Shown in pieces: positions 1-64,000 of a stretch of 64,000 nucleotides of DNA; the stretch's first letter is position 1, and the number at the start of each line of letters is the position of its first letter. The stretch comes from a virus, in IMG/VR virus record IMGVR_UViG_3300013286_000725, positions 32,001 to 96,000 of that record; one strand, given 5' to 3'. The notes beneath the pieces were generated by a model. It worked only from the letters and a program-made list of their open reading frames with translations, ran no database searches and was not told the DNA's origin. The translations under genes were made by a program, and so were the position numbers.

Positions 1-657
1 AGCCGCGGCGACCTAAAAGGTTTTGCCATGATGGCGGGCGGTGTTGGTAGTCGTTGGTATAATGATTTTTACTTTAACAAATTACAAACAGAGCTGTATG
101 CGCTAACCAAACAATCATCCAAGTATGCTAGCGACTTGCATGTGTTCTTAAAAAGTTCTACCGAAGATCGAGATAGAAAAATCAGCTTTACTGAAATCAG
201 CAGATCACTTCCGCCTATCCTATACAAAATGGGACAGCGTATGGGTAACAAAGAGTTATCACATTTTGCTGCCAGCTGGAATAATCGTAGACAAGATTAC
301 GAAGCATACTTGGATCAAATTGAAGCAGAAGCTGGTATGGATGATGACAGTGGCTATTATGAGCCTAAAATTAAACCAGAACGCGATCATACTAGCGGCA
401 AACAAAATGCACAAGCAGATACATTGATTAATCAAGCAATTAAAGATCATGTTCCCGTCAGCCATCAGGGTGAAGTTAGAAATATGATTAATAAATTGCC
501 CATGAATAGCAGATTTGCCGCACTAGAAAAAGCAATTAATAAATTTAAAGCAGTGGAAGAAGAAGCAGCTGGTGTTGGCATTCTTACTAAACAAAATACC
601 ACTGCTGATGTAGGTCCAGGTACATTAGGAAAAATGTTAAGAGCATTTAAATTATAA
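1..657 (+). CDS. hypothetical phage protein, probably 5'-truncated
   Basis: Frame +1 is open from base 1; ORF track gives 28..657; TAATG coupling to the next gene. Confidence 0.75.
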   Translation, partial: SRGDLKGFAMMAGGVGSRWYNDFYFNKLQTELYALTKQSSKYASDLHVFLKSSTEDRDRKISFTEISRSLPPILYKMGQRMGNKELSHFAASWNNRRQDYEAYLDQIEAEAGMDDDSGYYEPKIKPERDHTSGKQNAQADTLINQAIKDHVPVSHQGEVRNMINKLPMNSRFAALEKAINKFKAVEEEAAGVGILTKQNTTADVGPGTLGKMLRAFKL

Positions 658-872
658 TGGATGAACTTGACTATATAAAAAAATTAGCCGGTGTTACACC
701 ATTTCCAGGTCTTAAAGAATATTCTATCAATGACGGAAGTAATGTTAGTGTTACTGGAAATCAAAAAGCACAGCTGATGAAACAACACGATATTAGGCCG
801 GGAACTAAAGAGTGGTTTAAGTTATGGTTTAGTCGACCATACCTAACGGGCGAGAAGCCAATAGGAGACTAA
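657..872 (+). CDS. hypothetical phage protein (71 aa)
   Basis: TAATG overlap with upstream gene; N-terminal 'LDYIKKLAGV'. Confidence 0.75.
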   Translation: MDELDYIKKLAGVTPFPGLKEYSINDGSNVSVTGNQKAQLMKQHDIRPGTKEWFKLWFSRPYLTGEKPIGD

Positions 873-873
873 G

Positions 874-1506
874 ATGAGTTTTGAATTTGATTTTACAGTT
901 GAAAAATTACATAACTGTGTACACAAGAATAAAGAAATTAATTTATGGTACAATGCCATGACAGAATACTTGCCTAAGTTTGAAATTACTACGCCTGCCC
1001 GTGTTGCAGGATTTGTGGCACAATGTCAGCATGAAAGTGCAGACTTTACTGCGCTACAAGAAAACTTAAACTATGGTGCAAAAGGATTAATGAGTATTTT
1101 TAAAAAGTACTATCCAGATGAAGCACTGGCCAAGGCACATGAGCGCAAGCCAGAGTTGATTGCTAATCGAGTATACAGCGGCCGAATGGGCAATGGTACA
1201 GAAGCATCAGGCGATGGATGGAAGTTCCGTGGTCGTGGCATATTACAACTAACTGGTCGTGCAAACTATACACAGTGCAGTCGTGATTTGTTTGGAGATG
1301 ATACTCTAGCACAAGATCCAGATTTGTTACGCACACCTGAATATGCTATATTAAGTGCCTGCTGGTTCTGGCACAAGAATAGTCTTAACGCTATTTGTGA
1401 CAAAGGCGATATTGTATTGCTTAGTAAAAAGATCAACGGTGGTACTATTGGTTTAGAAGACCGTATCAGTCACTGGAATATTGCTTTAGATCAATTTGAA
1501 GAATAA
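874..1506 (+). CDS. glycoside hydrolase family 19 (chitinase-like) endolysin
   Basis: FVAQCQHES, ENLNY, GDGWKFRGRGILQLTGRANY, SACWFW and KKINGG motifs of GH19 phage lysins. Confidence 0.92.
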   Translation: MSFEFDFTVEKLHNCVHKNKEINLWYNAMTEYLPKFEITTPARVAGFVAQCQHESADFTALQENLNYGAKGLMSIFKKYYPDEALAKAHERKPELIANRVYSGRMGNGTEASGDGWKFRGRGILQLTGRANYTQCSRDLFGDDTLAQDPDLLRTPEYAILSACWFWHKNSLNAICDKGDIVLLSKKINGGTIGLEDRISHWNIALDQFEE

Positions 1507-1507
1507 T

Positions 1508-2320
1508 ATGTTTTTAAGAGAGCTAACAGAAAACTTTGCAGACGGTCGCAATCCAGAACATAAGGGCGACAGTCGTAGACACGGCATTCCTAAACATGCC
1601 AGTCTAAAGTCATTAGATAAAATTGCACATCAAGGCGGACGCAAAGGACAGCTGGCTCATTGGCAAGCTAACATGCGCAGAGGTAGAATGAAGGAAGACA
1701 TTGACAGTCCAGACCTTGTTGATATACTGGCTAAATTTTTACCTTTCTGCATGAAGTCATTAGAACTAAAACAGTTGCCTAAGATCAAATTAGAAAAGCA
1801 GATAAATGCAGGACCACAGCCTACCTTTGGCATGTTTGATCCAGATGCTAGTACAATTACACTAGGCATTAGTAATCGTCATCCTTTGGATATTATTCGA
1901 ACACTGGCTCACGAACTAGTACACTATAGACAAGCTGTTGAAAATAGGTTAAATGACGAAAGTGGTACTACAGGCAGTGATGAAGAAAACGAAGCCAACG
2001 CAGGTGCTGGTATATTACTGCGTAGTTTTGGCAAACAACATCCGGAATTTTTTGCGGTAAAGCCTATATCACTCAGTGAGGAAATGATGAGAATACAAGA
2101 ACTAGTACAAGAAGATGCCACCGCAGGCGGAACAAGTGCAGGAGCAATTGCCACTGTGCCTAATCCGCATGTGGCCATTGGAAATGTTAAAAAATATGGA
2201 AAAGGTGCGTCTGCAAAGCCACCTAAGGCAGCACAGGCTTTAAACAAAGACGGCACTGCTAAAAATGCCCTAGATTTGCCAGGCGCAAGTTTAATGGGCG
2301 GCAAGTTACTGAAACGATAA
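1508..2320 (+). CDS. modular protein with HExxH metallopeptidase-like domain, possible head protein
   Basis: RTLAHELVHY plus downstream ENEANA; start placed at ATG 1508 just after the lysin stop. Confidence 0.65.
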   Translation: MFLRELTENFADGRNPEHKGDSRRHGIPKHASLKSLDKIAHQGGRKGQLAHWQANMRRGRMKEDIDSPDLVDILAKFLPFCMKSLELKQLPKIKLEKQINAGPQPTFGMFDPDASTITLGISNRHPLDIIRTLAHELVHYRQAVENRLNDESGTTGSDEENEANAGAGILLRSFGKQHPEFFAVKPISLSEEMMRIQELVQEDATAGGTSAGAIATVPNPHVAIGNVKKYGKGASAKPPKAAQALNKDGTAKNALDLPGASLMGGKLLKR

Positions 2321-2323
2321 ATA
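2317..2323 (+). promoter_or_regulatory. T4-like late promoter (ATAAATA)
   Basis: ATAAATA upstream of a GGAG RBS and ATG 2346; a gp55-like sigma is encoded in the window. Confidence 0.6.
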
Positions 2324-2345
2324 TAAAGATATTGGAGAATTCGCA

Positions 2346-3632
2346 ATGCAAGACACTTTTAACCAACACCCAGATGATCACGAAGCAAAAATGGCGCGTG
2401 CTGATCTATTTAAATGCGCACAGTACAGCTTTAAACTATTCAAAATGATCCACGAGGACATGGAACTTGAGGGCTGGGTACAGGCCAAGATTACCAAAGC
2501 CGCTGACTATATTGCTAGTGTATTCCACTACATGGAATACGAGATGAAGATCAGCGAGTACGGTGACAACTTAGAAAATGCAGACATGTACTCAGAAAGT
2601 ATTCGTCGTGTGTTTGAGCAGAAACTGATGGAAGCTAAAACAAAAGCTGCCAAAGTTAAAGCTATGGAGTCTAAGTGTTCAGGTTGCGGCAAGCCGATGC
2701 CCAAGTGCTCATGCGATGATAAAATAGATGAAGAACGCAGTTCAACTGGTGGTGAGATTACAAAGACCAAAACAGGTCTACGCCATGCACACAATCCAAA
2801 TCGTTTCAGTGACGAGCCACATGCAGAACCTGCAAGCAAGGTCAAATCAAAATCTGCAGCAGAAAAGGCAAGCGACCGAGCTATGGACAAAGCAGACGAG
2901 AAAGACTCAAAAGCATTTGGTAAAGCTAACCCAGGCAAGCAGACTATCATGAAGGGTGGTGTAAAAACTACTAACGAAGGTGTTACTGACCACAAGCCAT
3001 GTCCGCCAATGTCGCATGTTAAGAAAATGTGCCAAGATGGAAAGAGTGTAGCAGAAATTTGCAAAATGCATCCAGATTGTGATCAAAAAGAACTAAAACA
3101 AATGGTAGCTGATTGCAAAAAGAAATTGTCAGAGAGTGCCAAGCCAGATTTCCTAGACATGGACAAAGATGGCAACAAAAAAGAAACAATGAAGAAAGCA
3201 GTTGCCGACAAGAAAGCAGGTCCCAAGAAAGGTGTCAATCCATTTGCTAAAGTAAAAGAAGGAATGGCTCCTATGGATCCAGACGGTGCCACTGCGCCTC
3301 CTCCAAAAGGTAAAGACGGACAGTACCCTATTGTAACATCGGGACCACACAAAGGCAAGCGTTGGAGTCCTAAAACTCCAGGACCAACAAATGCAGCATT
3401 TAAAGAAGCTGCTGCCAAGTGCAATCACTCACCAAAGGGCAAAAGTTGCCCAGTTCATGGTCTAAAAGAATGCAGTGGCATGTATGAAGGTGACAAATTT
3501 GATCCGTTGAAGCATGTTAAGAATCCTACACAAGGCGAGAAAGATGCTGCCAAAGATGTCAAGCGCGGTAGCTACGCAGATCGTGCAGCCATGTTAAAGT
3601 CAGCAGAAGCTGACGGTCGTTTAAAGAAGTAA
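2346..3632 (+). CDS. Lys-rich modular hypothetical protein, putative internal head protein
   Basis: Long ORF with RBS; small Cys modules and an EF-hand-like DMDKDGNKKE; modules delimited by hydrophobic-x-E motifs. Confidence 0.7.
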   Translation: MQDTFNQHPDDHEAKMARADLFKCAQYSFKLFKMIHEDMELEGWVQAKITKAADYIASVFHYMEYEMKISEYGDNLENADMYSESIRRVFEQKLMEAKTKAAKVKAMESKCSGCGKPMPKCSCDDKIDEERSSTGGEITKTKTGLRHAHNPNRFSDEPHAEPASKVKSKSAAEKASDRAMDKADEKDSKAFGKANPGKQTIMKGGVKTTNEGVTDHKPCPPMSHVKKMCQDGKSVAEICKMHPDCDQKELKQMVADCKKKLSESAKPDFLDMDKDGNKKETMKKAVADKKAGPKKGVNPFAKVKEGMAPMDPDGATAPPPKGKDGQYPIVTSGPHKGKRWSPKTPGPTNAAFKEAAAKCNHSPKGKSCPVHGLKECSGMYEGDKFDPLKHVKNPTQGEKDAAKDVKRGSYADRAAMLKSAEADGRLKK

Positions 3633-3636
3633 ATGT

Positions 3637-4407
3637 ATGGACATGCGACGAATTCTACAAGCAGTTGACAGTTCAGCATCAAAGCCTGTAGAAGGCGGCG
3701 AGACTATGAAAAAGTTTATGACCATTGTTGAAGGCAAGAGTTCTAGTAACAGACTAACTACTGCCGAATCAATGGTAATTGAACAACCCGCTATTGTTAC
3801 ACGCAAAGAAATAACTAGTCCAGTATTGAATGTTGCTAAAGATGCTAGCCCCAGCATGATTGGCAAATACTTTAAAACTATAGAACAAGAACTCAAAGAG
3901 GCTGAGGATCGCACACGGGATCGTACCAAGCAATTAGCTGAGCGTGTGGCCAATAAGATCAACAACCAACGCATTGCAGAACTAAGCACTGACACATTGG
4001 CCAGTTATAAAAAGAAAGCAGGTGCAGATGCCAAAAAGGCAGATGCAGATGGCAACTATGCTCGTGGTGACAAGCGTTTCAAAGGTATTAACAAAGCTAC
4101 CAGCAAACAGTTTGACAACGATCTCAAAAAACATGGTCAACAAAGTATGTCGGAAGCAGAAGGTACACCAAGTGGTGTTGCACACCTGACCAAAGAGTTG
4201 TTGACACACATTGTACAACAATCTGGTAAAGAAGGTGCTCACGCTGTTGTCAAAAGCCTAGAGTGGGGCGACGGTGCTGCCAAAGAACTTTTACATTTGC
4301 TAATTAGCGATCTTAAAGACGATATCGCAGGTATGGATGAAGCAGTTAATCCAGCACAACAAGCAGCCATTGCCATTGCAAAGAAGAAAACGGCAGGTAA
4401 GAAATAA
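3637..4407 (+). CDS. modular hypothetical protein, putative internal head protein
   Basis: Long ORF; N-terminal MDMRRIL; same x-x-E delimited modules. Confidence 0.7.
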   Translation: MDMRRILQAVDSSASKPVEGGETMKKFMTIVEGKSSSNRLTTAESMVIEQPAIVTRKEITSPVLNVAKDASPSMIGKYFKTIEQELKEAEDRTRDRTKQLAERVANKINNQRIAELSTDTLASYKKKAGADAKKADADGNYARGDKRFKGINKATSKQFDNDLKKHGQQSMSEAEGTPSGVAHLTKELLTHIVQQSGKEGAHAVVKSLEWGDGAAKELLHLLISDLKDDIAGMDEAVNPAQQAAIAIAKKKTAGKK

Positions 4408-4850
4408 TGGATGAATTAAAACAAGCATTGAAAGTGGCATTTGCCAGCGAATATTCATTTGCGATTAAAACACAGAACTTTCACTGGAATGTTGAAGGCA
4501 GTGATTTCTACGAACTACACTTGATGTTTGAGAGAATTTATCTTGAGGTATACGGAGCCATTGATCCATTTGCTGAAAATATTCGTAAACTAGGTTCATA
4601 CACTCCAGCTAGCTATAGCAGATTCAGTATGTTAACTGAAATTGATGACGAGACACAGATACTTGCGCCCGGTGCAATGGTAAGTGAATTACTCGGTGAT
4701 AGCGATAAGATGGTTAAATTATTGAAGATGGTGTATGATGCAGCCGAGAGAGAAGGCGAGCACGGATTAAGTAATTTCCTTGCCGAACGCATGGATGCAC
4801 ATCGAGGACATAGTTGGATGTTGAGGGCAACACTAAAGAATTCACCTTAG
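4407..4850 (+). CDS. dps: Dps / ferritin-like DNA-protection protein
   Basis: NFHWNVEGSDFYELHLMFE, D-x-x-AENIR and H-x-W-M-L ferroxidase-centre signatures. Confidence 0.93.
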   Translation: MDELKQALKVAFASEYSFAIKTQNFHWNVEGSDFYELHLMFERIYLEVYGAIDPFAENIRKLGSYTPASYSRFSMLTEIDDETQILAPGAMVSELLGDSDKMVKLLKMVYDAAEREGEHGLSNFLAERMDAHRGHSWMLRATLKNSP

Positions 4851-4931
4851 GACCGGTACTCGTTACCGTAATGTGAATAGGCGGCTGCTGCCTGTACAAA
4901 CGATTCGCTACCGTGGAATACCAAGTGAGCA
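4840..4931 (+). ncRNA. candidate structured RNA (multi-stem with pseudoknot), family unknown
   Basis: ATTCAC/GTGAAT enclosing CGGTA/TACCG; AGGCGG/CTGCCT; ACG/CGT around loop ATTCGCTAC; 3' AGTGAG complementary to loop TTCGCT. Confidence 0.5.
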
Positions 4932-4957
4932 TGAACAATTAAAATTGGGGTTATTAA

Positions 4958-6961
4958 ATGGATATCAGATCATTAATCAGTGTGTTAGAAAACATTGAAA
5001 GTTTAAATCGAGCACCTGTTGTGGAGGCTGAAGATCCAGCGGCCGTTATTGCCAAATATACAGATAAACCCGATATGCCAGCATACATTGACAGTAAAGA
5101 CGGCAAAGTCAAATACATGGATAACAATATGGATCGTGGCAGGGCCGGACAAGCTAAAGTTATGCCTACAGATTGGATTGAGCGTTATGCGCCGGATCTA
5201 GCTGCCGCATTAAGAGCACAAGGTGGTAACCAACAAGGTTACGGTGCTCAACAAAAGGGCGGATTGTTTGGCATTAAAGGTCTTGGTAATTTTGATCAAG
5301 GAACTACTGTTAATACTAAACAAGCCGGTGCCGATGCTAGTAGTAAATCATACAAAGCAGACAAGTTAAAGCAATTAAGTGATCTAGTAGCTAAACTAAA
5401 TGCAGAAGGCGGTGGCAACACTGATCCTACTGTTGGTAAGGTAGACTACAGTCTAGGTGGCGGAAGCTCACCTGGTATGAAATTAAAAGAAAGCATTCTT
5501 CGTGAATTTGGTTACGAAGTTGATGAAGGCGGCATTACATTAGGTGCTGATGGAAAAGTTGACCCTAACGGACATACTCCAGAAAAACAAATGGCATTGA
5601 GCAAAATGGTCGGCGACAACATGAATGCCGCCGCGGGTAAAGATGCAATTATTAAACAAATCCAAGCCATTATGGCCGAACTTGGCCAATCAGACCAAGC
5701 ATATGCTACTGATCCAGATGTTATCAAAGCATTAGGTATTGCACAAAAAGCTATCGATGCTGCTAGCAAGAAACCAGATGCGGCAAAACCAACAACAGAT
5801 ACTCCGGTAGCTGGCAAACCAGATGCAACTGCAGCTGCCAATTCCAGTGGAGAAGCTGTTGGAAAGAGTCTTCAAAGATTTAAAGAATTATTGGCCAAGG
5901 CAAGCGAGCCTGCAACGGCAGCAACACCTACGGCTCCAGCAAAAGAAAACATATCTTATTTCTTAGAAAAGATGAGAGTGTTAGAGTCGCAATTAAATGA
6001 AGCGTTAACTCCTGACGAACAAAAAGAATTAGATCAGTTGGCACAATCATATGGTGACAGCGAAGATCCAGAAATTACAGGATTACTAAAGCAATATGGC
6101 GATGCTAAGAATGCCGCATTAAATGCTACTCCCGGTTCTAAACCTACATCTACAACAGCCACTAAGAAGAAATCAATGACTCCTGTTGATCCAAAGGTAC
6201 AAGCATTGCAAAACGACATTTTGGCAATTGATCCAAAAGCATTGCCTAAATACGGTGCCGACGGGCGTATGGGCAGTGAGACACAGACTGCTATGAAAGA
6301 TGCAAGATTCAAAGTTGCACTGGACAAATACAATGGTGATGGCTCTACTGCAACTAAACCTAGTACTGGTGCCGCGGGCGGTGCAAGTGCTGTTCCAGCA
6401 GATGCTAGCACAAAAGAACCATACTGGGTAAATGGCACACGCTACGAATATAAAATGTCAGGTGGTGGACGAGGTCAGGCAGCTACTGGAAAATGGGAAC
6501 CAACGGCTACGCCAACTGATAAACTTCAATGGAATAGCACACGAGCTCGTTCTATGGCCAAGTACACTGGGCCAGACTCTGCATATGGTAAAACAGATGC
6601 TGCCAATCCAACTGATACTACTGCCGCTGAACCAACGGCATCTACTACCGCAACTAAGCCTGCAACTACAACTTCCAATCAATCGGTATCCGGAACATTA
6701 AAAATGGGCAAGGCAGATGGCTCAATTACCTATAATGGTAAGACTGTAAATCCAGGTGATCCAGAATATGCTACAGCTGAACAAGCTCTTATTCGAGCAC
6801 AAGGAAAGTCTCAACAAGCTAGGACAAGGCAACCAAATAACCCTGCGTTAGCTAGTACACCTGTTCAGCAAGGTGCATCACAACAAAAAGATATTGATTT
6901 TGAAAGTGTTGTTAGAGAAGACAATGCTATCTTAGCAATGATCCGCGGTATTAAAGTCTAA
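4958..6961 (+). CDS. Ala/Thr/Gly-rich virion protein with peptidoglycan-binding-like domain
   Basis: VQALQNDIL...GADGRMGSETQTAM resembles a PG_binding_1 domain; low-complexity linkers. Confidence 0.65.
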   Translation: MDIRSLISVLENIESLNRAPVVEAEDPAAVIAKYTDKPDMPAYIDSKDGKVKYMDNNMDRGRAGQAKVMPTDWIERYAPDLAAALRAQGGNQQGYGAQQKGGLFGIKGLGNFDQGTTVNTKQAGADASSKSYKADKLKQLSDLVAKLNAEGGGNTDPTVGKVDYSLGGGSSPGMKLKESILREFGYEVDEGGITLGADGKVDPNGHTPEKQMALSKMVGDNMNAAAGKDAIIKQIQAIMAELGQSDQAYATDPDVIKALGIAQKAIDAASKKPDAAKPTTDTPVAGKPDATAAANSSGEAVGKSLQRFKELLAKASEPATAATPTAPAKENISYFLEKMRVLESQLNEALTPDEQKELDQLAQSYGDSEDPEITGLLKQYGDAKNAALNATPGSKPTSTTATKKKSMTPVDPKVQALQNDILAIDPKALPKYGADGRMGSETQTAMKDARFKVALDKYNGDGSTATKPSTGAAGGASAVPADASTKEPYWVNGTRYEYKMSGGGRGQAATGKWEPTATPTDKLQWNSTRARSMAKYTGPDSAYGKTDAANPTDTTAAEPTASTTATKPATTTSNQSVSGTLKMGKADGSITYNGKTVNPGDPEYATAEQALIRAQGKSQQARTRQPNNPALASTPVQQGASQQKDIDFESVVREDNAILAMIRGIKV

Positions 6962-7279
6962 TCAGTGCCACTGCCCTTGATAGCAGTGGCGCATTTCATG
7001 CCCTATGTCATGTTGAGTAGGGTTTTTCTTTGTGATAATAGTACAACTGTTCTTTTCAACTTCCCAGAAGCTACAAGCATCAACAGTATAACCTAGAGTT
7101 TTACCGTCACGCTTTTTGATTTCTGCGGCACAGGCCTTTTGAACATTATCCACAGGTAGCCAAACAATAGTCATTGACTGCGTCTTGTTAGACTTAGTAC
7201 TAAATGGCAGTTCAGGATTGTCCCAATTTGCGTGAGCAAAATTAGACACCAATGCTAGTATCAAGAGTGTGTGTTTCAT
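6962..7279 (-). CDS. small exported protein with HExxH motif
   Basis: Start at 7279 gives signal peptide MKHTLLILALVSNFAHA; C-terminal GHEMRHC; own sigma70 promoter. Confidence 0.7.
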   Translation of the reverse strand: MKHTLLILALVSNFAHANWDNPELPFSTKSNKTQSMTIVWLPVDNVQKACAAEIKKRDGKTLGYTVDACSFWEVEKNSCTIITKKNPTQHDIGHEMRHCYQGQWH

Positions 7280-7285
7280 ATTGTT

Positions 7286-7314
7286 ATTATACTGCCAAAA
7301 CGCATAATTGCCAA
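7286..7314 (-). promoter_or_regulatory. sigma70 promoter, probably leaderless transcript
   Basis: TTGGCA-N17-TATAAT on the minus strand, -10 ending 6 nt before ATG 7279. Confidence 0.7.
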
Positions 7315-7334
7315 CTAGTTTGGTAATATTATTT

Positions 7335-7363
7335 TTGACATAGCTCATTTGTGGCTATATAAT
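7335..7363 (+). promoter_or_regulatory. sigma70 early promoter
   Basis: Perfect TTGACA-N17-TATAAT. Confidence 0.88.
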
Positions 7364-7384
7364 AACACATTATTAGGAGAAACC

Positions 7385-7654
7385 ATGTCAACTCGCATGT
7401 ACGGACCAGAAGAAAAAGCCAAACTTGAACGACTAATTAATGAAGGATCTACTGTTCTTCGTGAAATCGAGGACCTTAAAGAAGGACTCAAAGAAACCGT
7501 CAAAGCAGTAGCAGAAGAATTGGAAATCAAACCTGGTGTTATTAACAAAGCTATTACCATTGCACATAAAGACAATTGGAAAGCTCACGAAACCGAATGG
7601 GCAGATGTTGAAATGATTTTGGGTGTTACTGGACATTTGCCAGAAGACAAATGA
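7385..7654 (+). CDS. T4 DsbA-like dsDNA-binding protein
   Basis: AGGAG RBS before ATG 7385; EIEDLKEGLKETVKAVAEELEIKPGVINKAITIAHK resembles phage DsbA. Confidence 0.6.
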   Translation: MSTRMYGPEEKAKLERLINEGSTVLREIEDLKEGLKETVKAVAEELEIKPGVINKAITIAHKDNWKAHETEWADVEMILGVTGHLPEDK

Positions 7655-7944
7655 ATGAACTATTAAAATCAACATTTGATTGGATACGCGATGACTTTAA
7701 GTCTAACCGAATTCGCTTTTGCATTGAGTTGCTTGCTTGGGCTATTAGTATTGGTTGCTCCGTCACTATGGCGCTTACAGTACCCACGCCTCCGCTTCTT
7801 GCTCTTTATCCCGTATGGATCACTGGTTGTGCTATGTATGCTTGGGCTAGTTGGACTAGGAAATCTTTTGGCATGCTGGCTAACTATATACTGCTAGTCA
7901 GTATTGACAGCATAGGCCTAGTCAGGATGCTAAATAATTTATAA
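7651..7944 (+). CDS. small membrane protein (about 3 TM helices)
   Basis: Hydrophobic segments; ATGA overlap. Confidence 0.75.
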   Translation: MNELLKSTFDWIRDDFKSNRIRFCIELLAWAISIGCSVTMALTVPTPPLLALYPVWITGCAMYAWASWTRKSFGMLANYILLVSIDSIGLVRMLNNL

Positions 7945-7955
7945 CAAACAGTTTC

Positions 7956-8008
7956 GATCAGCTATAAATGATCAAATAGGTATTTGTGAGCCATAAATCA
8001 CATAGGAG
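7956..8008 (+). promoter_or_regulatory. tandem hairpins before the DNA polymerase RBS, candidate translational operator
   Basis: GATCA-GCTATAAA-TGATC and TGTGA-GCCATAAA-TCACA, then AGGAG. Confidence 0.6.
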
Positions 8009-8016
8009 AAAACAAT

Positions 8017-10686
8017 TTGTATGTAGATGCGTATTTTCAGCGCGATGCTGATATCATTAAAGTGGTAGAGCGTAACAAAGAAGGGCAAAGAATTTTTAAA
8101 GAATTCCCCACTCGTTACACTTTCTACTATCCAGACCCAAAGGGCAAATTCCAAAGTATACACGGAGATCCATTAAGCCGTGTTGTTTGTAAAACCTCAA
8201 AAGATTTCCGCAAGGAAATGTCCATACACAATAATAAAAAGCTGTATGAGGCCGACATTAATCCCATATTCGTTTGCCTAAGCGAAAACTATCTCAATCA
8301 AGACGCTCCAAATTTAAATGTGGCGTTTTGGGATATTGAGGTAGACTTTGATCCAGAGCGAGGCTATGCATCACCCGACGATGCGTTCATGCCAATTACT
8401 GCAATTGCTGTTCACCTGCAATGGTTAGACACGCTGATATGTTTAGCAGTTCCTCCCAAAAAAATGAGTGTGGCCGAAGCACAAGAACTAGTTAAAGATT
8501 TTCCCAATACTCATATCTTTGATAACGAAGCAGACATGTTGGACACATTTCTTAACCTGATCCAAGATGCAGATATCTTGAGTGGTTGGAACAGTGAGGG
8601 CTTTGATATGCCCTACACTGTCAATCGTATTACCAAAGTTCTCAGTAAAGACGACACACGCAGATTATGCCTATGGGATCAGTTTCCCAAGAAGCGTGAG
8701 TATGAAAAATATGGCAAGGCAGCTACAACTTATGATCTTCACGGTCGTGTGCATCTGGACAGTCTCGAACTTTATCGTAAGTATACCTATGAAGAACGCC
8801 ACACATATCGACTAGATGCCATTGGAGAGATGGAGGTAGGCGAAAGTAAAACGGTGTATGAAGGCACACTGGATCAATTGTACAACAACGACTTTAAAAA
8901 GTTTGTTGAATACAACAGACAAGACTGTGCATTGTTGGACAAACTGGACAAGAAACTAAAGTTTATTGACTTGTCAAACAAACTGGCGCATGAGTGTACT
9001 GTGTTGCTACAGACCACTATGGGCGCTGTTGCTGTAACTGAGCAGGCTATCATTAACGAATGCCATCGTAGAGGCATGCAGGTTCCTAATCGTGTCAAAA
9101 TGGATGACCGAGAAGACAACGAAGGTGCCGCTGGTGCTTATGTTGCCTATCCCAAAGAAGGCATTCATGATTGGATTGGTTCATTAGACATTAACAGTCT
9201 TTATCCTAGTGCCATTCGTGCGCTCAACATGGGCCCGGAAACTATTGTTGGACAGTTGCGACAAAAGGCAACACAAGAATACATTGATAATCTTGTGATC
9301 AACAAGGGTAAAAGTTTTGCGGCAGCATGGGAAGGTGTGTTTGGATCCGTTGAATATACTGCTGTAATGAGTAAAGAGATTGGCACAGAAATTACTATAG
9401 ACTGGGAAGACGGCAGTGTTGATGTATTAAGTGCTGCCGAAGTATACAAATTAATTTTTGATAGTCAGCAACCCTTTATCTTAAGTGCAAACGGCACTAT
9501 CTTTACCTACGAAAAAGAAGGTATCATTCCGGGATTACTTAAACGCTGGTATGCAGAGCGTAAAGAAATGCAGGCCAAATTAAAAGATTGTATTAAATCA
9601 GGAAATAAAATTGAAGAAGAATATTGGGATAAACGGCAGTTGGTTAAAAAGATTAATCTTAACAGTTTGTATGGTGCTATTCTTAATCCTGGCTGTAGGT
9701 TTTTTGATAAGCGTATTGGTCAATCAACCACACTTACTGGGCGAGCCATTGCAAAGCACATGGCTTCAAAGGTAAATGAAATTATAACCGGAGAATTTAA
9801 TCATGTGGGTAAAGCCATTATCTACGGTGATACTGACTCATGTTATTTTAGTGCTTACAAGACGCTGAAGAAAGAAATTGACAAAGGATCAATTCCTTGG
9901 ACTAAAGAAACCGTTGTACAACTGTATGATCAAATTGGGGAAGAAGTCAATACCACATTTCCGCAGTTTATGCTAGATGCATTTCATGTGCCAAAGACTC
10001 GTGGTGAAGTTATCAAAGCCGGTCGTGAGATTGTGGGATCAAAAAGTCTGTTCATTACCAAAAAACGCTATGCAGTCTTGTACTATGACAAGGAAGGCAA
10101 ACGCAGTGATGTGGATGGAAAACCTGGCAAGATCAAAGCCATGGGCTTGGATTTGAAGCGTAGTGATACCCCTGAATTTATTCAAAACTTCTTGAGTGAT
10201 ATATTGGAGAAAGTTCTAACAGGAGCAGACGAACAGGCAGTATTGAACTTTATTACTGACTTCCGTACAGAATTTAAGAGTCGTCCTGGTTGGGAAAAAG
10301 GTAGTCCTAAACGAGCTAATAAGATTACCGAATATCAAGCCAAAGAAGTCAAAGCGGGCAAAGCTAACATGCCCGGTCATGTGAGAGCAAGTATCAATTG
10401 GAATACACTCAAACGCATGTTCGGCGACAAATATTCAATGGGTATTACCGACGGTGCCAAAGTAATCGTTTGTAAACTCAAAGAAAATCCATTGGGGTTT
10501 ACTTCAGTGGCATATCCAGTAGACGAGTTACGCTTGCCTAAATGGTTTAAAGATCTGCCATTTGATCACGAAGAAATGGAAACCACGATCATTGACAACA
10601 AATTAGACAACCTTATCGGTGTACTTAATTGGGATGTCAGATCAACCGAACAGACAAATACTTTCAATAAATTATTTGACTTCTAA
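8017..10686 (+). CDS. family B DNA polymerase (T4 gp43-like), TTG start
   Basis: ExoI WDIEVD, ExoII GWNSEGFD, ExoIII YNRQD; SLDINSLYPS, KINLNSLYG, YGDTDS, KKRY. Confidence 0.97.
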   Translation: MYVDAYFQRDADIIKVVERNKEGQRIFKEFPTRYTFYYPDPKGKFQSIHGDPLSRVVCKTSKDFRKEMSIHNNKKLYEADINPIFVCLSENYLNQDAPNLNVAFWDIEVDFDPERGYASPDDAFMPITAIAVHLQWLDTLICLAVPPKKMSVAEAQELVKDFPNTHIFDNEADMLDTFLNLIQDADILSGWNSEGFDMPYTVNRITKVLSKDDTRRLCLWDQFPKKREYEKYGKAATTYDLHGRVHLDSLELYRKYTYEERHTYRLDAIGEMEVGESKTVYEGTLDQLYNNDFKKFVEYNRQDCALLDKLDKKLKFIDLSNKLAHECTVLLQTTMGAVAVTEQAIINECHRRGMQVPNRVKMDDREDNEGAAGAYVAYPKEGIHDWIGSLDINSLYPSAIRALNMGPETIVGQLRQKATQEYIDNLVINKGKSFAAAWEGVFGSVEYTAVMSKEIGTEITIDWEDGSVDVLSAAEVYKLIFDSQQPFILSANGTIFTYEKEGIIPGLLKRWYAERKEMQAKLKDCIKSGNKIEEEYWDKRQLVKKINLNSLYGAILNPGCRFFDKRIGQSTTLTGRAIAKHMASKVNEIITGEFNHVGKAIIYGDTDSCYFSAYKTLKKEIDKGSIPWTKETVVQLYDQIGEEVNTTFPQFMLDAFHVPKTRGEVIKAGREIVGSKSLFITKKRYAVLYYDKEGKRSDVDGKPGKIKAMGLDLKRSDTPEFIQNFLSDILEKVLTGADEQAVLNFITDFRTEFKSRPGWEKGSPKRANKITEYQAKEVKAGKANMPGHVRASINWNTLKRMFGDKYSMGITDGAKVIVCKLKENPLGFTSVAYPVDELRLPKWFKDLPFDHEEMETTIIDNKLDNLIGVLNWDVRSTEQTNTFNKLFDF

Positions 10687-10704
10687 AGAAAAAATCTATA
10701 TACT
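10676..10704 (+). promoter_or_regulatory. sigma70 promoter overlapping the polymerase 3' end
   Basis: TTGACT-N17-TATACT. Confidence 0.65.
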
Positions 10705-10724
10705 ATATTATAAAAGGAAAAATC

Positions 10725-11456
10725 ATGCAAGACATTTTAAAAGACCTAGTAGCACATACACACAGTTTGGGTGTTATCCCTGTAATTAAAATCACAGGCA
10801 ATAGCAAAGAGACTGTTATTGAATCAATGGCTGAAGATCGTTCAGTTATTATCAATGCTAAAACACATGCGCCAGTTGCTGAGTTTTGTGGTACATTCGG
10901 TATGTCTAACTTAGACAAACTATCTTTACACTTGAAGAATCCAGAGTACAAAGAAAATGCAAAAATTCAAGTTGTACATGCTGAACGCAATGGTGAAGAA
11001 ATCCCAGTCAGTCTACACTTTGAAAACGAAACAGGTGACTTTGAGAACGATTACAGACTCATGAGTCAAGAAGTTATTGCTGAGAAACTTAAAAAGGTCA
11101 ACTTCAAAGGTGCTCAATGGTCCATTGACTTTGAACCTGCTGTTGCCAGTATTCAAAGACTGCGATTGCAGGCCGCGGCACACTCAGAAGAAAACTGTTT
11201 CCAAGTTAAGACAGAAAAAGATAATCTTGTGTTCTTCTTTGGGGATGCAAGCACACACGCAGGCTCATTCACATTCCAATCAAATATTGATGGCAAATTG
11301 AAACAGGCATGGTCATGGCCCGTGACACAAGTTATGAGTATTCTTGCTCTTGACGGCAACAAGACCATGCGCATTGCAGATGCAGGTGCTATGCAAATTA
11401 CTGTTGACAGCGGTCTTGTTGAATACAATTATATTTTACCCGCACAAAGCAAGTGA
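10725..11456 (+). CDS. probable DNA sliding clamp (gp45-like)
   Basis: 243 aa, beta-rich two-domain pattern, directly after the polymerase, ends with YNYILPA; inferred from context. Confidence 0.6.
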   Translation: MQDILKDLVAHTHSLGVIPVIKITGNSKETVIESMAEDRSVIINAKTHAPVAEFCGTFGMSNLDKLSLHLKNPEYKENAKIQVVHAERNGEEIPVSLHFENETGDFENDYRLMSQEVIAEKLKKVNFKGAQWSIDFEPAVASIQRLRLQAAAHSEENCFQVKTEKDNLVFFFGDASTHAGSFTFQSNIDGKLKQAWSWPVTQVMSILALDGNKTMRIADAGAMQITVDSGLVEYNYILPAQSK

Positions 11457-13138
11457 TGAATAAAAATCTAACAGCTACACAAAACGACTACGCATATTTT
11501 TTGCCGGCAACTAGTGGCTTTTACAGCACTTTTATCGGCAAACAACGCTACGGGAATTATGTGGATCCTGCTCGTGTTCCGCCCAGTCTAACTAACAGTG
11601 TAGAAAGTCTCAATTATCTAAATCCAGATAAAGGTGCATTTTACTTTGATCATTGTTTATATTCGGCAGGACACGCCAACTTAGATTTGACCAAACCAGA
11701 TGAAACCGAAGACATGTTTCGTAATAGAGATCGTAGCACAAGTTGGGTGTTGGGCGACTCGGGTGGATTCCAGATTGGTAAGGGTGTGTGGGAAGGCGAG
11801 TGGCGTGATCCTACAGGACCTGAAGTTGCCGCCAAATGGGCAGAAGTCAATGCATTAGGCATTGAACTGGTACCACAGTTCCATCCTACTGGTCATCCCA
11901 AGACTGACAAGAACGGCAATCAAAAGTTTACCCGAGTAGATCATCCTAAGCTCTATCAGGCTCGTTTAGATGCCGCACAAAAGAAGCGTGAACAAGTGTT
12001 AACTTGGATGGATGCACTGATGGATTATGGCATGGTACTTGATATTCCAGCTTGGGTTGAGCGTAGTCCTGCAGGTTGTAAGGCAACTGGTATTGAATCA
12101 TATCAACAGGCAGTTAATGCCACTAGGTATAATAACGAGTATTTTATCAAACATCGCGATGGCAACTGCAAGTTCCTTAATGTGTTGCAAGGCGAAACAC
12201 ACGATCAAGCAGAAGATTGGTATCATCAAGTCAAAGACTTTTGTGATACTAAGATCTATGGTGACAAAGCATTTAATGGTTGGGGTATGGGTGGACAAAA
12301 CATGTGTGATATTCACCTTGTACTCAAACGCCTAGTGGCTCTACGCTTTGACGGATTGTTAGAGCAGGGTCAACATGACTGGATGCACTTCTTAGGCACA
12401 TCAAAGTTAGAATGGGCTGTGCTGTTGACTGATATCCAGCGAGCTGTTCGCAAGTATCATAATCCCAACTTTACTATCAGTTTCGACTGTGCTAGTCCTT
12501 TCTTAGCCACTGCTAATGGACAGATTTATATCAACACAGAAACCGAAGATCGTACCAAATGGGTTTATCGTATGCAGGCGTCGGCTGATGATAAAAAGTA
12601 TGCCACTGATAGCCGACTGTTTAAAGATGCAGTATTGCAAGATAAAATATTTGAGAAGTTTGAATCAAGTCCAATTATTGATCAACTTGAAATGAAAGAT
12701 ATTTGTATCTATGCTCCGGGCGATCTAAATAAGAATGGTAAGGAAGGCGCAACCAGTTGGGATTCATTTAGCTATGCGTTAATGATGGGTCATAATGTGT
12801 GGATGCATTTGAACGCAGTACAAGAAGCCAATCGTCAATATGATTTGGGCAAATTGCCTGCCATGCTAGTTGACGAACGCTTTGATAGAGTGTATTATAA
12901 AGACATAGTAGAAGCAATATTTGCCTGTGATAACAGAGACGATGCTAACGCTATTGTCGAACATTACAGTAAATTTTGGATGATGATTATCGGTACACGA
13001 GGTGCAACTGGTAAAAAGACAGTTAATGCACATACAAAGGCAGAAGAATTTGGTATTCCTATGGTGGATTTTTCCGATTTAAAAATAATTAAAAAAGAAG
13101 AATCTAAAGAAAATAACTTTGCAGAACTATTTGAATGA
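11453..13138 (+). CDS. dpdA: DpdA / tRNA-guanine transglycosylase-like DNA base-exchange enzyme
   Basis: TGT motifs GDSGGFQ, LDIP, LNVLQG, HFLG, SFDCAS; linked to folE, queD-like and queE. Confidence 0.82.
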   Translation: MMNKNLTATQNDYAYFLPATSGFYSTFIGKQRYGNYVDPARVPPSLTNSVESLNYLNPDKGAFYFDHCLYSAGHANLDLTKPDETEDMFRNRDRSTSWVLGDSGGFQIGKGVWEGEWRDPTGPEVAAKWAEVNALGIELVPQFHPTGHPKTDKNGNQKFTRVDHPKLYQARLDAAQKKREQVLTWMDALMDYGMVLDIPAWVERSPAGCKATGIESYQQAVNATRYNNEYFIKHRDGNCKFLNVLQGETHDQAEDWYHQVKDFCDTKIYGDKAFNGWGMGGQNMCDIHLVLKRLVALRFDGLLEQGQHDWMHFLGTSKLEWAVLLTDIQRAVRKYHNPNFTISFDCASPFLATANGQIYINTETEDRTKWVYRMQASADDKKYATDSRLFKDAVLQDKIFEKFESSPIIDQLEMKDICIYAPGDLNKNGKEGATSWDSFSYALMMGHNVWMHLNAVQEANRQYDLGKLPAMLVDERFDRVYYKDIVEAIFACDNRDDANAIVEHYSKFWMMIIGTRGATGKKTVNAHTKAEEFGIPMVDFSDLKIIKKEESKENNFAELFE

Positions 13139-13386
13139 CATTACCAGACGAAAGATATCGAGCAGTAGTACAGACTCAAAAGTTTTTACTTGAGATTTTG
13201 TCTACTGCTCGAGTTCCTAAAAAAATTAAAGATGATGCTAGGTGGTGTTTGCGTCATTATCCCAGCGAATATGATATGCAGATTGCGGCAATAGGTGCTC
13301 CCGAAGTGTTTCAAAAACAGATGGAACCTGTGACTAGATTGTTTAAAGTGTACGAACAAACAAAGGCTGAAAAAAATGAAGCGTGA
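13135..13386 (+). CDS. small hypothetical protein (BPSL0761-like)
   Basis: MTLPDERYRAV...ARWCLRHYP pattern; ATGA overlap. Confidence 0.7.
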   Translation: MTLPDERYRAVVQTQKFLLEILSTARVPKKIKDDARWCLRHYPSEYDMQIAAIGAPEVFQKQMEPVTRLFKVYEQTKAEKNEA

Positions 13387-13888
13387 TTATGCCAGTGGTC
13401 AATCAGAAACTGCTGTATTCTTCACAGGAATTGAAGTAGAGCATACACCTGCGTTTGGCATGCCTACACTGTTTGTCACAGGAGTTCAATCAGTAGATGA
13501 AATTGCATCAAATTTAAATGAATGTAAGCATATCTTCTTTGGTGCTAATCACAGTTTCAATCCACAGAACAATCTAGATTGGCAACGCTGGGAAACTATG
13601 ATCACATACTTTTTAGATAAAGATTACCTGTGCAGTCTAGACATTCCATTATCAGCAGTTGAAGAATTCAACGACGGCGGTATGAATGACTACAATAATT
13701 TTATCCCACAGATAAGAGTGCCAATTCCTTATGTAAAACTGTGGAATTATAATACAATGCTTAAAATAGATGACAAAGATTTTAAGGCAACAAATCCAGG
13801 CGTGTGGACTCATAGTCTACATGATTTAAAAACCCGTGATAAGTTTACCCCTTGGAGTGCTTACACAAATGACACTATTATTAAATGA
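13376..13888 (+). CDS. hypothetical protein within the deazaguanine cluster
   Basis: Coupled ORF between dpdA and the queD-like gene; HIFFGANHSF and ATNPGVW motifs. Confidence 0.75.
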   Translation: MKRDYASGQSETAVFFTGIEVEHTPAFGMPTLFVTGVQSVDEIASNLNECKHIFFGANHSFNPQNNLDWQRWETMITYFLDKDYLCSLDIPLSAVEEFNDGGMNDYNNFIPQIRVPIPYVKLWNYNTMLKIDDKDFKATNPGVWTHSLHDLKTRDKFTPWSAYTNDTIIK

Positions 13889-14274
13889 TTATCAAACAGG
13901 ACATCAGACCTAATAAAATGATTTGGACTACCTTTTGCAAAGAAGGCATGCACAAATATCCAGCCGCACTTACAGATCCAGCACTTGCTACAGGTGATGA
14001 ATATGATGTGAGTTTTCTAGGCTATCCGCACCGTCACATCTTCCACTTCAAAGTTTGGATTGGTGTCACACATGACGACCGTGATATTGAGTTTATTCAG
14101 TTCAAACGATGGTTGCTAAATCTCTACAAAGACAGTATACTAGCGTTAGACTACAAGAGTTGCGAAATGATTTCAGGTGATTTATATGAAGTCATTTCAC
14201 AAAAGTATCCCAATCGTGAGATTTGGATTGAGGTCTCCGAAGACGGAGAAAATGGTTCATTTATTAAGTACTAA
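13885..14274 (+). CDS. queD: QueD-like / 6-pyruvoyl-tetrahydropterin synthase T-fold protein
   Basis: HRH metal motif, DIEFIQFK, SCEMI and VSEDGENG; non-canonical, lacks CxxxHGH. Confidence 0.68.
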   Translation: MIIKQDIRPNKMIWTTFCKEGMHKYPAALTDPALATGDEYDVSFLGYPHRHIFHFKVWIGVTHDDRDIEFIQFKRWLLNLYKDSILALDYKSCEMISGDLYEVISQKYPNREIWIEVSEDGENGSFIKY

Positions 14275-14286
14275 GGAAAAGCTATC

Positions 14287-14547
14287 ATGGCTAAAATTAA
14301 TTACAGAGATTTTTCATATTTTGACAACCGTCCGGACATTGTTAAAATCTTTGACGATTTAGAAAAACTACACAACTTCTGCCGTATTGAGATGTTGCCT
14401 TTTAATGAGGCAGATTTGTATAATCGTAATAGTCAAGTTTGGAACAGCTATTACCATAGCACACGACCACGCAAGCCACGCGGTGAATGGCAACAACGCG
14501 GTGAATACAATCGCAGTGGGAATAACAATCGTAACTATCAACGATGA
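14287..14547 (+). CDS. hypothetical protein (86 aa) with Arg/Asn-rich tail
   Basis: AAGGA RBS; intact ORF. Confidence 0.75.
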   Translation: MAKINYRDFSYFDNRPDIVKIFDDLEKLHNFCRIEMLPFNEADLYNRNSQVWNSYYHSTRPRKPRGEWQQRGEYNRSGNNNRNYQR

Positions 14548-14591
14548 TTTATATAGTTGACATTGAAGCGGTTGATACTATAATTTTTTGA
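14544..14591 (+). pseudogene. vestigial 5' stub of a glycosyltransferase (MIYIVDIEAVDT-IIF*)
   Basis: ATGA-coupled 15-residue ORF aligning with the N-terminus of the downstream GT (IWIFSLECLET). Confidence 0.6.
14557..14584 (+). promoter_or_regulatory. sigma70 promoter inside the stub
   Basis: TTGACA-N16-TATAAT. Confidence 0.7.
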
Positions 14592-14716
14592 TAATGTATC
14601 GTTTCTTAAACGGAGTTGTTTGATAACTAGCAGCCCATCTAGCAGACGATACAGAAAAATTATTGTTGATAATCTTTTACCTTACACAGTTTCTTAAACT
14701 CACGGAGGCTTATTTA

Positions 14717-15832
14717 ATGAAACCCACAATTTGGATTTTCTCCCTTGAGTGTTTGGAGACCCGTTATACAAAACAATGGCACGAACACATTCCAAAATTA
14801 CTTAAACATAAGTTAGGCAATAAGTTTAATGTTGTTCAGGTCGACGGCGTTCAAAAGAATAGCCAACTCACTCCCGGTGCTTTCTTGAATTTTTCAGATA
14901 CCAACTATTGGAAAAGTTCTCAGTTATGTAATTTTTTAGAGCATCACAATAGGGGCGAGACTTCTACTGACGATCACATCCTTTTTACAGACGCATGGAA
15001 TCCTACAGTTATTCAACTCAAATATATAAAGGATCTATTAGGCTTTAACTGGACACTCCACGGACTATTTCATAGTGGATCATACGATAACCAAGACTTT
15101 TTAGGTCGACTAGTTGGCAATAAGCCTTGGGTTAGAAACGCTGAAAAAAGCTTCTTTCACGCATTTGATCACAACTACTTTGCTACCAAGTTTCACATTG
15201 AATTGTTTCATAGAGAACTGCTCAACGGTGGATTGCAAACTGAAAACCCATGGTACGAAGACGAGCTTGCAGAAATAATGAATGGCGAATATCCAAGTAT
15301 TGTTCGTACTGGCTGGCCCATGGAGTATATGGATTCAACTTTGACCATGTATAAAAACATGCCCAAGCGTGATCTTATCTTGTTTCCGCATCGCATTGCT
15401 CCAGAAAAGCAAGTTGATATATTCCGTGATTTAGCTACACACTTGCCACAATATGAATTTGTAGTTTGTCAGGATCAACAACTGACTAAAAACGAATATC
15501 ATAATTTGTTGGGAGAAGCTAAACTAGTGTTTAGTGCTAACCTTCAAGAAACACTTGGCATTAGTTGTTACGAAGGTGCTGTAGTAGATGCCATTCCAAT
15601 GGTGCCTGATAGACTTAGCTATACAGAAATGTATTATGATACATTTAAGTATCCAAGTGAATGGACAGAAAGTTTTGAAGCGTATGACACTTGTAGACAA
15701 TCTTTATGTTTCAAAATTATACAGTATATGGACAATTATACTAGTTTTGTTCCACAAGTAAAAAAACAAGCAAAGGACCTACATGACAACTTCTTCAGTG
15801 CCAACGGACTACTCAACAATATTAAGCAGTGA
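14717..15832 (+). CDS. GT-B fold glycosyltransferase (GT4-like)
   Basis: CGGAGG RBS before ATG 14717; FPHRIAPEKQ and ANLQETLGISCYEG (E-x7-E) donor-binding motifs. Confidence 0.85.
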   Translation: MKPTIWIFSLECLETRYTKQWHEHIPKLLKHKLGNKFNVVQVDGVQKNSQLTPGAFLNFSDTNYWKSSQLCNFLEHHNRGETSTDDHILFTDAWNPTVIQLKYIKDLLGFNWTLHGLFHSGSYDNQDFLGRLVGNKPWVRNAEKSFFHAFDHNYFATKFHIELFHRELLNGGLQTENPWYEDELAEIMNGEYPSIVRTGWPMEYMDSTLTMYKNMPKRDLILFPHRIAPEKQVDIFRDLATHLPQYEFVVCQDQQLTKNEYHNLLGEAKLVFSANLQETLGISCYEGAVVDAIPMVPDRLSYTEMYYDTFKYPSEWTESFEAYDTCRQSLCFKIIQYMDNYTSFVPQVKKQAKDLHDNFFSANGLLNNIKQ

Positions 15833-16184
15833 CACTATTACTATTACTGGGTACGAACCTAGTAATTTTAGCACTATACAACCACTGACTACTAATCAAA
15901 TAGTTACTATCGGTTCAAGTAATAGTAGTGTGTATTATACTGCACCCAGTATGACAACTATGTCAACTATTAACTCTGGTTCCATTAATACTGTCTCTAT
16001 TGACACCAACTTGTGGAATACATCTTTTAATTTGCCGATTGATTGGGTAGATGCTTTTCCGTCTTGGGATAAAGTTCAAGACATGTGCAAGCAATATCCC
16101 AGTTTAGAAATAGCACTTAGAAATTTTCAAACCATCTATCAGCTTGTGAAAGACGACTATGATAATCCAGCGCCTAAAAAATAA
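15783..16184 (+). CDS. hypothetical protein with Thr/Ser-rich N-terminus
   Basis: AGGA RBS; overlaps GT end; helical C-terminal domain. Confidence 0.7.
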   Translation: MTTSSVPTDYSTILSSDTITITGYEPSNFSTIQPLTTNQIVTIGSSNSSVYYTAPSMTTMSTINSGSINTVSIDTNLWNTSFNLPIDWVDAFPSWDKVQDMCKQYPSLEIALRNFQTIYQLVKDDYDNPAPKK

Positions 16185-16632
16185 GTTTTTTTCTTTTTTA
16201 GAAAAGCACGACCGTAAACGAATAATCATGGATCGGCAATGCGACGAACCACTGTTGACTCGTTACTACTTGTTTTTGAAAGATCGTAAACAGTTTCCTT
16301 TCAATGTGTTCTTACACAAGTTTCACAAAGGCGATCCTGGAGATGTGCATGATCATCCTTGGCCATACGCTACATTGATACTGGCAGGCGGCTACTACGA
16401 ATACACTCCTAATTTTGAATACGGCCAAATGGTCAGTGAAACCAAACACTGGCGTGGCCCTGGGCATTTTAGATTTTGCAGTGCCAACAGCTATCACCGC
16501 ATAGAATTAAAAGAAGGCGTTACTCCTTGGACACTGTTTATGCCTGGTCCACAACGACAAGAATGGGGATTCTGGGTAAACAACAAATGGATTCATAATG
16601 ACAACTACCTCGAAGACCGTAAAAACAGTTAA
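16159..16632 (+). CDS. cupin-fold protein
   Basis: HDHPW...GGYYE...YHRIEL cupin metal motifs. Confidence 0.78.
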   Translation: MIIQRLKNKFFSFLEKHDRKRIIMDRQCDEPLLTRYYLFLKDRKQFPFNVFLHKFHKGDPGDVHDHPWPYATLILAGGYYEYTPNFEYGQMVSETKHWRGPGHFRFCSANSYHRIELKEGVTPWTLFMPGPQRQEWGFWVNNKWIHNDNYLEDRKNS

Positions 16633-17026
16633 TACTGTTACAACTACACATGGCACAAGCCACCCATTATACGGTGCGGTACCGCCCGCAAGTCCGTTCC
16701 CTATTGGAAAAGTTTATACAACTAATAATACAGGATCGGCTGGACAGTTTTTAACAAGTGGGTCTAACGGAACTAATTGGACTAATTCAACTGACAATGT
16801 ATTGGTTGTCAAACAAGATCCTGCTATTTTAGAGGTTAAAGGTCGGATGATACTTAACGGACAAGACTTAGAAGAACGGTTAAACACAATAGAAAAAGTC
16901 TTGCGTATTCCCGAGCGAGATGTTATACTTGAGAAGAAGCATCCAAAGCTAAAAAAACTGTATGATGAATACATTCAAGCATTGGGTAAGTACAGAACAT
17001 TTGAAGCAATTAAAGGAGATGAATAA
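16598..17026 (+). CDS. hypothetical protein with Thr-rich N-terminus and coiled-coil C-terminus
   Basis: Intact ORF within the operon. Confidence 0.7.
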   Translation: MTTTSKTVKTVNTVTTTHGTSHPLYGAVPPASPFPIGKVYTTNNTGSAGQFLTSGSNGTNWTNSTDNVLVVKQDPAILEVKGRMILNGQDLEERLNTIEKVLRIPERDVILEKKHPKLKKLYDEYIQALGKYRTFEAIKGDE

Positions 17027-17259
17027 TGAAACTACATGAATCAGTTGCGCAATCGCGCTACAAAATGACAATCAAAGAGTCAGAAGGTTTTAGATTGCGG
17101 TTGGAAAAACACGAAGTGCTTAGTCCTAAAGGACTGTATAGTGTTGATCTTATCAACGAAATGTTAAAGGCAGACGGTACAATACAAGACTCTAGCACAT
17201 ATAACTTCTTTATGACTCGAGAAGAATTACAAACATTGGCTTACGGTTTAACAGCATGA
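17026..17259 (+). CDS. hypothetical protein
   Basis: AGGAG RBS and TAATG coupling. Confidence 0.75.
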   Translation: MKLHESVAQSRYKMTIKESEGFRLRLEKHEVLSPKGLYSVDLINEMLKADGTIQDSSTYNFFMTREELQTLAYGLTA

Positions 17260-17756
17260 AACAGATCTACTACTCTTGGTCACAAGTAGAAGGTGCCTGT
17301 TTAGATATTGCTAGACAAATGTCAATGCACAACTGGCAACCGGACTACATTGTAGGTATTGGGCGTGGTGGGCTAATACCAGCTAATTTATTGAGTCAGT
17401 ACACTGGCATCAAGATGAACAGTTTGGATGTCAGTCTTAGAGACGGAGGCGACACAGTTAGCAATTGCGGTATGGCTGAAGATGCATTTGAAGGTAAACG
17501 GATTCTTGTTGTAGATGACATCAACGATCAAGGATCCACAGTTAACTGGATCAAGAATGATTGGCAATCCCTTGCATTTTCCAATGACTCTAAATGGGAA
17601 ACAATTTGGGGAGATAGTGTTAGGTTTGCAGTACTAACACACAATCAATCGAGTGAGTTTAAAGACCCAGACTACTATGCGTGGACTGTGAACAAAGCTG
17701 AACAAGATTGTTGGCTAGTTTATCCTTGGGAAGAGTTTTGGAAAAATGACAACTGA
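17256..17756 (+). CDS. type I phosphoribosyltransferase (Gpt-like)
   Basis: IVGIGRGGLIPA, PRPP-binding LVVDDINDQGST, C-terminal WLVYPWE. Confidence 0.9.
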   Translation: MKQIYYSWSQVEGACLDIARQMSMHNWQPDYIVGIGRGGLIPANLLSQYTGIKMNSLDVSLRDGGDTVSNCGMAEDAFEGKRILVVDDINDQGSTVNWIKNDWQSLAFSNDSKWETIWGDSVRFAVLTHNQSSEFKDPDYYAWTVNKAEQDCWLVYPWEEFWKNDN

Positions 17757-18117
17757 TTTAGAAAAGGCATTAGATGAAAAACAAGCACCTTGGACAGAAA
17801 TTGAATACCGAACAAAAGAATTCTGGATCTTCAGAGATGCATATCCAGTTACCCAAGGGCATCTGTTATTTGTGCCTACCAATCTGCAAAGTAACAATCT
17901 CTGGGAGTGCTATAAAGCAGCCTACAAGTTTGGCTACGAAGGCGTTGCATCGGAAAAGTGGGATGCTTTTAACATCGGACAAAATGTTGGCGAGGCTGCT
18001 GGACAAACAGTGATATACCCCCATGTGCATATGATACCTCGAAGAAACGGTGATATGACCGATCCCAGCGGTGGTGTTAGACATGTTATTCCAGAGAAAG
18101 GAAACTACAAAAAATGA
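17746..18117 (+). CDS. HIT-family nucleotide hydrolase
   Basis: DAYPVTQGHLLFVP and AGQTVIYPHVHMIPR; first triad His replaced by Tyr. Confidence 0.88.
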   Translation: MTTDLEKALDEKQAPWTEIEYRTKEFWIFRDAYPVTQGHLLFVPTNLQSNNLWECYKAAYKFGYEGVASEKWDAFNIGQNVGEAAGQTVIYPHVHMIPRRNGDMTDPSGGVRHVIPEKGNYKK

Positions 18118-18290
18118 CATACGAAAATAGAGTTAAACATCTTGAAGAAGCTCATCATAGTCTTGATAAAAAGATCCGCGGAATAGAATCTACCGGAGTA
18201 TTTGATGACGAACAACTACACGAATTGAAAAAACAAAAATTGATACTTAAAGATCAAATTGAAGAATTGAAAAAGAAGCAACACGAATAA
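18114..18290 (+). CDS. YdcH/DUF465-like coiled-coil protein (58 aa, not in ORF track)
   Basis: Hand translation MTYENRVKHLEEAHHSLDKKI...LKKQKLILKDQI; ATGA overlap. Confidence 0.75.
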   Translation: MTYENRVKHLEEAHHSLDKKIRGIESTGVFDDEQLHELKKQKLILKDQIEELKKKQHE

Positions 18291-18305
18291 AATATTCAAT
18301 TGTGG

Positions 18306-18334
18306 TTGCAAAAATCTAAATAATACTGTATAAT
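18306..18334 (+). promoter_or_regulatory. sigma70 promoter for folE, with TAAATA in the spacer
   Basis: TTGCAA-N17-TATAAT; TAAATA at 18317-18322. Confidence 0.65.
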
Positions 18335-18374
18335 AACAAAAAGTCATCCACGACACTAACTCGGAGAACAACAA

Positions 18375-19199
18375 TTGACAAGAGAATTTACACCAGATCC
18401 AGTGTTCCATTCAGATACTGACAATAAATTTGTAGCAGACGAATACACGCCGTTAGGCAAAGAAGTCTATATTAAAGCAGGCGAAGATATGGGTGACAAA
18501 GGCTATCAAGAAGGGTATATGGGCGATAACATTCGCTTCAAGATGAAACGCGAAGGCAAGCGTTTTTGGGCTGGAGACAATATCAGCGAATATCTTAGCG
18601 GATTCGATAAAGAAATACTAATCAATGAAGCTGCACTGGCATTCGAAACAGTGTTAGATAGATTGCTGATTGACCGCGAAACAGATCCCAACAGCAAAGG
18701 TACAGCTCGCCGATTAGCCAAAATGTATTTCAACGAAGTAATGGCAGGAAGATATGAACCGGCACCAGATGCAACAGCGTTCCCAAATGATTCGGCAGAC
18801 CGATATGAAGGTATGCTGGTGGTTAGAAGCGAGCTACGAAGTATGTGCAGTCATCATCACCAACCTGTCACTGGTGTGGCTTATATTGGTATTATTGCTG
18901 CCGATAAACTTATTGGTTTATCTAAGTATACCCGTATCGCACAGTGGTGTGCAAGAAGAGGTACTCTCCAGGAGGAACTTTGTAATGACATTGCTAGGGA
19001 AATCCAAAAAGCAACTGGAGCAGAAAACTTAGGCGTATACATTCAAGCCACACATGGATGTTGTGAGAATCGTGGCATTATGGCACACTCTAGTTTGACA
19101 CAAACTACAGTGTTAAAAGGTGCGTTTAAAGACGACATGGGCACTAAGAAAGAGTTTATGGATAATATTAAAATGCAACAGGAGTTTGCCCCACGATGA
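18375..19199 (+). CDS. folE: GTP cyclohydrolase I with N-terminal extension
   Basis: SMCSHHHQP, IGLSKYTR, LQEEL and ATHGCCENRG motifs; TTG start with GGAG RBS. Confidence 0.95.
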   Translation: MTREFTPDPVFHSDTDNKFVADEYTPLGKEVYIKAGEDMGDKGYQEGYMGDNIRFKMKREGKRFWAGDNISEYLSGFDKEILINEAALAFETVLDRLLIDRETDPNSKGTARRLAKMYFNEVMAGRYEPAPDATAFPNDSADRYEGMLVVRSELRSMCSHHHQPVTGVAYIGIIAADKLIGLSKYTRIAQWCARRGTLQEELCNDIAREIQKATGAENLGVYIQATHGCCENRGIMAHSSLTQTTVLKGAFKDDMGTKKEFMDNIKMQQEFAPR

Positions 19200-19309
19200 G
19201 ATATATTACTAACAAATTTGACAGTATTCGTTTGCCGGTTGAGTCCGGTTTATTAGAATGGTTGCAGGCGCAATATCCTGCATCAAAATATTATATTAAG
19301 GAGAACTAA
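19196..19309 (+). CDS. small hypothetical protein (37 aa, not in ORF track)
   Basis: ATGA overlap with folE; MRYITNKFDSIRLPVESGLLEWLQAQYPASKYYIKEN fills the gap exactly. Confidence 0.6.
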   Translation: MRYITNKFDSIRLPVESGLLEWLQAQYPASKYYIKEN

Positions 19310-19310
19310 A

Positions 19311-20006
19311 ATGTTTGGCGCAAATTATATGAATAGCGGTATTTTAAGTTACCGTAGTGCTAGTGAGATTAATGAAGCAATGGGCCGTGTCTACGGTCAC
19401 ATGAGCCTAGCAGTTATTGTATCAATGTTAGTGAGTTATTTTGTGGGCACAAGTCCAGAGCTACTACAGTTCTTTTTTACAGGCGTTTTAAAGTGGATTG
19501 TGATTTTTGCTCCACTTGCGGCAATTTTTGGCATCAGCTATGTGCTAGGCAACGATCCGAGTAAACCAGTGGCCCGGTTATGCCTGCATGGTTTTGCGGC
19601 CTTGATGGGTTTGAGCTTTGCCACAATCTTTGCCATATTCACCATGGGGTCAATTGTGTCAGCATTTATGGGTGCGGCTATCTTGTTTGCGGTAATGAGT
19701 GGCTATGGCTACTTTACCAAACAGAGTCTTGACAGCCTTGGCAAGTTTATGTTTGTTGGTTTAATTGCAATTGTTATTGCCAGTATCGCTAATATTTTTA
19801 TCGGCTCAACTGTAATGCAAATGGTTATCAGTGCATTAGCGATTATCATCTTCCTAGGTCTAACGGCATACGATACACAAAAGATCCGCGAAGAACTTAG
19901 CGTAGGAACAAGCCCTGCGGTAGAAGTTCGGGGTGCATTAACTCTATATATGGACTTTATCAACTTGTTTATCAACTTATTACAACTGTTCGGAGATAGA
20001 AAATAA
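19311..20006 (+). CDS. Bax inhibitor-1 / YccA family membrane protein
   Basis: About 7 TM helices; GLTAYDTQKI and ALTLYMDFINLF signatures. Confidence 0.92.
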   Translation: MFGANYMNSGILSYRSASEINEAMGRVYGHMSLAVIVSMLVSYFVGTSPELLQFFFTGVLKWIVIFAPLAAIFGISYVLGNDPSKPVARLCLHGFAALMGLSFATIFAIFTMGSIVSAFMGAAILFAVMSGYGYFTKQSLDSLGKFMFVGLIAIVIASIANIFIGSTVMQMVISALAIIIFLGLTAYDTQKIREELSVGTSPAVEVRGALTLYMDFINLFINLLQLFGDRK

Positions 20007-20008
20007 TC

Positions 20009-20227
20009 ATGACCACTGCCAAAGAGATGACTGATAATTTGATTTACCGTGCAAAGAACATACAAGAGTTTGTGGTCAACCGATCGATGCCAGATATCCC
20101 AACAGGGCTAGTCAAATTCAGTTTTCAACACACAGCTGGTGAAAAGTATGCTCGTATTTTTGTTCCAGCATTGACTCAAGAAGAGGCGGAATCAATGGTT
20201 GACCAATGGTTCCGGGAGAATGTATAA
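20009..20227 (+). CDS. hypothetical protein
   Basis: Intact ORF in operon. Confidence 0.7.
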   Translation: MTTAKEMTDNLIYRAKNIQEFVVNRSMPDIPTGLVKFSFQHTAGEKYARIFVPALTQEEAESMVDQWFRENV

Positions 20228-20228
20228 T

Positions 20229-20519
20229 ATGAAATGGTTTAAAAAACTAGTTGCCGGTTGGGCAAGAGAAGGTAGAAATTATGAAGAAGATTGCGTACAG
20301 TCTAACAGATTGATCAGTACTGCTGAATGTGCCTCAATCAATGATGACCCTGTACTAAACTTTAAAGTCTACTCAGCAGTGGGTGGCAAGGTTGTAGAGT
20401 TTAAACGCTATGATCGCAAAAGTGATCGAAGCGATTCGACTACCTACATTATTACTAATGATCAAGACTTCGGTGATCGAATTGCTAAGATTGCAACAAT
20501 GGAACAAATTAAATTATGA
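20229..20519 (+). CDS. hypothetical protein
   Basis: Start placed at ATG 20229 after GGAG; ATGA coupling to queE. Confidence 0.7.
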   Translation: MKWFKKLVAGWAREGRNYEEDCVQSNRLISTAECASINDDPVLNFKVYSAVGGKVVEFKRYDRKSDRSDSTTYIITNDQDFGDRIAKIATMEQIKL

Positions 20520-21382
20520 GTAAGATTAAGATAGCAGAATTATTTTATAGTATACAAGGCGAAGGACGCTACATGGGAGTGCCCAGTGTGTTCCTTAGAA
20601 CTTTCGGCTGTAATTTCCGCTGTGCAGGTTTCGGCATGAGTCGAGGCATGTTTAGCGAGGAAGCTGATGAGATTGCCAGTGTTGCTCATATGTTTGAAAA
20701 ATACGAAAACTTGCCACTAGTCAGCACAGGCTGTGACAGCTATGCCAGCTGGCATCCCAGTTTTAAAGAACTAAGTCCAATGCTCACTAGTGACGCTATT
20801 GCAGATCGTATCTGCGAAATTATTCCACACAACGAATGGCGTGATGAACATCTTGTTATTACAGGTGGCGAACCCTTGTTGGGTTGGCAACGGGCATATC
20901 CAGACTTGTTGAGTCATCCTAAAATGCAAGGTCTTAAAGAAATTACATTTGAAACTAACGGTACTCAAAAACTAACTTCAGAGTTTAAAACATATCTGGC
21001 AAATTGGATTGACGGAGATGCTAATGGGCATTTACGAAATGGCAACAGTCTCACATTCAGTGTAAGTGCCAAACTTCCAGCAAGTGGAGAAAAGTGGGAG
21101 GATGCTATTTGTCCGGAAATTGTTTGTGAATATGAACAAGTTGGTACAGCATATTTAAAGTTTGTTGTAGCAACAGAGCAGGACATTGCTGATGCCGAAT
21201 GTGCAGCAGGCGCTTATCGTGCGGCAGGATTTACTGGACACATTTATCTAATGCCAGTAGGCGGTGTGGAAAGTGTTTATACCTTAAATGCAAAGAATGT
21301 AGCTCTAGCGGCAATGAAGCGTGGCTGGAGATATAGTGATAGACTACAAGTGCCACTATTTAAAAATGAGTGGGGTACTTGA
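20516..21382 (+). CDS. queE: 7-carboxy-7-deazaguanine synthase (radical SAM)
   Basis: ELFYSIQGEG, FLRTFGCNFRC...GCDS, VITGGEP, FETNGT, SVSAKL, LKFVV. Confidence 0.92.
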   Translation: MSKIKIAELFYSIQGEGRYMGVPSVFLRTFGCNFRCAGFGMSRGMFSEEADEIASVAHMFEKYENLPLVSTGCDSYASWHPSFKELSPMLTSDAIADRICEIIPHNEWRDEHLVITGGEPLLGWQRAYPDLLSHPKMQGLKEITFETNGTQKLTSEFKTYLANWIDGDANGHLRNGNSLTFSVSAKLPASGEKWEDAICPEIVCEYEQVGTAYLKFVVATEQDIADAECAAGAYRAAGFTGHIYLMPVGGVESVYTLNAKNVALAAMKRGWRYSDRLQVPLFKNEWGT

Positions 21383-21792
21383 TGAAACAAATAATTAAAA
21401 AACTATTTGGCATTGACAAAATTGAAAAAGAAAAAGAACAAGTCATTGCCAGATTAGAAGAAGCCAAACAGGCAGAAACAACTGCCAAAATGACTCCAAA
21501 GGAACTGGCCACCGCCAAAGGTGAGCCGTGGGTAGCAGTTCTTGATACGCATGTTAACAAAGAGAATGTTAGAAATGGCTTTTTTGAACTTGACTGGAAT
21601 GACCTATTTGTAGTACAATTGAAGCAAGCAGGATATGGATTTGATGGTGATCCAGACGAAGAGATTGTGGATCGTTGGTTCAGAGACCTCGCCCGTAATA
21701 TGCTTACCGAAGAAGGGCTTGATCCTACTAGACGAGGAGCAGGTTTTATTAATGTAATTCCAATTGACAAAAACAAAAGCGAAGTTTCATGA
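21382..21792 (+). CDS. hypothetical protein
   Basis: TGATG coupling to queE. Confidence 0.75.
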   Translation: MKQIIKKLFGIDKIEKEKEQVIARLEEAKQAETTAKMTPKELATAKGEPWVAVLDTHVNKENVRNGFFELDWNDLFVVQLKQAGYGFDGDPDEEIVDRWFRDLARNMLTEEGLDPTRRGAGFINVIPIDKNKSEVS

Positions 21793-22775
21793 CATATATT
21801 TTAGTTGATACTGCTAATACATTTTTTCGTGCTCGACATGTTATTCGCGGTGACGCGGATATTAAATTAGGCATGGCCTTGCATATTACCTTTAACAGTA
21901 TCAAGAAAGCATGGCAAGACTTTGATGGTCGCCATGTGGTGTTTTGTCTCGAGGGGCGTAGCTGGCGTAAGGATTTCTATGCTCCGTACAAACGCAATCG
22001 ACAAGAAACTCGTGCGGCTATGAGTGCCAAAGAACAAGAAGAAGACAAATTGTTTTGGGAAACATTTGATAAATTTAAAGAGTTTATCTCTGATAAATCT
22101 AACTGCACAGTACTACAAAATCCTCGACTAGAAGCAGATGATTTGATTGCTGGCTTTGTTCAAAGTCATCCCGATGACGATCATGTGATTATTTCGACAG
22201 ACGGAGATTTTGCACAATTGATTGCTCCAAATGTTCGACAGTACAACGGTGTAGCAGATACTACACTTACACACGAAGGCTTGTTTGACAAGAAAGGCAA
22301 AAGTGTAATTGACAAGAAAACTAAAGAGCCAGTTAAAGCACAAGACCCAGAATGGATGCTGTTCGAAAAATGTATGCGTGGCGATACCAGTGACAATGTG
22401 TTCTCGGCCTATCCAGGTGTGCGTACCAAAGGTACAAAAAACAAAGTTGGTCTTACCGAAGCGTTTGAGGATCGTAAGAGCAAAGGCTATGCGTGGAACA
22501 ATCTCATGCTGCAGAGATGGGTTGATCACAATAAAGTAGAACACCGCGTTATGGACGACTATGCTCGAAATATCACACTGTGTGATTTGACTGCACAACC
22601 TGCTGATATTAGAGAAATAATTAACACTACTATTGCTACAGAATTAGCAAAAGAAAAGAATGTCACTCAAGTTGGCATTAGACTGTTGAAATTTTGTCAA
22701 CTTTACGATATGAAAAAGATCATGGATACTATCCAATTGTATGCAGAACCATTCCAAGCGAGATACCATAAATGA
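21789..22775 (+). CDS. rnh: RNase H / 5'-3' exonuclease (T4 rnh-like, FEN fold)
   Basis: ILVD, WRKDFYAPYKRNR, EADDLIA, ISTDGDFAQL, GDTSDNV. Confidence 0.92.
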   Translation: MTYILVDTANTFFRARHVIRGDADIKLGMALHITFNSIKKAWQDFDGRHVVFCLEGRSWRKDFYAPYKRNRQETRAAMSAKEQEEDKLFWETFDKFKEFISDKSNCTVLQNPRLEADDLIAGFVQSHPDDDHVIISTDGDFAQLIAPNVRQYNGVADTTLTHEGLFDKKGKSVIDKKTKEPVKAQDPEWMLFEKCMRGDTSDNVFSAYPGVRTKGTKNKVGLTEAFEDRKSKGYAWNNLMLQRWVDHNKVEHRVMDDYARNITLCDLTAQPADIREIINTTIATELAKEKNVTQVGIRLLKFCQLYDMKKIMDTIQLYAEPFQARYHK

Positions 22776-23248
22776 ATTTAAAAGCTAAACCCATTGTCGA
22801 CGGCAAATTCTGGATCGTTGAAAACGACGGAGAAAGAGTTGCCACGCTACATAAAAAAGAAAACAACAAGTTTATGTTAAGCAGTAAAGAAGGCGAAGCA
22901 TATTTTAACAAAAAAGATGACTTGGTTAAACAATTTGGTATTGACTTTTTCCAAGTCAGTTCAAAAACCAAAGTATCAGATATTGAAGATCGTGATGTCT
23001 ACGGCTTCCCTACCAGTTGTAAACCCTACAATCCCTTGTACAATGTACAGAGAAAACTTCCCCTGTTTACCAAAAGCAATGCCAGTAAAAGTCTCTATTG
23101 CGCTGGATACTATACTGTTAAATTTGACAAGGGTTGGGTCAAAAGTTTCTGTCCTAAACTGATCACTGTTGAGAGATATCCATATAAAGGCCCTTTTAAA
23201 AGCGACCTAGAAATGAAACAGGTGTTGTCTAATGCAAAATCCAATTAA
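22772..23248 (+). CDS. hypothetical protein
   Basis: Overlapping operon ORF. Confidence 0.75.
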   Translation: MNLKAKPIVDGKFWIVENDGERVATLHKKENNKFMLSSKEGEAYFNKKDDLVKQFGIDFFQVSSKTKVSDIEDRDVYGFPTSCKPYNPLYNVQRKLPLFTKSNASKSLYCAGYYTVKFDKGWVKSFCPKLITVERYPYKGPFKSDLEMKQVLSNAKSN

Positions 23249-23474
23249 TACTGTACCCATTCAGCAGTTTATACAGCAGGTAAAGGCCGCTGATCTAAGT
23301 CAACAACGAGAAATTAAACTGGACATTAAAACTGCCAAACTGCTGGCACTTACTCTAGGCGAAATTTCAGCAAAACTGTTGGAAGATTACGATATCATAC
23401 TGCGCAAATTAGAACAAAATGCAGGCGGAACTGTGTCTGTGCAAATGGACGGTGGTGGGTTTTTGAACAATTAA
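23232..23474 (+). CDS. hypothetical protein
   Basis: Operon ORF ending in MDGGGF motif. Confidence 0.72.
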   Translation: MQNPINTVPIQQFIQQVKAADLSQQREIKLDIKTAKLLALTLGEISAKLLEDYDIILRKLEQNAGGTVSVQMDGGGFLNN

Positions 23475-23477
23475 GTG

Positions 23478-23509
23478 ATAAATATATGCGTAGTTAACAG
23501 GACGCATAT
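23478..23509 (+). promoter_or_regulatory. late promoter plus RBS-occluding hairpin
   Basis: ATAAATA at 23478-84; stem ATATGCGT/ACGCATAT with AGGA at the loop/stem junction. Confidence 0.65.
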
Positions 23510-23510
23510 C

Positions 23511-23795
23511 ATGTCAAGACCAAAACCAAAAGTTTTATTAGAGCATATTAATAAAAAAACCTATAAGAGCGAGCAGATACTCGAGGCTGAAGCTATTTGG
23601 GCAGTGTTCTATAAAAATTTGCCTTTCAACTTGAAAAGTGCAAACAGTCTTACCAGCTACCCGGGTCCTAAATACAAGAAAACTAGTTTTTCAAATCCAG
23701 GACATGCGATCAACCTAGCTAAAAAGTTAAACACAATGTTCAATTGTGCAGACTTCCAGGTGGTCACATTGACTTCCGGTGCAGTATTGAAATGA
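23511..23795 (+). CDS. basic hypothetical protein
   Basis: Start placed at ATG 23511 (MSRPKPKVLL) after AGGA. Confidence 0.78.
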   Translation: MSRPKPKVLLEHINKKTYKSEQILEAEAIWAVFYKNLPFNLKSANSLTSYPGPKYKKTSFSNPGHAINLAKKLNTMFNCADFQVVTLTSGAVLK

Positions 23796-24190
23796 TTTCA
23801 AAAGAAACATACACTAAAATATTTCTTGAACAAAAACAAAGAAGTACAGACAGTGCCAATGTAAAATTACATCTATTCAAATGGTGGCAAAGCCACAGAT
23901 CAAAGGACAGTGGTGGTCTACGCCTTAGTGACGAAGGCTACACTTATTTGGTAAATGATTTGGAACTTAAAGAATACGAAATCCCATTTACCGAGCCAAT
24001 TGATCTAAGTCCTCAAACAATCATCTTTTTTGATCGCACAATGGACAGTCCATATTATTTGACTAACCAAAGTATTACCGTATTTTCGGAGAAAAAGCAT
24101 TTTGAGCTTTGCTTGTTTTCGGACGATATCCGTAGATACGGACTGGTCAAAGCAATAAACAAACAAAACAACGAAGCTCAAACGGACTAA
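23792..24190 (+). CDS. hypothetical protein
   Basis: ATGA overlap at 23792. Confidence 0.75.
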   Translation: MISKETYTKIFLEQKQRSTDSANVKLHLFKWWQSHRSKDSGGLRLSDEGYTYLVNDLELKEYEIPFTEPIDLSPQTIIFFDRTMDSPYYLTNQSITVFSEKKHFELCLFSDDIRRYGLVKAINKQNNEAQTD

Positions 24191-24206
24191 AAAAGTTAAA
24201 AACCTG

Positions 24207-24235
24207 TTGACGAGGTAGCTGTTAGGCAGTATAAT
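24207..24235 (+). promoter_or_regulatory. sigma70 promoter
   Basis: TTGACG-N17-TATAAT. Confidence 0.82.
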
Positions 24236-24282
24236 AGAACATAGACAGTTAATTCTTAACGCTTTTTTAACCAGGAGTAAAT

Positions 24283-25374
24283 ATGAGCGAGATCGTAAGT
24301 CGTACAGTAGGTCCCAAAAGTGCCAAAAAATCACTTCGCCGGGCGTTTAAAGCTAATCGTCCAGTGTTCCTTTGGGGCCCTCCTGGAATTGGCAAGTCTG
24401 ATATTGTTAAGCAAATGGGTGTAGAGCTTGATGCTCATGTGATTGATATCCGTTTGAGCTTGTGGGAGCCCACCGATATCAAAGGTATTCCCTACTTTGA
24501 CAGCAATGTCAAAGCAATGGTTTGGGCTCCTCCTATTGAGTTGCCAGATGCTGCATTGGCCGCTAAACACAAAAAAATCATCCTGTTTATGGATGAAATG
24601 AACAGTGCGGCTCCTAGTGTGCAGGCCGCGGCTTATCAGTTGGTCTTGAATCGTCGTGTTGGTACTTACAAGTTGCCGGACAATGTGCTGATTGTTGCCG
24701 CAGGTAACCGTGAAACTGACAAGGGTGTAACTTATCGTATGCCTGCTCCGTTGGCAAACCGCTTTGTTCACTTGGAAATGACAGTTGATTGGGAAGACTA
24801 CTTTGGTTGGGCTACTGACAACAAGATCCACAAGGATGTTGTAGGCTTTTTGACCTTCAGTAAAAAGGACTTATACGACTTTGATCCTAAGAGCTCAAGC
24901 CGTGCGTTTGCTACTCCACGCTCTTGGACCTTTGTTAGCGAACTCCTGTTTGATGACGATGAGGATACTGATACATTGACCGATTTGGTGTCGGGTGCGG
25001 TAGGTGAAGGTCTTGCTGTTAAGTTCATGGCACACCGTAAGATTGCCAGCAAGTTGCCGGATCCTACAGACATTTTGAATGGCAAAGTTAAGAAAATGGA
25101 CACTAAAGAAATCAGTGCCATGTACTCGCTGACTGTGTCATTGTGCTACGAATTGAAGGACTCCTCTGAAAAGAAGGCTAAAAATTGGAATGATCAAGTT
25201 AACAACTTCTTCCAATTCATGATGGACAATTTTGATACAGAATTGGTTGTTATGGGCACTAAACTTGCTCTTACCCAATATCAATTGCCATTGGATCCAG
25301 ACGAAATCAAATGTTTTGATGACTTCCATGCCAAATATGGTAAGTATATTGCGGCGGCAACAGAAAAGCGTTAA
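24283..25374 (+). CDS. MoxR-like AAA+ ATPase
   Basis: Walker A GPPGIGKS, Walker B LFMDE, AAGN sensor, LANRF arginine finger. Confidence 0.92.
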   Translation: MSEIVSRTVGPKSAKKSLRRAFKANRPVFLWGPPGIGKSDIVKQMGVELDAHVIDIRLSLWEPTDIKGIPYFDSNVKAMVWAPPIELPDAALAAKHKKIILFMDEMNSAAPSVQAAAYQLVLNRRVGTYKLPDNVLIVAAGNRETDKGVTYRMPAPLANRFVHLEMTVDWEDYFGWATDNKIHKDVVGFLTFSKKDLYDFDPKSSSRAFATPRSWTFVSELLFDDDEDTDTLTDLVSGAVGEGLAVKFMAHRKIASKLPDPTDILNGKVKKMDTKEISAMYSLTVSLCYELKDSSEKKAKNWNDQVNNFFQFMMDNFDTELVVMGTKLALTQYQLPLDPDEIKCFDDFHAKYGKYIAAATEKR

Positions 25375-25389
25375 GCTAACCAAAACCAA

Positions 25390-25418
25390 TTGACACCTCC
25401 TTCGGGAGGTGTTATAAT
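25390..25418 (+). promoter_or_regulatory. sigma70 promoter whose spacer is a UUCG hairpin
   Basis: TTGACA-N17-TATAAT; ACACCTCC-TTCG-GGAGGTGT at 25393-25412. Confidence 0.85.
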
Positions 25419-25444
25419 ATATACTATAGCAAAAAGGAGCAATC

Positions 25445-26614
25445 ATGTCACATTTAGATCCCGTAATTGATAAAATTATTATAGCTCGTGTGGGCCTGCT
25501 ACTGCGCCATCCATTCTTTGGTAATATGGCAACCCGTCTTAAAATTGTAGACGGTTCTGATTGGCTTACTACTGCGGCAACTGATGGTCGACATTTGTTT
25601 TACAGCCGTCCTTTCTTTGAAAAACTCACAGTCAAACAGGTAGAGTTTGTTGTTGCACACGAAATTCTGCATAATGTGTTTGAGCATATGCTTCGTGTGG
25701 AAGGCCGTGATCGTGCAATTTGGAATGCCGCGGCAGACTACAGTGTCAACGGCACATTGGTTCGTGACCGTATTGGTGAAGTGCCGCCAGATATCAAAAT
25801 CTATCACGATACCAAACACTACGGCAAAAGTACAGAACAAGTGTACGACGAGATCTACGAGGACGAGGACGAGAAATCGTTGCAAGCTCTGGGTCAATTG
25901 CTGGACGATCACATTGATTGGGAGAAGGACGGTAAAGACGGACAGCCTAAGTACAGCAAAGAAGAGCTCAAACAAATTCGTGATGAGATCAAAGAAGCTA
26001 CCATTGCGGCGGCACAGGCAGCTGGAGCAGGTAATACACCTGCAGAAATCCAACGCATGATCAAAGATCTTACTGAGCCTAAAATGAATTGGCGCGAGAT
26101 CCTGCGTCAGCAAATTCAAAGTACAATTAAGAATGACTATACATTTATGCGTCCTAACCGTAAGGGCTGGCACATGAACGCTATTCTTCCAGGTACTAAC
26201 TATGACGAGACCATTGATATTTGTGTAGCCATTGACATGTCAGGATCAATTAGCGATAGTCAAGCTAAAGACTTTATCAGTGAGATTAAAGGCATTATGG
26301 ACGAGTACAAAGAGTACAAGATCAAAGTATGGTGCTTTGATACTAAAGTCTACAATGAACAAGACTATGACAGCTACGGCGAAGATATTTCAGACTACGA
26401 AGTTATGGGTGGTGGTGGCACTGAATTTGATGCCAACTGGGATTACATGAAGAAACATGATATTCAACCTAAGAAGTTTATCATGTTTACAGACGGTTAT
26501 CCCTGGGGCTCATGGGGTGATGAAAACTACTGTGATACAGTGTTCATTATCCATGGCAACGACAAAATTGTTCCACCGTTTGGTACTCATGCCTATTACG
26601 AAGAAGCCAAGTAA
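25445..26614 (+). CDS. DUF2201-type metallopeptidase plus VWA domain protein
   Basis: TAATDG, AHEILH (HExxH), WNAAAD; MIDAS DMSGS, GGGGTEF, FTDG. Confidence 0.9.
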   Translation: MSHLDPVIDKIIIARVGLLLRHPFFGNMATRLKIVDGSDWLTTAATDGRHLFYSRPFFEKLTVKQVEFVVAHEILHNVFEHMLRVEGRDRAIWNAAADYSVNGTLVRDRIGEVPPDIKIYHDTKHYGKSTEQVYDEIYEDEDEKSLQALGQLLDDHIDWEKDGKDGQPKYSKEELKQIRDEIKEATIAAAQAAGAGNTPAEIQRMIKDLTEPKMNWREILRQQIQSTIKNDYTFMRPNRKGWHMNAILPGTNYDETIDICVAIDMSGSISDSQAKDFISEIKGIMDEYKEYKIKVWCFDTKVYNEQDYDSYGEDISDYEVMGGGGTEFDANWDYMKKHDIQPKKFIMFTDGYPWGSWGDENYCDTVFIIHGNDKIVPPFGTHAYYEEAK

Positions 26615-26892
26615 TGGCTCTTAAGAACGGTAAGGTAAACGCTCTTAATGCGCTGGATTTGAGAAAGGTTTCTTTTCCAGCGCATCATTTTCACTATGCA
26701 CTATTAGACAAGTATAGTCCTTCATACTTAAAACAGATAGATACATGGATTTACCATAATCTTAATAGTCGCTACTACGCAGGACAAGCTATTGATCTAA
26801 TAGACAATACTATTGTTTTTGTAACAAAAATTGGATTTGAACAAGAAAAAGAACTTAGTTTCTTCAAACTTGCGTGTCCACATTTAACATAA
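26614..26892 (+). CDS. hypothetical protein
   Basis: TAATG coupling. Confidence 0.75.
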   Translation: MALKNGKVNALNALDLRKVSFPAHHFHYALLDKYSPSYLKQIDTWIYHNLNSRYYAGQAIDLIDNTIVFVTKIGFEQEKELSFFKLACPHLT

Positions 26893-26934
26893 CAGATAAT
26901 TAATATACATATATAATTTTTTAAGGAGACTTAT

Positions 26935-27177
26935 ATGGCCGATGAAAATCAACAAACAGCAGAAAACGCACCCGCACAAGACAACGGTGATTTGACAATT
27001 AATGATCTTAACGCAATGAAACAAATCATTGATGTTGCCAGCTCACGCGGAGCCTTTAAACCAGGTGAAATGGTAGCAGTGGGACAGACCTATAACAAAT
27101 TAGCCACATTTTTAGAAAATGTAGCAAAACAATCACAACAAACCGCACCCGCTACAGCGCCTGCTCAAGGAGCATAA
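26935..27177 (+). CDS. hypothetical protein
   Basis: AAGGAG RBS; core LTINDL...IIDVASSRGAFK. Confidence 0.8.
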   Translation: MADENQQTAENAPAQDNGDLTINDLNAMKQIIDVASSRGAFKPGEMVAVGQTYNKLATFLENVAKQSQQTAPATAPAQGA

Positions 27178-27178
27178 T

Positions 27179-27850
27179 ATGTCCGAACTAAAACATGTAG
27201 GCAGGATGAAAAATACAGGGCGTAAATGTCTTGTTGTTTTTCGTACCCTGCCAGGCGATGCATTTAGTTGTTTAATTATTCCAACAGAATCATTGCCCGA
27301 TAGCTATCATGATTCACTTATCAGTCTAGTAGAATCTAATGCCGCTCAATCGACTAACGAATTTAGTGAAGTCTTGGCCCGTGCTGTATTTTCAGACGGA
27401 TCCACTATGTTGCCAACTTTGCATGTCAAAGGTTATTTGAGTAAAGTAGCCACTGACGAAGTAGAGATGACACCTAATAATCAAGCAAGTGTATTGTTAA
27501 GTGATCTTAATCAACTGATTGCAGAACAACAAGGTGTTAGTGTTCAAGATTTGGCTATTAAATCTTCGCAACCTGATCCTAATGTTGAGATTAAAGAAGT
27601 TGCCAGTGCTAAGGATATCAGTCCCAAAACTGGTAATACTGATCCATTAATAGATCAAGTGGAAGACTTTGGTCGCACAACCAGTGCAAGTGTTAATCAA
27701 GAAACGCCAGTTACTAAATTTGATACTCCCGAAGCTGAAGCCAAATACTATCGTAGTCAGGCAGATCGATTGGCCAAGCAGGCAGCAGAAATGCGCCGCA
27801 AAGCCGAAGAAGTCTTTCCTACTAAAAAGAAAACTACTAGCGTATTGTGA
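27179..27850 (+). CDS. hypothetical protein
   Basis: AAGGAG RBS; long ORF. Confidence 0.8.
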   Translation: MSELKHVGRMKNTGRKCLVVFRTLPGDAFSCLIIPTESLPDSYHDSLISLVESNAAQSTNEFSEVLARAVFSDGSTMLPTLHVKGYLSKVATDEVEMTPNNQASVLLSDLNQLIAEQQGVSVQDLAIKSSQPDPNVEIKEVASAKDISPKTGNTDPLIDQVEDFGRTTSASVNQETPVTKFDTPEAEAKYYRSQADRLAKQAAEMRRKAEEVFPTKKKTTSVL

Positions 27851-28167
27851 CCCCGGGGAGAGTTTTCCCTAAAGATGTAGTTGAACACTGGCCCGAGGTA
27901 TTTGGGGAAATCACACTCAATGTGATCCCCCTCAAATATCTTGATTCAATTACTGTAACTTTTAAAAATAAAAAGATTTGGGAAATCAAAGTTAGCGACC
28001 AGCAAGCTCAAGAAAATTGGGAATCATTTGAAATGAATCTCAAAGAGATGCTGAGTTCTTACGAAAGTGAGATCGACAATGTTGACTTTAAATTAGATAC
28101 AGAGCGTGTCAAAAAAGACATGATTAAAAATACCAATAATTTTTTACGAAAGAAAAAATTAAAATGA
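27847..28167 (+). CDS. hypothetical protein
   Basis: GTGA overlap. Confidence 0.72.
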   Translation: MTPGRVFPKDVVEHWPEVFGEITLNVIPLKYLDSITVTFKNKKIWEIKVSDQQAQENWESFEMNLKEMLSSYESEIDNVDFKLDTERVKKDMIKNTNNFLRKKKLK

Positions 28168-28826
28168 ATGTTAAATTGTTATCCTATTCACAACCAACAG
28201 CTGAATTTGCATCCTTGGGCATTGCAGATGCACAAGAACTCATTGCGTATTGCGCCCGTGTCAGCAATCCCAGCAATCAGCTCAATACAGAAACAAGCGA
28301 AAAACTCATACGATACCTCATCAAACACCAACACTGGAGCCCTCTTGAAATGGTTTCGGCTTGTATTGAAATTACTACTACTAGAGATATTGCTAGACAG
28401 ATACTTCGACATCGTAGTTTCAGCTTTCAAGAGTTCAGTCAACGCTATGCTGATCCAACAAAGGATCTAGACTTTGTTACCCGAGAAGCTAGACTGCAAG
28501 ACACAAAGAATCGACAAAACAGCGTAGAAACATCTGATGCAGAGTTAACTGCTTGGTGGGATGCACAACAAAAGTTTGTGATTGAGAATGTACAAAGAAT
28601 CTATACAGAAGCAATTGAACGAGGCATAGCCAAAGAGCAGGCTCGTGCAGTATTACCGGAAGGACTTATTGAAAGTCGGTTATACATGAACGGTACACTG
28701 CGTAGCTGGATACACTATATTGACTTGCGGTCAGCTAACGGAACACAACTAGAGCATCAAGAAATTGCCCTAGCCTGTGCCAAAGTTATTGCAGAGATAT
28801 TTCCTCTAGCTGACCTTCTAGAATAA
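28164..28826 (+). CDS. thyX: flavin-dependent thymidylate synthase
   Basis: HWSPLE, RHRSFSFQEFSQRY, AKEQARAVLP motifs. Confidence 0.96.
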   Translation: MNVKLLSYSQPTAEFASLGIADAQELIAYCARVSNPSNQLNTETSEKLIRYLIKHQHWSPLEMVSACIEITTTRDIARQILRHRSFSFQEFSQRYADPTKDLDFVTREARLQDTKNRQNSVETSDAELTAWWDAQQKFVIENVQRIYTEAIERGIAKEQARAVLPEGLIESRLYMNGTLRSWIHYIDLRSANGTQLEHQEIALACAKVIAEIFPLADLLE

Positions 28827-28845
28827 TCAAATTTATATATGGAAT

Positions 28846-28873
28846 AAAAATAGGCCTCTAAGGCCTATTTTTT
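28846..28873. terminator. bidirectional intrinsic terminator between the convergent arms
   Basis: AAAAATAGGCCT-CTA-AGGCCTATTTTT. Confidence 0.88.
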
Positions 28874-31800
28874 AATAGCCGTTGCCGGTGGCTTGGTCTT
28901 GTCGCACATTAAGATATAATGGTTTATCACCAATGGCCATTGTAAAGTTACCGTATCCCAGCTGCAGGTTAGTTCTAGCTTGTATAGTATGTGTACCGTT
29001 TTGTAATGATGATAACTGTCGACCATCAACACCGGCAATGGTTCCGCCAGGTGAGGCAAAATCTAATCCAGGGCCATGGCCGTATTTAGCACCATAGTCT
29101 AATGTAACACCGCTAGGATAACCACTTATGGTTACAGTAAATTCTACTACATATGAATAGGCTGTATCTATAGTTTGATATTGATCAAATGTAATTGTTG
29201 GTATATCAGCTGTTACTACCATAAGAGCGCTGGTTTCTTTGCCAGTTGACGGCCATTTTATCCATAGATAATAAGTGCCAGCGGTTGCGCCTTGAAATGC
29301 GTTGGGTTTTTCCCAGGTAGTGTATCCGCTTTGTGGTGGAGGGCCAACAAAACCAGTACCGTCAATATTAAGTGTATACGCTGGCTGGTAGACTGGAACA
29401 GTGTAAGGGGCAGCAATTGCAAATATAAATGTTTCTCCTGGGATTCCGCTGACTCTGATCAATGTTCCAGTACTAGCAGAAAAAGTACTAGGACTTACAT
29501 ATACTGTTTGAGGGTAATTGCTAGTAACAACCGTAGACTCTGCATTACCTGGAAGATTAAACTCAAAAACACTTGAACCGCCACTACCACTTGCTGTCAC
29601 TTGAATTTTGATATGATTACCCAAGGCAGCCGGTAACAATGTTCCATAGACTGCTTGATATCCAGGTCCAAATGTGCCATCGAGACTCACAGTATTGGCC
29701 GGAATTACTACAGTTGTTGCATTAATTGAAGCGTTGGTAATATTGAGATAAAGTACAAAATTATCGCCAACATTGCTATAATTTCCGCCAATACTGTATT
29801 GACTAAAGGTCGGTTTAGGTAGTACAGGTGCTGCTGGCAGGCTAAAATAGAAATATCCAGTTCCAGTCTGACCGTAACTATCAGTCACCGTGATTGTGCC
29901 GGTATACTGCTGGCCGTAGGGCATACTGCCGTCTGTAGTCATTAAGAAATAATGATTGTTATCAGGTATTCCTGTTTTGGGTCTGCCAAGGTAGGTATTT
30001 TGTATTGAGTATTGTGAGAACAGTACATCTGGATATCCGTTCAACACGGCACTGATACTGGTAAGAGCAGTCACTCCGGGTTGTGTTCCGTTAGTAGCGA
30101 CTTTTATTGTGCTTGTATGGAATGTGATTGCATTGGTTGCATTAGGAGTAAGTTGGCTGCTGAAACTGTTAGGTTTTCCTGAGAATGGTGCTTTAAAAAT
30201 CTGAGTGTTGTCTTGTAGACCCACACTGTCTATAGTCAATGCCGGAATAGCCACAGTATAACTCAATGTCAACACTTTGCCATTGGTAAAAGTAGCAGTG
30301 TATTGGTAAAATCCGTCTGCCGAACAAACACCTAAATAGCCGCCAGTTTGGGATCCTATTAGATCAAAACTGATTGCTGAGCCGGCATAAATGCCGGTGG
30401 TTTGAGTACTTAAAGATATAGTCTTTCCACTGCCATATCTGGTATCTTGAGGACTACTAATAACCACATTGGTATTAGGGGCACCTTTAATAGAGAAATT
30501 TATAGGCTGTGCTCGATAAAAGGGACCGCCGTTGGCTGTGCCAACAAAACTACCTAGAGGCAGAACATCTATACCCGGTCCGTCAGTACCCCATGGGTTG
30601 CTGGTAAAAAACTGATAGTCAATGTTTTGAACAGTTACATTAACTGTGTTAGATGTAATTGTTCCTTCGTAGGGGCGATCATACCATAACGATGCTGTTG
30701 CACTAAATGATAATCCGTTGGTATCTCCTGAAGCGGTTGTATATGTAGTGGTGTAAGTTCCAGAACCTGTCATGTCAAGGCCGTTTTGACCATACCCAGT
30801 ACTGCCCAACCCTCTATTGACGCCACCGCTGATTCTGTCTATGCTAAGTGTTAGAGCGTCGGTTACTCCAGTCACAGTAATTGTTAAAACATCCCCTACT
30901 CCAACAGTGCCGCTAGGACTTACTGATATTGTTCCGGGATTGGCTTTAAAGAAAGCCTTTGCCGATATATCCGCCGGAATGGCTGTAACACTATATCCCG
31001 CTACCGATGAAATACTGTTGATGTGGCCGCTCCAAGTAATTCGACGACCAGCTTGGCCGCCAGTGAAAAAGGTAGCACTAGATCCGCCAACAATTTGACC
31101 GTTTGCATTTGCAGTAAATGAAAAAGATGTTGAACCATTACTTACACCCAATGTATCACCGCTGAAAGTACCAGTTCCCGATACTATTGCACCAGGGGGT
31201 AGATTTGCTATTGTAGTTCCAACTTCGTATCCCCATTTTGTTGTTATACTATTTCCTGCTACTGCTGTGGCGCTAGGGCCAAGAGTCCAAACCCATGTTG
31301 GGGTTTTTGCAACTATAGTGTTAGCAGGTACTGTCACTGCACTGCTGTTAAATGATGTATAACCAGTTCTACTGACACTTAATGACACTGTGGTAGCAGG
31401 GTTACCACTAAGCACTTTACCTGTAAAAGTGCCGCTGTTGGCGCCGAAGAAATCAACCCTTGCTTGACTGCCGCTGGTAATGGTGCCGGTGTTGCTAGGT
31501 ACGCTCAACCCTTGTGAGTACGGTGCGGTGCCGAAGGTCCAGCTGATCAAGCTGTTATATGTGTCGCCTAAAATTATAAATCCTTGATAAACTCCTGTTC
31601 CGGCTGTGTTAATAGTAAATGAAACCAAATTGTCAGCACCCACTGTTGGGCCAGTTACTGATATAGTGGGCTTTCCTACGACATTGGTGTAGGTTATTTT
31701 TTGATTTAATGTCAGAGGTGGGCTAGATGCGTCTGTTACATATATACCGTATGACACCGTACCTGTCTGTGTTGGCGTATACGAAAATTGATTAGAGCCA

Positions 31801-34799
31801 CCAGAAGAAAGTGGACCTGTTACACCAACAGGTGTTATAGTTTGAGAAGGTGAGTAAGAATATGGCGGTGTACCCCCACTGGCAGTGAAGATTTCCAAGT
31901 ACGGTGTATCAACGGTGATGGTGGCGGTGATGTTTGTAGGACTTAGTGTCAGGGGCGCCAGAGCCGTTGATACAGTATAAGCCATTGAAGGACTTGTAGC
32001 AGAAACACCATATGGGTTAATAATAGTTATTGTAAACGATCCACTACCAACAGTTGTTGGGGTGAATGAAAAGGTGCCGGTAATACTGCCGCCGGTACCA
32101 GTACCAGTTAATGGCGTAGCACCTGGAGCAGTAGTTGTTATACTTCTAGTAGTTCCTGGATAATTGGCCTCCCAGTAAACTGAAATAGATTTGCCACTAG
32201 TAACCGTTCCTGATGCCGGTGTGAGCGTTGGGCTTGACACCGATGGCGGAAAAATATTCATCGCTGTGACGGCCGGTGGACTTTCTCCACTACCGTCTGT
32301 TAGATATCCTCTCAAAGCTACAGTGGTAGAGGTGCCGCTTGTAGGTGCTGTGATAGTATAACCTGTACCGGTAGCGTTTTGTGCAGGCCATTGGGTAGCT
32401 GATTGCACTCCATTTACTGATACTTTTACATAGCTGGCATTGGTGCTGGTCCAATTTACAGCAATATTAGTTTCACCGGCAAAGGCGCCGTTGTTACCTA
32501 GGACAGTAGTAATGCTAATACTATCAACAGTAACGGCCGCTTGGGATGCCATGGTGTAGGTACCCAGTCCAGGACTCACTGATACCGTAGGTACTTGAGT
32601 GCTGGTAGGAGTTCCGATGACAATTGTACCTTGCGTAGTTCCTCTTGCGCCGGCTGTGCTAATAGCTGCCGATGATTGAGTTTGTGTTGCACCTGTGGTT
32701 GGAAAAGTCAATGTTATTGGGCTACCAGTAACGCTGGCTAAACTGCCTGTACCAGTATAGGGTACTGAAACTGTGATTGCTCCACTGACTGCGCTGGCAG
32801 GTACATCTAGTGTCCCTTGTACAATTGCCTTGGTACTGTCTTTATAGGCACCACTGGTGTTGGGACTAAAGCTGATTGTGGCAGTTGTTGGCACTCTAGT
32901 AATCGTCATTGCAGTGGTTTGTGGACTGCTAGGACTTGTTGCTCCACTGAATGACACTGTGATATTTCCAGATGCTGAGTTGCCGCTAGCAAGATTAATT
33001 GAAACTGATAAATCTGTTAATCCGCTTACTTGAAAACTGGGAACTGTAGCAGCGGTTATAAGATTGCCGGTGCCCAAAGCGTAACCATTGACAATTACAC
33101 CTGTTGGAAATACTATCGAGCTGACTGTAACTGCGCCACCAGTACTGTTAAAGGTCCAGGTAACAACCGAACCGTTAGTACCTTTTTGTGTCATTGTGGT
33201 AGCTGTAACCCGTGCATTGTTATCTGCAGGAAGTAGGTATGCAATAGGTGCATATCCACTCAGCGTAATACTTGCGGCGGAACTCATGTCAAATGTCAAC
33301 GGACTGGTCGCTGTGGTTAATCCCGAACTAGTTCCCGGAGTGATAGTTATTCTACCTGCGCCTGTAGCACTGGCACCGCTCTGAGTAGCAATCTGTGTGG
33401 CCACGCCTTGAGCAAATGTAAATGTATAGTTTCCTGCTGATATTCCGTTAATGGTACTGGTAAACGGCACTGTGACAGTTGTACTGGTAACTGCAGGATT
33501 GTTCAATACAGCAGTGACCGTAAATCCGCTCTGATATGCGCCACTTGGAGTACTGATAGTTACCGTGTAGGTTGTTGGAGCAGATAAGCTGGTATCGTTA
33601 ACTGTGATCTGACTGCTGGTTGCCAACAGTGTTCCGCTAGCCGAGACTGAGTGTATTTCAACACTGAAACTACTAGAGCCGTCAGTGGTGGCATTGGCAA
33701 ATACTGTTCTTGTCAATGTTCCTGTGTTATTGTTGATGGTAACAGTGCCACTGTTTTGACTATCGCTAAACCGCTGGGCTGTCTTTGGAAATGTTGAACT
33801 TGGTGACAAGATCCAATATAGAATTGTGCCGTTTGGAATGTTGGTACCTGTAACTGTAAAGGTCACAGTGTCACCTTCGTTCATCGAAGTCTTATCAGGT
33901 GTAATTGAGTAGTTACTTGACACCACAGCGCCGCCGGCAAATCCTGATTGTGTTGCACTTGGTGCTGACAAACTGAATGCACCTGTTGGAGTAGATGCTT
34001 TGATTGTACTAGTAACTGTTGCGTCAACATTATCGTCTGGCGGGCCAACTGCATCATCTGCAAAGTTGACGGTCAGTGTTAACACACTGGGTGTTGTTGC
34101 GTTATCCACACGAGCTGATAATTTATAATAATTGTTGGCGTATGCACCGGTACTGTAGGTCTTGACTATTTGTGTGTCGACGGTACCTAAACTATAAAAA
34201 GTTGAATAGTCAATAGCAACTTCGCCTAGACCGGATAATAAGATAGTCCAGCTGGTATCCTTAGCAGTGGCAGTGCCGCCACTGGTACTAGCACTTGCAC
34301 GGATTTTTCCGCCTGCGTTAAAGAAATATCTTGCGGCACTATTTGACCCAAATGTAACTGTTACAGTCTGTGTTAATATGTTATTCCAAGGCTGACTTGA
34401 GGTGCCAGATACCAAAGTACTGTCTGCCAGTTGATTAGCGCCAACTGAGAATTTATTTGTGGTGATGCTGTCGGCCATATAGTTAAATTGGCCTCGGATT
34501 GATTCGCTTATTGTGGTAACACCGCTTACTACATTTATCAAATTTGATCCGCTGTAGGAACTGGTTTCAAGACTAGTGCCCAGAGTGCCGCCTGTTTGAT
34601 GTGTATAGGCTTTGGCAATATCAGCTCGTAAAGCAATGTATTCTGCTGCCGATATCGTATTACCGGTGACTACAGACGGGCTAGTAATCGTTTGGCCGTA
34701 GCCGCTCTGGCCGCTACCTGCGCCAAGTACTAGATCAACTTTTTGTTTTATAGTTGAATAGTCACCAGATTCTATTTTTTGACCAACACCTGCTGCCAT
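28872..34799 (-). CDS. large tail fibre/adhesin with tandem Ig-like domains (1975 aa)
   Basis: Thr/Ser/Gly-rich beta repeats; NEGDTVTFTVT and ASGGTPPYSYS motifs; N-terminal virion domain (ARYFFNAGG). Confidence 0.75.
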   Translation of the reverse strand: MAAGVGQKIESGDYSTIKQKVDLVLGAGSGQSGYGQTITSPSVVTGNTISAAEYIALRADIAKAYTHQTGGTLGTSLETSSYSGSNLINVVSGVTTISESIRGQFNYMADSITTNKFSVGANQLADSTLVSGTSSQPWNNILTQTVTVTFGSNSAARYFFNAGGKIRASASTSGGTATAKDTSWTILLSGLGEVAIDYSTFYSLGTVDTQIVKTYSTGAYANNYYKLSARVDNATTPSVLTLTVNFADDAVGPPDDNVDATVTSTIKASTPTGAFSLSAPSATQSGFAGGAVVSSNYSITPDKTSMNEGDTVTFTVTGTNIPNGTILYWILSPSSTFPKTAQRFSDSQNSGTVTINNNTGTLTRTVFANATTDGSSSFSVEIHSVSASGTLLATSSQITVNDTSLSAPTTYTVTISTPSGAYQSGFTVTAVLNNPAVTSTTVTVPFTSTINGISAGNYTFTFAQGVATQIATQSGASATGAGRITITPGTSSGLTTATSPLTFDMSSAASITLSGYAPIAYLLPADNNARVTATTMTQKGTNGSVVTWTFNSTGGAVTVSSIVFPTGVIVNGYALGTGNLITAATVPSFQVSGLTDLSVSINLASGNSASGNITVSFSGATSPSSPQTTAMTITRVPTTATISFSPNTSGAYKDSTKAIVQGTLDVPASAVSGAITVSVPYTGTGSLASVTGSPITLTFPTTGATQTQSSAAISTAGARGTTQGTIVIGTPTSTQVPTVSVSPGLGTYTMASQAAVTVDSISITTVLGNNGAFAGETNIAVNWTSTNASYVKVSVNGVQSATQWPAQNATGTGYTITAPTSGTSTTVALRGYLTDGSGESPPAVTAMNIFPPSVSSPTLTPASGTVTSGKSISVYWEANYPGTTRSITTTAPGATPLTGTGTGGSITGTFSFTPTTVGSGSFTITIINPYGVSATSPSMAYTVSTALAPLTLSPTNITATITVDTPYLEIFTASGGTPPYSYSPSQTITPVGVTGPLSSGGSNQFSYTPTQTGTVSYGIYVTDASSPPLTLNQKITYTNVVGKPTISVTGPTVGADNLVSFTINTAGTGVYQGFIILGDTYNSLISWTFGTAPYSQGLSVPSNTGTITSGSQARVDFFGANSGTFTGKVLSGNPATTVSLSVSRTGYTSFNSSAVTVPANTIVAKTPTWVWTLGPSATAVAGNSITTKWGYEVGTTIANLPPGAIVSGTGTFSGDTLGVSNGSTSFSFTANANGQIVGGSSATFFTGGQAGRRITWSGHINSISSVAGYSVTAIPADISAKAFFKANPGTISVSPSGTVGVGDVLTITVTGVTDALTLSIDRISGGVNRGLGSTGYGQNGLDMTGSGTYTTTYTTASGDTNGLSFSATASLWYDRPYEGTITSNTVNVTVQNIDYQFFTSNPWGTDGPGIDVLPLGSFVGTANGGPFYRAQPINFSIKGAPNTNVVISSPQDTRYGSGKTISLSTQTTGIYAGSAISFDLIGSQTGGYLGVCSADGFYQYTATFTNGKVLTLSYTVAIPALTIDSVGLQDNTQIFKAPFSGKPNSFSSQLTPNATNAITFHTSTIKVATNGTQPGVTALTSISAVLNGYPDVLFSQYSIQNTYLGRPKTGIPDNNHYFLMTTDGSMPYGQQYTGTITVTDSYGQTGTGYFYFSLPAAPVLPKPTFSQYSIGGNYSNVGDNFVLYLNITNASINATTVVIPANTVSLDGTFGPGYQAVYGTLLPAALGNHIKIQVTASGSGGSSVFEFNLPGNAESTVVTSNYPQTVYVSPSTFSASTGTLIRVSGIPGETFIFAIAAPYTVPVYQPAYTLNIDGTGFVGPPPQSGYTTWEKPNAFQGATAGTYYLWIKWPSTGKETSALMVVTADIPTITFDQYQTIDTAYSYVVEFTVTISGYPSGVTLDYGAKYGHGPGLDFASPGGTIAGVDGRQLSSLQNGTHTIQARTNLQLGYGNFTMAIGDKPLYLNVRQDQATGNGY

Positions 34800-34809
34800 T
34801 TTATGTCCT

Positions 34810-36309
34810 TTACAGTATTACTGCTTCAACTAATCTTTCTTCAACACTGTCATTATCTTCTAGTGCGATTGCAAATACCAAATGATCATACGACACATCT
34901 TCATTATCTAAATCGATAACACCACTGATGCTGTTTTCACAACTGATTGCAGTTCCTCTGTTGAATGCTATTAGTCTGTCACCTTTGGCCACTGCATATT
35001 TGATTCTTACTGGCACACGCCCTTTTAGAGCAATATATGTTCCGCCTACTAGATCTTTATTCATCATAAACGCAGGTTTAGCACTGACCACGCCAAGTGC
35101 TCGGAAACCGGCTGCGCTTTCTGTAACCTCTGCTGATCCGCCTACAATCACCACAGTTCCAACCGGGTAATCTGCATCTGCTAGATATTTTTCTGCCAAG
35201 TCAGCATACTTTGCACTGGTTGCTGTGCCGGTAAATGTCACGGCTGCTAGGGCGCCACTGTTATCTCTAGCGGCAATAGTGTTGGCAGTGTTGGCAGTAC
35301 TGGCAAATCTGTAGCTGCCAGTGTCAACTTGCAGTGCTTGAGCCTGTGTAGCAATACCATTAAAATTAGCGGCATAGACATTGGCATATCTGTAACTGAC
35401 TGAACCAATATTAGTTGTGTTGTCAGTTCCAGGAATAATAGTGTTGCCAATCAACTGTAAAGGGGTTTGGAAACTGCCTGTATAAGTTTGAAATACAATA
35501 GTACTGCCTACTGCATTTTGAATGTATGGGGTTCCGCTTTGGATAAAAACTTTAAGGTCGTTAGCACTGGTTCCTACAGTAAATCCACTGTCTGGAAAAT
35601 TGCTTAATGCTGTGCTCAATACAAAATCACTGGGTAAATGGCCGCCCAATCTGTCAGCGTTGCTGGCTGTTCCATAAAATCTATCTGTGGTTGAAGTAAT
35701 ACCGTTGGTACTGGCCACAGTGTTTCTTAGGGTCATACCTGCTCTGATACGATCAAATCCTGTAATTGGATTAGCAGTACCTAAGGTAAATTCGTCTGAA
35801 GAAATAATATAAACAACATTGCCGTTGACTTTGGCTTGTATAATAGCGTGTGTTTGCGGGCTTACTGCATTGTCTTGTACACTGATACTTTGCATCTGTG
35901 TTTGACCAAAACCGGTAACACCCTGGGGACCAATCAGCTGAAAATTTGTTCCATCTATACTAGCATACAGTTGATTTGTGCTGGTTTGAAACCATAGGTC
36001 TCCGGTGGTCAATCCTGTTGGTTGCGTGGCACTGACCGCGGCACCGCCTGTGGTACGCCAAGAATTATTTTTATCATAGAATTTTAACTTGTTTGTCCCA
36101 CTGTCGTACCAAACTTGTCCGCTAATAGCATTTGGCGGAGCAATTGTGCCTGAAAAATTTTCTAGTAACCAGACATAATTATCATTCTGGATCTCACCGT
36201 AGCCGGCATAATTTTTACCCACTAATCTGAGATCTGTTGTATTATCTAGTGTACCGTCTTGCACTACGGAAATAGTACTTCCGTTGTATCTGCGAATGCT
36301 GTATGGCAT
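34810..36309 (-). CDS. tail fibre/baseplate protein with C-terminal autocleaving chaperone-like domain
   Basis: Shared N-terminal GKNYxGYG/LLENF/GQxWYD domain; C-terminal YADLAEKY...ALKGRVPV. Confidence 0.72.
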   Translation of the reverse strand: MPYSIRRYNGSTISVVQDGTLDNTTDLRLVGKNYAGYGEIQNDNYVWLLENFSGTIAPPNAISGQVWYDSGTNKLKFYDKNNSWRTTGGAAVSATQPTGLTTGDLWFQTSTNQLYASIDGTNFQLIGPQGVTGFGQTQMQSISVQDNAVSPQTHAIIQAKVNGNVVYIISSDEFTLGTANPITGFDRIRAGMTLRNTVASTNGITSTTDRFYGTASNADRLGGHLPSDFVLSTALSNFPDSGFTVGTSANDLKVFIQSGTPYIQNAVGSTIVFQTYTGSFQTPLQLIGNTIIPGTDNTTNIGSVSYRYANVYAANFNGIATQAQALQVDTGSYRFASTANTANTIAARDNSGALAAVTFTGTATSAKYADLAEKYLADADYPVGTVVIVGGSAEVTESAAGFRALGVVSAKPAFMMNKDLVGGTYIALKGRVPVRIKYAVAKGDRLIAFNRGTAISCENSISGVIDLDNEDVSYDHLVFAIALEDNDSVEERLVEAVIL

Positions 36310-36332
36310 TTGTTCTACCCCTTAACTTTATG

Positions 36333-36338
36333 TATTTA
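36333..36338 (-). promoter_or_regulatory. late promoter (TAAATA)
   Basis: TAAATA upstream of AAGGGG RBS and ATG 36309. Confidence 0.55.
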
Positions 36339-36347
36339 GTGTAACCA

Positions 36348-37433
36348 TTACCATAAGTCATTCCAGGTACCGTTGTAAACCTGGGCTTTGTTAGTGGTTG
36401 TGTTGTAAATTATCTCACCGTAATTAGCGGCCGATAAAGACCTATTATCCCTTGCAGTACTGGTATACTTGGGCAACATCAAACTTTGACTTGCTCTAAA
36501 ACTACCTGCTACATCTAGCGTATAAGCAGGACTGCTATTAAAAATGCCTACTTGCTGGTTGATACTTCTAACTGTGACTGCATCTACTGTGCCGGAAGAA
36601 TTTTTTACTTTGATTAGGTAATCTTGTCCACTGGTATTACTAATCTGTTGAATAGCACTGCTAGACACATGAATTTCTGTATTCTGGCTTGATCCTAGAA
36701 TCAACGGAACACTATTTTGTATAGTAACTGTGCCTACTGTACGAGTACTAGTATCAGTTGCCATAAAACTTTGGGCGGATTTTAAATTTCCACCTTGATC
36801 AACTAGTGCATTTGCTTTGCTGGCAGTAACATTAAATGTCAGTCCTGATAAAGTCCCTGCATTAAAACCAGGTTTAATTTCTCCTGAGAATCCAGCAATA
36901 TTTGCTTTAGGAGTAAAGGGAGTAACTTCTTTGCTAAAGATTCCTAATAGAGTATTTGCAACACTTAATTTTACAACAAGTCGTCCTGTACCATTTGAAT
37001 CTAATACAGTATCTACTGTTAGTCCACTAACACCGTCAGTGTACTTGTAGATAGGGCCTGCGAGCGTTTGACTAGTTCCGTCACTGAACCAAAGTTGTTT
37101 ATTAGAACTGTCAATCCAAAAATCACCTTGTACTAGATTTAAAGGTGGTGTTGCCTGTACTACTGGACCACTACTAGTTTTGAAGCTGACACCGTCGTAA
37201 ACTTTAAGTCTATTTTGACTAGTATCATACCAAAGTTGACCTGTGATAGCATGTGGCGGTTCACTGTCATTGGCAAAATTTTCTAATAGATGCACAAAGT
37301 TTGTATCTATAAATTGTCCGTATCCGCTGGTATTTTTACCTATTAAGGTAAGGTCGGTGGCAAAATTGTCAGTTTTGGTATCAAGAATCTCTACTAGTAG
37401 AGTACCGTTAGTTTTATTAATTTGATAAGTCAT
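36348..37433 (-). CDS. tail fibre/baseplate protein, paralogue of its neighbours
   Basis: Same N-terminal LLENF/GQLWYD domain. Confidence 0.75.
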   Translation of the reverse strand: MTYQINKTNGTLLVEILDTKTDNFATDLTLIGKNTSGYGQFIDTNFVHLLENFANDSEPPHAITGQLWYDTSQNRLKVYDGVSFKTSSGPVVQATPPLNLVQGDFWIDSSNKQLWFSDGTSQTLAGPIYKYTDGVSGLTVDTVLDSNGTGRLVVKLSVANTLLGIFSKEVTPFTPKANIAGFSGEIKPGFNAGTLSGLTFNVTASKANALVDQGGNLKSAQSFMATDTSTRTVGTVTIQNSVPLILGSSQNTEIHVSSSAIQQISNTSGQDYLIKVKNSSGTVDAVTVRSINQQVGIFNSSPAYTLDVAGSFRASQSLMLPKYTSTARDNRSLSAANYGEIIYNTTTNKAQVYNGTWNDLW

Positions 37434-39556
37434 TATACGATTGCACCAGTAAAAATTATGTAGTTAATAGTTTGATAAGGATTCATTGTATTAACTGGAA
37501 CACTTAGATTGCCGCCATTTGCATCAACTCCGCCACTATTGGGCAAGTACTGAGCAGTGTCAGCTTCTGTTGGACCAAGATTTAAATTTGACACAGTTTC
37601 TATGTCTGCAACATCCGATACTGCACTAGGACGAATAGCATAATACTGATTGCCTTTTAAGTTAGTGTCAGGATTGGTTCCTTTTAAATCATGTTTATGA
37701 TCAGGAAGGTTTTGTGTTGATAATGTAACTTGCTCATGGCCAGCGCTTGAACCAACTTGATCTGCACTTACATCTGTTACTCGATTGGCCATTGCGGCAA
37801 TTGTAGTAATGTTTGTACCGTCAATTACACTTTTAACTGTGGTCCCATTATTCATACTGTCAGGGCCTAGGGGGAATCGACCTCTTAGATCCGGAAGTGC
37901 AAATGTTGATTGTCCTTTTAATAATCCCAATGCTTTATATGTATATTTTATAACTGCAAACAATTGTGGATAATTTGTAACTAGCTGCTCACTGCCATCG
38001 CAAAGCAAGTATCCGGACGGTAAAGTAACAGTGGGGTCTGTCAGATCGCCTGCCCATGGAAATATTGATCCTACGGGAACTGTGGCAATGTTTGACAAGA
38101 AACTTTGCTTGGTTGTTTTTAGCAGACCTACTCCAGGGCGGCTGACTACCAATAAATCAGTTGCATAAGAATCTGTTGCCAATGTTTTAGTGTTGATAAA
38201 AGTTGAGTCAAGGGTAGTAGTGAATTCTGCTGTGCCACCTGTGCCATTAAAGCTAACGGTGTTGCTGGTAATATCGCCAACTAATCTAAAATTTGTTGGG
38301 CTGGTTAAACTGTTAGCACTTCCTGAAATTGATCCTTGAATTGTACTGTTAGAAGACAAATTACCGTTAAATGTGCCGTAAAAATTATTGGCATAAATTT
38401 TATTAAACTTAGCACCAGTTGATCCAATATCAAACACACTATCTGTACTAGGTAACACAGCAGGTCCAGGTTTAGGATTACCTGCACCGTCGATCCAATT
38501 TAAATAAAGTTGTCCGTTAATTGTGGTATCATCGCCTAATGTACTGGTACTGGCCACTGTTAATGTAGTGCCAACTGATAATGTAGTTCCTGCGGTGATG
38601 CTAGTAGATGAGGCAATATCACCTGTTACATCAAGGGCTGCGGTAGGAGAAGTTTTATTAATACCAACAGTTGATCCTACTATACTCAACGGATTTAAAC
38701 CATCCCCGTTTGGTGCTCTAACTCTAAGAAAAATCTTATTGTTAGTACTATCGTTATTGGATAGAACTACACCGGCATCTTGTTTTAATTCAACAGTGCT
38801 TGATCCAACTCCGATAGTTAATCCACGAGCATTTTGAATTGTTAATTTATTACTAGTAACACTATCAGCATCGCTTCTTAAAAAATTTGATGCTGCTACT
38901 GTTGTACCATTAACAACTAGGGCACTTGCTTTTTCTGATAGCCCCCAAGAGGCATAGTTAGGACTAACATTAAAACCAACTTTTAAACTGGCATTTTCAA
39001 AGCCTCGAATAGTAATTTTAGGAGTAAATGCTTCGGTGGCAATAATAGCCACACTAATTCCGTTGACTAGAAAATTAATTATTGAATGATTAGTGTTGTT
39101 CGAATCTGCAATGATCTGTACTAGCGGCCCGCTTTCAGCGCCTGAACTATATTGAGGACCTACCAATATCCATGCACTACCCGACCATAGATATAGCTGT
39201 TGCTTAATAGTGTCAACCCATAAATCTCCAACTACCGCAGTAGTTGGTTTGATCTGATTTTTCTTTACATTACCAGATGCAACCCATCCAATACCGTCCC
39301 ATATTTTTAACTGGGGTTGTGGGGTAGGGCTGTTGGTATTAGTATCATACCATAGCTGTCCAAGTGTTGGGTGGCTAGGAGCAGACGGACTGGCGAAATT
39401 TTCTAATAGGTGAAGGAAATTTTCACCTAATTTTTGACTGTAGCCTGTATAGTTTTTTCCAATAAAAGTTAAACTTGTACTAGTATTGTTTACACCGCCA
39501 TCTGGTACTACTATGGCTTGGTATGACGGATCACTATGATTGATGTTGTATGACAT
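37433..39556 (-). CDS. short tail fibre with tail-collar domain
   Basis: PVGSIFPWAG...GYLLCDGS...FALPDLRGRFPLG; C-terminal NPYQTINYII. Confidence 0.85.
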   Translation of the reverse strand: MSYNINHSDPSYQAIVVPDGGVNNTSTSLTFIGKNYTGYSQKLGENFLHLLENFASPSAPSHPTLGQLWYDTNTNSPTPQPQLKIWDGIGWVASGNVKKNQIKPTTAVVGDLWVDTIKQQLYLWSGSAWILVGPQYSSGAESGPLVQIIADSNNTNHSIINFLVNGISVAIIATEAFTPKITIRGFENASLKVGFNVSPNYASWGLSEKASALVVNGTTVAASNFLRSDADSVTSNKLTIQNARGLTIGVGSSTVELKQDAGVVLSNNDSTNNKIFLRVRAPNGDGLNPLSIVGSTVGINKTSPTAALDVTGDIASSTSITAGTTLSVGTTLTVASTSTLGDDTTINGQLYLNWIDGAGNPKPGPAVLPSTDSVFDIGSTGAKFNKIYANNFYGTFNGNLSSNSTIQGSISGSANSLTSPTNFRLVGDITSNTVSFNGTGGTAEFTTTLDSTFINTKTLATDSYATDLLVVSRPGVGLLKTTKQSFLSNIATVPVGSIFPWAGDLTDPTVTLPSGYLLCDGSEQLVTNYPQLFAVIKYTYKALGLLKGQSTFALPDLRGRFPLGPDSMNNGTTVKSVIDGTNITTIAAMANRVTDVSADQVGSSAGHEQVTLSTQNLPDHKHDLKGTNPDTNLKGNQYYAIRPSAVSDVADIETVSNLNLGPTEADTAQYLPNSGGVDANGGNLSVPVNTMNPYQTINYIIFTGAIV

Positions 39557-40155
39557 TAGGCTACCTCACTAAGACCGGTCAAACTCTGTATACGAACCGT
39601 ATAATCAATTTGTATGAGTCTGTTCAGACTTTTTTGTACAGGATGAAAAATAACATGAGTTAGTAACTGCCCGTCTAATGTTTTTAATCCCAGTTCATCA
39701 AATACAAAGTCACTTTTGTTATTTGTGGTATTGTCAAATGCACTTTGGCCGCTGGGCTCGCCGTAGTCTAGAAAACAGGTAACAAATACATCAGTATAAT
39801 TGGTTCCGGTTACATGTCGAGTTTCAAGGTAGTTCCTTGTGGGGTCTAAGTTGGTAACTGAATTATTATCCACAACTTTTTGATATTTTTGATTGTATAA
39901 ACTTGCATTTGTGCCTGTAGAGTTAGGAGTAAGATATGTAATAATACCCGTTGGATTAATGCTTGTGCCGCCATTACCGAATGCCATACCGTAGATAAAT
40001 CCCTTCCTTGTATTAGCAATGCTCTGTGCAAGAGCCACACTCATGTTTTCGTAATGAATAGCATTACGCTTGTTTATATAGATTTCTTGTGTTTCGGGGT
40101 CATAAATTTTAATATGCCCTTCGATATGTATTCCGGATAAGTCTTTACTCTGCAT
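39556..40155 (-). CDS. putative baseplate structural protein
   Basis: Within structural operon; FDELGL...HVIFHPVQKSLNR. Confidence 0.65.
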   Translation of the reverse strand: MQSKDLSGIHIEGHIKIYDPETQEIYINKRNAIHYENMSVALAQSIANTRKGFIYGMAFGNGGTSINPTGIITYLTPNSTGTNASLYNQKYQKVVDNNSVTNLDPTRNYLETRHVTGTNYTDVFVTCFLDYGEPSGQSAFDNTTNNKSDFVFDELGLKTLDGQLLTHVIFHPVQKSLNRLIQIDYTVRIQSLTGLSEVA

Positions 40156-40175
40156 GTTGATCTCTCATAGTTTAT

Positions 40176-40182
40176 TATTTAT
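40176..40182 (-). promoter_or_regulatory. late promoter (ATAAATA)
   Basis: Overlaps the stop of the giant gene, upstream of ATG 40155. Confidence 0.55.
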
Positions 40183-43100
40183 CGTGGCCAGATAGTAGTA
40201 CTTTTCTTCACGAAATTAGCAACAATACTATTGGAATTTCTTAAAGATTGGTCCATCTCTCCCCACAACTGTCCTTGTTTTTTTACTAAAATGATTTTAG
40301 TGTTAGCAGCTGGTGGTGTTCTCAAACTGACAATACTGTTATTGACTGTAAATTCAGGCGGTAGTATTATGTCGCCGGCAGGGCTATACGGATATCCTAA
40401 AGTTTCAGAATACACTGTATATGCTGATTTTTTCAAACGATAGCCGCCAACAAATACTTCAATTTCATTAATATTATCAATATTAAAAGTAGGAGTTACA
40501 GTTGTACCAGTACCATCTGCTATGAATGTTTCTACTAACTCGCTATCAGTATAAGGAACAGTTTCTCCTGAACTAACATCTTGCACTAGAGAATTAACTG
40601 CATGTATTGTGGGAACTCCGGTTCCCAAAGTTCCTCGTCTTAGTTGACTAATAACATTGCCTAGTTTGTAAAAATATTCAATTCGTTCTCCGTTGATAAA
40701 CACCACACCTGGAAGATTCAGTGTTGGATTTGGCGTGGTTAATACTGATCCGTCAACAACTGCAATATCAGCAGAAGTTTGTTTCACTGCTTCTCTTAAT
40801 GTAGTTGAAGATGCTGCATTTAATCTCTTGTAGTGTGTTCGATTTAAAATATCTTTAAATTGCATAAATCCGAAACTATTTTCTTTAATAGGTATTCCAT
40901 TAAATGCAATGACTTGTATAACATCAGTGATTACTAGGGTAGATGTCAGCTGAATTGTTTTATAGTCAGACAAAATAATATAATCTACATTTAAAGTTAA
41001 TAATTGATTATTTTTAATAACCCATACTCTATCTTCAGCAACAACTTTGTCTGCTAATTTAAATTTTCCGCCAGTTTTGGCAGTAAATTCAAAATACTCA
41101 CTAGTATCTGGAACTAAGGTTGTTGCTGGTATCATCGTATCAGTTGTTCGTTTAATATCCAAAATAGAATGATTGTAGAAAGTGGTAACATCTATAGCAG
41201 TGTCTTGAGCATGTAGATTTTTAAATGTTATTGTGCCATTGTCGTTAATTCTGTAATCGTCATTGGCATCAACAACGATTGTCAATTTGGCATTATTAAT
41301 ATACGACGACGGTACTAACACAACTGAGATTGTGTCGCTGTTTACTGTGAAGTCAGCGCCAAAATTTAATTTTATTCCGTTGACAAATACCCTAATATCA
41401 GTTACGGCAAGATTGTATGGTGCGAATTGATAGGTAGGAATAGTATATTCTAATTGATTGTCGGCCAGTATATGATAAAATGCAGTTGGCGGTTTAAGCA
41501 CTGTTGATCCTGCACGAACCAACACATTGGTTTCGTAGGGTAGTAATCCAGGAGTAGACAACACAGACGATGTCAAATTATCTAAACTGTAGGTATAATC
41601 AGTTCCGTTAGTTATTATTGATTGACTTTTTACAATACTGCTAGTACTGTCATTGACATTGATAATATATGTAACAATGCTACCGTTGGTCGGAATAGTT
41701 CCAAATCTAATTGCGGTTCTGTTGTTGCTGGCGTAAGTGTTATCTGTTTTAAACAGTACATAGTTTACTATCACGCCGTCAACTAACACAGTGGCATTCA
41801 AATTATCTTCTAACCACGGTGCCCGTGTAACAAACTCGTTAGTAGTACCGTCACTGACAAAATAATCTATATCTAATAGATTAGTACTACTAGGTCCAAA
41901 ACTGATTATGCTGACTACTGAATTCGCTGTAGGCACATTGACCAATGTGACCAAATTAGTGTTCATATCAATTTGATAGTCACCGGCTTCAATAATAGTT
42001 GTTCCAACTTTGACTATTATTGAATGATTTAATAAAAGTTTTTGAGCTATTGAATAAGTTGCTCCAACGCCGTCGGCTAGATAATTTTTAAAGAAAATAG
42101 TTGAATTGCCGCTGCTCGGTCTAGTATAAACTTTTATGGCCAAACTATCTAATATTTGTCCAGGTACAACTTCTTCGGGTGCGTGACTTGTCATGGGTGT
42201 AACAAACCCATCACCGTCAACATTGATATCATCAGGATTGACACCTATTGCTGTGCTTAATACTGTGCCTATAAATCGTCCGCCGTCCAGACTAGTGTCG
42301 TAAGAATCAGCATCAGGTGTTATACTGCTATCGCTTGCACGATTGTTTGTGTAGGAATCCCATTGATCAGATGCCCATCCTGCATCATTGTCCCAACCGC
42401 CTGCAATATGGAAATCTAATCCGCTTATATTAACTCCTGCATAATCAACACCGGTCATCAACTGAGAAAGATCTTTGGCGATTTCACCGGCTGCTGGGTT
42501 GTAATAAAAATTAATTCTATCAGTTGCAGACAAGTGATTAAAATCTTTTTCATAGTCAACAACAATCTTGGCACCTTTAGCAGGAGCAGAATCTAATTTT
42601 AAAATGCCAAAATATTTTGTAGTTCCATTTGCAGTAGTAGAAGTATTAGATAAAGAATATTCGTTTTTTAATACCTCAATTCCGTCTACAGTAACTCGTT
42701 GATAGATTGTAATTTCTGTTTTTGGGCTCCAAGTCAGCGAAAATTGTAGTCTTGATCCCGTACCAGTGAAAATATCAGTATGTAACAGAGTCGACGAATA
42801 GTAGGATTTTGAGATTCTATCAAATTTAATTGCCAATTTGCTAGTTCTAACAACTTCACTTTCTATTATAGCAACAGCTCTTGCAGCCACACCTCGAATT
42901 CCTAGGCCGCCGGCTAATACAATTTGTGGAGCTTTTAGGTAACCCGTTCCTTGATTTACTAGATCAATTCTATTGACTTTCCCGCCGGCTATGTATGCCT
43001 TTGCTACTGCATTTTGTCCGTAGCCGTCCAAGATCTTAACCACAGGTTCTGAAATATATCCAGAGCCGCCATCAACAATCTTTATCGAGTTTATTTTAAA

Positions 43101-46100
43101 TCCAACATTTTCTAACCACATTTTCCAAGGATAAGTGTTGATAACCGCCGAGTCGTATTCTACAATTCCTTGATCAGATACCGATACTGCAATAGGATGT
43201 ATCTGCTGAGTTGAATCTATTACTGGCAATAGATCAAAATCTGATACAGCATGTTTTGCGTAATCTATAGAATCATACGCACTGACATATTCTCTAATTT
43301 TTGTTCTATAAGGTTTGACTTCGTTAACATAATCCTCAAAGTTTTTAAGATTATCGTTGTTATAAGTTACTTTTTGTTTGAGCATGCCGACATTGTGTCG
43401 TGCTTTGACAAAGCTAGTTTTGAATGCCCAGTCAACAAAACTTTGTTCATACATAACATATCGCAAACTTGCGAAGAACAATTTTAAATATTCTAATCGC
43501 AATTCGTTGATTAATAACTTGTGCTTTATAGTGTCTAAAATTATGTTCAATTCTATGCTGGCAAAGTCGTCATATGTTGCGCCGTCATACAATTGATCAT
43601 CAAAACCCAATACAGTATTTGCATAATCATATAGACTACTTGAAAATTCAATTGTGCCGTTATATCTGCCAACAACTGTGTAATTTTGTGTATAATCAAT
43701 TGTAACAGTATTACTGTATTTTTGTAGTAATATCCAGCCTCCGGTTCCAATATTTTTTACTTTGACAACATCTCCAATATTTGAAGTTAATGATGATAAG
43801 AAATAGGTATTGTCCACAATGTAATCAATTTTTGTAAACTGATTATACCCGGTAGCATACCAGTCAATATATTTCCAAAATTTTGTAACATCATAGGACT
43901 GTGATTTTACTCGAGCCCAAGATTTAGTTCCAGCATTCCACTGCAATATTGCCCATTTATCAAACACAAACGCATCGCTAGTGACTAAAACAGAGTATGG
44001 TCGTATACTTAAACTAGTGGTAAGGGTGTTGTAGCCTTCGCCGCCGTCGAGGATAGTGTAACCGTTTATTCTACCAAGATTATCTAAAGTTGTTTTAATT
44101 ACAGCACCATTGCCCGTTCCAGTTACAGTGACAAATGGAGCATTAATATATCCAAATCCTTTGTTAGTAAAACTAACTTCAGTAATTACTCCTTTCACCA
44201 CGGTAGCAGTGGCAGACGCTTGAGAAAGATTTGAAGTTCCAATATATTGTAATTCTGCCCCCAACGAGATTGTGATATCCCATTTGCCTGTTATATAACT
44301 AGGGGCAGATTCATACTTTGATAAACTGGTAATATCGTGTGAGTCAGAAATTAAAACTTTTGCTAACACTGTGTTAGTTCTAGTTATGAATTGCTTTAAT
44401 GCTTCTAACCTATTGATAAACATACCTTGTCTTGGTCTAAATTGGACTCCGTAACGCTGTTTAACAGGTAACGATAAATTAGGAACTGTTTCATCATTGG
44501 CGTCGCGACCAGAAAGACTGTGAAACCATTTAGTTTCAATTTGTGCCGGTAATTCAGTGTCAATGTCTTCGCTGATTATTTTCCATTCGGTATGAAGATT
44601 TAATTCTTGATTATCAACAGTCCAATACTCTACATGTAAAGCAATGTCTGTAGATTTTAAATATTTTTTGCAATTGACTAGGTTAAAACTGTTGGTCCCT
44701 GTAAGTGCAAGACAGCTATAGCCATAGGCAGTTGGATCCGTAATCAGCGAAGATACTTCGGCTGCCGATAATGATCTGCCTAGTGCATTAGGTACAATCT
44801 GTTTGTTTCTAACCCAGAAATAGTAGGTAGTGATCAATACTTCACTAACAGAATCATAGCGTTGGCTTGTACTATATACTGCATCACCATACAAACTCTT
44901 GCCGCTTATATTGACAGCAAGCCCTGCTTCAGTATCTGCCCTGGCATCCCATTGACTTGGTTTTAGTCTTGACGATACCCATTCGTAAACATCAATACTA
45001 GCACTATTATACAATTTGTTCCAATTAGTACTTCTGTAAACAATGTCGCCGTCTACATTTTCTATGAACTTGGCTCTTGTAAGATCCCACCACAGCACCC
45101 CAACTTTGTCAGCTAACCAATTTGCACCGTTATCTATGTTAGCGCCTGAAACTGTTTTATCAGTGTAGGAGTATACTGCTGGATCATAGTATGTTTTATA
45201 TCTAATTTCTTGATCAGCTACTCCGGGAATGTGTCCTTGGATAGGCTCAACAATATCAAGATAAGTCACAATCTGATTTGACTTTTTATTATACAAGAAT
45301 ACTTTTTTAATTTTGTCAAGATTTATTCTATCAATCTGTTTGTGGTAAACTGACCAGGTCTTACTTCCAGCATTTTTTGTATAACTATAAACTAGTCCAG
45401 AATTAACAACAACCTTATCTTCTTCTTGTGGTGCCCCTACAATCACAGTATTATTTCCTACTGCAACGGACATACCGTATCTAGTAGATATTGGAAGTGC
45501 ATCGTTTGACACAATTCCCGAGAAACTTTCTGCATAGATAAACTTAGTGTTATACCTATCAAAAATATCAACTCTTCCAGATTGTATTAATCTATCAATA
45601 AATTTTAAAGACTTACTGTCAAAAGTTGTCATACCAGTGTCAAACATTGTGTCATTGCTGATATTTCCGTTAGCTGACAACACTACTAGAGAATTTGAAG
45701 AATCTATAAAACTAACAAATGCACCATAATGTTCATTTTCTTCATCTTTAGGACTTGATATTGTCTGTAAAAGATCATAGGTAAAATTAGAATCAATAAG
45801 TTTATTAAAAATATTTACTTTGCCATCTGACACGCTGGTTAACGATGACAACGGTGAGCCAACTGCTAGGTAGGCGCCGGTGGTTGATAAAGAAACACTT
45901 TCTCCAAATCTATCCCCGTCATCAATTGTTGGCACTTGTTGTCCACCAATGGTTGACATTAGACTGTAGGATGCTCCGTCGTATTGATATAAAAATATTC
46001 TACCGGTATTGGGATAATTTTGATTAGATAACAGAGTCCAGTTGGCATTAGGCGGTGCATCTGTTGTTGTGTGTAGTGCTTTAAAATAATTACCTGCATT

Positions 46101-49100
46101 GACTACCACTTGATTTGCAGTATAGAGTGTACCAAACTGATATTCTCCTTGTAATCCAGCAAAACTATTTTGGTCTGATCCCGGAGCACCAACAACTAGG
46201 ATATCACCCGTTTTAGTTGCGCTTACAGAATATCCAAATTGATCACCGGCAAATGTTACAGCAGACAATGTCTGCGTATGTGTCCAGGTAGTATTGGAAG
46301 AAGTGTATATGTCAACTTGTCCTTGTGACGAATTATAACCAACACTAGACACTGCTAGCATGTAGGTTGTTGCAGCACCAACAGAGTATTGACTAAAGGC
46401 CAATTTAGAACCAAATTGATCATTGGCTAAGATATTATTAGGCGGCGTTAGCACAGTGGTAATATTAAAACTTACCGACCCAATTGATATTATAGTTACT
46501 GTATTTGTTGTAGGATTACTATAGGCCAATATATTGCTGTCTGGACTAAATGCAATATCACCTGTTGCAATAGTTGTTATAATATTTGTGTAATTGTCCC
46601 AGGTGCCGTCGATGTTCTTACTAGATAGACTTATTTTATTATTATCGGCAACAGCAATAGTATTACCATTTAATGATACTGCAATTTTTTTACCGTAATT
46701 TAATCCTGTACTAGGAGATAGATTTGTAACTAAATTTTCATTATAAACGGGGTTGTTTTTATAAACCGTCCATTGACCAAGACCGTTGTTATCTGCCCAT
46801 AGTAGCTCATTAAGTTTGATAGACTTTGGCAATACTGTATTTGCATTGTCAATACTGTCAACCCTGCTCTTAATAAACTTGTATGAAGTAATTTGAGAAA
46901 GATCTTTAACTAAAAATTCAGTGTGTGTAAATCCTTCAACCGTTGCGTTGATATTAATTGTGGCATTTGTTATGGAATCTATTCGATAAAATCTATTCAA
47001 TGCTTTGGTGTTTTTGATACCAATTATGTCGCCTTGACTAACATTAGGTATTCTATTACAGACAATACTTAACACTTCGTTAGAGTAGGTTACATCAAGA
47101 ATTTTAAAATCATTTCTTGTGAATCTATAAACATTCCAATTAGCAGATTCAAATGCACACCATACATAATCTCCATCATTAAAAGCTGTTATATTTTGAG
47201 AAAATATATTGTTTTTAAGGCCGGTTAACGAATCAATACTATAATTGACATCATCGTATCTTACATACCCTGGGGTCCTTAAATACCCATCTTTATTTGA
47301 TACCGGCCATGGATTATTATTATAACCTACAGGTTTAATGTATACATCAGTAGGTATTTGTCTATAGACAAAGTCTAATAATGCAGGATCAACACGATTA
47401 ACTAACTCAAAAGGCTGAGGATTTATTTTAAATTCAGTTTCGTCTAAAATAAATTCTATTTCGTCAAATGTATCAACTGCTCCGTACTCTCCAACACGAA
47501 CTGCCCATTCTTCATTAAAAGTCAAACTTTCCATGTGATCTGTACTAAGCACATCAAATAACTTGTTTAATACATTCTGAGTACCTTTTTCAATTATCAT
47601 TCCCTGATAAAATTTGTACTGGCTTACATCGTCCTGTATGATGTTGGCAAGATACTGCCTCGGTTGGTATCCAATTAAATGTTGAGCAAACTTTTGTTGC
47701 TGTACATCAAAATTTCCGCTGTTTAGATTATAGAAATCTGTAAATTGCTCAACTTTGTAATCCCAATTTGGTAATAATTGAGGTGTTGGTTGTTTAGTTA
47801 ATTTTACCCATTGTTTGTCATTAAATTTATTTGCGCCGGGTAATGACACTGTTGCACTGTAGTAGAATGATTTATATTTTACAATGTCGCCTAGATGATA
47901 ATCGGTGTAAGGGGCCCAGTCACTTATTTTAGCTTGGTCAAAAATGAATCCAGGAATATTAAATGAACCGTTCCAATTTTTTGTTATGTATCCAAGCACT
48001 TTGACTTTTTCTTGTCTATAACCTGGTTCAAGGTTATAAATTACATCATTAAACATTGTACGATTATCTAACAACAATACATGTTCTTTTTGTACTAAAA
48101 ATATTACTGCACCATATATTCCGTGCTGAGTATTGGATGATGCTAATACAAATCCACTGTCGTTTCGATAGATATTAGTTAGATGTAAATCTAACATTTG
48201 TCCATCAACTCTAAAAATATGATATCCGTAAAATGCATCGTTGATATCGTTTACTGTGGTAAATTCAGTAATTAGTGTTAGTTGAGATGCGGCAGGACTT
48301 AGGCTCAGCACAGTGCCGCCGGCCCATCCTTGAGTTGTCCAGAATACGAATTCATTAGCAGCATTAGTCCAATTATTAACTGTGGTTAAATTATTATTAA
48401 AATTATCAAATGTAAACCCTTGATCTTTTAAATATTCACCGTAACCTAATAAAAAATCTACTACAGACTGAATTGAAGATAACTGAGCACCGTAGCTTAA
48501 AACATTCTCGGTGGTCTTATCCCATGTATCTCTAATATAAAAATCTACGCCGCCAGTATTTGGCAGTCCTGATAACTTTGCAAACAGGCCGGTATTAAAT
48601 GCAGTTAAACTAGTGTGTGTAGATGTTACTCGATAATATGCACTGCCGTATCGTACTACAGTGCCAACAAGGTAATATTGATTTTCACTCCAAGTAACAT
48701 AGCTTTCACTAAGGCCGGCAATGTTGGTTAATTGACCTTCTAGTTGGTAAGAATAATATTTAAAATAGGGATGCTCGTTTGTATAACCTGAAATTTCAAA
48801 TGATGTTCCGTCTGCACCTTTTGTGATAATTACACCGCTGTAGATTAGTTTTTGTACAGGACTGCTAGTGTTTAAAAATATATTATAATTTTCTTGCGGG
48901 ACAAAAACTCCGCCGGTGCTAGCAGGATTTTTACTGTCTAAAAGTAAATTAAATTTGGGCTTGCTGGTAAAGCCTCCAAGTTTTGATCCTAATTGATTTG
49001 TTAAAGATTGTAAATCTGCCATATACTGATCTACAAGCGTGGTGGTTTCGCCTGACATATAATCAACAATATAATTGACCAGTCCTGCTGTAAATACTCT

Positions 49101-52100
49101 GCTAGTACTTAACACAGTGCTAGGCAGTTCAATGTCGGCCAATCTAATTCTTAAACCTGTTTTACTGTAAACAAATTGTCCTGCTAGATTTTTTACAATT
49201 CTACTACGATCAAAACAAGTGCCTAGTACTTTGTTTGGTTTTAATAAAAGAGCAGTTTGCATCAGTGCAAATGGATAATATGACGATTTACGCCATGCCG
49301 ATTCAACTGGGCTGTAATCCCCAAATACATAATTGCTAGAAATTGCAGTGCTAAAATAACCATCAATAAAATTTGTATCTAATGGATTTAACAGATTGCC
49401 TTGTTCGTCAACAGGGAGACCGTTGTTTAAAATAGTTCGTATGAATCTTGCATCCTGGCGGACTACTTTATTTGGTTCTCTAATAATACCGTTTTGTATG
49501 TCTTCCCATAATAATAGGTTGCCGCTTGTATAAGGTGCCGGCCCATATACTTTAGTCCACCACTTAGGTTCTTCGCTAAACCCTAGCGTTTCCCAAGGAG
49601 TAACATTTGGCCTATCAGTATCTAGAAACCATTTATAAATACCTCTCCAATAAGCAGGAATATTAGTGCCACGAGGACTATAGCTGCTAGCATAATTAAA
49701 AGTAAACGGGTCACTTCCGTTATAATCAGTTTGCTTAGTATAATCTTGTGCTATTAGTTGTGTCCACTGATAAAAAAAGATGGCTAGGACTTGTTCAAAT
49801 TCTTTCTTTGAGTAATTTGTAGTTCTATCATATCCAGGAATAAATTCATAGATATCAAAAATATCAGAGTCGTAGTTGACTTTGATATTATTGTAAATTC
49901 TTTTTTCTAATTCTAATAATAGGTCATCTCTGAAATCGTTAAATGCAATAGTGATACTACCGTCGTGCCCTTGTATAACTTTCCGTGGAGTCCTATAGGT
50001 ATTGTCAACATAAATCTTAGGCTCAAATTTAGGATATAATCCTAATTTAGTTGGTGTTGCGGGACAAAAACTGCCATCTGTCGAATGATATTCGTAGGCT
50101 TCAATTATTCCGCCTTCGGTCAACTCAATATGTAATTCAAAGAAAACATCTGAACCAAAGGTATAATCTTTGCCGTGTAATAACTGCATACCGTTATAAT
50201 ATATATTGACTGTTTGATTGCTCAACTTAGTGAGATCAAATGTTTCAGTTAACGGATATTTTTTAATTCGTGCATCTAGTACTATATATTCTGATCGGAC
50301 AGACCCGCTGTATGCAAACATGTCAGACAGGTAGTAAGATTGAGTTTTAGGAATGTTCGCAGTGACTATTGACAATACATGATCAACATGCTGTTTAACT
50401 TCTGTGTCAATACCCGATTCGTTTGCGGCAATTAAGAACGCTCGTTTAAACTTAGCATAATCATCTTTTGCAGTACTTAATGCTTTAAATACATTTGCTT
50501 GTTGATTGCCTAAGTGGTATAGACTTAGATTAACTGATCCGCTGTGTTGAACAAACTTTGTTCCGTATGGGGTTAAATCTCCTAAGTCTCTTAGATTACT
50601 GTTTCCAGGGTAAGCGCCGACGAATCCAGTAATGTTATCAATGATTGAATCAACATGATTAATAACTTCACCTAAGGTAAAATTAATTAAATTATCATTC
50701 AAAGGATTGTTTTGTAAATTAATTGGAATTTCATAATAACCGTTTTGATTTTTAGAACTAGCACTAAAACATTTTAAAGTGACAACATCTGTTAAAGTAA
50801 CATCGGTGTTTAGACGAATTAATTTTATCGATGCTGTTGTAACAATTGAAAACTTGTTTTGGTCTAGACGATGCCCATTAACATACACACGAATTACTAG
50901 ATCCGTTAGGGTGTTTACATTATTATAAACATCAACAGGAAAATTGTTTATTAAATTACTTTGTTTAAAAATTCTTACCACAGGCTGTATACGATCAACC
51001 AGTGATTTTTTCCAACCATTTACATAGTTAAAAGTTATAAGATTTGTGATTAATTTTAAAAATCCAGTATTTGTATTTTTAATACTAACCTGTGTGTTGG
51101 TTTTGTATTCAAAACTGTCATTTAACAAATCAAAAGTAAACGAAATGTCTCCAACATTATTAATATTCTGATACGACAGCGCAAATCCCAGTTCAGTATC
51201 AATCAAAGAAGATAAACTAGGTTTATAAGAAAATAATTTGGTTCCTACAAATTTTGATCCAGGGTATACCGTAGTGTCACCATAGCTGATACCATTAGTG
51301 TCTACCACATCAAATAGAGGAAATTGATTAACTTTGAGTTTAACAGGCCCTAATTTCCAGGCTGTGCCGTCAAACCAATACATATTTCCTTGGTTTGTAG
51401 TACCTTGTCTAACTAATACAGTCTCATTTAGTTTTGGTGTTGCGTCAGCTTCTTCAACCAAGTTGATTTGTCTTAGTTGACCCGTTTGATCTGAGAGTTG
51501 ATGAGTCCCTGCTCCTATTTTTAACAAATCAACTGGTGCAGTTAATGACTTGTTAAGATATAATTTGATTGCAGTGTTGCTGATAACATATACATAGTAA
51601 CTCTTACGGTTCAGTAATCCAGAAATATCACTATTGGCATTATTTAAATAGATAACTTGTGTTCCTGTTACAAATCCGTGCGGTGAGCCGACTGAAAAAT
51701 TAATTATATTTTTATCTATATCAATTTGGCTTGCATCAAATTCAGAAATTTTTGCAGGATCTTGTATGGTTAAAAAATTGACCTTGTAAATTTTATTTTT
51801 AACTCTACCGTCAGTGTCTGCAGAAAATAACACACGCATGCCGTTAGTCAAAGGAACACCGTCAACAAGGTAGCCTAAACTTCCTTCAACACCGCTAAAG
51901 GCATCAGTAGTAACAGTATCAATTACATCAATGTCTGTCTTACACTGATGCCCAAAATTAAATAATTTTAATCCTGCTTGGAATTCAATAATAGGTCTTT
52001 TTGCCCTTGCTGCCTGATCAAATTCAGGAACTTGCCCTGTTGCAGATGCAATTGCAGTGATTACAGACTGATGGAACCATCGATTATATCGACTCCACGG

Positions 52101-53261
52101 ATTCTTATCTGGACTGCCTCTAGCAATGGTGATATAATCTTTAGTATTGGCTGCGCTAGCAGATGAACTGAACGGTTCCTGATCAAAAGGGGTACTATCA
52201 AACAGTGTAGAAGTTTCAGAACTATAAGCAGAAACAATCTCTGTATCTGCTTCAGAAATTAATCTTATAGATGACCCAACACCTTCTACATACCAATAAC
52301 CGTTAGAATATTTTTCAGGTGTTACTTTTCCAATGAAATCTAATTTCATTCCATTAGTTAAAGGAGTGCCGTTACCTAATGTATATTTTTGTTTGTTTAA
52401 AATATCAGTTTCAACATTTAAATAACTGTTGTTGTCAATATCTAGTATATGGAACGCTCCCCCAGTGTCGGCATCTGTTTCACTTACATAAAATAACACA
52501 CTAGGAGCAGTATGTGGGACTGTAAAAATAATCTGTCCTTGAGAAATACTATTGTTTATCAGTCCGTCGTTGACAAATCTATTAAGAGTGTCTGCCGACC
52601 TGATGGTCTTAATGCTGAACGGATTGTTAGGACTTGTTATATTAAATCTATAAGTTTGTCCTCTATACAATGTTATTGTTGGGTTAGGTGTTAGGCCATC
52701 ATTACTAAAAGTATATGCATAATTGCCGCCTTGATCTACTAGATTAACAGTATAGGTACTGTCAATAGCAATCTGTTGCCCTGCAACTATTATAGGGGTT
52801 GGGCCAAATGGTAACCAATAGTACTGTTGAAAGTTAACAAACTTATCCCAATCAATATGCGGATCCCAACTATAGAACTCTTGCTTATTTAGGCGTTCAT
52901 GATTAGATACATTGCCGCCAAAGGTGTCAATGTTGTTAATATGATCAATATAGTCTTTATAGAAAGTAACATTTCCGATATAATCTTTTATAACAGCCGC
53001 AGGTTCTAATTGATAATTTTGTCTCGTTTGATCGCTAGCTGCTAAGAAGACATCGTTGCCATTTGTAGATTTGGCATTTTGTCTACCAATAAATCCGTCA
53101 ATTTTTTTAACAGTTCCAGGCTGTGTTAGTTGATTTAATGTTGCCTGTAAAAACTTTTTATTACTGTCAGTTCTATAATATGTAGGAAGTAAGCTGGCAG
53201 AAAATCTAGCATTGTTGCCCGGAATAGGAAGACCGTATTCGCCTTGGTTGTCAGTTGTCAT
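40179..53261 (-). CDS. giant baseplate/tail protein (4360 aa), possibly gp7-like
   Basis: Follows the gp6-like gene; VNEVKPYRTK motif; FG-GAP repeats; CBM5/12-like W-x4-Y-x2-G modules. Confidence 0.75.
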   Translation of the reverse strand: MTTDNQGEYGLPIPGNNARFSASLLPTYYRTDSNKKFLQATLNQLTQPGTVKKIDGFIGRQNAKSTNGNDVFLAASDQTRQNYQLEPAAVIKDYIGNVTFYKDYIDHINNIDTFGGNVSNHERLNKQEFYSWDPHIDWDKFVNFQQYYWLPFGPTPIIVAGQQIAIDSTYTVNLVDQGGNYAYTFSNDGLTPNPTITLYRGQTYRFNITSPNNPFSIKTIRSADTLNRFVNDGLINNSISQGQIIFTVPHTAPSVLFYVSETDADTGGAFHILDIDNNSYLNVETDILNKQKYTLGNGTPLTNGMKLDFIGKVTPEKYSNGYWYVEGVGSSIRLISEADTEIVSAYSSETSTLFDSTPFDQEPFSSSASAANTKDYITIARGSPDKNPWSRYNRWFHQSVITAIASATGQVPEFDQAARAKRPIIEFQAGLKLFNFGHQCKTDIDVIDTVTTDAFSGVEGSLGYLVDGVPLTNGMRVLFSADTDGRVKNKIYKVNFLTIQDPAKISEFDASQIDIDKNIINFSVGSPHGFVTGTQVIYLNNANSDISGLLNRKSYYVYVISNTAIKLYLNKSLTAPVDLLKIGAGTHQLSDQTGQLRQINLVEEADATPKLNETVLVRQGTTNQGNMYWFDGTAWKLGPVKLKVNQFPLFDVVDTNGISYGDTTVYPGSKFVGTKLFSYKPSLSSLIDTELGFALSYQNINNVGDISFTFDLLNDSFEYKTNTQVSIKNTNTGFLKLITNLITFNYVNGWKKSLVDRIQPVVRIFKQSNLINNFPVDVYNNVNTLTDLVIRVYVNGHRLDQNKFSIVTTASIKLIRLNTDVTLTDVVTLKCFSASSKNQNGYYEIPINLQNNPLNDNLINFTLGEVINHVDSIIDNITGFVGAYPGNSNLRDLGDLTPYGTKFVQHSGSVNLSLYHLGNQQANVFKALSTAKDDYAKFKRAFLIAANESGIDTEVKQHVDHVLSIVTANIPKTQSYYLSDMFAYSGSVRSEYIVLDARIKKYPLTETFDLTKLSNQTVNIYYNGMQLLHGKDYTFGSDVFFELHIELTEGGIIEAYEYHSTDGSFCPATPTKLGLYPKFEPKIYVDNTYRTPRKVIQGHDGSITIAFNDFRDDLLLELEKRIYNNIKVNYDSDIFDIYEFIPGYDRTTNYSKKEFEQVLAIFFYQWTQLIAQDYTKQTDYNGSDPFTFNYASSYSPRGTNIPAYWRGIYKWFLDTDRPNVTPWETLGFSEEPKWWTKVYGPAPYTSGNLLLWEDIQNGIIREPNKVVRQDARFIRTILNNGLPVDEQGNLLNPLDTNFIDGYFSTAISSNYVFGDYSPVESAWRKSSYYPFALMQTALLLKPNKVLGTCFDRSRIVKNLAGQFVYSKTGLRIRLADIELPSTVLSTSRVFTAGLVNYIVDYMSGETTTLVDQYMADLQSLTNQLGSKLGGFTSKPKFNLLLDSKNPASTGGVFVPQENYNIFLNTSSPVQKLIYSGVIITKGADGTSFEISGYTNEHPYFKYYSYQLEGQLTNIAGLSESYVTWSENQYYLVGTVVRYGSAYYRVTSTHTSLTAFNTGLFAKLSGLPNTGGVDFYIRDTWDKTTENVLSYGAQLSSIQSVVDFLLGYGEYLKDQGFTFDNFNNNLTTVNNWTNAANEFVFWTTQGWAGGTVLSLSPAASQLTLITEFTTVNDINDAFYGYHIFRVDGQMLDLHLTNIYRNDSGFVLASSNTQHGIYGAVIFLVQKEHVLLLDNRTMFNDVIYNLEPGYRQEKVKVLGYITKNWNGSFNIPGFIFDQAKISDWAPYTDYHLGDIVKYKSFYYSATVSLPGANKFNDKQWVKLTKQPTPQLLPNWDYKVEQFTDFYNLNSGNFDVQQQKFAQHLIGYQPRQYLANIIQDDVSQYKFYQGMIIEKGTQNVLNKLFDVLSTDHMESLTFNEEWAVRVGEYGAVDTFDEIEFILDETEFKINPQPFELVNRVDPALLDFVYRQIPTDVYIKPVGYNNNPWPVSNKDGYLRTPGYVRYDDVNYSIDSLTGLKNNIFSQNITAFNDGDYVWCAFESANWNVYRFTRNDFKILDVTYSNEVLSIVCNRIPNVSQGDIIGIKNTKALNRFYRIDSITNATININATVEGFTHTEFLVKDLSQITSYKFIKSRVDSIDNANTVLPKSIKLNELLWADNNGLGQWTVYKNNPVYNENLVTNLSPSTGLNYGKKIAVSLNGNTIAVADNNKISLSSKNIDGTWDNYTNIITTIATGDIAFSPDSNILAYSNPTTNTVTIISIGSVSFNITTVLTPPNNILANDQFGSKLAFSQYSVGAATTYMLAVSSVGYNSSQGQVDIYTSSNTTWTHTQTLSAVTFAGDQFGYSVSATKTGDILVVGAPGSDQNSFAGLQGEYQFGTLYTANQVVVNAGNYFKALHTTTDAPPNANWTLLSNQNYPNTGRIFLYQYDGASYSLMSTIGGQQVPTIDDGDRFGESVSLSTTGAYLAVGSPLSSLTSVSDGKVNIFNKLIDSNFTYDLLQTISSPKDEENEHYGAFVSFIDSSNSLVVLSANGNISNDTMFDTGMTTFDSKSLKFIDRLIQSGRVDIFDRYNTKFIYAESFSGIVSNDALPISTRYGMSVAVGNNTVIVGAPQEEDKVVVNSGLVYSYTKNAGSKTWSVYHKQIDRINLDKIKKVFLYNKKSNQIVTYLDIVEPIQGHIPGVADQEIRYKTYYDPAVYSYTDKTVSGANIDNGANWLADKVGVLWWDLTRAKFIENVDGDIVYRSTNWNKLYNSASIDVYEWVSSRLKPSQWDARADTEAGLAVNISGKSLYGDAVYSTSQRYDSVSEVLITTYYFWVRNKQIVPNALGRSLSAAEVSSLITDPTAYGYSCLALTGTNSFNLVNCKKYLKSTDIALHVEYWTVDNQELNLHTEWKIISEDIDTELPAQIETKWFHSLSGRDANDETVPNLSLPVKQRYGVQFRPRQGMFINRLEALKQFITRTNTVLAKVLISDSHDITSLSKYESAPSYITGKWDITISLGAELQYIGTSNLSQASATATVVKGVITEVSFTNKGFGYINAPFVTVTGTGNGAVIKTTLDNLGRINGYTILDGGEGYNTLTTSLSIRPYSVLVTSDAFVFDKWAILQWNAGTKSWARVKSQSYDVTKFWKYIDWYATGYNQFTKIDYIVDNTYFLSSLTSNIGDVVKVKNIGTGGWILLQKYSNTVTIDYTQNYTVVGRYNGTIEFSSSLYDYANTVLGFDDQLYDGATYDDFASIELNIILDTIKHKLLINELRLEYLKLFFASLRYVMYEQSFVDWAFKTSFVKARHNVGMLKQKVTYNNDNLKNFEDYVNEVKPYRTKIREYVSAYDSIDYAKHAVSDFDLLPVIDSTQQIHPIAVSVSDQGIVEYDSAVINTYPWKMWLENVGFKINSIKIVDGGSGYISEPVVKILDGYGQNAVAKAYIAGGKVNRIDLVNQGTGYLKAPQIVLAGGLGIRGVAARAVAIIESEVVRTSKLAIKFDRISKSYYSSTLLHTDIFTGTGSRLQFSLTWSPKTEITIYQRVTVDGIEVLKNEYSLSNTSTTANGTTKYFGILKLDSAPAKGAKIVVDYEKDFNHLSATDRINFYYNPAAGEIAKDLSQLMTGVDYAGVNISGLDFHIAGGWDNDAGWASDQWDSYTNNRASDSSITPDADSYDTSLDGGRFIGTVLSTAIGVNPDDINVDGDGFVTPMTSHAPEEVVPGQILDSLAIKVYTRPSSGNSTIFFKNYLADGVGATYSIAQKLLLNHSIIVKVGTTIIEAGDYQIDMNTNLVTLVNVPTANSVVSIISFGPSSTNLLDIDYFVSDGTTNEFVTRAPWLEDNLNATVLVDGVIVNYVLFKTDNTYASNNRTAIRFGTIPTNGSIVTYIINVNDSTSSIVKSQSIITNGTDYTYSLDNLTSSVLSTPGLLPYETNVLVRAGSTVLKPPTAFYHILADNQLEYTIPTYQFAPYNLAVTDIRVFVNGIKLNFGADFTVNSDTISVVLVPSSYINNAKLTIVVDANDDYRINDNGTITFKNLHAQDTAIDVTTFYNHSILDIKRTTDTMIPATTLVPDTSEYFEFTAKTGGKFKLADKVVAEDRVWVIKNNQLLTLNVDYIILSDYKTIQLTSTLVITDVIQVIAFNGIPIKENSFGFMQFKDILNRTHYKRLNAASSTTLREAVKQTSADIAVVDGSVLTTPNPTLNLPGVVFINGERIEYFYKLGNVISQLRRGTLGTGVPTIHAVNSLVQDVSSGETVPYTDSELVETFIADGTGTTVTPTFNIDNINEIEVFVGGYRLKKSAYTVYSETLGYPYSPAGDIILPPEFTVNNSIVSLRTPPAANTKIILVKKQGQLWGEMDQSLRNSNSIVANFVKKSTTIWPR

Positions 53262-56200
53262 TAGTAATTCCCGCTAGTGATGCTTTGACTATTAATAGTA
53301 GTCGATGTTGCTGATATTGCGCCCGTACTTTGTAGTTGGCTAGCTGTCACGGCTGTGATTATTTCTATATCGTTTATAGTTGCACCATTAATAAAAATTT
53401 GATCGCTTTCGCACGGTATTTCAAATAAACTTCCAAAAGACAAATTACCTTCTTTAGGAACAATTAAGAAGTTTACAATATTAGGTGTTAGAGAATTCAT
53501 CACATAAGTTAGTAATTCACTAAAATAAAAACTATCACCAAAGTCAAAATTATCTAATGCAAAAAATTGATTCAATGCGGATAGTACTCTAGTTTTAATA
53601 TCATTATCGCTCACAACAACATTTGAATTTTTTACTATTTTAAAAGTTGCCTGTACATCGCCAGATGCGAGATTTCCAAATAATATTTTATATTTGACGG
53701 GGTGGTATACTATTTCATCGCTTATAGATTTGATTAAATTCAAACTAGGACTTAATAAACTATACAAGTAGTCAGTACTCGGAGCCAACGGTTGATTAGG
53801 TATGGATCCTAGTAGCCATTGGCGATAATTTATGTCATATTGTTTGGTTAGTACAAAAATGTCCATGATGTTTGTTTTGCTAGGATCAATTCTTGACTCA
53901 TAACTTGCATTATGTATGTATTGAAATTTGATATCCCTTCGGCCAACATATACTTTGTAATCTTGAGATACTTGATAACCAGAAGTAGTATATATTTGAA
54001 CTGTTCCACTGTCAATAAAATAATAGTAGTTTCCTATTGTCGGAGTGATGCTGTCTTGGTTTAAAATAGTCACGGTTCTTTGACTATTATCAAATAATTT
54101 ATAATCATCTTTACCAGTATCTATAGAATACTTTGCCAAAACTACAAACTTGGTCAACGGATTGACCGTCGGTGCAACCAGCTGGTCAAAAATTGTAGGA
54201 TCGTCAACAATACCGTCGTCGTTGCTGTCGCTGAATGTAATTTCAATTTTCTTAGTGTCAACATATCCGTCAACACCCTTATAAGTATCAGTTATTTCCC
54301 ATTTGTAATCATAGGTCAATGGTGATGTTGAGTCAGGCTGTGTGTTGATGCTGAGTACTTTGATATTATCTTTTGCCACCGTGTTGCTTGTAATGTCATA
54401 AATTTTATGACTGGGATCAAAATAAAACCTAATCTGTTTGTCACTTTCAAAAACATAACGAGCCAATCTACTTTTTACAGTATAAAATTCAGAGTCAGTA
54501 GTAAACAATACCAGCCAGCTAGAATCTCTTTGTGTGTTAGTATTATCGCCGGAAGTATTTAAATCAAACGCTGAGCGAATATTCAAGTTTACTTCAGATA
54601 TGATTTTCCAAACAGTATTTTGACTATCGTATCTTAAACCAAATTGTTTATTTGAATAGATTAAATCTACCATAGTGGACACAGTGTTAGTAGTTAGGTT
54701 GGTTACCCAGGCAGGTATAATACCCGATAAAATTGCACCGGTTGGTACTGTGTTGTTTATTAGAATAGGAGTGGTTACACTAGAGCTAGGTATACCATTT
54801 CCATTAATTGATACAACCTGCGCCCACAAAACAGAACTTGTGTTAGCTGTAGGAGAATTAACTAGGGCATTTTTATTTGATTTATCAAAATATTGTTGTA
54901 CACGATCAATAATTGGGGCCTTAAACTGTAGTAGACTATTTGGTGTTATCAAAGTTAAGTCACCGGACCCGGTATTTGATCCAACTGTTTGGGCTTGTAT
55001 CCCGTTGAGGATATAGCCAACTGATTGATTTGTATCTTTTGATATTTGATTCCATAGATTATCAGTGGTAAGATTTGTTTTATTAAATTTGGTATAATAA
55101 AAATCTCTTAATTGCTTAGAAGATAATGCACTGATAACTTGATTGTATATTACACTTTGAATGTCTGTCTTTGTTTTATAACTAAATCTAAAAGTATCTG
55201 TATATTCTTGTTTGTATAGTGCGCCATCATCAGCAAATAGATTTGTTTTACTATATTTTCCAGTAGGATCTACTAGATCAAAGTAACGACTTATTCCGCT
55301 TGAACTACGATTAACTGATTTAATCTTGACAATTTCTTGATTAACCGATAGTGGTGCCACATTATAATCTTCGCCTGTTATCATACGATTTTGTGTATAA
55401 TAATTAGACGGAGCGTTATTTTTAATATGTGTATTTGTTTCTGTTGAGGCACTGTTAGCCACAGAGGACATTAAATTAAGACCAATAGTTAGTGTTTCAA
55501 TCTGTCCCACATTGGATGCATATGGTATTTGTACCGTTACATTGCGGATATCGGCAGGATTGATAGTATAACTAATACCGTTACTAGTTCTATAGTAGAC
55601 TCTAAAGTTACCTAATGGTAAGTTGCCAAATGTACCGTCGCTGAAGCCAAGACTAATCCTATCGTTTGATCGTGTAATCACTTCGTAAATATTTTTAATA
55701 CTTTTGTTTAAGCTATTATAGATAATGTTATTGCCCTTAGTGCTAGGAACCTGTGCCCAGTACTCATTTTCAATACCGTTTTGATCTAGTCTATACAACC
55801 AAACATCGGTATTATTAACATTTATAGCTTCTAAATCAATTATTTCATTAGTTGCAGGTTGACTAACTGTAAATGTTCCTTGATTTAAAATTCCCTGACG
55901 AAAATGTACAAAGAATCCTTTGTTGGCGCTGCTGTTGCCGCGGCCGTCGTCACGATATAAGAATGATAACCTGTTGCCGATTAGCGGAGGTTCTTCATAA
56001 ATGTCTGTAGAATTAATAATCGTTGACACAATTTCAAAATTCATATTACGACCATCGATGGCTTTGCTAAATTCATATACTGGAATGCCTGTATTAGATG
56101 CCTGGAATCTATATTGTTCTGTTTTAATGCCGTCGATGGTACTGCTAGCATCTGGATTTCCAAACTGTCTTGTGGCGGGGATAGCAGCATTGATAATTTT

Positions 56201-56671
56201 AATAAACTGATCGTACCAATTAGAGTTAGCAGTATCGTTCCAACCAATAACTTGATTTGCCAGGTTGCGATTGTTACTATCATAGATTGTTTGTGTGGTT
56301 TGGATTGAAGAAAATTTCAATAAACCTGATGATGTTATATTTCTTTTAGGCTTATAGCTTAGTAAATTTGCAAAACGGAGCACACTTTCTCTACGCTCTG
56401 CTAGCTCCAAAAAGTTATCCCTGGCATTAAGATCTGCGCGAAATGCAATACTTTGTCCCAAAAACGCAATAACATCGATCAGCGCAAGATATTCGCTAGA
56501 TTCAATGTAATCATTAAAGTCTTCGGGGTAATTTTCTCTAATATATTGAATCATTACTCTGCGTAAATTTTCAAAATCATAGCTTTGAAAATCAGCATTA
56601 GTGAATGTTTGATATATTCTTTTCCAGTCTTGTGAGACTAATAATCTATTTTGTCTATCTGTAGATGACAT
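53261..56671 (-). CDS. baseplate wedge subunit (T4 gp6-like)
   Basis: YDFENLR...FNDY..SS; AERRESV...LSYKPKR; QNRMITGEDY. Confidence 0.85.
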   Translation of the reverse strand: MSSTDRQNRLLVSQDWKRIYQTFTNADFQSYDFENLRRVMIQYIRENYPEDFNDYIESSEYLALIDVIAFLGQSIAFRADLNARDNFLELAERRESVLRFANLLSYKPKRNITSSGLLKFSSIQTTQTIYDSNNRNLANQVIGWNDTANSNWYDQFIKIINAAIPATRQFGNPDASSTIDGIKTEQYRFQASNTGIPVYEFSKAIDGRNMNFEIVSTIINSTDIYEEPPLIGNRLSFLYRDDGRGNSSANKGFFVHFRQGILNQGTFTVSQPATNEIIDLEAINVNNTDVWLYRLDQNGIENEYWAQVPSTKGNNIIYNSLNKSIKNIYEVITRSNDRISLGFSDGTFGNLPLGNFRVYYRTSNGISYTINPADIRNVTVQIPYASNVGQIETLTIGLNLMSSVANSASTETNTHIKNNAPSNYYTQNRMITGEDYNVAPLSVNQEIVKIKSVNRSSSGISRYFDLVDPTGKYSKTNLFADDGALYKQEYTDTFRFSYKTKTDIQSVIYNQVISALSSKQLRDFYYTKFNKTNLTTDNLWNQISKDTNQSVGYILNGIQAQTVGSNTGSGDLTLITPNSLLQFKAPIIDRVQQYFDKSNKNALVNSPTANTSSVLWAQVVSINGNGIPSSSVTTPILINNTVPTGAILSGIIPAWVTNLTTNTVSTMVDLIYSNKQFGLRYDSQNTVWKIISEVNLNIRSAFDLNTSGDNTNTQRDSSWLVLFTTDSEFYTVKSRLARYVFESDKQIRFYFDPSHKIYDITSNTVAKDNIKVLSINTQPDSTSPLTYDYKWEITDTYKGVDGYVDTKKIEITFSDSNDDGIVDDPTIFDQLVAPTVNPLTKFVVLAKYSIDTGKDDYKLFDNSQRTVTILNQDSITPTIGNYYYFIDSGTVQIYTTSGYQVSQDYKVYVGRRDIKFQYIHNASYESRIDPSKTNIMDIFVLTKQYDINYRQWLLGSIPNQPLAPSTDYLYSLLSPSLNLIKSISDEIVYHPVKYKILFGNLASGDVQATFKIVKNSNVVVSDNDIKTRVLSALNQFFALDNFDFGDSFYFSELLTYVMNSLTPNIVNFLIVPKEGNLSFGSLFEIPCESDQIFINGATINDIEIITAVTASQLQSTGAISATSTTINSQSITSGNY

Positions 56672-56692
56672 ACGCTATTCCCATTTATATGA

Positions 56693-56698
56693 TATTTA
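56693..56698 (-). promoter_or_regulatory. late promoter (TAAATA)
   Basis: Upstream of the gp6-like ATG 56671. Confidence 0.55.
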
Positions 56699-56720
56699 GC
56701 GTAGTTTATTAAGTGAGTGT

Positions 56721-57164
56721 TTAATTTGTTAGACCGTTTTGCTGATCAAATCGTAGCTGTATGGCTTCTTGTATATAGTAGGGAAGGTAAGTCAAAGTGC
56801 ATTCTATTTGCAGCCCGCTTTCATATTGAGTTATAATCACTTGCTTTGCAGTCACACGGGGATCATAGTTGATAATTTCTTCAACATTTTGTTTTATTAG
56901 TATTTTAAGCTGTTCAGTAAGTGGCTCGTAGAGCATATCCCATATAATAGTTCCAAATGTAGGGTTCATTAATCGCTCACCCTGACGAATATTAAAATGA
57001 TTTAGGATATCCTGTTTGATTAAAGCATAATCATAAAGAGCAAACTTTTGCGTGTCAGGACTTATAGTACTAAAACCTTTGTAAGTCTTAGAGCCAGGGG
57101 CATCCTGGTGGGTGGCCCTACTAGGAATAGTGATATTATCATATAATTTTGGTATAGTATTCAT
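56721..57164 (-). CDS. baseplate wedge subunit (gp25-like)
   Basis: RQGERLMNPTFGT...LYEP...YDPRV signature. Confidence 0.9.
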   Translation of the reverse strand: MNTIPKLYDNITIPSRATHQDAPGSKTYKGFSTISPDTQKFALYDYALIKQDILNHFNIRQGERLMNPTFGTIIWDMLYEPLTEQLKILIKQNVEEIINYDPRVTAKQVIITQYESGLQIECTLTYLPYYIQEAIQLRFDQQNGLTN

Positions 57165-57172
57165 AATATTAT

Positions 57173-58903
57173 TTAAGTCTCCGAATCAGCTGCGGGCGGG
57201 GGTGTTCGTTTAAATGTATCAATTGATGTAGAGTATTCTTTGTAATATTTTGAAAGTGTTAGATCGCCGGAAACTTCCCTGTCAAGTTTGCTAATTTTTA
57301 AATTAACCGGGTCAAGGTTCTCGTGATATGGAAAAGGTTCGTGAGTGGTTAATCGTTTCATTATACTAGTTATCGGAGTATCTGTAAATTTATATTCAAA
57401 AACTTTGGCGGCAGAATCTTTTACAGTGATATCTTTAACATTAAATGTTTTTAATGCTTTAGGAATATCTGCTTTAGCAGCAGTGGCTGCGGCAGGACCA
57501 TTCATATCAATCCTATCAGCAGTTTCAATATGGTTTCCACCGCTTTTAATATTAGTAGCACCTCCTGCTGTAAAATTATTATGCCCTGTAGAATTTAAAT
57601 CTAAATCAGCTTTAGTAGTAAACTTGGTATTTTTTCCAATAGTAACATCGAGGTTGCCGTCTTTGGCTAAACCTGTTTGTATTTTTCCGTCGGATCCAAC
57701 AATTAAATTGTATTTGAAGGCTGATTCTATTTGTATTCTTCCACTATCATAACCGTTTTTATCTGTATCTTTTGCCGAACTATAATCCGCAGTAGCTTTC
57801 ATATTGATATTACGGCCTGCTTCAAAATTAATATCTCGGTCTGCACGAATATTTAGATCAGCTTTGGTACGCATGGTAATACTGTCTTCTGAGTAGATGT
57901 CAATTTTTCCATCGCTGGATAGTTCTACCCATGCAGTCCCCCTGCTGTTGGTAATATAAATCAAATCTTCACTGTTGTGCAATACAATTTGGTGGCCTGT
58001 TCTAGTTTTTATTCTAACCAATTCGTTATGCGGGCGAGTTTGATCGCCTGTAGGAGTTGACCCTTTGGGCAATTGCTCAAGTGCTTCGTACTCTGGCGGT
58101 CCGGCGGTTGGTGCTTTCATTCTTATAAACTTATCATCGCCATCATCCATAACAAATGAACTGCCGCCGAGGTGGCTGGTCTTCTTATCAACCTTGCCTT
58201 TATCAGTACCAACTGGATTAACCGGAGCACCATTTTGTTTGTCAAACGGGCCTGGCGTTGAAATGCCAAATACCATGCTAGGAATTTCTCGGCGAGCACT
58301 GCTAGTGGTTATTCCTCGAATGTCATCGTAGATTAATCCTTGATTATTAATTAGTACTTCTTGCGGAGTTGCAGGTTTGGTTACTGCTGATGCATCTAAT
58401 GTACTGCCTCCTGCTTCTTTGTTTAATTCTGCAACCGGAACACGCTCTGCTGTGGTTTTTTTTGTTTCGTCAACATTATAATAAGTAGAAGGATATCCCG
58501 GCAGCATGAAATTCATTTTTTCATCTAGTACACAGCCTATCCAATACAATTCTCGTTGATTGCCTTGAGCATAGACTACCATTACTTTTGTGCCCACATC
58601 TGGCGGGATCATCCACATACCATATGACTTTTGTGTATTGTCATAGGTGTCGGTGCTAGGGTCATCAGGGTTGCCGGTGACAAATTTGGCGCTGGTAACT
58701 CCGTAAAACGGACTACAATAAGATGCTAGGTGTACTTGGCCGTCGGCATTTTCGGCTCCGCCTGATTCTCTTAATAGTTGCACTTGAAGTTTACCCATGT
58801 AACTTTTATCAAGATGCCCAACAACTTTAGCTATGAACGGGCCATCATTAGGTTTTTGGCCTGCTGGCGCGGAGTTTCTTGAATCTTCGTTTTGATCACT
58901 CAT
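57173..58903 (-). CDS. baseplate central spike (gp5/VgrG-like)
   Basis: OB-fold D-x-x-YMGKLQV...PPDVGTKVMV; TRTGHQI; beta-helix repeats; IDMNG. Confidence 0.8.
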   Translation of the reverse strand: MSDQNEDSRNSAPAGQKPNDGPFIAKVVGHLDKSYMGKLQVQLLRESGGAENADGQVHLASYCSPFYGVTSAKFVTGNPDDPSTDTYDNTQKSYGMWMIPPDVGTKVMVVYAQGNQRELYWIGCVLDEKMNFMLPGYPSTYYNVDETKKTTAERVPVAELNKEAGGSTLDASAVTKPATPQEVLINNQGLIYDDIRGITTSSARREIPSMVFGISTPGPFDKQNGAPVNPVGTDKGKVDKKTSHLGGSSFVMDDGDDKFIRMKAPTAGPPEYEALEQLPKGSTPTGDQTRPHNELVRIKTRTGHQIVLHNSEDLIYITNSRGTAWVELSSDGKIDIYSEDSITMRTKADLNIRADRDINFEAGRNINMKATADYSSAKDTDKNGYDSGRIQIESAFKYNLIVGSDGKIQTGLAKDGNLDVTIGKNTKFTTKADLDLNSTGHNNFTAGGATNIKSGGNHIETADRIDMNGPAAATAAKADIPKALKTFNVKDITVKDSAAKVFEYKFTDTPITSIMKRLTTHEPFPYHENLDPVNLKISKLDREVSGDLTLSKYYKEYSTSIDTFKRTPPPAADSET

Positions 58904-58911
58904 AATTTACC

Positions 58912-61392
58912 TTAATCTGTTACGGGGGTTGACGACACTACATTTCCATCGTTATCATAAGTGATACTACTACCATCATCAAATTTTTGCGTGTGTGATT
59001 GCGCTGCAGCGTCAGCTGGAGTATTAGCTTGCGGAATAACTTTGTCAGCAGCAGTGACCATAGGGACCGGTTTACCAGTTGCTTTAGTTGGGTCAACTGT
59101 TTGTCCTGGCAATCTAATCATTTTTAATATTTGAGTAAATTTGCCTCTACTAAAATTGCTGTCTACTTGATTAACTTTAAACAATCCACTAAATTCATTA
59201 ACTAATTCCGTTGGTCCAAAAGTATATGCACTTTTGCTAACATCAATATCTATAGGAGTTCGAAAATTAACTATAATCATAACTTCGCCTGACTGATAAT
59301 TTATTGCGCCGTCATTGTTCAGTTGTTCGTATTGAGTTGCCTTGGCTGTATAGTTACCCATACCACTATCACCAAGATAGTAAGGATCACCTAAAATAGT
59401 CATAGTGGTGTTGACCATATCAACTGCATTATTAACTACATTTTTTTGAAACTGTCTAGCTGCCATAGTATCAGGAGTGTCGCGACTACCTCCGCCTACT
59501 CCTGTATCAGTTTTTGTAGAATCGGATCTAACTTCTGTTGGCAAGTTGCCTGTTGAAGCAGTAGCTGCTCCAGCAGTAGGGGGCTCTGATCTTTCAACTG
59601 TAGCAGGAATAGCCGAGCCATCGTCTTTGGCTGTTACAGTGCCTTGGTTATTCTTTGCGGCATCTTGAGCTAAGGAAGTATAGAAAGTATTTTTAAAATT
59701 AATATCAAAACTTAATATATCTAGATTTTTTGATGTATAGATATAATTATATTCTTTAATAACTTGCGCCTTAGCTTTTTCAGTTTTTGGGTTAGTAGTA
59801 TTTGGTGGCATAAATCTACTAGCATCAATAAAATAAGGGACTACTCTATAGACAATTAACTTAGGTAGTGTTCCTGTTTTGGCTAAATTATCTTCGGAAG
59901 GAATAGTGTAAACCTGTGCTTCAACTCTCCACCAAGGTATTCTTCCTGTTTCGGTTTGTTGTACTTCAGTTAATGCTTGACGACCGTAGTCGCTCATTAA
60001 AATAGTTTGGTTAATTGCATTAATAATATCAGTGCCTTGGGTGAATTTCATTACCCCTTTTGTTGGGTCAATGCTAATATTTCCCCTAGTGTAAGTGTTT
60101 GTTTCTTTATTATAAACTGCATTGTCTGCGGCAAAAGGAGGATCGCCCGGGCGGTACAGATCAAATCCCATGCTAGCTCGACCAATAGCATTAACAGTAG
60201 TATCAGAAACTTCTTGTACTAGTACTTGATTTGCTCCGACACTAACACCTAATTTACTATATAATCCGTTTGCTCCCGAACTAGCACTACCGGCACTTGG
60301 GTCTTTGGTTGCTCCTGCATCATCATTATTGGTTGCACTACCTGCACTACTGGCTATGTCGGCTGGGAATAGTATTAGCATTTGATCAGGTACTTTGACT
60401 ATTCCGTCGTTTTTTTGTTTTTGGAGTCGTTTATTCAACTCAACTTCTAGACTGTTTTCTCCAGTTTGTAACATTTCAACTACAGTTTTACCTGAAATTG
60501 AAATATCTGTTTTTAAATCTAAGTAACTACTAGAAAACCCTTTTTCGTTCCAAGGGAACGCTTCACAATCATATTCGGCACCTCGCCCGGTAACGCTCAT
60601 GTTTAGTGTTCGTAACTTTAACGGAAAATGTTTGGTTGTTTTTTCAGGAGTGATCGATCCGGCATCAATTCCTTGTACAATTGAACTCAGGTGTCCTTTA
60701 AATTCTAAAGTTAGCAATAACGGTACATCAAGATAATTTTTATAGCCTGCATTTTTTGCGGCAATCTGTAATGCCTGGAAGAACAGACCCATACTATAAG
60801 GTTCTATAATTTTAAATTTGAATCCGGCGGCATTGGTGTTGCCGGTACTCTTATCAAAACCAATAACACTGTTGATGCTGACATTGTCAATAAAAAATTC
60901 AAACTTACCGTAAGCAGTTTGTACACGATTATCCGGATCGCCGCTGCCATCTTTTAAAATAATTTGTCCAAGGTCGCCTTTCTTGTAAGTGTCGTCGGGG
61001 AAATTAATTGATGCAGGGTCAAGAACACTTAATGTCCAAATATAATTATAGCTGGCAAAGTTGTGCAAGACATTGGGTATCCTAGTACTTGGTTCACCGG
61101 TTACTGGATCATACCCCGGGATAGGAATATTTACTGCACCACTAGCTTTACCTATTGATGATGCAATGTTTCCTAAGTTAATTATACTTTGAGCGGCCTG
61201 TGTGGCTGCTGATAGTCCCGGAACTTTACTTAATAAATTTGAGCCAATGTTACTTAGACCGGCACCTGCTAGATTTTGAATATTTTTTGCCGCAGCTGTA
61301 ATATTGTTTAAGTTACTGGCTAATCCAGTGTTTCTAACAACCGTATTGACTGCTCCGGTTAATGCAGTTGTCGCTTGGTCTAGCAGGCCCAT
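58912..61392 (-). CDS. putative baseplate hub protein (gp27/GpD-like)
   Basis: Position between gp53-like and gp5-like genes; ILGDPYY and FSGLFKVNQVDSNFSRGKFTQ. Confidence 0.6.
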   Translation of the reverse strand: MGLLDQATTALTGAVNTVVRNTGLASNLNNITAAAKNIQNLAGAGLSNIGSNLLSKVPGLSAATQAAQSIINLGNIASSIGKASGAVNIPIPGYDPVTGEPSTRIPNVLHNFASYNYIWTLSVLDPASINFPDDTYKKGDLGQIILKDGSGDPDNRVQTAYGKFEFFIDNVSINSVIGFDKSTGNTNAAGFKFKIIEPYSMGLFFQALQIAAKNAGYKNYLDVPLLLTLEFKGHLSSIVQGIDAGSITPEKTTKHFPLKLRTLNMSVTGRGAEYDCEAFPWNEKGFSSSYLDLKTDISISGKTVVEMLQTGENSLEVELNKRLQKQKNDGIVKVPDQMLILFPADIASSAGSATNNDDAGATKDPSAGSASSGANGLYSKLGVSVGANQVLVQEVSDTTVNAIGRASMGFDLYRPGDPPFAADNAVYNKETNTYTRGNISIDPTKGVMKFTQGTDIINAINQTILMSDYGRQALTEVQQTETGRIPWWRVEAQVYTIPSEDNLAKTGTLPKLIVYRVVPYFIDASRFMPPNTTNPKTEKAKAQVIKEYNYIYTSKNLDILSFDINFKNTFYTSLAQDAAKNNQGTVTAKDDGSAIPATVERSEPPTAGAATASTGNLPTEVRSDSTKTDTGVGGGSRDTPDTMAARQFQKNVVNNAVDMVNTTMTILGDPYYLGDSGMGNYTAKATQYEQLNNDGAINYQSGEVMIIVNFRTPIDIDVSKSAYTFGPTELVNEFSGLFKVNQVDSNFSRGKFTQILKMIRLPGQTVDPTKATGKPVPMVTAADKVIPQANTPADAAAQSHTQKFDDGSSITYDNDGNVVSSTPVTD

Positions 61393-61394
61393 AA

Positions 61395-61694
61395 TTATAA
61401 TCCTAAAACTTTAAGCAATCCTGCTTTTTGTGAAAGATAAATTTGTGTTCCGGCAACAAAATCAAATACAGGATCTTGCAGTACATCCATATTTCGTTGT
61501 ATGAAAACCCACCATAACTGATGATGTCCGTATAAGTCGTAGGCCAACAAGTCTGGACGATAAGTGTACTGAGGTTCTATAGTATAGATAGCATCGTCTG
61601 ATTGCGCACTAACTGGTCTAATTTTTAAAATGTTTAAATAATTCTGTGTTATAGGAGTGCTGGCCCAAGGACTGGTATTATTGTATGCTGCCAT
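61395..61694 (-). CDS. baseplate wedge protein (gp53-like, LysM)
   Basis: YRPDLLAYDLYG..LWWVF..RN. Confidence 0.85.
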   Translation of the reverse strand: MAAYNNTSPWASTPITQNYLNILKIRPVSAQSDDAIYTIEPQYTYRPDLLAYDLYGHHQLWWVFIQRNMDVLQDPVFDFVAGTQIYLSQKAGLLKVLGL

Positions 61695-62731
61695 TATACA
61701 TATCCTCCAGAACCGTTCATATAATCTCCGTTGACAAATTTTTGTAAACTAAACTGTCTCACAGATTCTCTGCTATAAATTGGTTGTAGCGTTACTGACA
61801 CTGTGCTCTTAGTTGGCACATGAGTACTTGCACTGGTAGATCCTGCACCACTTAATCCGTTGATAAAGTTGGTAACATTGTTAACTGCACTACTCACATT
61901 GGCGGCCGCTCCTAATATTTTGGCAGCACCGCTGGCTCCAACTGCACCGGCTACACCTGCTAGTGTAGTTAATGCACCACCAGTACCTCCGCCGCCTACA
62001 GGATTTCCTGACCCGCTAAATCCTTTTTGTCCAACTGTGGTACCAATATAGTTTGTATCGCTAGGCAACTCTACTGAGAAACTTTTTATTACCACCGGCA
62101 CATTTTTAAAAACAAAATCCCCGTAGCCGTTTAGCGTTAGGATAGGAGGTGGGCTTCCGCTGAATTCACCGCTGTCACCTGTGTACATTTTTGTAGCTGA
62201 TCTTAAAAAGTGTACTACTGCAATCCAATACTGCGCTTGATCTGCAGTCTCACAATAAAATGTTCCGCTAATTGAAAATTCGCTTACTCTTGAATTTTGA
62301 TAAGCAAGGAATTGATAATTTTGATGTGTTAGTACAACATCGTCATAGCTTGCGCTGTTACTGATGCTGATTGTAGGAGTATATGGAAACACCAAACCGT
62401 TAGATGCCATTAGTGGGGCTAGTACTGGACTACTGGAGAAGAAATTATTAGGAATTCCTAATCGTACACGCCAATCGTCTGTGTTTCCTGGTCCAGCAAA
62501 GGCCACTCGAGTGGCGGCAAAGGCCGCGCCACCCCCGCCGGGCAAGTTCATGCTTCGAATTGAGCTAATCAGCGCAGCAGGGTTAGATAAATTATTTAAC
62601 GCAATGCCCAACTTGCTTGCGGCTCCGCCAATATTGCCAGTTGAAATATCGTTTACCAGTCCGGTAGCTGCCGACTGAATATTGTTTACCGCTTGTGTTG
62701 CACCGCTAGCTAATGTATCAAAAATGCCCAT
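61694..62731 (-). CDS. baseplate tail-tube initiator/cap (gp48/gp54-like)
   Basis: FPYTPTI, GSPPPIL, PVVIKSFSV motifs; first gene of the module. Confidence 0.6.
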   Translation of the reverse strand: MGIFDTLASGATQAVNNIQSAATGLVNDISTGNIGGAASKLGIALNNLSNPAALISSIRSMNLPGGGGAAFAATRVAFAGPGNTDDWRVRLGIPNNFFSSSPVLAPLMASNGLVFPYTPTISISNSASYDDVVLTHQNYQFLAYQNSRVSEFSISGTFYCETADQAQYWIAVVHFLRSATKMYTGDSGEFSGSPPPILTLNGYGDFVFKNVPVVIKSFSVELPSDTNYIGTTVGQKGFSGSGNPVGGGGTGGALTTLAGVAGAVGASGAAKILGAAANVSSAVNNVTNFINGLSGAGSTSASTHVPTKSTVSVTLQPIYSRESVRQFSLQKFVNGDYMNGSGGYV

Positions 62732-62750
62732 ATGGACTCCTTAGTCTGTA

Positions 62751-62756
62751 TATTTA
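62751..62756 (-). promoter_or_regulatory. late promoter for the baseplate operon
   Basis: TAAATA followed by AAGGAG RBS and ATG 62731. Confidence 0.6.
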
Positions 62757-62757
62757 G

Positions 62758-62786
62758 TTGACAAAATAAACTGCATAGTTTATAAT
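62758..62786 (+). promoter_or_regulatory. sigma70 promoter for the late sigma gene
   Basis: Perfect TTGACA-N17-TATAAT. Confidence 0.88.
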
Positions 62787-62806
62787 AGTATGAAAATAGG
62801 ACCGTT

Positions 62807-63631
62807 ATGACCAAAGTTAATTACTTAAACAACAAAGATTTATTGGAAGAAATCCACAAAAGCAAGAATACATTTTGCAGTTATGTGCAACCCGAATATC
62901 ACAGATATGATTTAATCTTGCCCAGCGTGGACAAAATCAATATTCGAACTATAGCAGAGGCCAAACGAGCACAGGCCAAACGACTAGGTCAAAAAGACTA
63001 TGAAGCTAGGAAACTGGCAGGGGAAAAAGTCAAACAGGCAGATTGCGAAGTTGATTACAAAAAGATCAACAAGAAAGATTTAATTTTTAGGGTTATGACT
63101 TTTGATCATATTCCGTTAAACAATACTCGAAAAAAGAATCCTAAGAGCATTGCAGATCACAGAGATAAAGTTAACTTTCCACCGTTCCAACATTGGAAAT
63201 TCAATGACGAAGACATTTTAGTATGCGTGGGCAAGAGTCATTGGAAAGGGTCTGTTGAAAAGGGCAAGTTTAACAAAGATCATGGGCAGATTACCAATAC
63301 CCTGGCTCGCATGTATATCAAGCTGTGTGAACGATATGCTACTCGAGGCAATGTGCGTGGATATACCTACAACGACGAAATGAAAGGTCAAGCTATTCTG
63401 CAACTTACACAGATCGGTTTGCAGTTTGACGAATCAAAAAGTGATAATCCGTTTGCATATTTTACTGCCGCAGTTACAAACAGTTTTGTTCGTATCATTA
63501 ATATCGAAAAACGCAATCAGGTTATCCGTGATGACCTGTTAGAAATGAACGGAATGAACCCTTCGTACACTAGGATCGGAGAAGGCGAGCATCAAGCTGC
63601 CTTGAAACGCAATGAGGAAAATGTTGAATGA
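62807..63631 (+). CDS. late transcription sigma factor (T4 gp55-like)
   Basis: NYLNNKDLL; RGYTYNDEM; FDESKSDNPFAYFT...NSFVRII..EK. Confidence 0.88.
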   Translation: MTKVNYLNNKDLLEEIHKSKNTFCSYVQPEYHRYDLILPSVDKINIRTIAEAKRAQAKRLGQKDYEARKLAGEKVKQADCEVDYKKINKKDLIFRVMTFDHIPLNNTRKKNPKSIADHRDKVNFPPFQHWKFNDEDILVCVGKSHWKGSVEKGKFNKDHGQITNTLARMYIKLCERYATRGNVRGYTYNDEMKGQAILQLTQIGLQFDESKSDNPFAYFTAAVTNSFVRIINIEKRNQVIRDDLLEMNGMNPSYTRIGEGEHQAALKRNEENVE

Positions 63632-63638
63632 TTTAACC

Positions 63639-63670
63639 CTAAAGTGTATAAATAAAACTATACACTTTGG
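63639..63670 (+). promoter_or_regulatory. late promoter TATAAATA embedded in a hairpin upstream of the endonuclease
   Basis: AAAGTGTATA-AATAAAAC-TATACACTTT; TATAAATA at 63647-63654. Confidence 0.75.
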
Positions 63671-63678
63671 ATTAAAAT

Positions 63679-64000
63679 ATGTTTATCTATAAAATTATCG
63701 TTAATAATAATGTTTATATAGGACTTGATACTAAACCGTCCTATAAGTTATCACGATGGAAAAAGCATTGTGATGAGGCAACTACAAGATGTAAAACAAA
63801 ATTACATAAGGCTATGAATATGTATGGCATAAAGAATTGTGTAGTTGAAATATTAAAAGATAACTTTAAGTCTATTGGAGAACTTGCGTTATCGGAAATT
63901 GATTACATTAAGCAATACGATTCTTATAAAAACGGACTTAACTCTACTCCAGGTGGAGACGGTTTAGGAAAATACGATTTAACTTTATTATCGCTTGCAG
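63679..64000 (+). mobile_element. GIY-YIG homing endonuclease, 3'-truncated and not in ORF track
   Basis: Hand translation MFIYKIIVNNNVYIG...RWKKH...LHKAMNMYG...SEIDYIKQYDSYKNGLNSTPGG. Confidence 0.85.

Follow-up and report, generated by a model that had tools for sequence, protein, structure and literature searches.

Two loops of a pseudoknotted small RNA in T4-related jumbo phages are antisense to the helix 69/70 region of the 23S rRNA

The TURBS motif of caliciviruses and influenza B virus pairs with helix 26 of the 18S rRNA and lies inside the upstream coding region, where the stop and start codons overlap. In turnip crinkle virus, a 3' T-shaped structure serves as a ribosome-binding 3' translation enhancer, and its tRNA-like shape binds the P site. 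The intersubunit bridge B2a, beside the decoding centre, is formed by the helix 69/70 region of the 23S rRNA; drugs and toxins already target this region, and its conservation is universal. To our knowledge, the bacterial and phage sRNAs described so far target mRNAs, and none hits the functional core of the 23S rRNA via two loops on a pseudoknotted scaffold. Self-splicing introns in rRNA genes carry guides complementary to the 23S rRNA at about positions 1917-1951, and their expression retards the growth of E. coli (Raghavan et al. 2008, as cited in PMC4990558). The intron RNAs were reportedly also found by Raghavan et al. to associate with ribosomes. Literature searches for a phage RNA complementary to the 23S rRNA returned no description of one.

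Here we analyse an intergenic element of a viral genome that is a member of a large, undescribed family of small RNAs in T4-related jumbo phages. It is well supported that this RNA family is new, widespread, structured and pseudoknotted and that it is absent from Rfam. From its sequence, the RNA of the jumbo phages of the T4 supergroup, including PA5oct, might pair through its two loops with helix 69/70 of the 23S rRNA and so block, capture or reprogramme the 50S subunit or its assembly. We consider this possible and put it forward tentatively.

The window, which is the whole 64-kb stretch of DNA that was analysed, is part of an IMG/VR virus record of 105.8 kb. The record is estimated to be about 30% complete at this length, and its source is therefore a jumbo phage. 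The element was located in the 107-nt gap between two ORFs of the + strand (4407-4850 and 4958-6961). In the original prediction the upstream gene was called dps, and this proved correct, as the ORF at 4407-4850 (+) in the ORF list encodes a Dps/ferritin-like protein (PF00210, E = 1.6e-20; phrog_3636). Its stop codon TAG (4848-4850) is the UAG within the invariant block CCUUAGGACC of the element. The downstream ORF of 667 aa (4958-6961, +), which has an SD-like GGGG at 4946-4949 ahead of it, had been labelled a virion gene. This label found no support in Pfam or PHROGs, where the ORF matched no family. It is also not a conserved neighbour of the element, since a relative was present in only 14 of about 130 related loci. 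Further downstream, a homologue of the T4 DsbA-like 86-aa protein is encoded at 7385-7633 (+; tblastn, 45% identity, E = 1.6e-19). The gene for this protein is the commonest gene downstream of the element in the relatives and serves as a syntenic anchor; in cultured jumbo phages it is annotated immediately ahead of the DNA polymerase gene. A PDB sequence search with the 86-aa protein gave no significant match. Among the sequencing runs searched, the locus was well represented only in the freshwater source sample, and no RNA run was listed.

The whole RNA element (4835-4933, +) was matched by the family covariance model R1 with 68.4 bits (E = 5.8e-13), and neither the 64-kb window nor the full 105.8-kb record contained another credible match. 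A weak second match at 20843-20949 (-) lies inside an ORF and was rejected as a chance match. When the sequence was checked, every pairing listed in the original prediction was found. The P1 domain (4840-4878, +) is closed by ATTCAC (4840-4845) and GTGAAT (4873-4878). It encloses CTTAGGACC and the small hairpin P1a (GGTA 4855-4858 with TACC 4864-4867), which is optional, as some relatives have it and others do not. Within P1 lies block 1, ACCTTAGGACCG, of 12 nt (4844-4855, +), the near-invariant core of which is CCTTAGGACC across the family. The P2 hairpin (4879-4893, +) is formed by AGGCGG (4879-4884), the loop CTG and CTGCCT (4888-4893). Its apex reads GG-CTG-CTG, and the loop GCU (4884-4886) is the partner of the tail. 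The P3 hairpin (4894-4921, +) consists of an outer stem of GTA (4894-4896) and TAC (4919-4921), an inner stem of ACG (4900-4902) and CGT (4912-4914), a purine-rich internal loop and the terminal loop ATTCGCTAC (4903-4911). Block 3, TTCGCTACC, of 9 nt, covers 4904-4912 (+). The 3' tail AAGTGAGC follows at 4923-4930 (+). The features that define the family are present in the window: the P1 loop with CCUUAGGACC at 4845-4854, which was near-invariant also in samples that were not chosen by the loop pattern; the P3 hairpin with its internal loop and the 9-nt apex AUUCGCUAC (4894-4921); and the pseudoknot between the P2 loop and the 3' tail (GCU 4884-4886 with AGC 4928-4930).

The described RNA classes were then compared with the element. 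The search with Rfam covariance models, which had been proposed as a check in the original prediction, was run with Rfam 15 and matched no described family: nothing was found in the 64-kb window at gathering scores, and at E <= 10 no match to a riboswitch, ribozyme or phage RNA overlapped 4835-4935. The earlier statement that the element does not resemble a hammerhead, twister, pistol, hatchet or HDV core was thus borne out by the respective models, which gave nothing even at E <= 10. It had also been said not to be a tRNA cloverleaf, and ARAGORN found 0 tRNA or tmRNA genes within the window. Likewise, no promoter-like or terminator-like site was detected in the gap 4851-4957, in agreement with the earlier view that an element lacking a U-tract is not a terminator. 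The sequence 3' of the tail varies among the relatives. A blastn search of GenBank phages gave no match for the 1.2-kb locus, and for the 101-nt element only marginal 24-nt matches in ICP1 (E = 3). The stretch had been described as GC-richer, which holds to a slight degree only (0.48 versus about 0.34-0.46 nearby). The minimum free energy of the + strand was -23.4 kcal/mol compared to -22.3 +/- 3.5 kcal/mol in shuffles (z = -0.32), and the z-score of the - strand was 0.03. Since the folding of the single sequence is no better than chance, the case depends on the comparison with relatives.

Relatives were gathered in three ways: from contigs linked to Dps, by a DNA pattern scan of viral contigs and from contigs linked to the 86-aa protein. 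The element was carried within 3 kb, and always on the gene strand, by 35 of the 80 viral contigs fetched via the Dps protein. The pattern scan of viral contigs gave at least 120 matches, nearly all of which were true members. On 63 of the 80 contigs fetched via the DsbA-like 86-aa protein, the element was found not more than 1.5 kb upstream on the same strand; this contig set is a sample that was not selected by the loop sequences. In total, 158 distinct homologues were obtained from jumbo-phage contigs, with RNAs of 80-105 nt. When bacterial and archaeal genome assemblies were scanned with the pattern, one true member was found among the 120 matches listed, on a MAG contig (L328); all the others listed were chance matches to the loose pattern. 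The covariance model detected two copies, one of them divergent, in a complete genome of 352.7 kb with terminal repeats, and one copy each in genomes of 338, 300 and 289 kb.

One clear member was found in the cultured Pseudomonas phage PA5oct (MK797984.1, 115465-115563), between EST35_0189 and EST35_0190. It is unannotated, and its sequence is identical across 11 PA5oct-like P. aeruginosa phages. Both loops are exact in this member, and the P2 loop and the tail differ yet remain complementary. The four ncRNAs published for PA5oct lie elsewhere in the genome and not at 115465-115563 (PMC7318152). Some members depart from the common layout. In L051, L063, L066 and L208 the AUUCGCUAC apex of P3 is replaced by a longer arm, GGG-AGUCGUG-CCCC, and block 1, P2 and the tail are kept. 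In L390, L366, L379 and their relatives, GUAGAGAACACAGCC was observed about 20-40 nt upstream of the element, where it resembles the element's 5' flank AAGAACACAGCCUUAGG. This upstream stretch may be the remnant of a partial duplication.

The helices were first examined in an alignment of 34 sequences. There, 97% of the cells were paired, 7 of 10 pairs had changed on both sides and 0 of 500 shuffles were as good, while the slid controls collapsed. An independent sample of 47 sequences had 93% of the cells paired, again with 0 of 500 shuffles as good. Three covarying pairs were found in P2, with 98-100% pairing, and three in the inner stem of P3. P1 and the outer stem of P3 shift their register between members and were therefore tested without an alignment by a permutation in which the arms swap their partners. 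The cognate arms paired far better than the swapped ones, with 0 of 1000 permutations reaching their level for each of P1, P2, P3a and P3b. For P1 the test covered 75 distinct arm pairs, and for the outer stem of P3 it gave z = -12 (0/1000). Because conserved G.U pairs were present, the RNA was assigned to the + strand.

For the tail, pairing either with the P3 loop or with the loop of the middle hairpin, P2, had been suggested, and the second of these was confirmed. In 105 sequences, the loop and tail bases were C:G in 94 cases and G:C in 11, with 0 mismatches; at the second position they were G:C in 104 and A:U in 1. The whole helix was swapped for other complementary pairs in L021, L054, L364 and PA5oct, namely GCUAC/GUAGC, GAACCCUA/UAGGGUUC, a CCGG-based pair and, in PA5oct, GCUGU/GCAGC. 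The pairing of the tail with the P3 loop had been picked by RNAalifold on a plain MAFFT alignment and was rejected when further tails were seen to vary at the GU (AAUGAGC, AACGAGC, AAAGAGC) alongside an unchanged P3 loop. Compensatory changes in homologues, on which the original prediction had been made to depend, were accordingly found in every helix and in the pseudoknot. Taken together, they show that the RNA folds into the three hairpins P1, P2 and P3, of which P1 carries an inserted hairpin in some members, and that the tail is locked onto the P2 loop.

The near-invariant loops CCUUAGGACC and (A)UUCGCUAC are antisense to adjacent segments of the 23S rRNA in the helix 69/70 region. The complement of CCUUAGGACC lies within the I-CeuI site of the 23S rRNA, and a 40-mer around this complement was matched by the 23S rRNA gene of every E. 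coli genome in the comparison (5,426). Over 12 nt, block 1 is exactly antisense to the canonical positions 1920-1931 of the E. coli 23S rRNA, a segment made up of the 3' strand of helix 69 and the linker that leads to helix 70. Block 3 is a 9-nt exact antisense of 1929-1937, which adjoins the target of block 1, so that both loops jointly are the exact antisense of 18 continuous nucleotides (1920-1937) that run from helix 69 through the linker into the 5' strand of helix 70. The calculated duplexes have a dG of -20.3 kcal/mol for block 1 and -14.4 kcal/mol for block 3, in each case at the best site in the whole 23S rRNA. Among the 158 distinct members, the antisense run through block 1 was 9-15 nt long in 154 and the run through block 3 was 8-11 nt long in 157. 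Random 101-mers of the window contained a 12-nt antisense run in 1.5% of the trials. Pairs of a random 10-mer and 8-mer from the window matched neighbouring rrn sites in 4 of 1,000,000 trials, a p-value that is post hoc because the idea arose after the sequences had been seen.

The divergent members were also inspected for the complementarity. Both loops are kept in PA5oct, L054 and L364 despite their different P2-loop and tail sequences. A shifted or lengthened antisense run was observed in members with CUACCUUAGGACC, CCUUAGGACCGUUA, UCGCUACCUU and UUUCGCUACCU, of which UUUCGCUACCU comes from L359 and UCGCUACCUU from the second of the two copies in the complete genome. The P1a hairpin resembles an antisense helix 69, with which it shares UAGUUAC. 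Five of eight single substitutions in the loops were A>G opposite U or C>U opposite G, which keep the pairing to the 23S rRNA; this wobble bias was not statistically significant (about p = 0.17). A sense target of block 1 was not found in five phage genomes. In L051, L063, L066 and L208, the P3 apex GGGAGUCGUGCCCC had no antisense match in the E. coli rRNA. Separately, the P2 apex GCGGCUGCUG (window 4881-4890) was noticed to be a 10-nt antisense of the 530 loop of the 16S rRNA (519-528). This complementarity is within chance when taken alone and is lost in L054, L364 and PA5oct, and it was discarded.

A possible distant relative was observed in the Vibrio phage ICP1 (HQ641347.1, about 81041-81092, - strand), in an unannotated gap of all ICP1 isolates. 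There, the shared 5' flank AAAGAAUUCAC is followed by CCUUAcGACCGUUAU, a 9-nt antisense of 23S helix 69, and by GAcUCGCUACC. An outer helix AAUUCAC/GUGAAU apparently closes the whole element. Block 1 of this candidate has an internal mismatch, and its covariance-model score was only 20 bits.

The surroundings of the element were compared across the relatives. In every case the element occupies the gene strand and comes immediately after a stop codon. In about 87% of the loci, the end of the upstream ORF lies 5-13 nt ahead of block 1 or coincides with its UAG. About one fifth of the related loci end the upstream ORF at the UAG within CCUUAGGACC, and in these the translation of the upstream gene must unfold P1. 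The next ATG lies between 2 and about 150 nt past the element, and in about one third of the loci it is located 9-16 nt past the tail without a Shine-Dalgarno sequence. From stop to start, the distance is about 100-130 nt. More than 35 clusters of downstream genes were distinguished; they are unrelated to one another and include DsbA-like, dps, radical SAM, fatty-acid desaturase and cupin genes as well as unknowns. Of 21 distinct cases with the DsbA-like gene downstream, 20 had a canonical promoter of the type TTGACA-N17-TATACT/TATAAT between the element and this gene; elsewhere, the tail is directly followed by a NATAAATA late-type box. Since a promoter precedes the next gene in most relatives, the element is not the 5' UTR of that gene. 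It thus sits at the 3' end of the upstream transcription unit. This position and the small number of copies per genome speak against a riboswitch, against a recoding signal and against a terminator or promoter of general use. A read-through or frameshift stimulator was rejected, as the spacing between the stop codon and the element occurs in all three frames and the genes upstream are not the same, and a repeated promoter or terminator signal was ruled out by the copy number.

The late-type boxes were also observed in another respect. Many downstream genes, for example in L016, L084, L092, L100 and L130, begin 3-9 nt past a NATAAATA(C/T) box that resembles a late promoter, and they lack a Shine-Dalgarno sequence. 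Late mRNAs of these phages may accordingly be leaderless or nearly so. Within the window, most NATAAATA(C/T) boxes are found 19-26 nt ahead of an ATG with GGAG in between.

Our best reading of these comparisons, which we favour tentatively, is a stand-alone or processed ncRNA that would base-pair with the host 23S rRNA. The RNA would be transcribed together with the upstream gene; the element lies past the stop codon of this gene and before the next promoter. It would probably be released, or else act as a 3' domain. The RNA would then work in trans by base-pairing of its two loops with the host 23S rRNA. Likely targets would be nascent or late-assembly 50S particles with a still unfolded domain IV, or the exposed helix 69 of the free 50S subunit, and the outcome would be an altered ribosome assembly or function during infection. 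A role in trans fits better than one in cis with the one or two copies per genome of 300-350 kb, the varied neighbours and the promoter before the next gene. Several points speak against the pairing with the 23S rRNA. The target is base-paired or buried in the mature 50S subunit, and the pairing therefore needs an unfolded or dynamic target. In addition, a 10-bp duplex formed from a 12-nt hairpin loop is sterically strained, and a part of block 1 is often paired inside P1. The P3 apex of L051, L063, L066 and L208, which is unmatched in the E. coli rRNA, and the mismatch inside block 1 of the possible ICP1 relative count against the pairing as well.

A structured RNA with some other activity is a somewhat unlikely alternative. 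The element could be a new self-cleaving ribozyme, a scaffold for proteins or a ligand binder with the loops as its active or binding site, and the complementarity to the 23S rRNA would be the relic of a captured antisense rRNA fragment or a coincidence. A compact pseudoknotted fold with invariant blocks of bases is seen in small ribozymes, which are common in intergenic positions of phage genomes like this one. The compensatory changes in P1a also keep the hairpin and not the complementarity to helix 69. However, no ribozyme or riboswitch model of Rfam matched even at the permissive threshold, and the invariant bases are located in hairpin loops, not in junctions, and find no complement elsewhere in the RNA. 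It is very improbable that chance alone would make both loops antisense to neighbouring rRNA sites, and this match is retained or even lengthened in the divergent members.

We regard it as unlikely that the element is a TURBS-like device acting in cis, which would use pairing with rRNA to keep the ribosome, or its large subunit, in place after termination, so that the next ORF is reinitiated. This would suit the stop codons close to the element in about 87% of the loci, the nearby start codons without a Shine-Dalgarno sequence in about a third of them and the window itself, where no promoter was seen between the element and the ORF at 4958. In most contexts, however, promoters intervene (of the sigma-70 type before the DsbA-like gene in the 20 of 21 cases, and NATAAATA elsewhere). 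The flanking gene pairs differ among the phages, the copy number per genome is low and the distance of about 100-130 nt from stop to start counts against it as well. Moreover, the complement is an RNA of the large subunit, whereas reinitiation needs the small subunit to be kept on the mRNA.

That the element forms the 3' end of the upstream transcript, as an unusual terminator, an exonuclease block or a signal for RNase processing, appears distinctly unlikely. In favour of this reading, terminators usually sit where the element does, at the close of a transcription unit and just ahead of the next promoter, and the element is compact and pseudoknotted. It has, however, no U-tract and no terminator-like site, and it occurs only once or twice in genomes of several hundred genes. 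The 19 invariant loop bases that are antisense to the 23S rRNA would also be left unexplained. A riboswitch or thermosensor controlling the downstream gene would suit the compact, conserved fold and its place ahead of a same-strand ORF, but is highly improbable because the downstream genes are mutually unrelated, promoters intervene before them and no alternative pairing with a ribosome-binding site was seen. The original prediction had left the choice between a ribozyme, a riboswitch and a small structural RNA; an uncharacterised small structural RNA is upheld by the covariation and the missing Rfam match, and the riboswitch has become unlikely from the context and the promoters.

If the pairing of the two loops with the 23S rRNA is true, the element would provide the first natural example of an anti-rRNA RNA from a bacterial virus, and the phage would act on the RNA core of the ribosome by an RNA and not by a protein. 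A host take-over in which a phage RNA acts on this core was not found in Rfam or in the searched literature. A natural RNA ligand of helix 69/70 would be relevant to ribosome biology, to ribosome assembly and to antisense antibacterials. The family is present in hundreds of environmental jumbo phages, and PA5oct is a tractable P. aeruginosa phage with published transcriptomes, which makes the idea of 23S pairing directly testable. Should the rRNA reading fail, a well-supported new family of structured RNAs with a defined pseudoknotted fold would still be at hand.

Compared with the known systems, the element is like TURBS in that a short conserved viral RNA complementary to host rRNA is found beside a stop codon and a following ORF. 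It differs in that two loops are complementary to the 23S and not to the 16S rRNA, the element lies past the stop codon with about 100 nt or more between stop and start, promoters usually intervene and the flanking genes vary. With the turnip crinkle virus element it shares a size of about 100 nt, three hairpins with pseudoknots and a place near a 3' end. The plant virus element binds the large ribosomal subunit, and the proposed partner of the phage RNA is the 23S rRNA; in contrast, the former does not base-pair with rRNA and belongs to a eukaryotic plant virus, and homology is not expected. Among T4-type phages, the species 2 RNA of T4 (rnaD; 1554-1672 (-) of L419) is a small stable RNA with an invariant 5' hairpin, CCGG-GUCGCUA-CCGG, and 8 nt of its loop GUCGCUA(CC) are antisense to the 23S site of block 3. 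The covariance model had no match in T4, however, and the homologues of rnaD do not conserve AAGGAAUU, which looked like a second antisense block. The 8-mer match alone is within chance and is a weak lead. T4 rnaC had no relevant match. The trans-acting sRNAs and ribosome-associated ncRNAs of bacteria, archaea and yeast resemble the element in their short exposed complementary loops, and some of them are cut from 3' UTRs. The self-splicing introns are several hundred nucleotides long, reside in the rRNA gene and each carry one contiguous guide, whereas the phage RNA has about 90 nt and no intron core and presents two antisense blocks in separate loops and in permuted order.

Follow-up and report, generated by a model that had tools for sequence, protein, structure and literature searches.

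Modification of phage DNA with 7-deazaguanines defeats restriction enzymes and some CRISPR nucleases. In eukaryotes, the base-modifying or base-removing enzymes DNMT1 and UNG2 carry a PCNA-binding peptide and act on freshly replicated DNA, and we know of no bacterial virus, other than the one considered here, in which a DNA-modifying enzyme might be tethered to the clamp. The closest described phage system is that of T4 and RB69, in which the tail of the gp43 polymerase is an established binder of the gp45 clamp (PMC2988020, PMC6212786). Specifically, the RB69 and T4 polymerase tails have been seen bound to gp45 in crystal structures (PMC6212786), and the T4 gp43 tail in solution also uses a second gp45 site (PMC2988020). 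In the T4 record, gp43 and gp55 end in SLDFLF-type peptides (SLDFLFG for gp43), and the gp45 clients as a group (gp43, gp55, gp33, and the ligase loop LDFLF) display a short peptide, hydrophobic plus acidic, borne by a flexible linker of variable sequence. The peptide is either C-terminal or internal, the T4 ligase being the case in which an internal motif is able to bind gp45 (PMC6212786). A DNA base-exchange enzyme is absent from the described gp45 clients. The second relevant system is that of phage DpdA1-4 and bacterial DpdA, which combine a tRNA-guanine transglycosylase (TGT)-superfamily fold, a DSGG-type motif, and linkage to FolE/QueE; their modification is currently termed "post-replicative" (PMC10516641), and bacterial DpdA depends on a DNA-encircling partner, the ParB-like ATPase DpdB (PMC10164549, PMC10516641, PMC6884629).

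The window analyzed here (the whole 64,000-nucleotide stretch) covers the core replication genes of a jumbo phage known only from uncultured material. Its polymerase is of gp43 type, its clamp is predicted to have the PCNA/gp45 fold, and these are accompanied by a DpdA-like enzyme:

8017..10686, + strand: gp43-type family B DNA polymerase (T4/RB69 type), 889 aa (Pfam, PHROG, and PDB matches)
10657..10683, + strand: polymerase C-terminal peptide NTFNKLFDF, presumed clamp-binding motif (ORF read and bases)
10725..11456, + strand: sliding clamp, predicted two-domain PCNA/gp45 fold, 243 aa (AF2, Foldseek, VIA-align)
11453..13138, + strand: DpdA-like transglycosylase, predicted TGT fold, 560-561 aa (AF2, Foldseek, invariant residues)
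12989..13111, + strand: charged, low-confidence, sequence-variable linker, residues 513-553 of the enzyme (AF2, homologue comparison)
13112..13135, + strand: DpdA-like C-terminal peptide NNFAELFE, repeating the motif of the polymerase tail (ORF read and bases)

The polymerase matches Pfam DNA_pol_B (1.3e-36) and an exonuclease domain (2.7e-19), phrog_262 (2.5e-200), and, across residues 28-835, RB69 gp43 in the PDB (5e-60). Its C terminus reads ...EQTNTFNKLFDF, with the last codons AAT ACT TTC AAT AAA TTA TTT GAC TTC and the stop TAA at 10684-10686, in agreement to the base with the NTFNKLFDF tail that the sequence-only reading had placed at 10657-10683. This tail is NTFNxLF[DE]F in 80 close loci and remains of the same LF type in 80 diverse loci. 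That reading had also stated that T4-family polymerases dock on the clamp by a C-terminal peptide, which the T4 record and published work bear out (PMC2988020, PMC6212786).

Downstream of the polymerase, the ORF at 10725-11456 (stop TGA, 11454-11456) is predicted by AF2 to be a PCNA/gp45-fold sliding clamp protomer (monomer pLDDT 90.7, pTM 0.87). Foldseek of the model returned PCNA (probability 1.00, TM ~0.68), and VIA-align gave Z 18.1 against A. fulgidus PCNA and, for residues 1-243 against T4 gp45 (6DRT), Z 16.1 with an rmsd of 3.4 over 213 aligned residues, so that the fold modeled here is the one on which the sequence-only reading had staked its proposal. The ORF is a member of phrog_12062, and its homologues are named PCNA or sliding clamp in some phage records. 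With a gp44-like clamp loader (T4 gp44 against contig C1:19985-20695, E 3.9e-21, 30% identity), the gp45/PCNA-fold clamp, gp44-type loader, and gp43 polymerase of T4/RB69 all have homologous or like-fold parts here.

The enzyme gene overlaps the clamp stop codon, as claimed from the sequence, beginning at either GTG 11453 or ATG 11456; the ATG is favored, given that database homologues are called at 560 aa. The AF2 model of the protein (pLDDT 91.8) has a TGT (beta/alpha)8-barrel fold, and in a Foldseek search of the PDB the top 50 of 50 matches were tRNA-guanine transglycosylases (probability 1.00, E 4e-8, TM ~0.5 by target). Across 95 diverse homologues, D102, S103, G105, H312, G315, and D345 are invariant. 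The DSGG motif (D102, S103, G105) and the aspartate of an FDC motif (D345) are conserved as in transglycosylases, and motif resemblance suggests that D102 and D345 correspond to TGT Asp102 and Asp280. Searches by sequence, in contrast to fold, gave no Pfam, NCBIfam, or PDB match for the enzyme; Pfam TGT (PF01702) matched 0 of the 95 family members, and there was no match to the DpdA1-4 models. A profile comparison with phiST DpdA3 in hhalign was weak (87.8%, 83 columns), and a tblastn search of phage records with the cutoff relaxed to E 5 still missed the DpdA3 of phiST and of the Campylobacter phage. The enzyme is also about twice the length of DpdA3 (561 versus 259 aa). The name DpdA, as first given to this gene, is in keeping with the predicted TGT fold and the gene context but is too exact in view of the missing Pfam TGT and PDB sequence matches and the weak link to phiST DpdA3.

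From about residue 511-513 to the end of the protein, the mean pLDDT falls to 40-57, along a charged linker of ~45 residues that differs widely in length and sequence among homologues while the terminal motif stays. The C terminus is ...DFSDLKIIKKEESKENNFAELFE, and the tail peptide ...KEESKENNFAELFE; residues 556-560, within the motif itself, form a short helix in the AF2 model. The codons (AAT AAC TTT GCA GAA CTA TTT GAA, stop TGA at 13136-13138) confirm the reported NNFAELFE at 13112-13135 after a charged linker, the fit of both tails to N-x-F-x-x-L-F-[DE], and, with the gene order, the flanking of the clamp by the two motif-bearing genes. The enzyme thus resembles the gp45 clients in layout, with a local consensus of FxxLF[DE] versus their LDFLF, and differs from T4's own DNA-modifying alpha- and beta-glucosyltransferases, which carry no clamp motif in the T4 record.

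The match between the two tails is more than chance. A search of the 156 ORFs of 80 aa or more on the entire 105.8 kb contig located [NSTDE][FY]xxLF[DE] three times, at the C termini of the polymerase and the enzyme and once internally in a baseplate wedge protein; of the 506 ORFs of 40 aa or more, the polymerase and the enzyme are the sole two to combine F..LF with a terminal LF[DE]. Three candidates for further motif bearers were rejected: the baseplate wedge protein, whose SFGSLFE is internal, a 270-aa ORF ending in SNFFE, and a PA5oct virion protein ending in IFGW. The gp55-like sigma factor of the window (62807-63631) lacks the motif, so at least one type of T4 clamp client is without it in this phage.

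The same pairing recurs in related phages. The LF-type motif was present in both polymerase and enzyme in 155 of 155 related loci, and nearly all of 80 diverse loci retained the polymerase-clamp-enzyme order, which places the clamp gene between both motif-bearing genes in almost all loci. The enzyme motif takes three layouts, namely, terminal FxxLFE, terminal LNxxLFE[FLV], and internal, before an acidic tail. Moreover, the two tails tend to resemble each other within a genome (polymerase and enzyme, respectively): TFNKLFDF and NFAELFE in the window, FQQLFDFK and FNNLFEMA at locus L122, HFDSLFGW and SFNSLFDV in PA5oct, and, as a rare variant in both proteins, NNTDLFDW and NNNDLFGW in Vibrio phage 2.275.O. 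Locus L166 has the rare variant KFF, and L177 has FFEF, in polymerase and enzyme alike. Within-locus tail identity, with L and F excluded, was 209 versus 183.5 +/- 7.3 for shuffled pairings, a value reached by 2 of 5,000 shuffles; this co-variation signal is modest (z ~3.5), and related loci are non-independent events. When enzyme sequences were clustered at 50% identity, 27 of the 99 representatives had [FYL]xx[LM]F in their last 45 residues, versus 3.3 +/- 1.8 after shuffling, an enrichment of about eightfold. The tail therefore proves to be kept across lineages and to vary together with that of the polymerase. Many distant homologues of the enzyme lack it, their sequence ending with the core. 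For one of these the gene surroundings were read: it belongs to an island of an Azospirillum plasmid and has no polymerase or clamp gene in its vicinity.

Genes for 7-deazaguanine synthesis lie further along the window:

18375..19199, + strand: GTP cyclohydrolase I (FolE), first step of 7-deazaguanine synthesis (PF01227, phrog_2197)
20516..21382, + strand: QueE-like radical SAM enzyme, 7-carboxy-7-deazaguanine synthase (phrog_2076, PA5oct QueE)

FolE was identified by Pfam PF01227 (3.9e-38), phrog_2197, and 53% identity to a Vibrio phage FolE, and the QueE-like enzyme by phrog_2076 ("QueE-like radical SAM domain", 3.8e-48) and 29% identity (E 2.5e-23) to the QueE annotated in PA5oct. The enzyme neighborhood holds QueE in PA5oct and QueF, QueC, and FolE in the Vibrio phage, so that 7-deazaguanine genes fall within a few kb both here and in relatives. 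PA5oct DNA withstands G-site restriction enzymes (PMC12191111), and published descriptions credit its genome with a system for making and incorporating deazaguanine (PMC12191111, PMC7824862). It is the gene context that points to DNA rather than tRNA as the substrate of the enzyme. Since FolE and QueE are present here and no QueC was seen alongside them, the inserted base would probably derive from 7-carboxy-7-deazaguanine.

From the predicted folds, the gene context, and a motif that is conserved and co-varies between the two proteins, we infer clamp binding, base exchange on DNA, which base is inserted, and that insertion takes place at the fork. The enzyme gene is translationally coupled to that of the clamp, and its product has a folded core of ~510 residues, followed by a charged, disordered linker and then by an amphipathic peptide, FxxLF plus an acidic residue, of the type that ends the polymerase. 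This peptide would dock in the hydrophobic pocket of the phage clamp in the manner of T4/RB69 gp43, gp33, gp55, and the T4 ligase loop. Once loaded behind the fork, a clamp would transport the enzyme over the new duplex DNA, where guanine would be swapped for a 7-deazaguanine base. We consider it fairly probable that the phage clamp has the enzyme among its clients in this way, and the insertion of 7-deazaguanine would thereby be tied to replication. The broader proposition, that a large and widespread group of jumbo phages inserts 7-deazaguanine co-replicatively with the sliding clamp as its targeting and processivity factor, we put at about even.

The shared peptide could instead bind another hub of the replisome, such as the helicase-primase, the single-strand binding protein, or the clamp loader, which would recruit the enzyme without use of the clamp pocket. 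In Phosso, the enzyme ends only in ...VEGLF and its gene adjoins those for primase and a DnaB-like helicase, at a distance from that of the clamp; a further conserved acidic element, D[DE]xKLxxLE, is present in many enzyme tails and might contact another partner; and the T4 gp43 tail in solution also uses its second gp45 site (PMC2988020). We nevertheless hold this to be unlikely, as the polymerase tail here is the positional and compositional equivalent of the gp45-bound T4/RB69 tails (PMC6212786) and the clamp gene is the one enclosed by the two motif-bearing genes in almost all loci. Still less probable, and already disfavored, is a likeness of the tails without a common partner, by which two acidic, phenylalanine-rich disordered tails would be alike through composition or descent. 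The motif is short, and similar strings occur as SFGSLFE in the unrelated baseplate protein and as IFGW at the end of the PA5oct virion protein, but its enrichment over shuffled tails, the maintenance of three layouts while linkers diverge, and the rare variants common to both proteins of a genome all run counter to this. Descent through recent copying of DNA is likewise opposed by the codons, of which 15 of 24 aligned bases are identical between the two tails, with different codons for F and L.

Alternatively, the enzyme could ride the clamp and not insert 7-deazaguanine, acting as a TGT-fold glycosylase in excision or repair at the fork, similar to UNG2 with PCNA, or as a tRNA enzyme whose tail is used otherwise. 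Its lack of sequence matches to TGT or the DpdA1-4 models, together with the weak DpdA3 link, would allow for this, as would its bacterial homologues, which occur in defense-island-like settings from which Que genes are absent. Further, a phosphoribosyltransferase and a HIT protein encoded in the same cluster leave room for a nucleotide-pool route to a modified base. Against these stand the invariant DSGG and FDC aspartate on a TGT fold, as in transglycosylases, the 7-deazaguanine genes within a few kb here (FolE/QueE) and in relatives (QueE/QueF/QueC/FolE), and the G-specific modification phenotype of PA5oct with its described deazaguanine system (PMC12191111, PMC7824862), and we judge a non-inserting enzyme to be improbable.

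Insertion by a clamp-docked enzyme, if true, would have several consequences. Co-replicative insertion would explain the very high or complete replacement of guanine in some phages, and a need for the clamp could account for the failure of divergent DpdA enzymes that were produced in E. coli on their own; heterologous reconstitution would be predicted to need the phage clamp and loader. A clamp-docking peptide would offer a concrete and directly testable mechanism for how DpdA finds its sites and reaches high replacement, in which the toolbelt that holds the polymerase would deliver the enzyme to each new stretch of duplex. The logic of tethering would be that of DNMT1 and UNG2, although these are eukaryotic and non-homologous, use a PIP box, and perform methyl transfer or excision. 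A new class of client would be added to the T4-type clamp, and uncultured phages could be searched for clamp clients by means of a simple marker in the sequence, a copy of the polymerase tail. The sequence-only reading was not aware of clamp riding having been described for DpdA, and full-text literature searches likewise found neither a DpdA linked to a clamp nor one with a polymerase-like tail.

A conserved partner gene also lies downstream of the enzyme gene in the window:

14663..15832, + strand: conserved partner gene, unassigned family (tblastn to PA5oct EST35_0317)

In a promoter and terminator scan nothing rose above chance, and the polymerase, clamp, and enzyme genes had no terminator between them. 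The partner gene had no Pfam, PHROG, NCBIfam, or PDB match and is 43% identical to PA5oct EST35_0317 (tblastn, E 5e-75), which likewise neighbors the DpdA-like gene of that phage. In the Vibrio phage, the enzyme gene is followed by one of similar size, which by size and position is a candidate counterpart.

The polymerase and the DpdA-like enzyme encoded in the window end in closely similar peptides, and their genes flank a third ORF that encodes a predicted sliding clamp, an arrangement that the sequence-only reading had pointed out and that the ORF coordinates bear out:

8017-10686, (+), gp43-type family B DNA polymerase (Pfam 1.3e-36; phrog_262 2.5e-200)
10725-11456, (+), predicted clamp of PCNA/gp45 fold
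11453 or 11456 to 13138, (+), DpdA-like enzyme of predicted tRNA-guanine transglycosylase (TGT) fold

Read directly from the bases, the polymerase ORF ends ...EQTNTFNKLFDF (motif 10657-10683, stop codon 10684-10686) and the enzyme ORF, taken from 11453, ends ...DFSDLKIIKKEESKENNFAELFE (motif 13112-13135), so that both tails match the N-x-F-x-x-L-F-[DE] pattern proposed for them. The start of the enzyme gene, either a GTG at 11453 or an ATG at 11456, does overlap the clamp TGA stop (11454-11456). In some close relatives (for example, L013:7055-8001), about 950 bp of extra sequence lies between the clamp and enzyme genes, which overlap in the window. The F and L codons of the two tails make different synonymous choices, and therefore neither tail arose by recent copying of the other at the DNA level. 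Further, in the 156 ORFs of 80 aa or longer on the whole contig, the pattern [NSTDE][FY]xxLF[DE] has only three matches, two of which are the polymerase and enzyme C-termini. The sole further match, an internal SFGSLFE located 58 residues before the end of the following protein, is probably due to chance:

53261-56671, (-), baseplate wedge protein (phrog_10646)

The window corresponds to positions 32001-96000 of an IMG/VR virus contig of 105.8 kb, whose estimated completeness is about 30%. Its polymerase is nearest to those of the jumbo myophages Phosso, Atu_ph07, and the 121Q/PBECO4 group (44-50% identity), which identifies the contig as a piece of an uncultured jumbo phage genome, one of a freshwater phage group.

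For the ORF at 10725-11456, family searches were uninformative, yielding only membership of phrog_12062, whose function is not known. The clamp identity suggested for it was nonetheless upheld by its predicted structure (pLDDT 90.7, folded with 35 homologues), which matched PCNA in Foldseek at a probability of 1.00. An independent all-against-representatives structural alignment matched the model to archaeal PCNA (Z 18.1) and to T4 gp45 in its structure with a ligase peptide (Z 16.1, rmsd 3.4, 213 residues). A gp44-like clamp loader is encoded upstream on the same contig (E 3.9e-21). In the T4 system, hydrophobic, acidic termini carried on variable flexible linkers bind gp45 and are interchangeable, and the T4 ligase bears the same motif in an internal loop that binds gp45 at ~10 uM as a short helix (PMC2988020, PMC6212786); the premise that T4-family polymerases dock on gp45 through a C-terminal hydrophobic peptide is thus sound. 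In the T4 record, gp43 ends ...EEKASLDFLFG and gp55 ends ...SLDFLYEAND. Given that the window polymerase is a gp43 homologue (RB69 gp43 matches it at 5e-60, residues 28-835) with its tail in the same position, and that it is accompanied by a gp45/PCNA-type clamp and a gp44-type loader, its tail is most likely a clamp-binding peptide, of which the enzyme would carry a copy.

The enzyme itself had no sequence match in Pfam, NCBIfam, or the PDB, and none of 95 family members matched Pfam TGT. However, its predicted structure (pLDDT 91.8, folded with 95 diverse homologues) retrieved tRNA-guanine transglycosylases as all of its top 50 Foldseek matches, and D102, S103, and G105 (DSGGFQ motif), H312, G315, and D345 (FDC motif) are invariant. 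A profile comparison with DpdA3 of phage phiST was weak, at 87.8% probability over 83 columns only. Considering the fold, the invariant residues, the 7-deazaguanine gene context, and the evidence from PA5oct set out below, the most suitable name for the protein is DpdA-like DNA transglycosylase, with a TGT fold and belonging to a divergent subfamily. Downstream of it are:

13135-18117, (+), the genes between the enzyme and FolE, including one for a small protein of the BPSL0761 family, with an ATG that overlaps the stop codon of the enzyme, and others for a 129-aa protein homologous to PA5oct EST35_0318, a cysteine-dioxygenase-like cupin, a phosphoribosyltransferase (PRTase), and a HIT protein
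14663-15832, (+), a gene encoding 372-389 aa, 43% identical to PA5oct EST35_0317
18375-19199, (+), FolE, a few kb downstream of the enzyme gene
20516-21382, (+), QueE-like radical SAM enzyme, likewise a few kb downstream

PA5oct and Vibrio phage 2.275.O share the order polymerase, clamp, one or two small genes, enzyme, and a gene of ~350-370 aa, followed by QueE in PA5oct and by QueF, QueC, and FolE in Vibrio phage 2.275.O. PA5oct DNA resists restriction enzymes with G in their sites (PMC12191111), and a deazaguanine synthesis and incorporation system has been described in its genome (PMC7824862). The polymerase gene of PA5oct (L002:1-4834) is annotated as interrupted by a Hef-like homing endonuclease gene. 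EST35_0317 lies immediately after the DpdA-like gene in PA5oct; its window homologue (14663-15832) has no family or PDB match, and a gene comparable in size (371 aa) comes after the enzyme gene in the Vibrio phage. No QueC was seen among the genes of the window cluster, which suggests that the modified base is CDG-derived, possibly with further tailoring.

Modeling of the enzyme was confident for residues 1-512, and the confidence dropped to less than 60 from residue 513 on, with a short helix predicted on FAELF in the tail. Among 80 close IMG/VR relatives (74-94% core identity), every polymerase ends in NTFNxLF[DE]F, while the enzyme tail takes three layouts: a terminal FxxLFE, a terminal LNxxLFE[FLV], or an internal STxFxxLF[DE] with ~35 residues of acidic tail after it. 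Across 80 much more diverse loci, the polymerase, clamp, and enzyme genes lie within 10 kb in nearly all cases, and an FxxLF-type element occurs between the enzyme core and its end in almost all; the tail motif is conserved across these loci. With library sequences clustered at 50% identity, the enzyme family comprises 928 representatives; of 99 full-length representatives among the best 150, 27 have [FYL]xx[LM]F in their last 45 residues, against 3.3 +/- 1.8 for shuffled tails and 1.8% of protein-body windows, and the more distant ones often lack any tail. The Phosso enzyme, whose gene adjoins primase and helicase genes, ends only ...VEGLF and is a weak point for the clamp-docking reading. 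The one distant representative viewed in context, on Azospirillum sp. B510 plasmid pAB510d (L206:15001-16446), sits amid integrases, IS elements (IS1380 copies), and genes for CHAT- and HEPN-domain proteins; its surroundings contain neither a polymerase nor a clamp nor any Que gene, and it may reflect a defence-island use of the fold. Its tail conforms to another conserved type (W.T.DLE.F). In PA5oct gp316 (EST35_0316; L002:5998-7620), in loci L043, L054, and L061, and in many of L126-L205, the internal LF motif is followed near the C-terminus by a further acidic element that is also conserved, D[DE]xKLxxLE; this element may be a second docking peptide, perhaps for another partner. In the window, a similar element, DFSDLKIIK, lies upstream of the motif, not downstream.

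Rare variants of the motif occur in both proteins of one genome:

C-terminal motifs of polymerase and enzyme from the same locus
Locus; polymerase; enzyme
Vibrio phage 2.275.O; NNTDLFDW; NNNDLFGW
PA5oct; HFDSLFGW; SFNSLFDV
L166; GKFFSF; TKFFED
L177; AFFEF; EFFEF
L156 / L180; DDLF; D-I-F / N-D-L-F

Specifically, both tails of Vibrio phage 2.275.O have lost the upstream F and end in W, and in L156 and L180 the F at position -4 is missing from both tails. The 155 loci gave 97 distinct pairs, for which within-locus tail identity, scored without the invariant L and F, was 209 versus 183.5 +/- 7.3 for shuffled pairings (reached by 2 of 5000 shuffles), a figure that is only supportive because related loci are not independent; the individual shared rarities weigh more.

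The mechanism that we propose is that the clamp, loaded at primer ends, would stay on the new duplex and hold the transglycosylase in one of its three pockets, the others holding polymerase or nothing, such that the enzyme would scan fresh DNA and swap G for a 7-deazaguanine base before host nucleases arrive. Bacterial DpdA requires DpdB, a ParB-like ATPase modelled as encircling DNA (PMC10164549), and by analogy the replicative clamp may fill a DpdB-like role in this phage. Divergent DpdA3 enzymes showed no activity when produced by themselves in E. coli, and they replace all G in their phages (PMC10516641); speculatively, clamp tethering would explain both. Alternatively, the modified base could be made through the nucleotide pool, a route with which the PRTase and HIT protein in the cluster are consistent.

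The sequence-only reading was aware of no such link for DpdA, and full-text literature searches likewise turned up no paper joining DpdA to a sliding clamp; nor are clamps mentioned in a preprint of 2026 that mined genomes for 7-deazapurine pathways. Clamp-tethered DNA modifiers are known in eukaryotes. The parts (clamp clients, DpdA-type enzymes, and eukaryotic clamp-tethered modifiers) are known, and the combination is new.

The set of clamp clients also differs from that of T4, since the motif is absent from the DNA-modifying T4 glucosyltransferases and from the window sigma factor, which ends ...ALKRNEENVE, whereas T4 gp55 has a clamp-binding tail:

62807-63631, (+), late sigma factor resembling gp55 (31% identical to T4 gp55 across 96 residues)

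In Vibrio phage 2.275.O, an annotated 74-aa hypothetical protein (NVP2275O_204, L120:2214-2438) ends ...LMLSSLFEW. No other ORF among the 1208 of this genome (349 kb), apart from those of the polymerase and enzyme, has a terminal LF[DEG]W, which makes this protein a candidate third clamp client.

Follow-up and report, generated by a model that had tools for sequence, protein, structure and literature searches.

Intronless homing is known from T4-type phages, in which the free-standing endonucleases SegB, SegF, SegG and MobE cause localized marker exclusion (PMC2330249, PMC2790892, PMC2988022). In ICP1, homing endonuclease genes (HEGs) were described at the edges of segments that are mosaic among related phages (PMC10448857). 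Phage genes may also be split or interrupted by HEGs, as in T4 gene 39/60 with mobA and a bypass, in the split nrdA of Aeh1 and in fractured genes with split inteins (PMC2677866). Here we describe a glycosyltransferase (GT) gene from a viral genome of 105.8 kb. The window, i.e., the whole stretch of DNA that was analysed, comprises 64,000 nucleotides (positions 32,001 to 96,000 of IMG/VR record IMGVR_UViG_3300013286_000725). Judged from its sequence, the locus behaves as intronless homing of the known kind, in an unusual form with a "spare gene head". The segment from the upstream gene g86 to GT codon 124 is very probably a hot spot for free-standing HEGs, with several invasions recorded as fossils in the window. 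It contains the following features (positions in the window):

14287 to 14547, plus strand: g86, the upstream gene of 86 amino acids, with its TGA stop within an ATGA that it has in common with the ATG of the dead head.
14544 to 14591, plus strand: mini-ORF, with codons 1 to 12 (14544 to 14579) as the decapitated type-B head of the GT (type-B profile, junction alignment).
14557 to 14584, plus strand: predicted sigma70 promoter TTGACA-16-TATAAT (12/12 match).
14578 to 14661, minus strand: relic 1, stop and last 27 codons of the HNH homing-endonuclease gene HEG-1 (match to L107/L098).
14660 to 14709, minus strand: relic 2, stop and about 13 to 16 codons of an unrelated HNH gene, HEG-2 (match to L084).
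14701 to 15088, plus strand: type-A module, a foreign patch of 388 nt composed of a 16-nt leader with GGAGG and GT codons 1 to 124.
14717 to 15832, plus strand: full-length chimeric GT-B glycosyltransferase of 371 amino acids (AF2 model, Foldseek, homologue alignments).
15089 to 15832, plus strand: resident 3' two-thirds of the GT gene from the type-B lineage (per-bin identity, blastn collinearity, C-terminal tree).

Searches with the GT sequence gave no match in Pfam, PHROG, NCBIfam or the PDB sequence search. An AF2 model built on an alignment of 45 relatives reached a pLDDT of 91.8 and a pTM of 0.89. According to Foldseek it resembles GT4-type GT-B enzymes with E-values down to 2e-11. More than 400 PDB structures were matched at E <= 0.001, with GT4 enzymes on top, and the best matches include glycogen synthase, BshA, MshA and tetrahydrobiopterin glucosyltransferase. 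By its predicted structure the GT is an enzyme of the GT-B type, outside any named curated family. The model has the two-Rossmann GT-B fold in common with the GT4-type enzymes; the GT differs from the named ones in having no curated-family sequence match and in the position of its gene within a phage DpdA/7-deazaguanine cluster.

Several jumbo and large phages, namely Phosso, ACP17 and the PA5oct group, encode homologues of the GT; there the neighbouring genes include FolE, QueD and QueE, and the homologue overlaps the gene ahead of it. The window further encodes FolE, a phosphoribosyltransferase, a HIT-family protein and a QueE-like radical-SAM protein, and its PolB is of the T4 gp43 type, closest to those of Phosso and Atu_ph07. 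The product g561 carries the residues DSGGFQ, which we take to be the motif of tRNA-guanine transglycosylases/DpdA. A PA5oct-like phage has, upstream of its GT, a protein with which g561 shares 33% identity (E 2e-85), and BLASTP detected no similarity between g561 and the 424-aa protein of ACP17. Pfam, PHROGs and NCBIfam contained nothing informative for g86, g133, g170 and g561. DpdA-dependent 7-deazaguanine DNA modification has been described for phages, ACP17 included, in a report that does not mention a glycosylated derivative (PMC10516641).

IMG/VR contains at least 597 closer relatives of the GT, and 80 loci among the matches listed were used for comparison. The homologues align with the GT from residue 1 to 5 onwards and possess N-termini of two types. 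Type A starts with MKPTIWIFSLEP.ETRYT and is the type present in the window, and type B starts with M.(V/I)FL(V/I)DLE.VETRYTGQWK. A preliminary description of this DNA had noted a divergent N-terminus behind a new ribosome-binding site. The ATG at 14717 does possess its own ribosome-binding site (GGAGG at 14704 to 14708), and the N-terminus does differ from that of the resident type B; it is, however, a normal, family-typical type-A head and not an aberrant one. Megablast of positions 14000 to 16200 against the GenBank phages gave no match.

The same description had proposed that an ATGA-coupled mini-ORF represents the dead head of the GT gene. The positions are as claimed: the ATG at 14544 overlaps the TGA of the ORF at 14287 to 14547 and opens a frame of 15 codons (14544 to 14591) with the translation MIYIVDIEAVDTIIF followed by a stop; this stop and the three codons before it are the antisense of an endonuclease stub. 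The likeness to the start of the GT exceeds chance, but the present GT head is identical at only 4 of 11 positions. The true counterpart is the other allele, type B, with 7 of 11 residues identical to VFLVDLEAVDT. When a type-B profile was built from the 11 residues preceding RYT in 53 type-B relatives, the dead-head 11-mer ranked first among all 115,952 stop-free six-frame 11-mers of the 105.8-kb genome. Relatives run uninterrupted through EAVDTRY, as the preliminary description had expected, or through EAVETRY, and the exact ...EAVDTRY is found in three type-B loci (L063, L066, and L068).

Homologues of g86 sit ahead of the GT in the relatives. Among the matches listed, the upstream ORF overlaps the start of the GT by 1 to 35 nt in 49 of the 50 type-B loci, whereas a gap of 19 to 422 nt lies ahead of the GT in 20 of the 23 type-A loci; the mini-ORF is thus located where the start of a type-B GT is expected. 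This comparison confirms the mini-ORF as the decapitated start of a type-B allele of the downstream GT-B glycosyltransferase. It also bears out the proposed uncoupling of the gene from its operon, since the overlap of the type-B loci is replaced by a gap here. Relatives with relics have retained 12 to 15 head codons and show the same junction as the window; across the relatives, the dead type-B heads vary in length from 12 to about 90 codons.

The spacer at 14592 to 14716 had been regarded as non-coding. Its length of 125 nt is correct, but its origin is recognizable: read on the minus strand, the spacer consists of two nested 3' stubs of different HNH homing-endonuclease genes. Relic 1 matches the C-terminal end of a 309-aa ORF, intact in L107/L098, with 100% amino-acid identity (E 2e-12), and this ORF in turn matches endonuclease and HNH families of PHROG at 8e-26 and 9e-19. 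The stop codon of HEG-1 (CTA on the plus strand, 14578 to 14580) abuts the last codon of the dead head. Relic 2 ends in ..EFKKLCKVKDYQQ before its stop, and the counterpart in L084 reads ..EFKKLCKVKD.. towards the stop. L084 aligns to 14548 to 14709 at 83% (E 1e-45), and its stretch corresponding to relic 2 forms the 3' end of an intact 271-aa HNH ORF that matches phrog_655, "homing endonuclease", at 3e-32. Loci sharing the spacer were fetched by a pattern derived from the leader and by a search with the type-A head. Intact copies of HEG-1 or HEG-2 were not found in the genome of the window, which holds 3' relics only. The intact genes of the relatives match PHROG endonuclease families, with "homing endonuclease" matches at 1e-12 and 3e-32, and HNH motifs are seen in the translations of these ORFs. 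The spacer also contains a direct repeat, GTTTCTTAAAC, at 14601 and 14689, which is not a genome-wide motif.

Among the relatives, four endonuclease families occur at this spot within 400 bp. Intact HEG-1 is present in L107, L116, and L148. In L084, L087, L151, and L152, HEG-2 is nested in a HEG-1 stub. Stubs only are left in the window and in L011, and in L153 the loss of the HEGs is nearly complete. The presence of the genes is therefore polymorphic, and intact, nested and deleted stages were all found. A third antisense HEG (HEG-3), which matches DUF7487 and phrog_3339 "homing endonuclease", lies directly upstream of the type-A GT in L099, L005, and L105. Four further loci (L007, L102, L108, and L122) carry type-B heads of 61 to 89 codons that are broken just before the FTDAW motif and are followed by a Seg-like ORF of 219 aa on the sense strand. 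This ORF gave no Pfam, PHROG or PDB match; its nearest neighbours by language model are viral NUMOD3/GIY-YIG clusters (SegE-type), which we use as a lead only. Scans of IMG/VR for the specific junctions yielded no loci beyond those already found. In seven type-A loci (L008, L009, L104, L115, L123, L125, and L127) both HEG and dead head are absent, so that type A is also a native allele in some lineages.

Comparison of the two parts of the GT gene revealed that it is a chimera with a type-A head on a body of the type-B lineage. Positions 14701 to 15088 differ from L099 by 8 mismatches in 388 nt (97.9% identity), and 98% of the first 120 GT residues are common to L099. Outside this patch the L099 contig is about 70% identical to the window, and the flanks of the patch are 30 to 50% mismatched (left 50 nt unrelated, right about 30% mismatched). 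L099 carries an intact endonuclease gene beside its type-A module. Per bin, GT residues 1 to 120 are 60 to 95% identical to type A in the first locus set and 35 to 52% to type B. Residues 121 to 320 are 85 to 100% identical to many type-B loci, with 46 to 88% in the variable bin 161 to 200, and are less like type A (35 to 62% in residues 161 to 200). According to blastn, the region from 12000 to 18500 is collinear with type-B loci at 70 to 80% nucleotide identity, save for about 14490 to 14966-15092. Type-A loci can be aligned with the window over the GT and small patches only, which points to a phage of the type-B lineage with a foreign head.

The trees agree with this assignment. A single branch (SH-aLRT 93) separates the 24 type-A rows from all others in the N-terminal tree, where the window stands beside L099. 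In the C-terminal tree the label A requires at least 12 changes, at least six of them forced by well-supported branches, and among the matches listed the nearest neighbour of the window is the type-B locus L018. A single A clade for the C-terminal part was rejected by the AU test (delta lnL 168, p = 0.001). Separate trees of the 5' and 3' halves, proposed as a check at the outset, are hence incongruent, and the recombination breakpoint sought with them is sharp: the right crossover lies at GT codon 124 (15088/15089), in the conserved stretch coding for HSGSYD. A 388-nt patch with discrete boundaries, together with incongruent trees, corresponds to a co-conversion tract. The left edge of the patch (14700/14701) lies outside the sequence that is common with L099, so the true donor may have been other than L099, or the transfer may have gone the other way. 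Tandem duplication in situ with subsequent divergence was rejected as an origin of the second head, given the 98% identity of the head patch to a foreign contig.

Such a chimera could also have arisen if a type-A and a type-B phage infected one cell and underwent ordinary homologous recombination, the HEGs being bystanders that accumulate in a tolerant intergenic spot. The crossover in a conserved coding stretch is what any homologous exchange would give, the 5' region of the GT is patchily mosaic across many loci, and HEGs are absent from some A loci. We nevertheless regard this explanation as unlikely, because simple homologous exchange is not expected to strand type-B heads, the break is abutted by the stop codon of HEG-1, and four unrelated HEG families would have had to converge on the same 400 bp. 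Moreover, the HEGs or relics lie exactly between dead and new head: among the matches listed, a HEG-family match between g86 and the GT was found in 12 of 26 type-A loci and in none of the 53 type-B loci, a count that is descriptive and no probability, as the rows are related to one another. The insertion or gene conversion of homing-endonuclease type that had been suggested at first is favoured by the relics, the breakpoint, the incongruent trees and the uninterrupted relatives alike.

A promoter within the junction had been claimed as well, and its sequence is as described. TTGACA (14557 to 14562) is made of the V-D-I codons of the dead GT head, and TATAAT (14579 to 14584) arises at the break, where it is supplied by one T together with the final Leu codon and the stop of HEG-1 read in antisense. 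The two are 16 nt apart and match the consensus at 12/12 positions. It is the sole 12/12 site in the part of the window between 10 and 20 kb and lies 132 nt upstream of the GT ATG. The whole genome contains six perfect TTGACA-N16/17-TATAAT sites, all on the plus strand, where Markov simulations predict 0.18; of the remaining five, four are located about 15 to 25 nt ahead of an ATG start codon. To judge from these sites, the phage evidently relies on consensus promoters of the host type. The junction alignment shows that 5 nt of L084, L087, and L116 are missing in the window, L107 and L153, and it is their absence that sets the spacer at 16 nt; L107 and L153 have TTGATT in place of TTGACA. In seven of eight relic-bearing loci a site of at least 10/12 is found in the head or the junction, in several registers, compared with 2% of comparable genome segments. 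Since TATAAT is inherited from the coding end of HEG-1 (IIKKL and stop), the sites of the relatives are not independent of one another, and finding this box in them is no independent evidence of selection. Terminator prediction found none between g86 and the GT, so the predicted promoter may be redundant with upstream read-through or add to it. The junction site is a strong prediction of a promoter, which is probably active but could be silent.

An artefact was considered for the whole arrangement, either as a metagenomic or assembly chimera or with mini-ORF and promoter as chance look-alikes. The relatives are contigs assembled from metagenomes, and a patch of 388 nt is short. The same junctions recur, however, in contigs from different samples (junction and relics also in L011, L084, L087, L098, L096, L148, and L153), the match to the dead head is unique in the genome and perfect promoters are more than 30-fold above expectation. 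A switch in the assembly graph with L099 is impossible at the left edge, where no sequence is in common. We therefore consider an artefact very improbable.

HEGs are often carried within introns, and the 50-nt bypass of T4 is linked to a HEG cassette. It is thus conceivable that an element acting by splicing or recoding (an intein, a group I intron or a bypass of the T4 gene-60 type) joins the dead head to the GT frame and gives rise to an N-terminus MIYIVDIEAVDT, the more so as the last codon of the head specifies Thr, as does the codon before RYT downstream. Against this, the downstream GT is complete with its own ATG and Shine-Dalgarno sequence, its homologues begin at the same residue, and joining would duplicate residues 1 to 15. 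For a bypass the Thr codons are unlike (ACT vs ACC) and the putative take-off codon is not followed by a stop. A search of 14200 to 15200 against Rfam revealed no family, introns included, at E <= 1, and the fold of the leader is modest compared with shuffled sequence (z = -1.96). Intron, riboswitch and bypass readings were rejected on the Rfam result, the modest fold and the complete downstream gene, and splicing or recoding appears to us extremely improbable. A hairpin at 14595 to 14653 of the leader was likewise dismissed as an RNA element, as its stability is marginal (z = -1.96) and it lies in former coding sequence.

In the AF2 model the patch spans beta1 to beta4 of the N-terminal Rossmann domain. 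Among 130 positions of the N-terminal part, the two head types have 49 conserved ones in common, including the motifs ETRYT, QW, TPGAFLNF, TN, FTDAW, and HGL.HAGS.D, and 23 are fixed type-specific differences. The type-A head occurs on at least six C-terminal backgrounds, and its compatibility with many of them argues for an equivalent function of the heads. None of the comparisons gave support for the new acceptor specificity that the preliminary description had considered possible, although the 23 fixed differences, some of them next to the TN motif, would be compatible with such a change. It is also plausible that the divergence of A and B reflects an immunity of type A to the endonucleases.

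From the relics, the chimerism, the breakpoints, the association with HEGs and the promoter sequence, all of which are shown by the sequences compared, we infer an order of events in which active endonucleases would have cleaved type-B DNA at target sites in this segment. In the ancestral state g86 and the GT probably overlapped and were co-expressed, as 49 of 50 type-B relatives overlap. First, the antisense HNH gene HEG-1 would have entered the GT at about codon 13 to 15, in the conserved site coding for ETRYT, bringing with it or being linked to a complete alternative 5' module of type A. As this module was supplied, the GT would have stayed functional, with 12 to 15 type-B codons stranded. 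A second HNH gene, HEG-2, would then have overwritten most of HEG-1, and its later deletion would have left the two nested 3' stubs as the 125-nt spacer. Finally, the 388-bp patch of leader and head may have been acquired by gene conversion, with the right crossover in the HSGSYD-coding region; this step was presumably recent, as a phage that is distant elsewhere and carries the third HEG has almost the same patch. As a consequence, the GT has lost its translational coupling and gained its own Shine-Dalgarno sequence, with a perfect sigma70 sequence upstream.

A more far-reaching scenario is put forward tentatively and has, in our opinion, a smaller chance of being correct than the hot spot as such. 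Rather than residing in an intron or intein, a cassette equipped with a full alternative 5' module of its target enzyme, immune to cleavage, might enter the most conserved coding site (ETRYT) and leave the gene functional. Endonuclease drive might then maintain the A/B dimorphism of the acceptor-side half-domain and might alter what this GT of the 7-deazaguanine cluster modifies, and the stranded head and the HEG stop might have been recruited as a promoter.

The locus offers a base-by-base natural record of the life cycle of HEGs, comprising invasion, super-invasion, decay and loss, inside one enzyme gene from a cluster for DNA modification in a phage. It suggests that selfish nucleases can shuffle enzyme half-domains across at least six genetic backgrounds and that a promoter was likely born out of dead coding sequence, and it provides a testable alternative to introns and inteins for a HEG that occupies a coding target. 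For annotation it is a warning, as a short "coupled" mini-ORF or an odd leader ahead of a phage gene can be the scar of a HEG. Phylogenies of the GT in these phages should be built per module.

With the intronless homing of T4-type phages, the locus has in common free-standing HNH or GIY-YIG genes beside a gene that is diverged in HEG-less relatives, a short co-conversion tract with sharp boundaries, the presence or absence of the HEGs among relatives and their degeneration over time; the PolB of the window is of the gp43 type, too. It differs in that the HEGs lie inside the coding sequence, at about codon 13 to 15 or about codon 86, that function would be kept by a complete spare 5' module while a dead head is left behind, and that the relics of two HEGs are nested. 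As in ICP1, mosaic segments of related phages have HEGs at their borders; remnants and promoters are not mentioned in that report (PMC10448857), whereas the dead head, the swap within an enzyme and the junction promoter are features of the present locus. As in the genes split by HEGs, the HEG lies within a coding region and function is not destroyed. Those genes keep their function by splitting of the protein, bypassing or trans-splicing, while here the whole 5' module appears to have been replaced and the upstream fragment discarded. From these systems the locus would be set apart by the insertion into a coding sequence together with a full-length spare head, by dead heads left stranded at several lengths, by the nesting of the relics and by the predicted promoter at the junction.

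In two of the related loci, L084 (IMGVR_UViG_3300027708_000035) and L087, the dead type-B head, i.e., the stranded old start of the glycosyltransferase (GT) gene, is followed by a stub of the HNH homing-endonuclease gene HEG-1 and an intact HEG-2. The GT head that comes next is a third allele and has diverged strongly (MTVYIVDLEKLETRYTKQW...). Each HEG type therefore seems to be linked to a diverged GT head of its own. Window positions 14701-14709 were compared with L084 and with L099, which carries a near-identical type-A head patch. The GT Shine-Dalgarno region at these positions, CACGGAGGC, aligns with the antisense of the HEG-2 codons CCCAGAAGC in L084, and the endonuclease coding sequence may be the source of the GT ribosome-binding site itself.

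Four loci with long dead type-B heads (61-89 codons) carry a 219-aa ORF behind them:

L102, 2056-2715, sense strand, 219-aa ORF
L108, 896-1555, sense strand, 219-aa ORF
L007 and L122, sense strand, 219-aa ORF

The ORF had no match in Pfam, PHROG or PDB; its language-model neighbours are viral NUMOD3/GIY-YIG (SegE-like) clusters, and it probably encodes an unrecognised Seg-type homing endonuclease.

Perfect predicted TTGACA-N16/17-TATAAT promoters were observed six times genome-wide, against 0.18 expected, all on the + strand (negative positions precede the window):

-12483, -5363, 7335, 14557, 25390 and 62758, + strand, perfect sites
apart from these six, 14321-14348, sigma70-like site (11/12, TTGACA-16-TAAAAT, TG before the -10) within the 5' part of the coding sequence of g86, the 86-aa gene upstream of GT

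At several perfect sites, e.g., 25390 and -12483, a GC hairpin lies in or around the spacer. Elsewhere in the window, the minus strand contains a single ORF of 4360 aa (40179-53261), and its flanking ORFs on that strand, of 1975 and 1136 aa, are also very long.

Upstream of GT, a 561-aa protein (11453-13138) contains a DSGGFQ motif. It is recognised by no model in Pfam, PHROG or NCBIfam and is a candidate DpdA/TGT-like protein. It shares 33% identity (E 2e-85) with a 540-aa protein of PA5oct-like phages, in which this homologue is encoded immediately upstream of GT.
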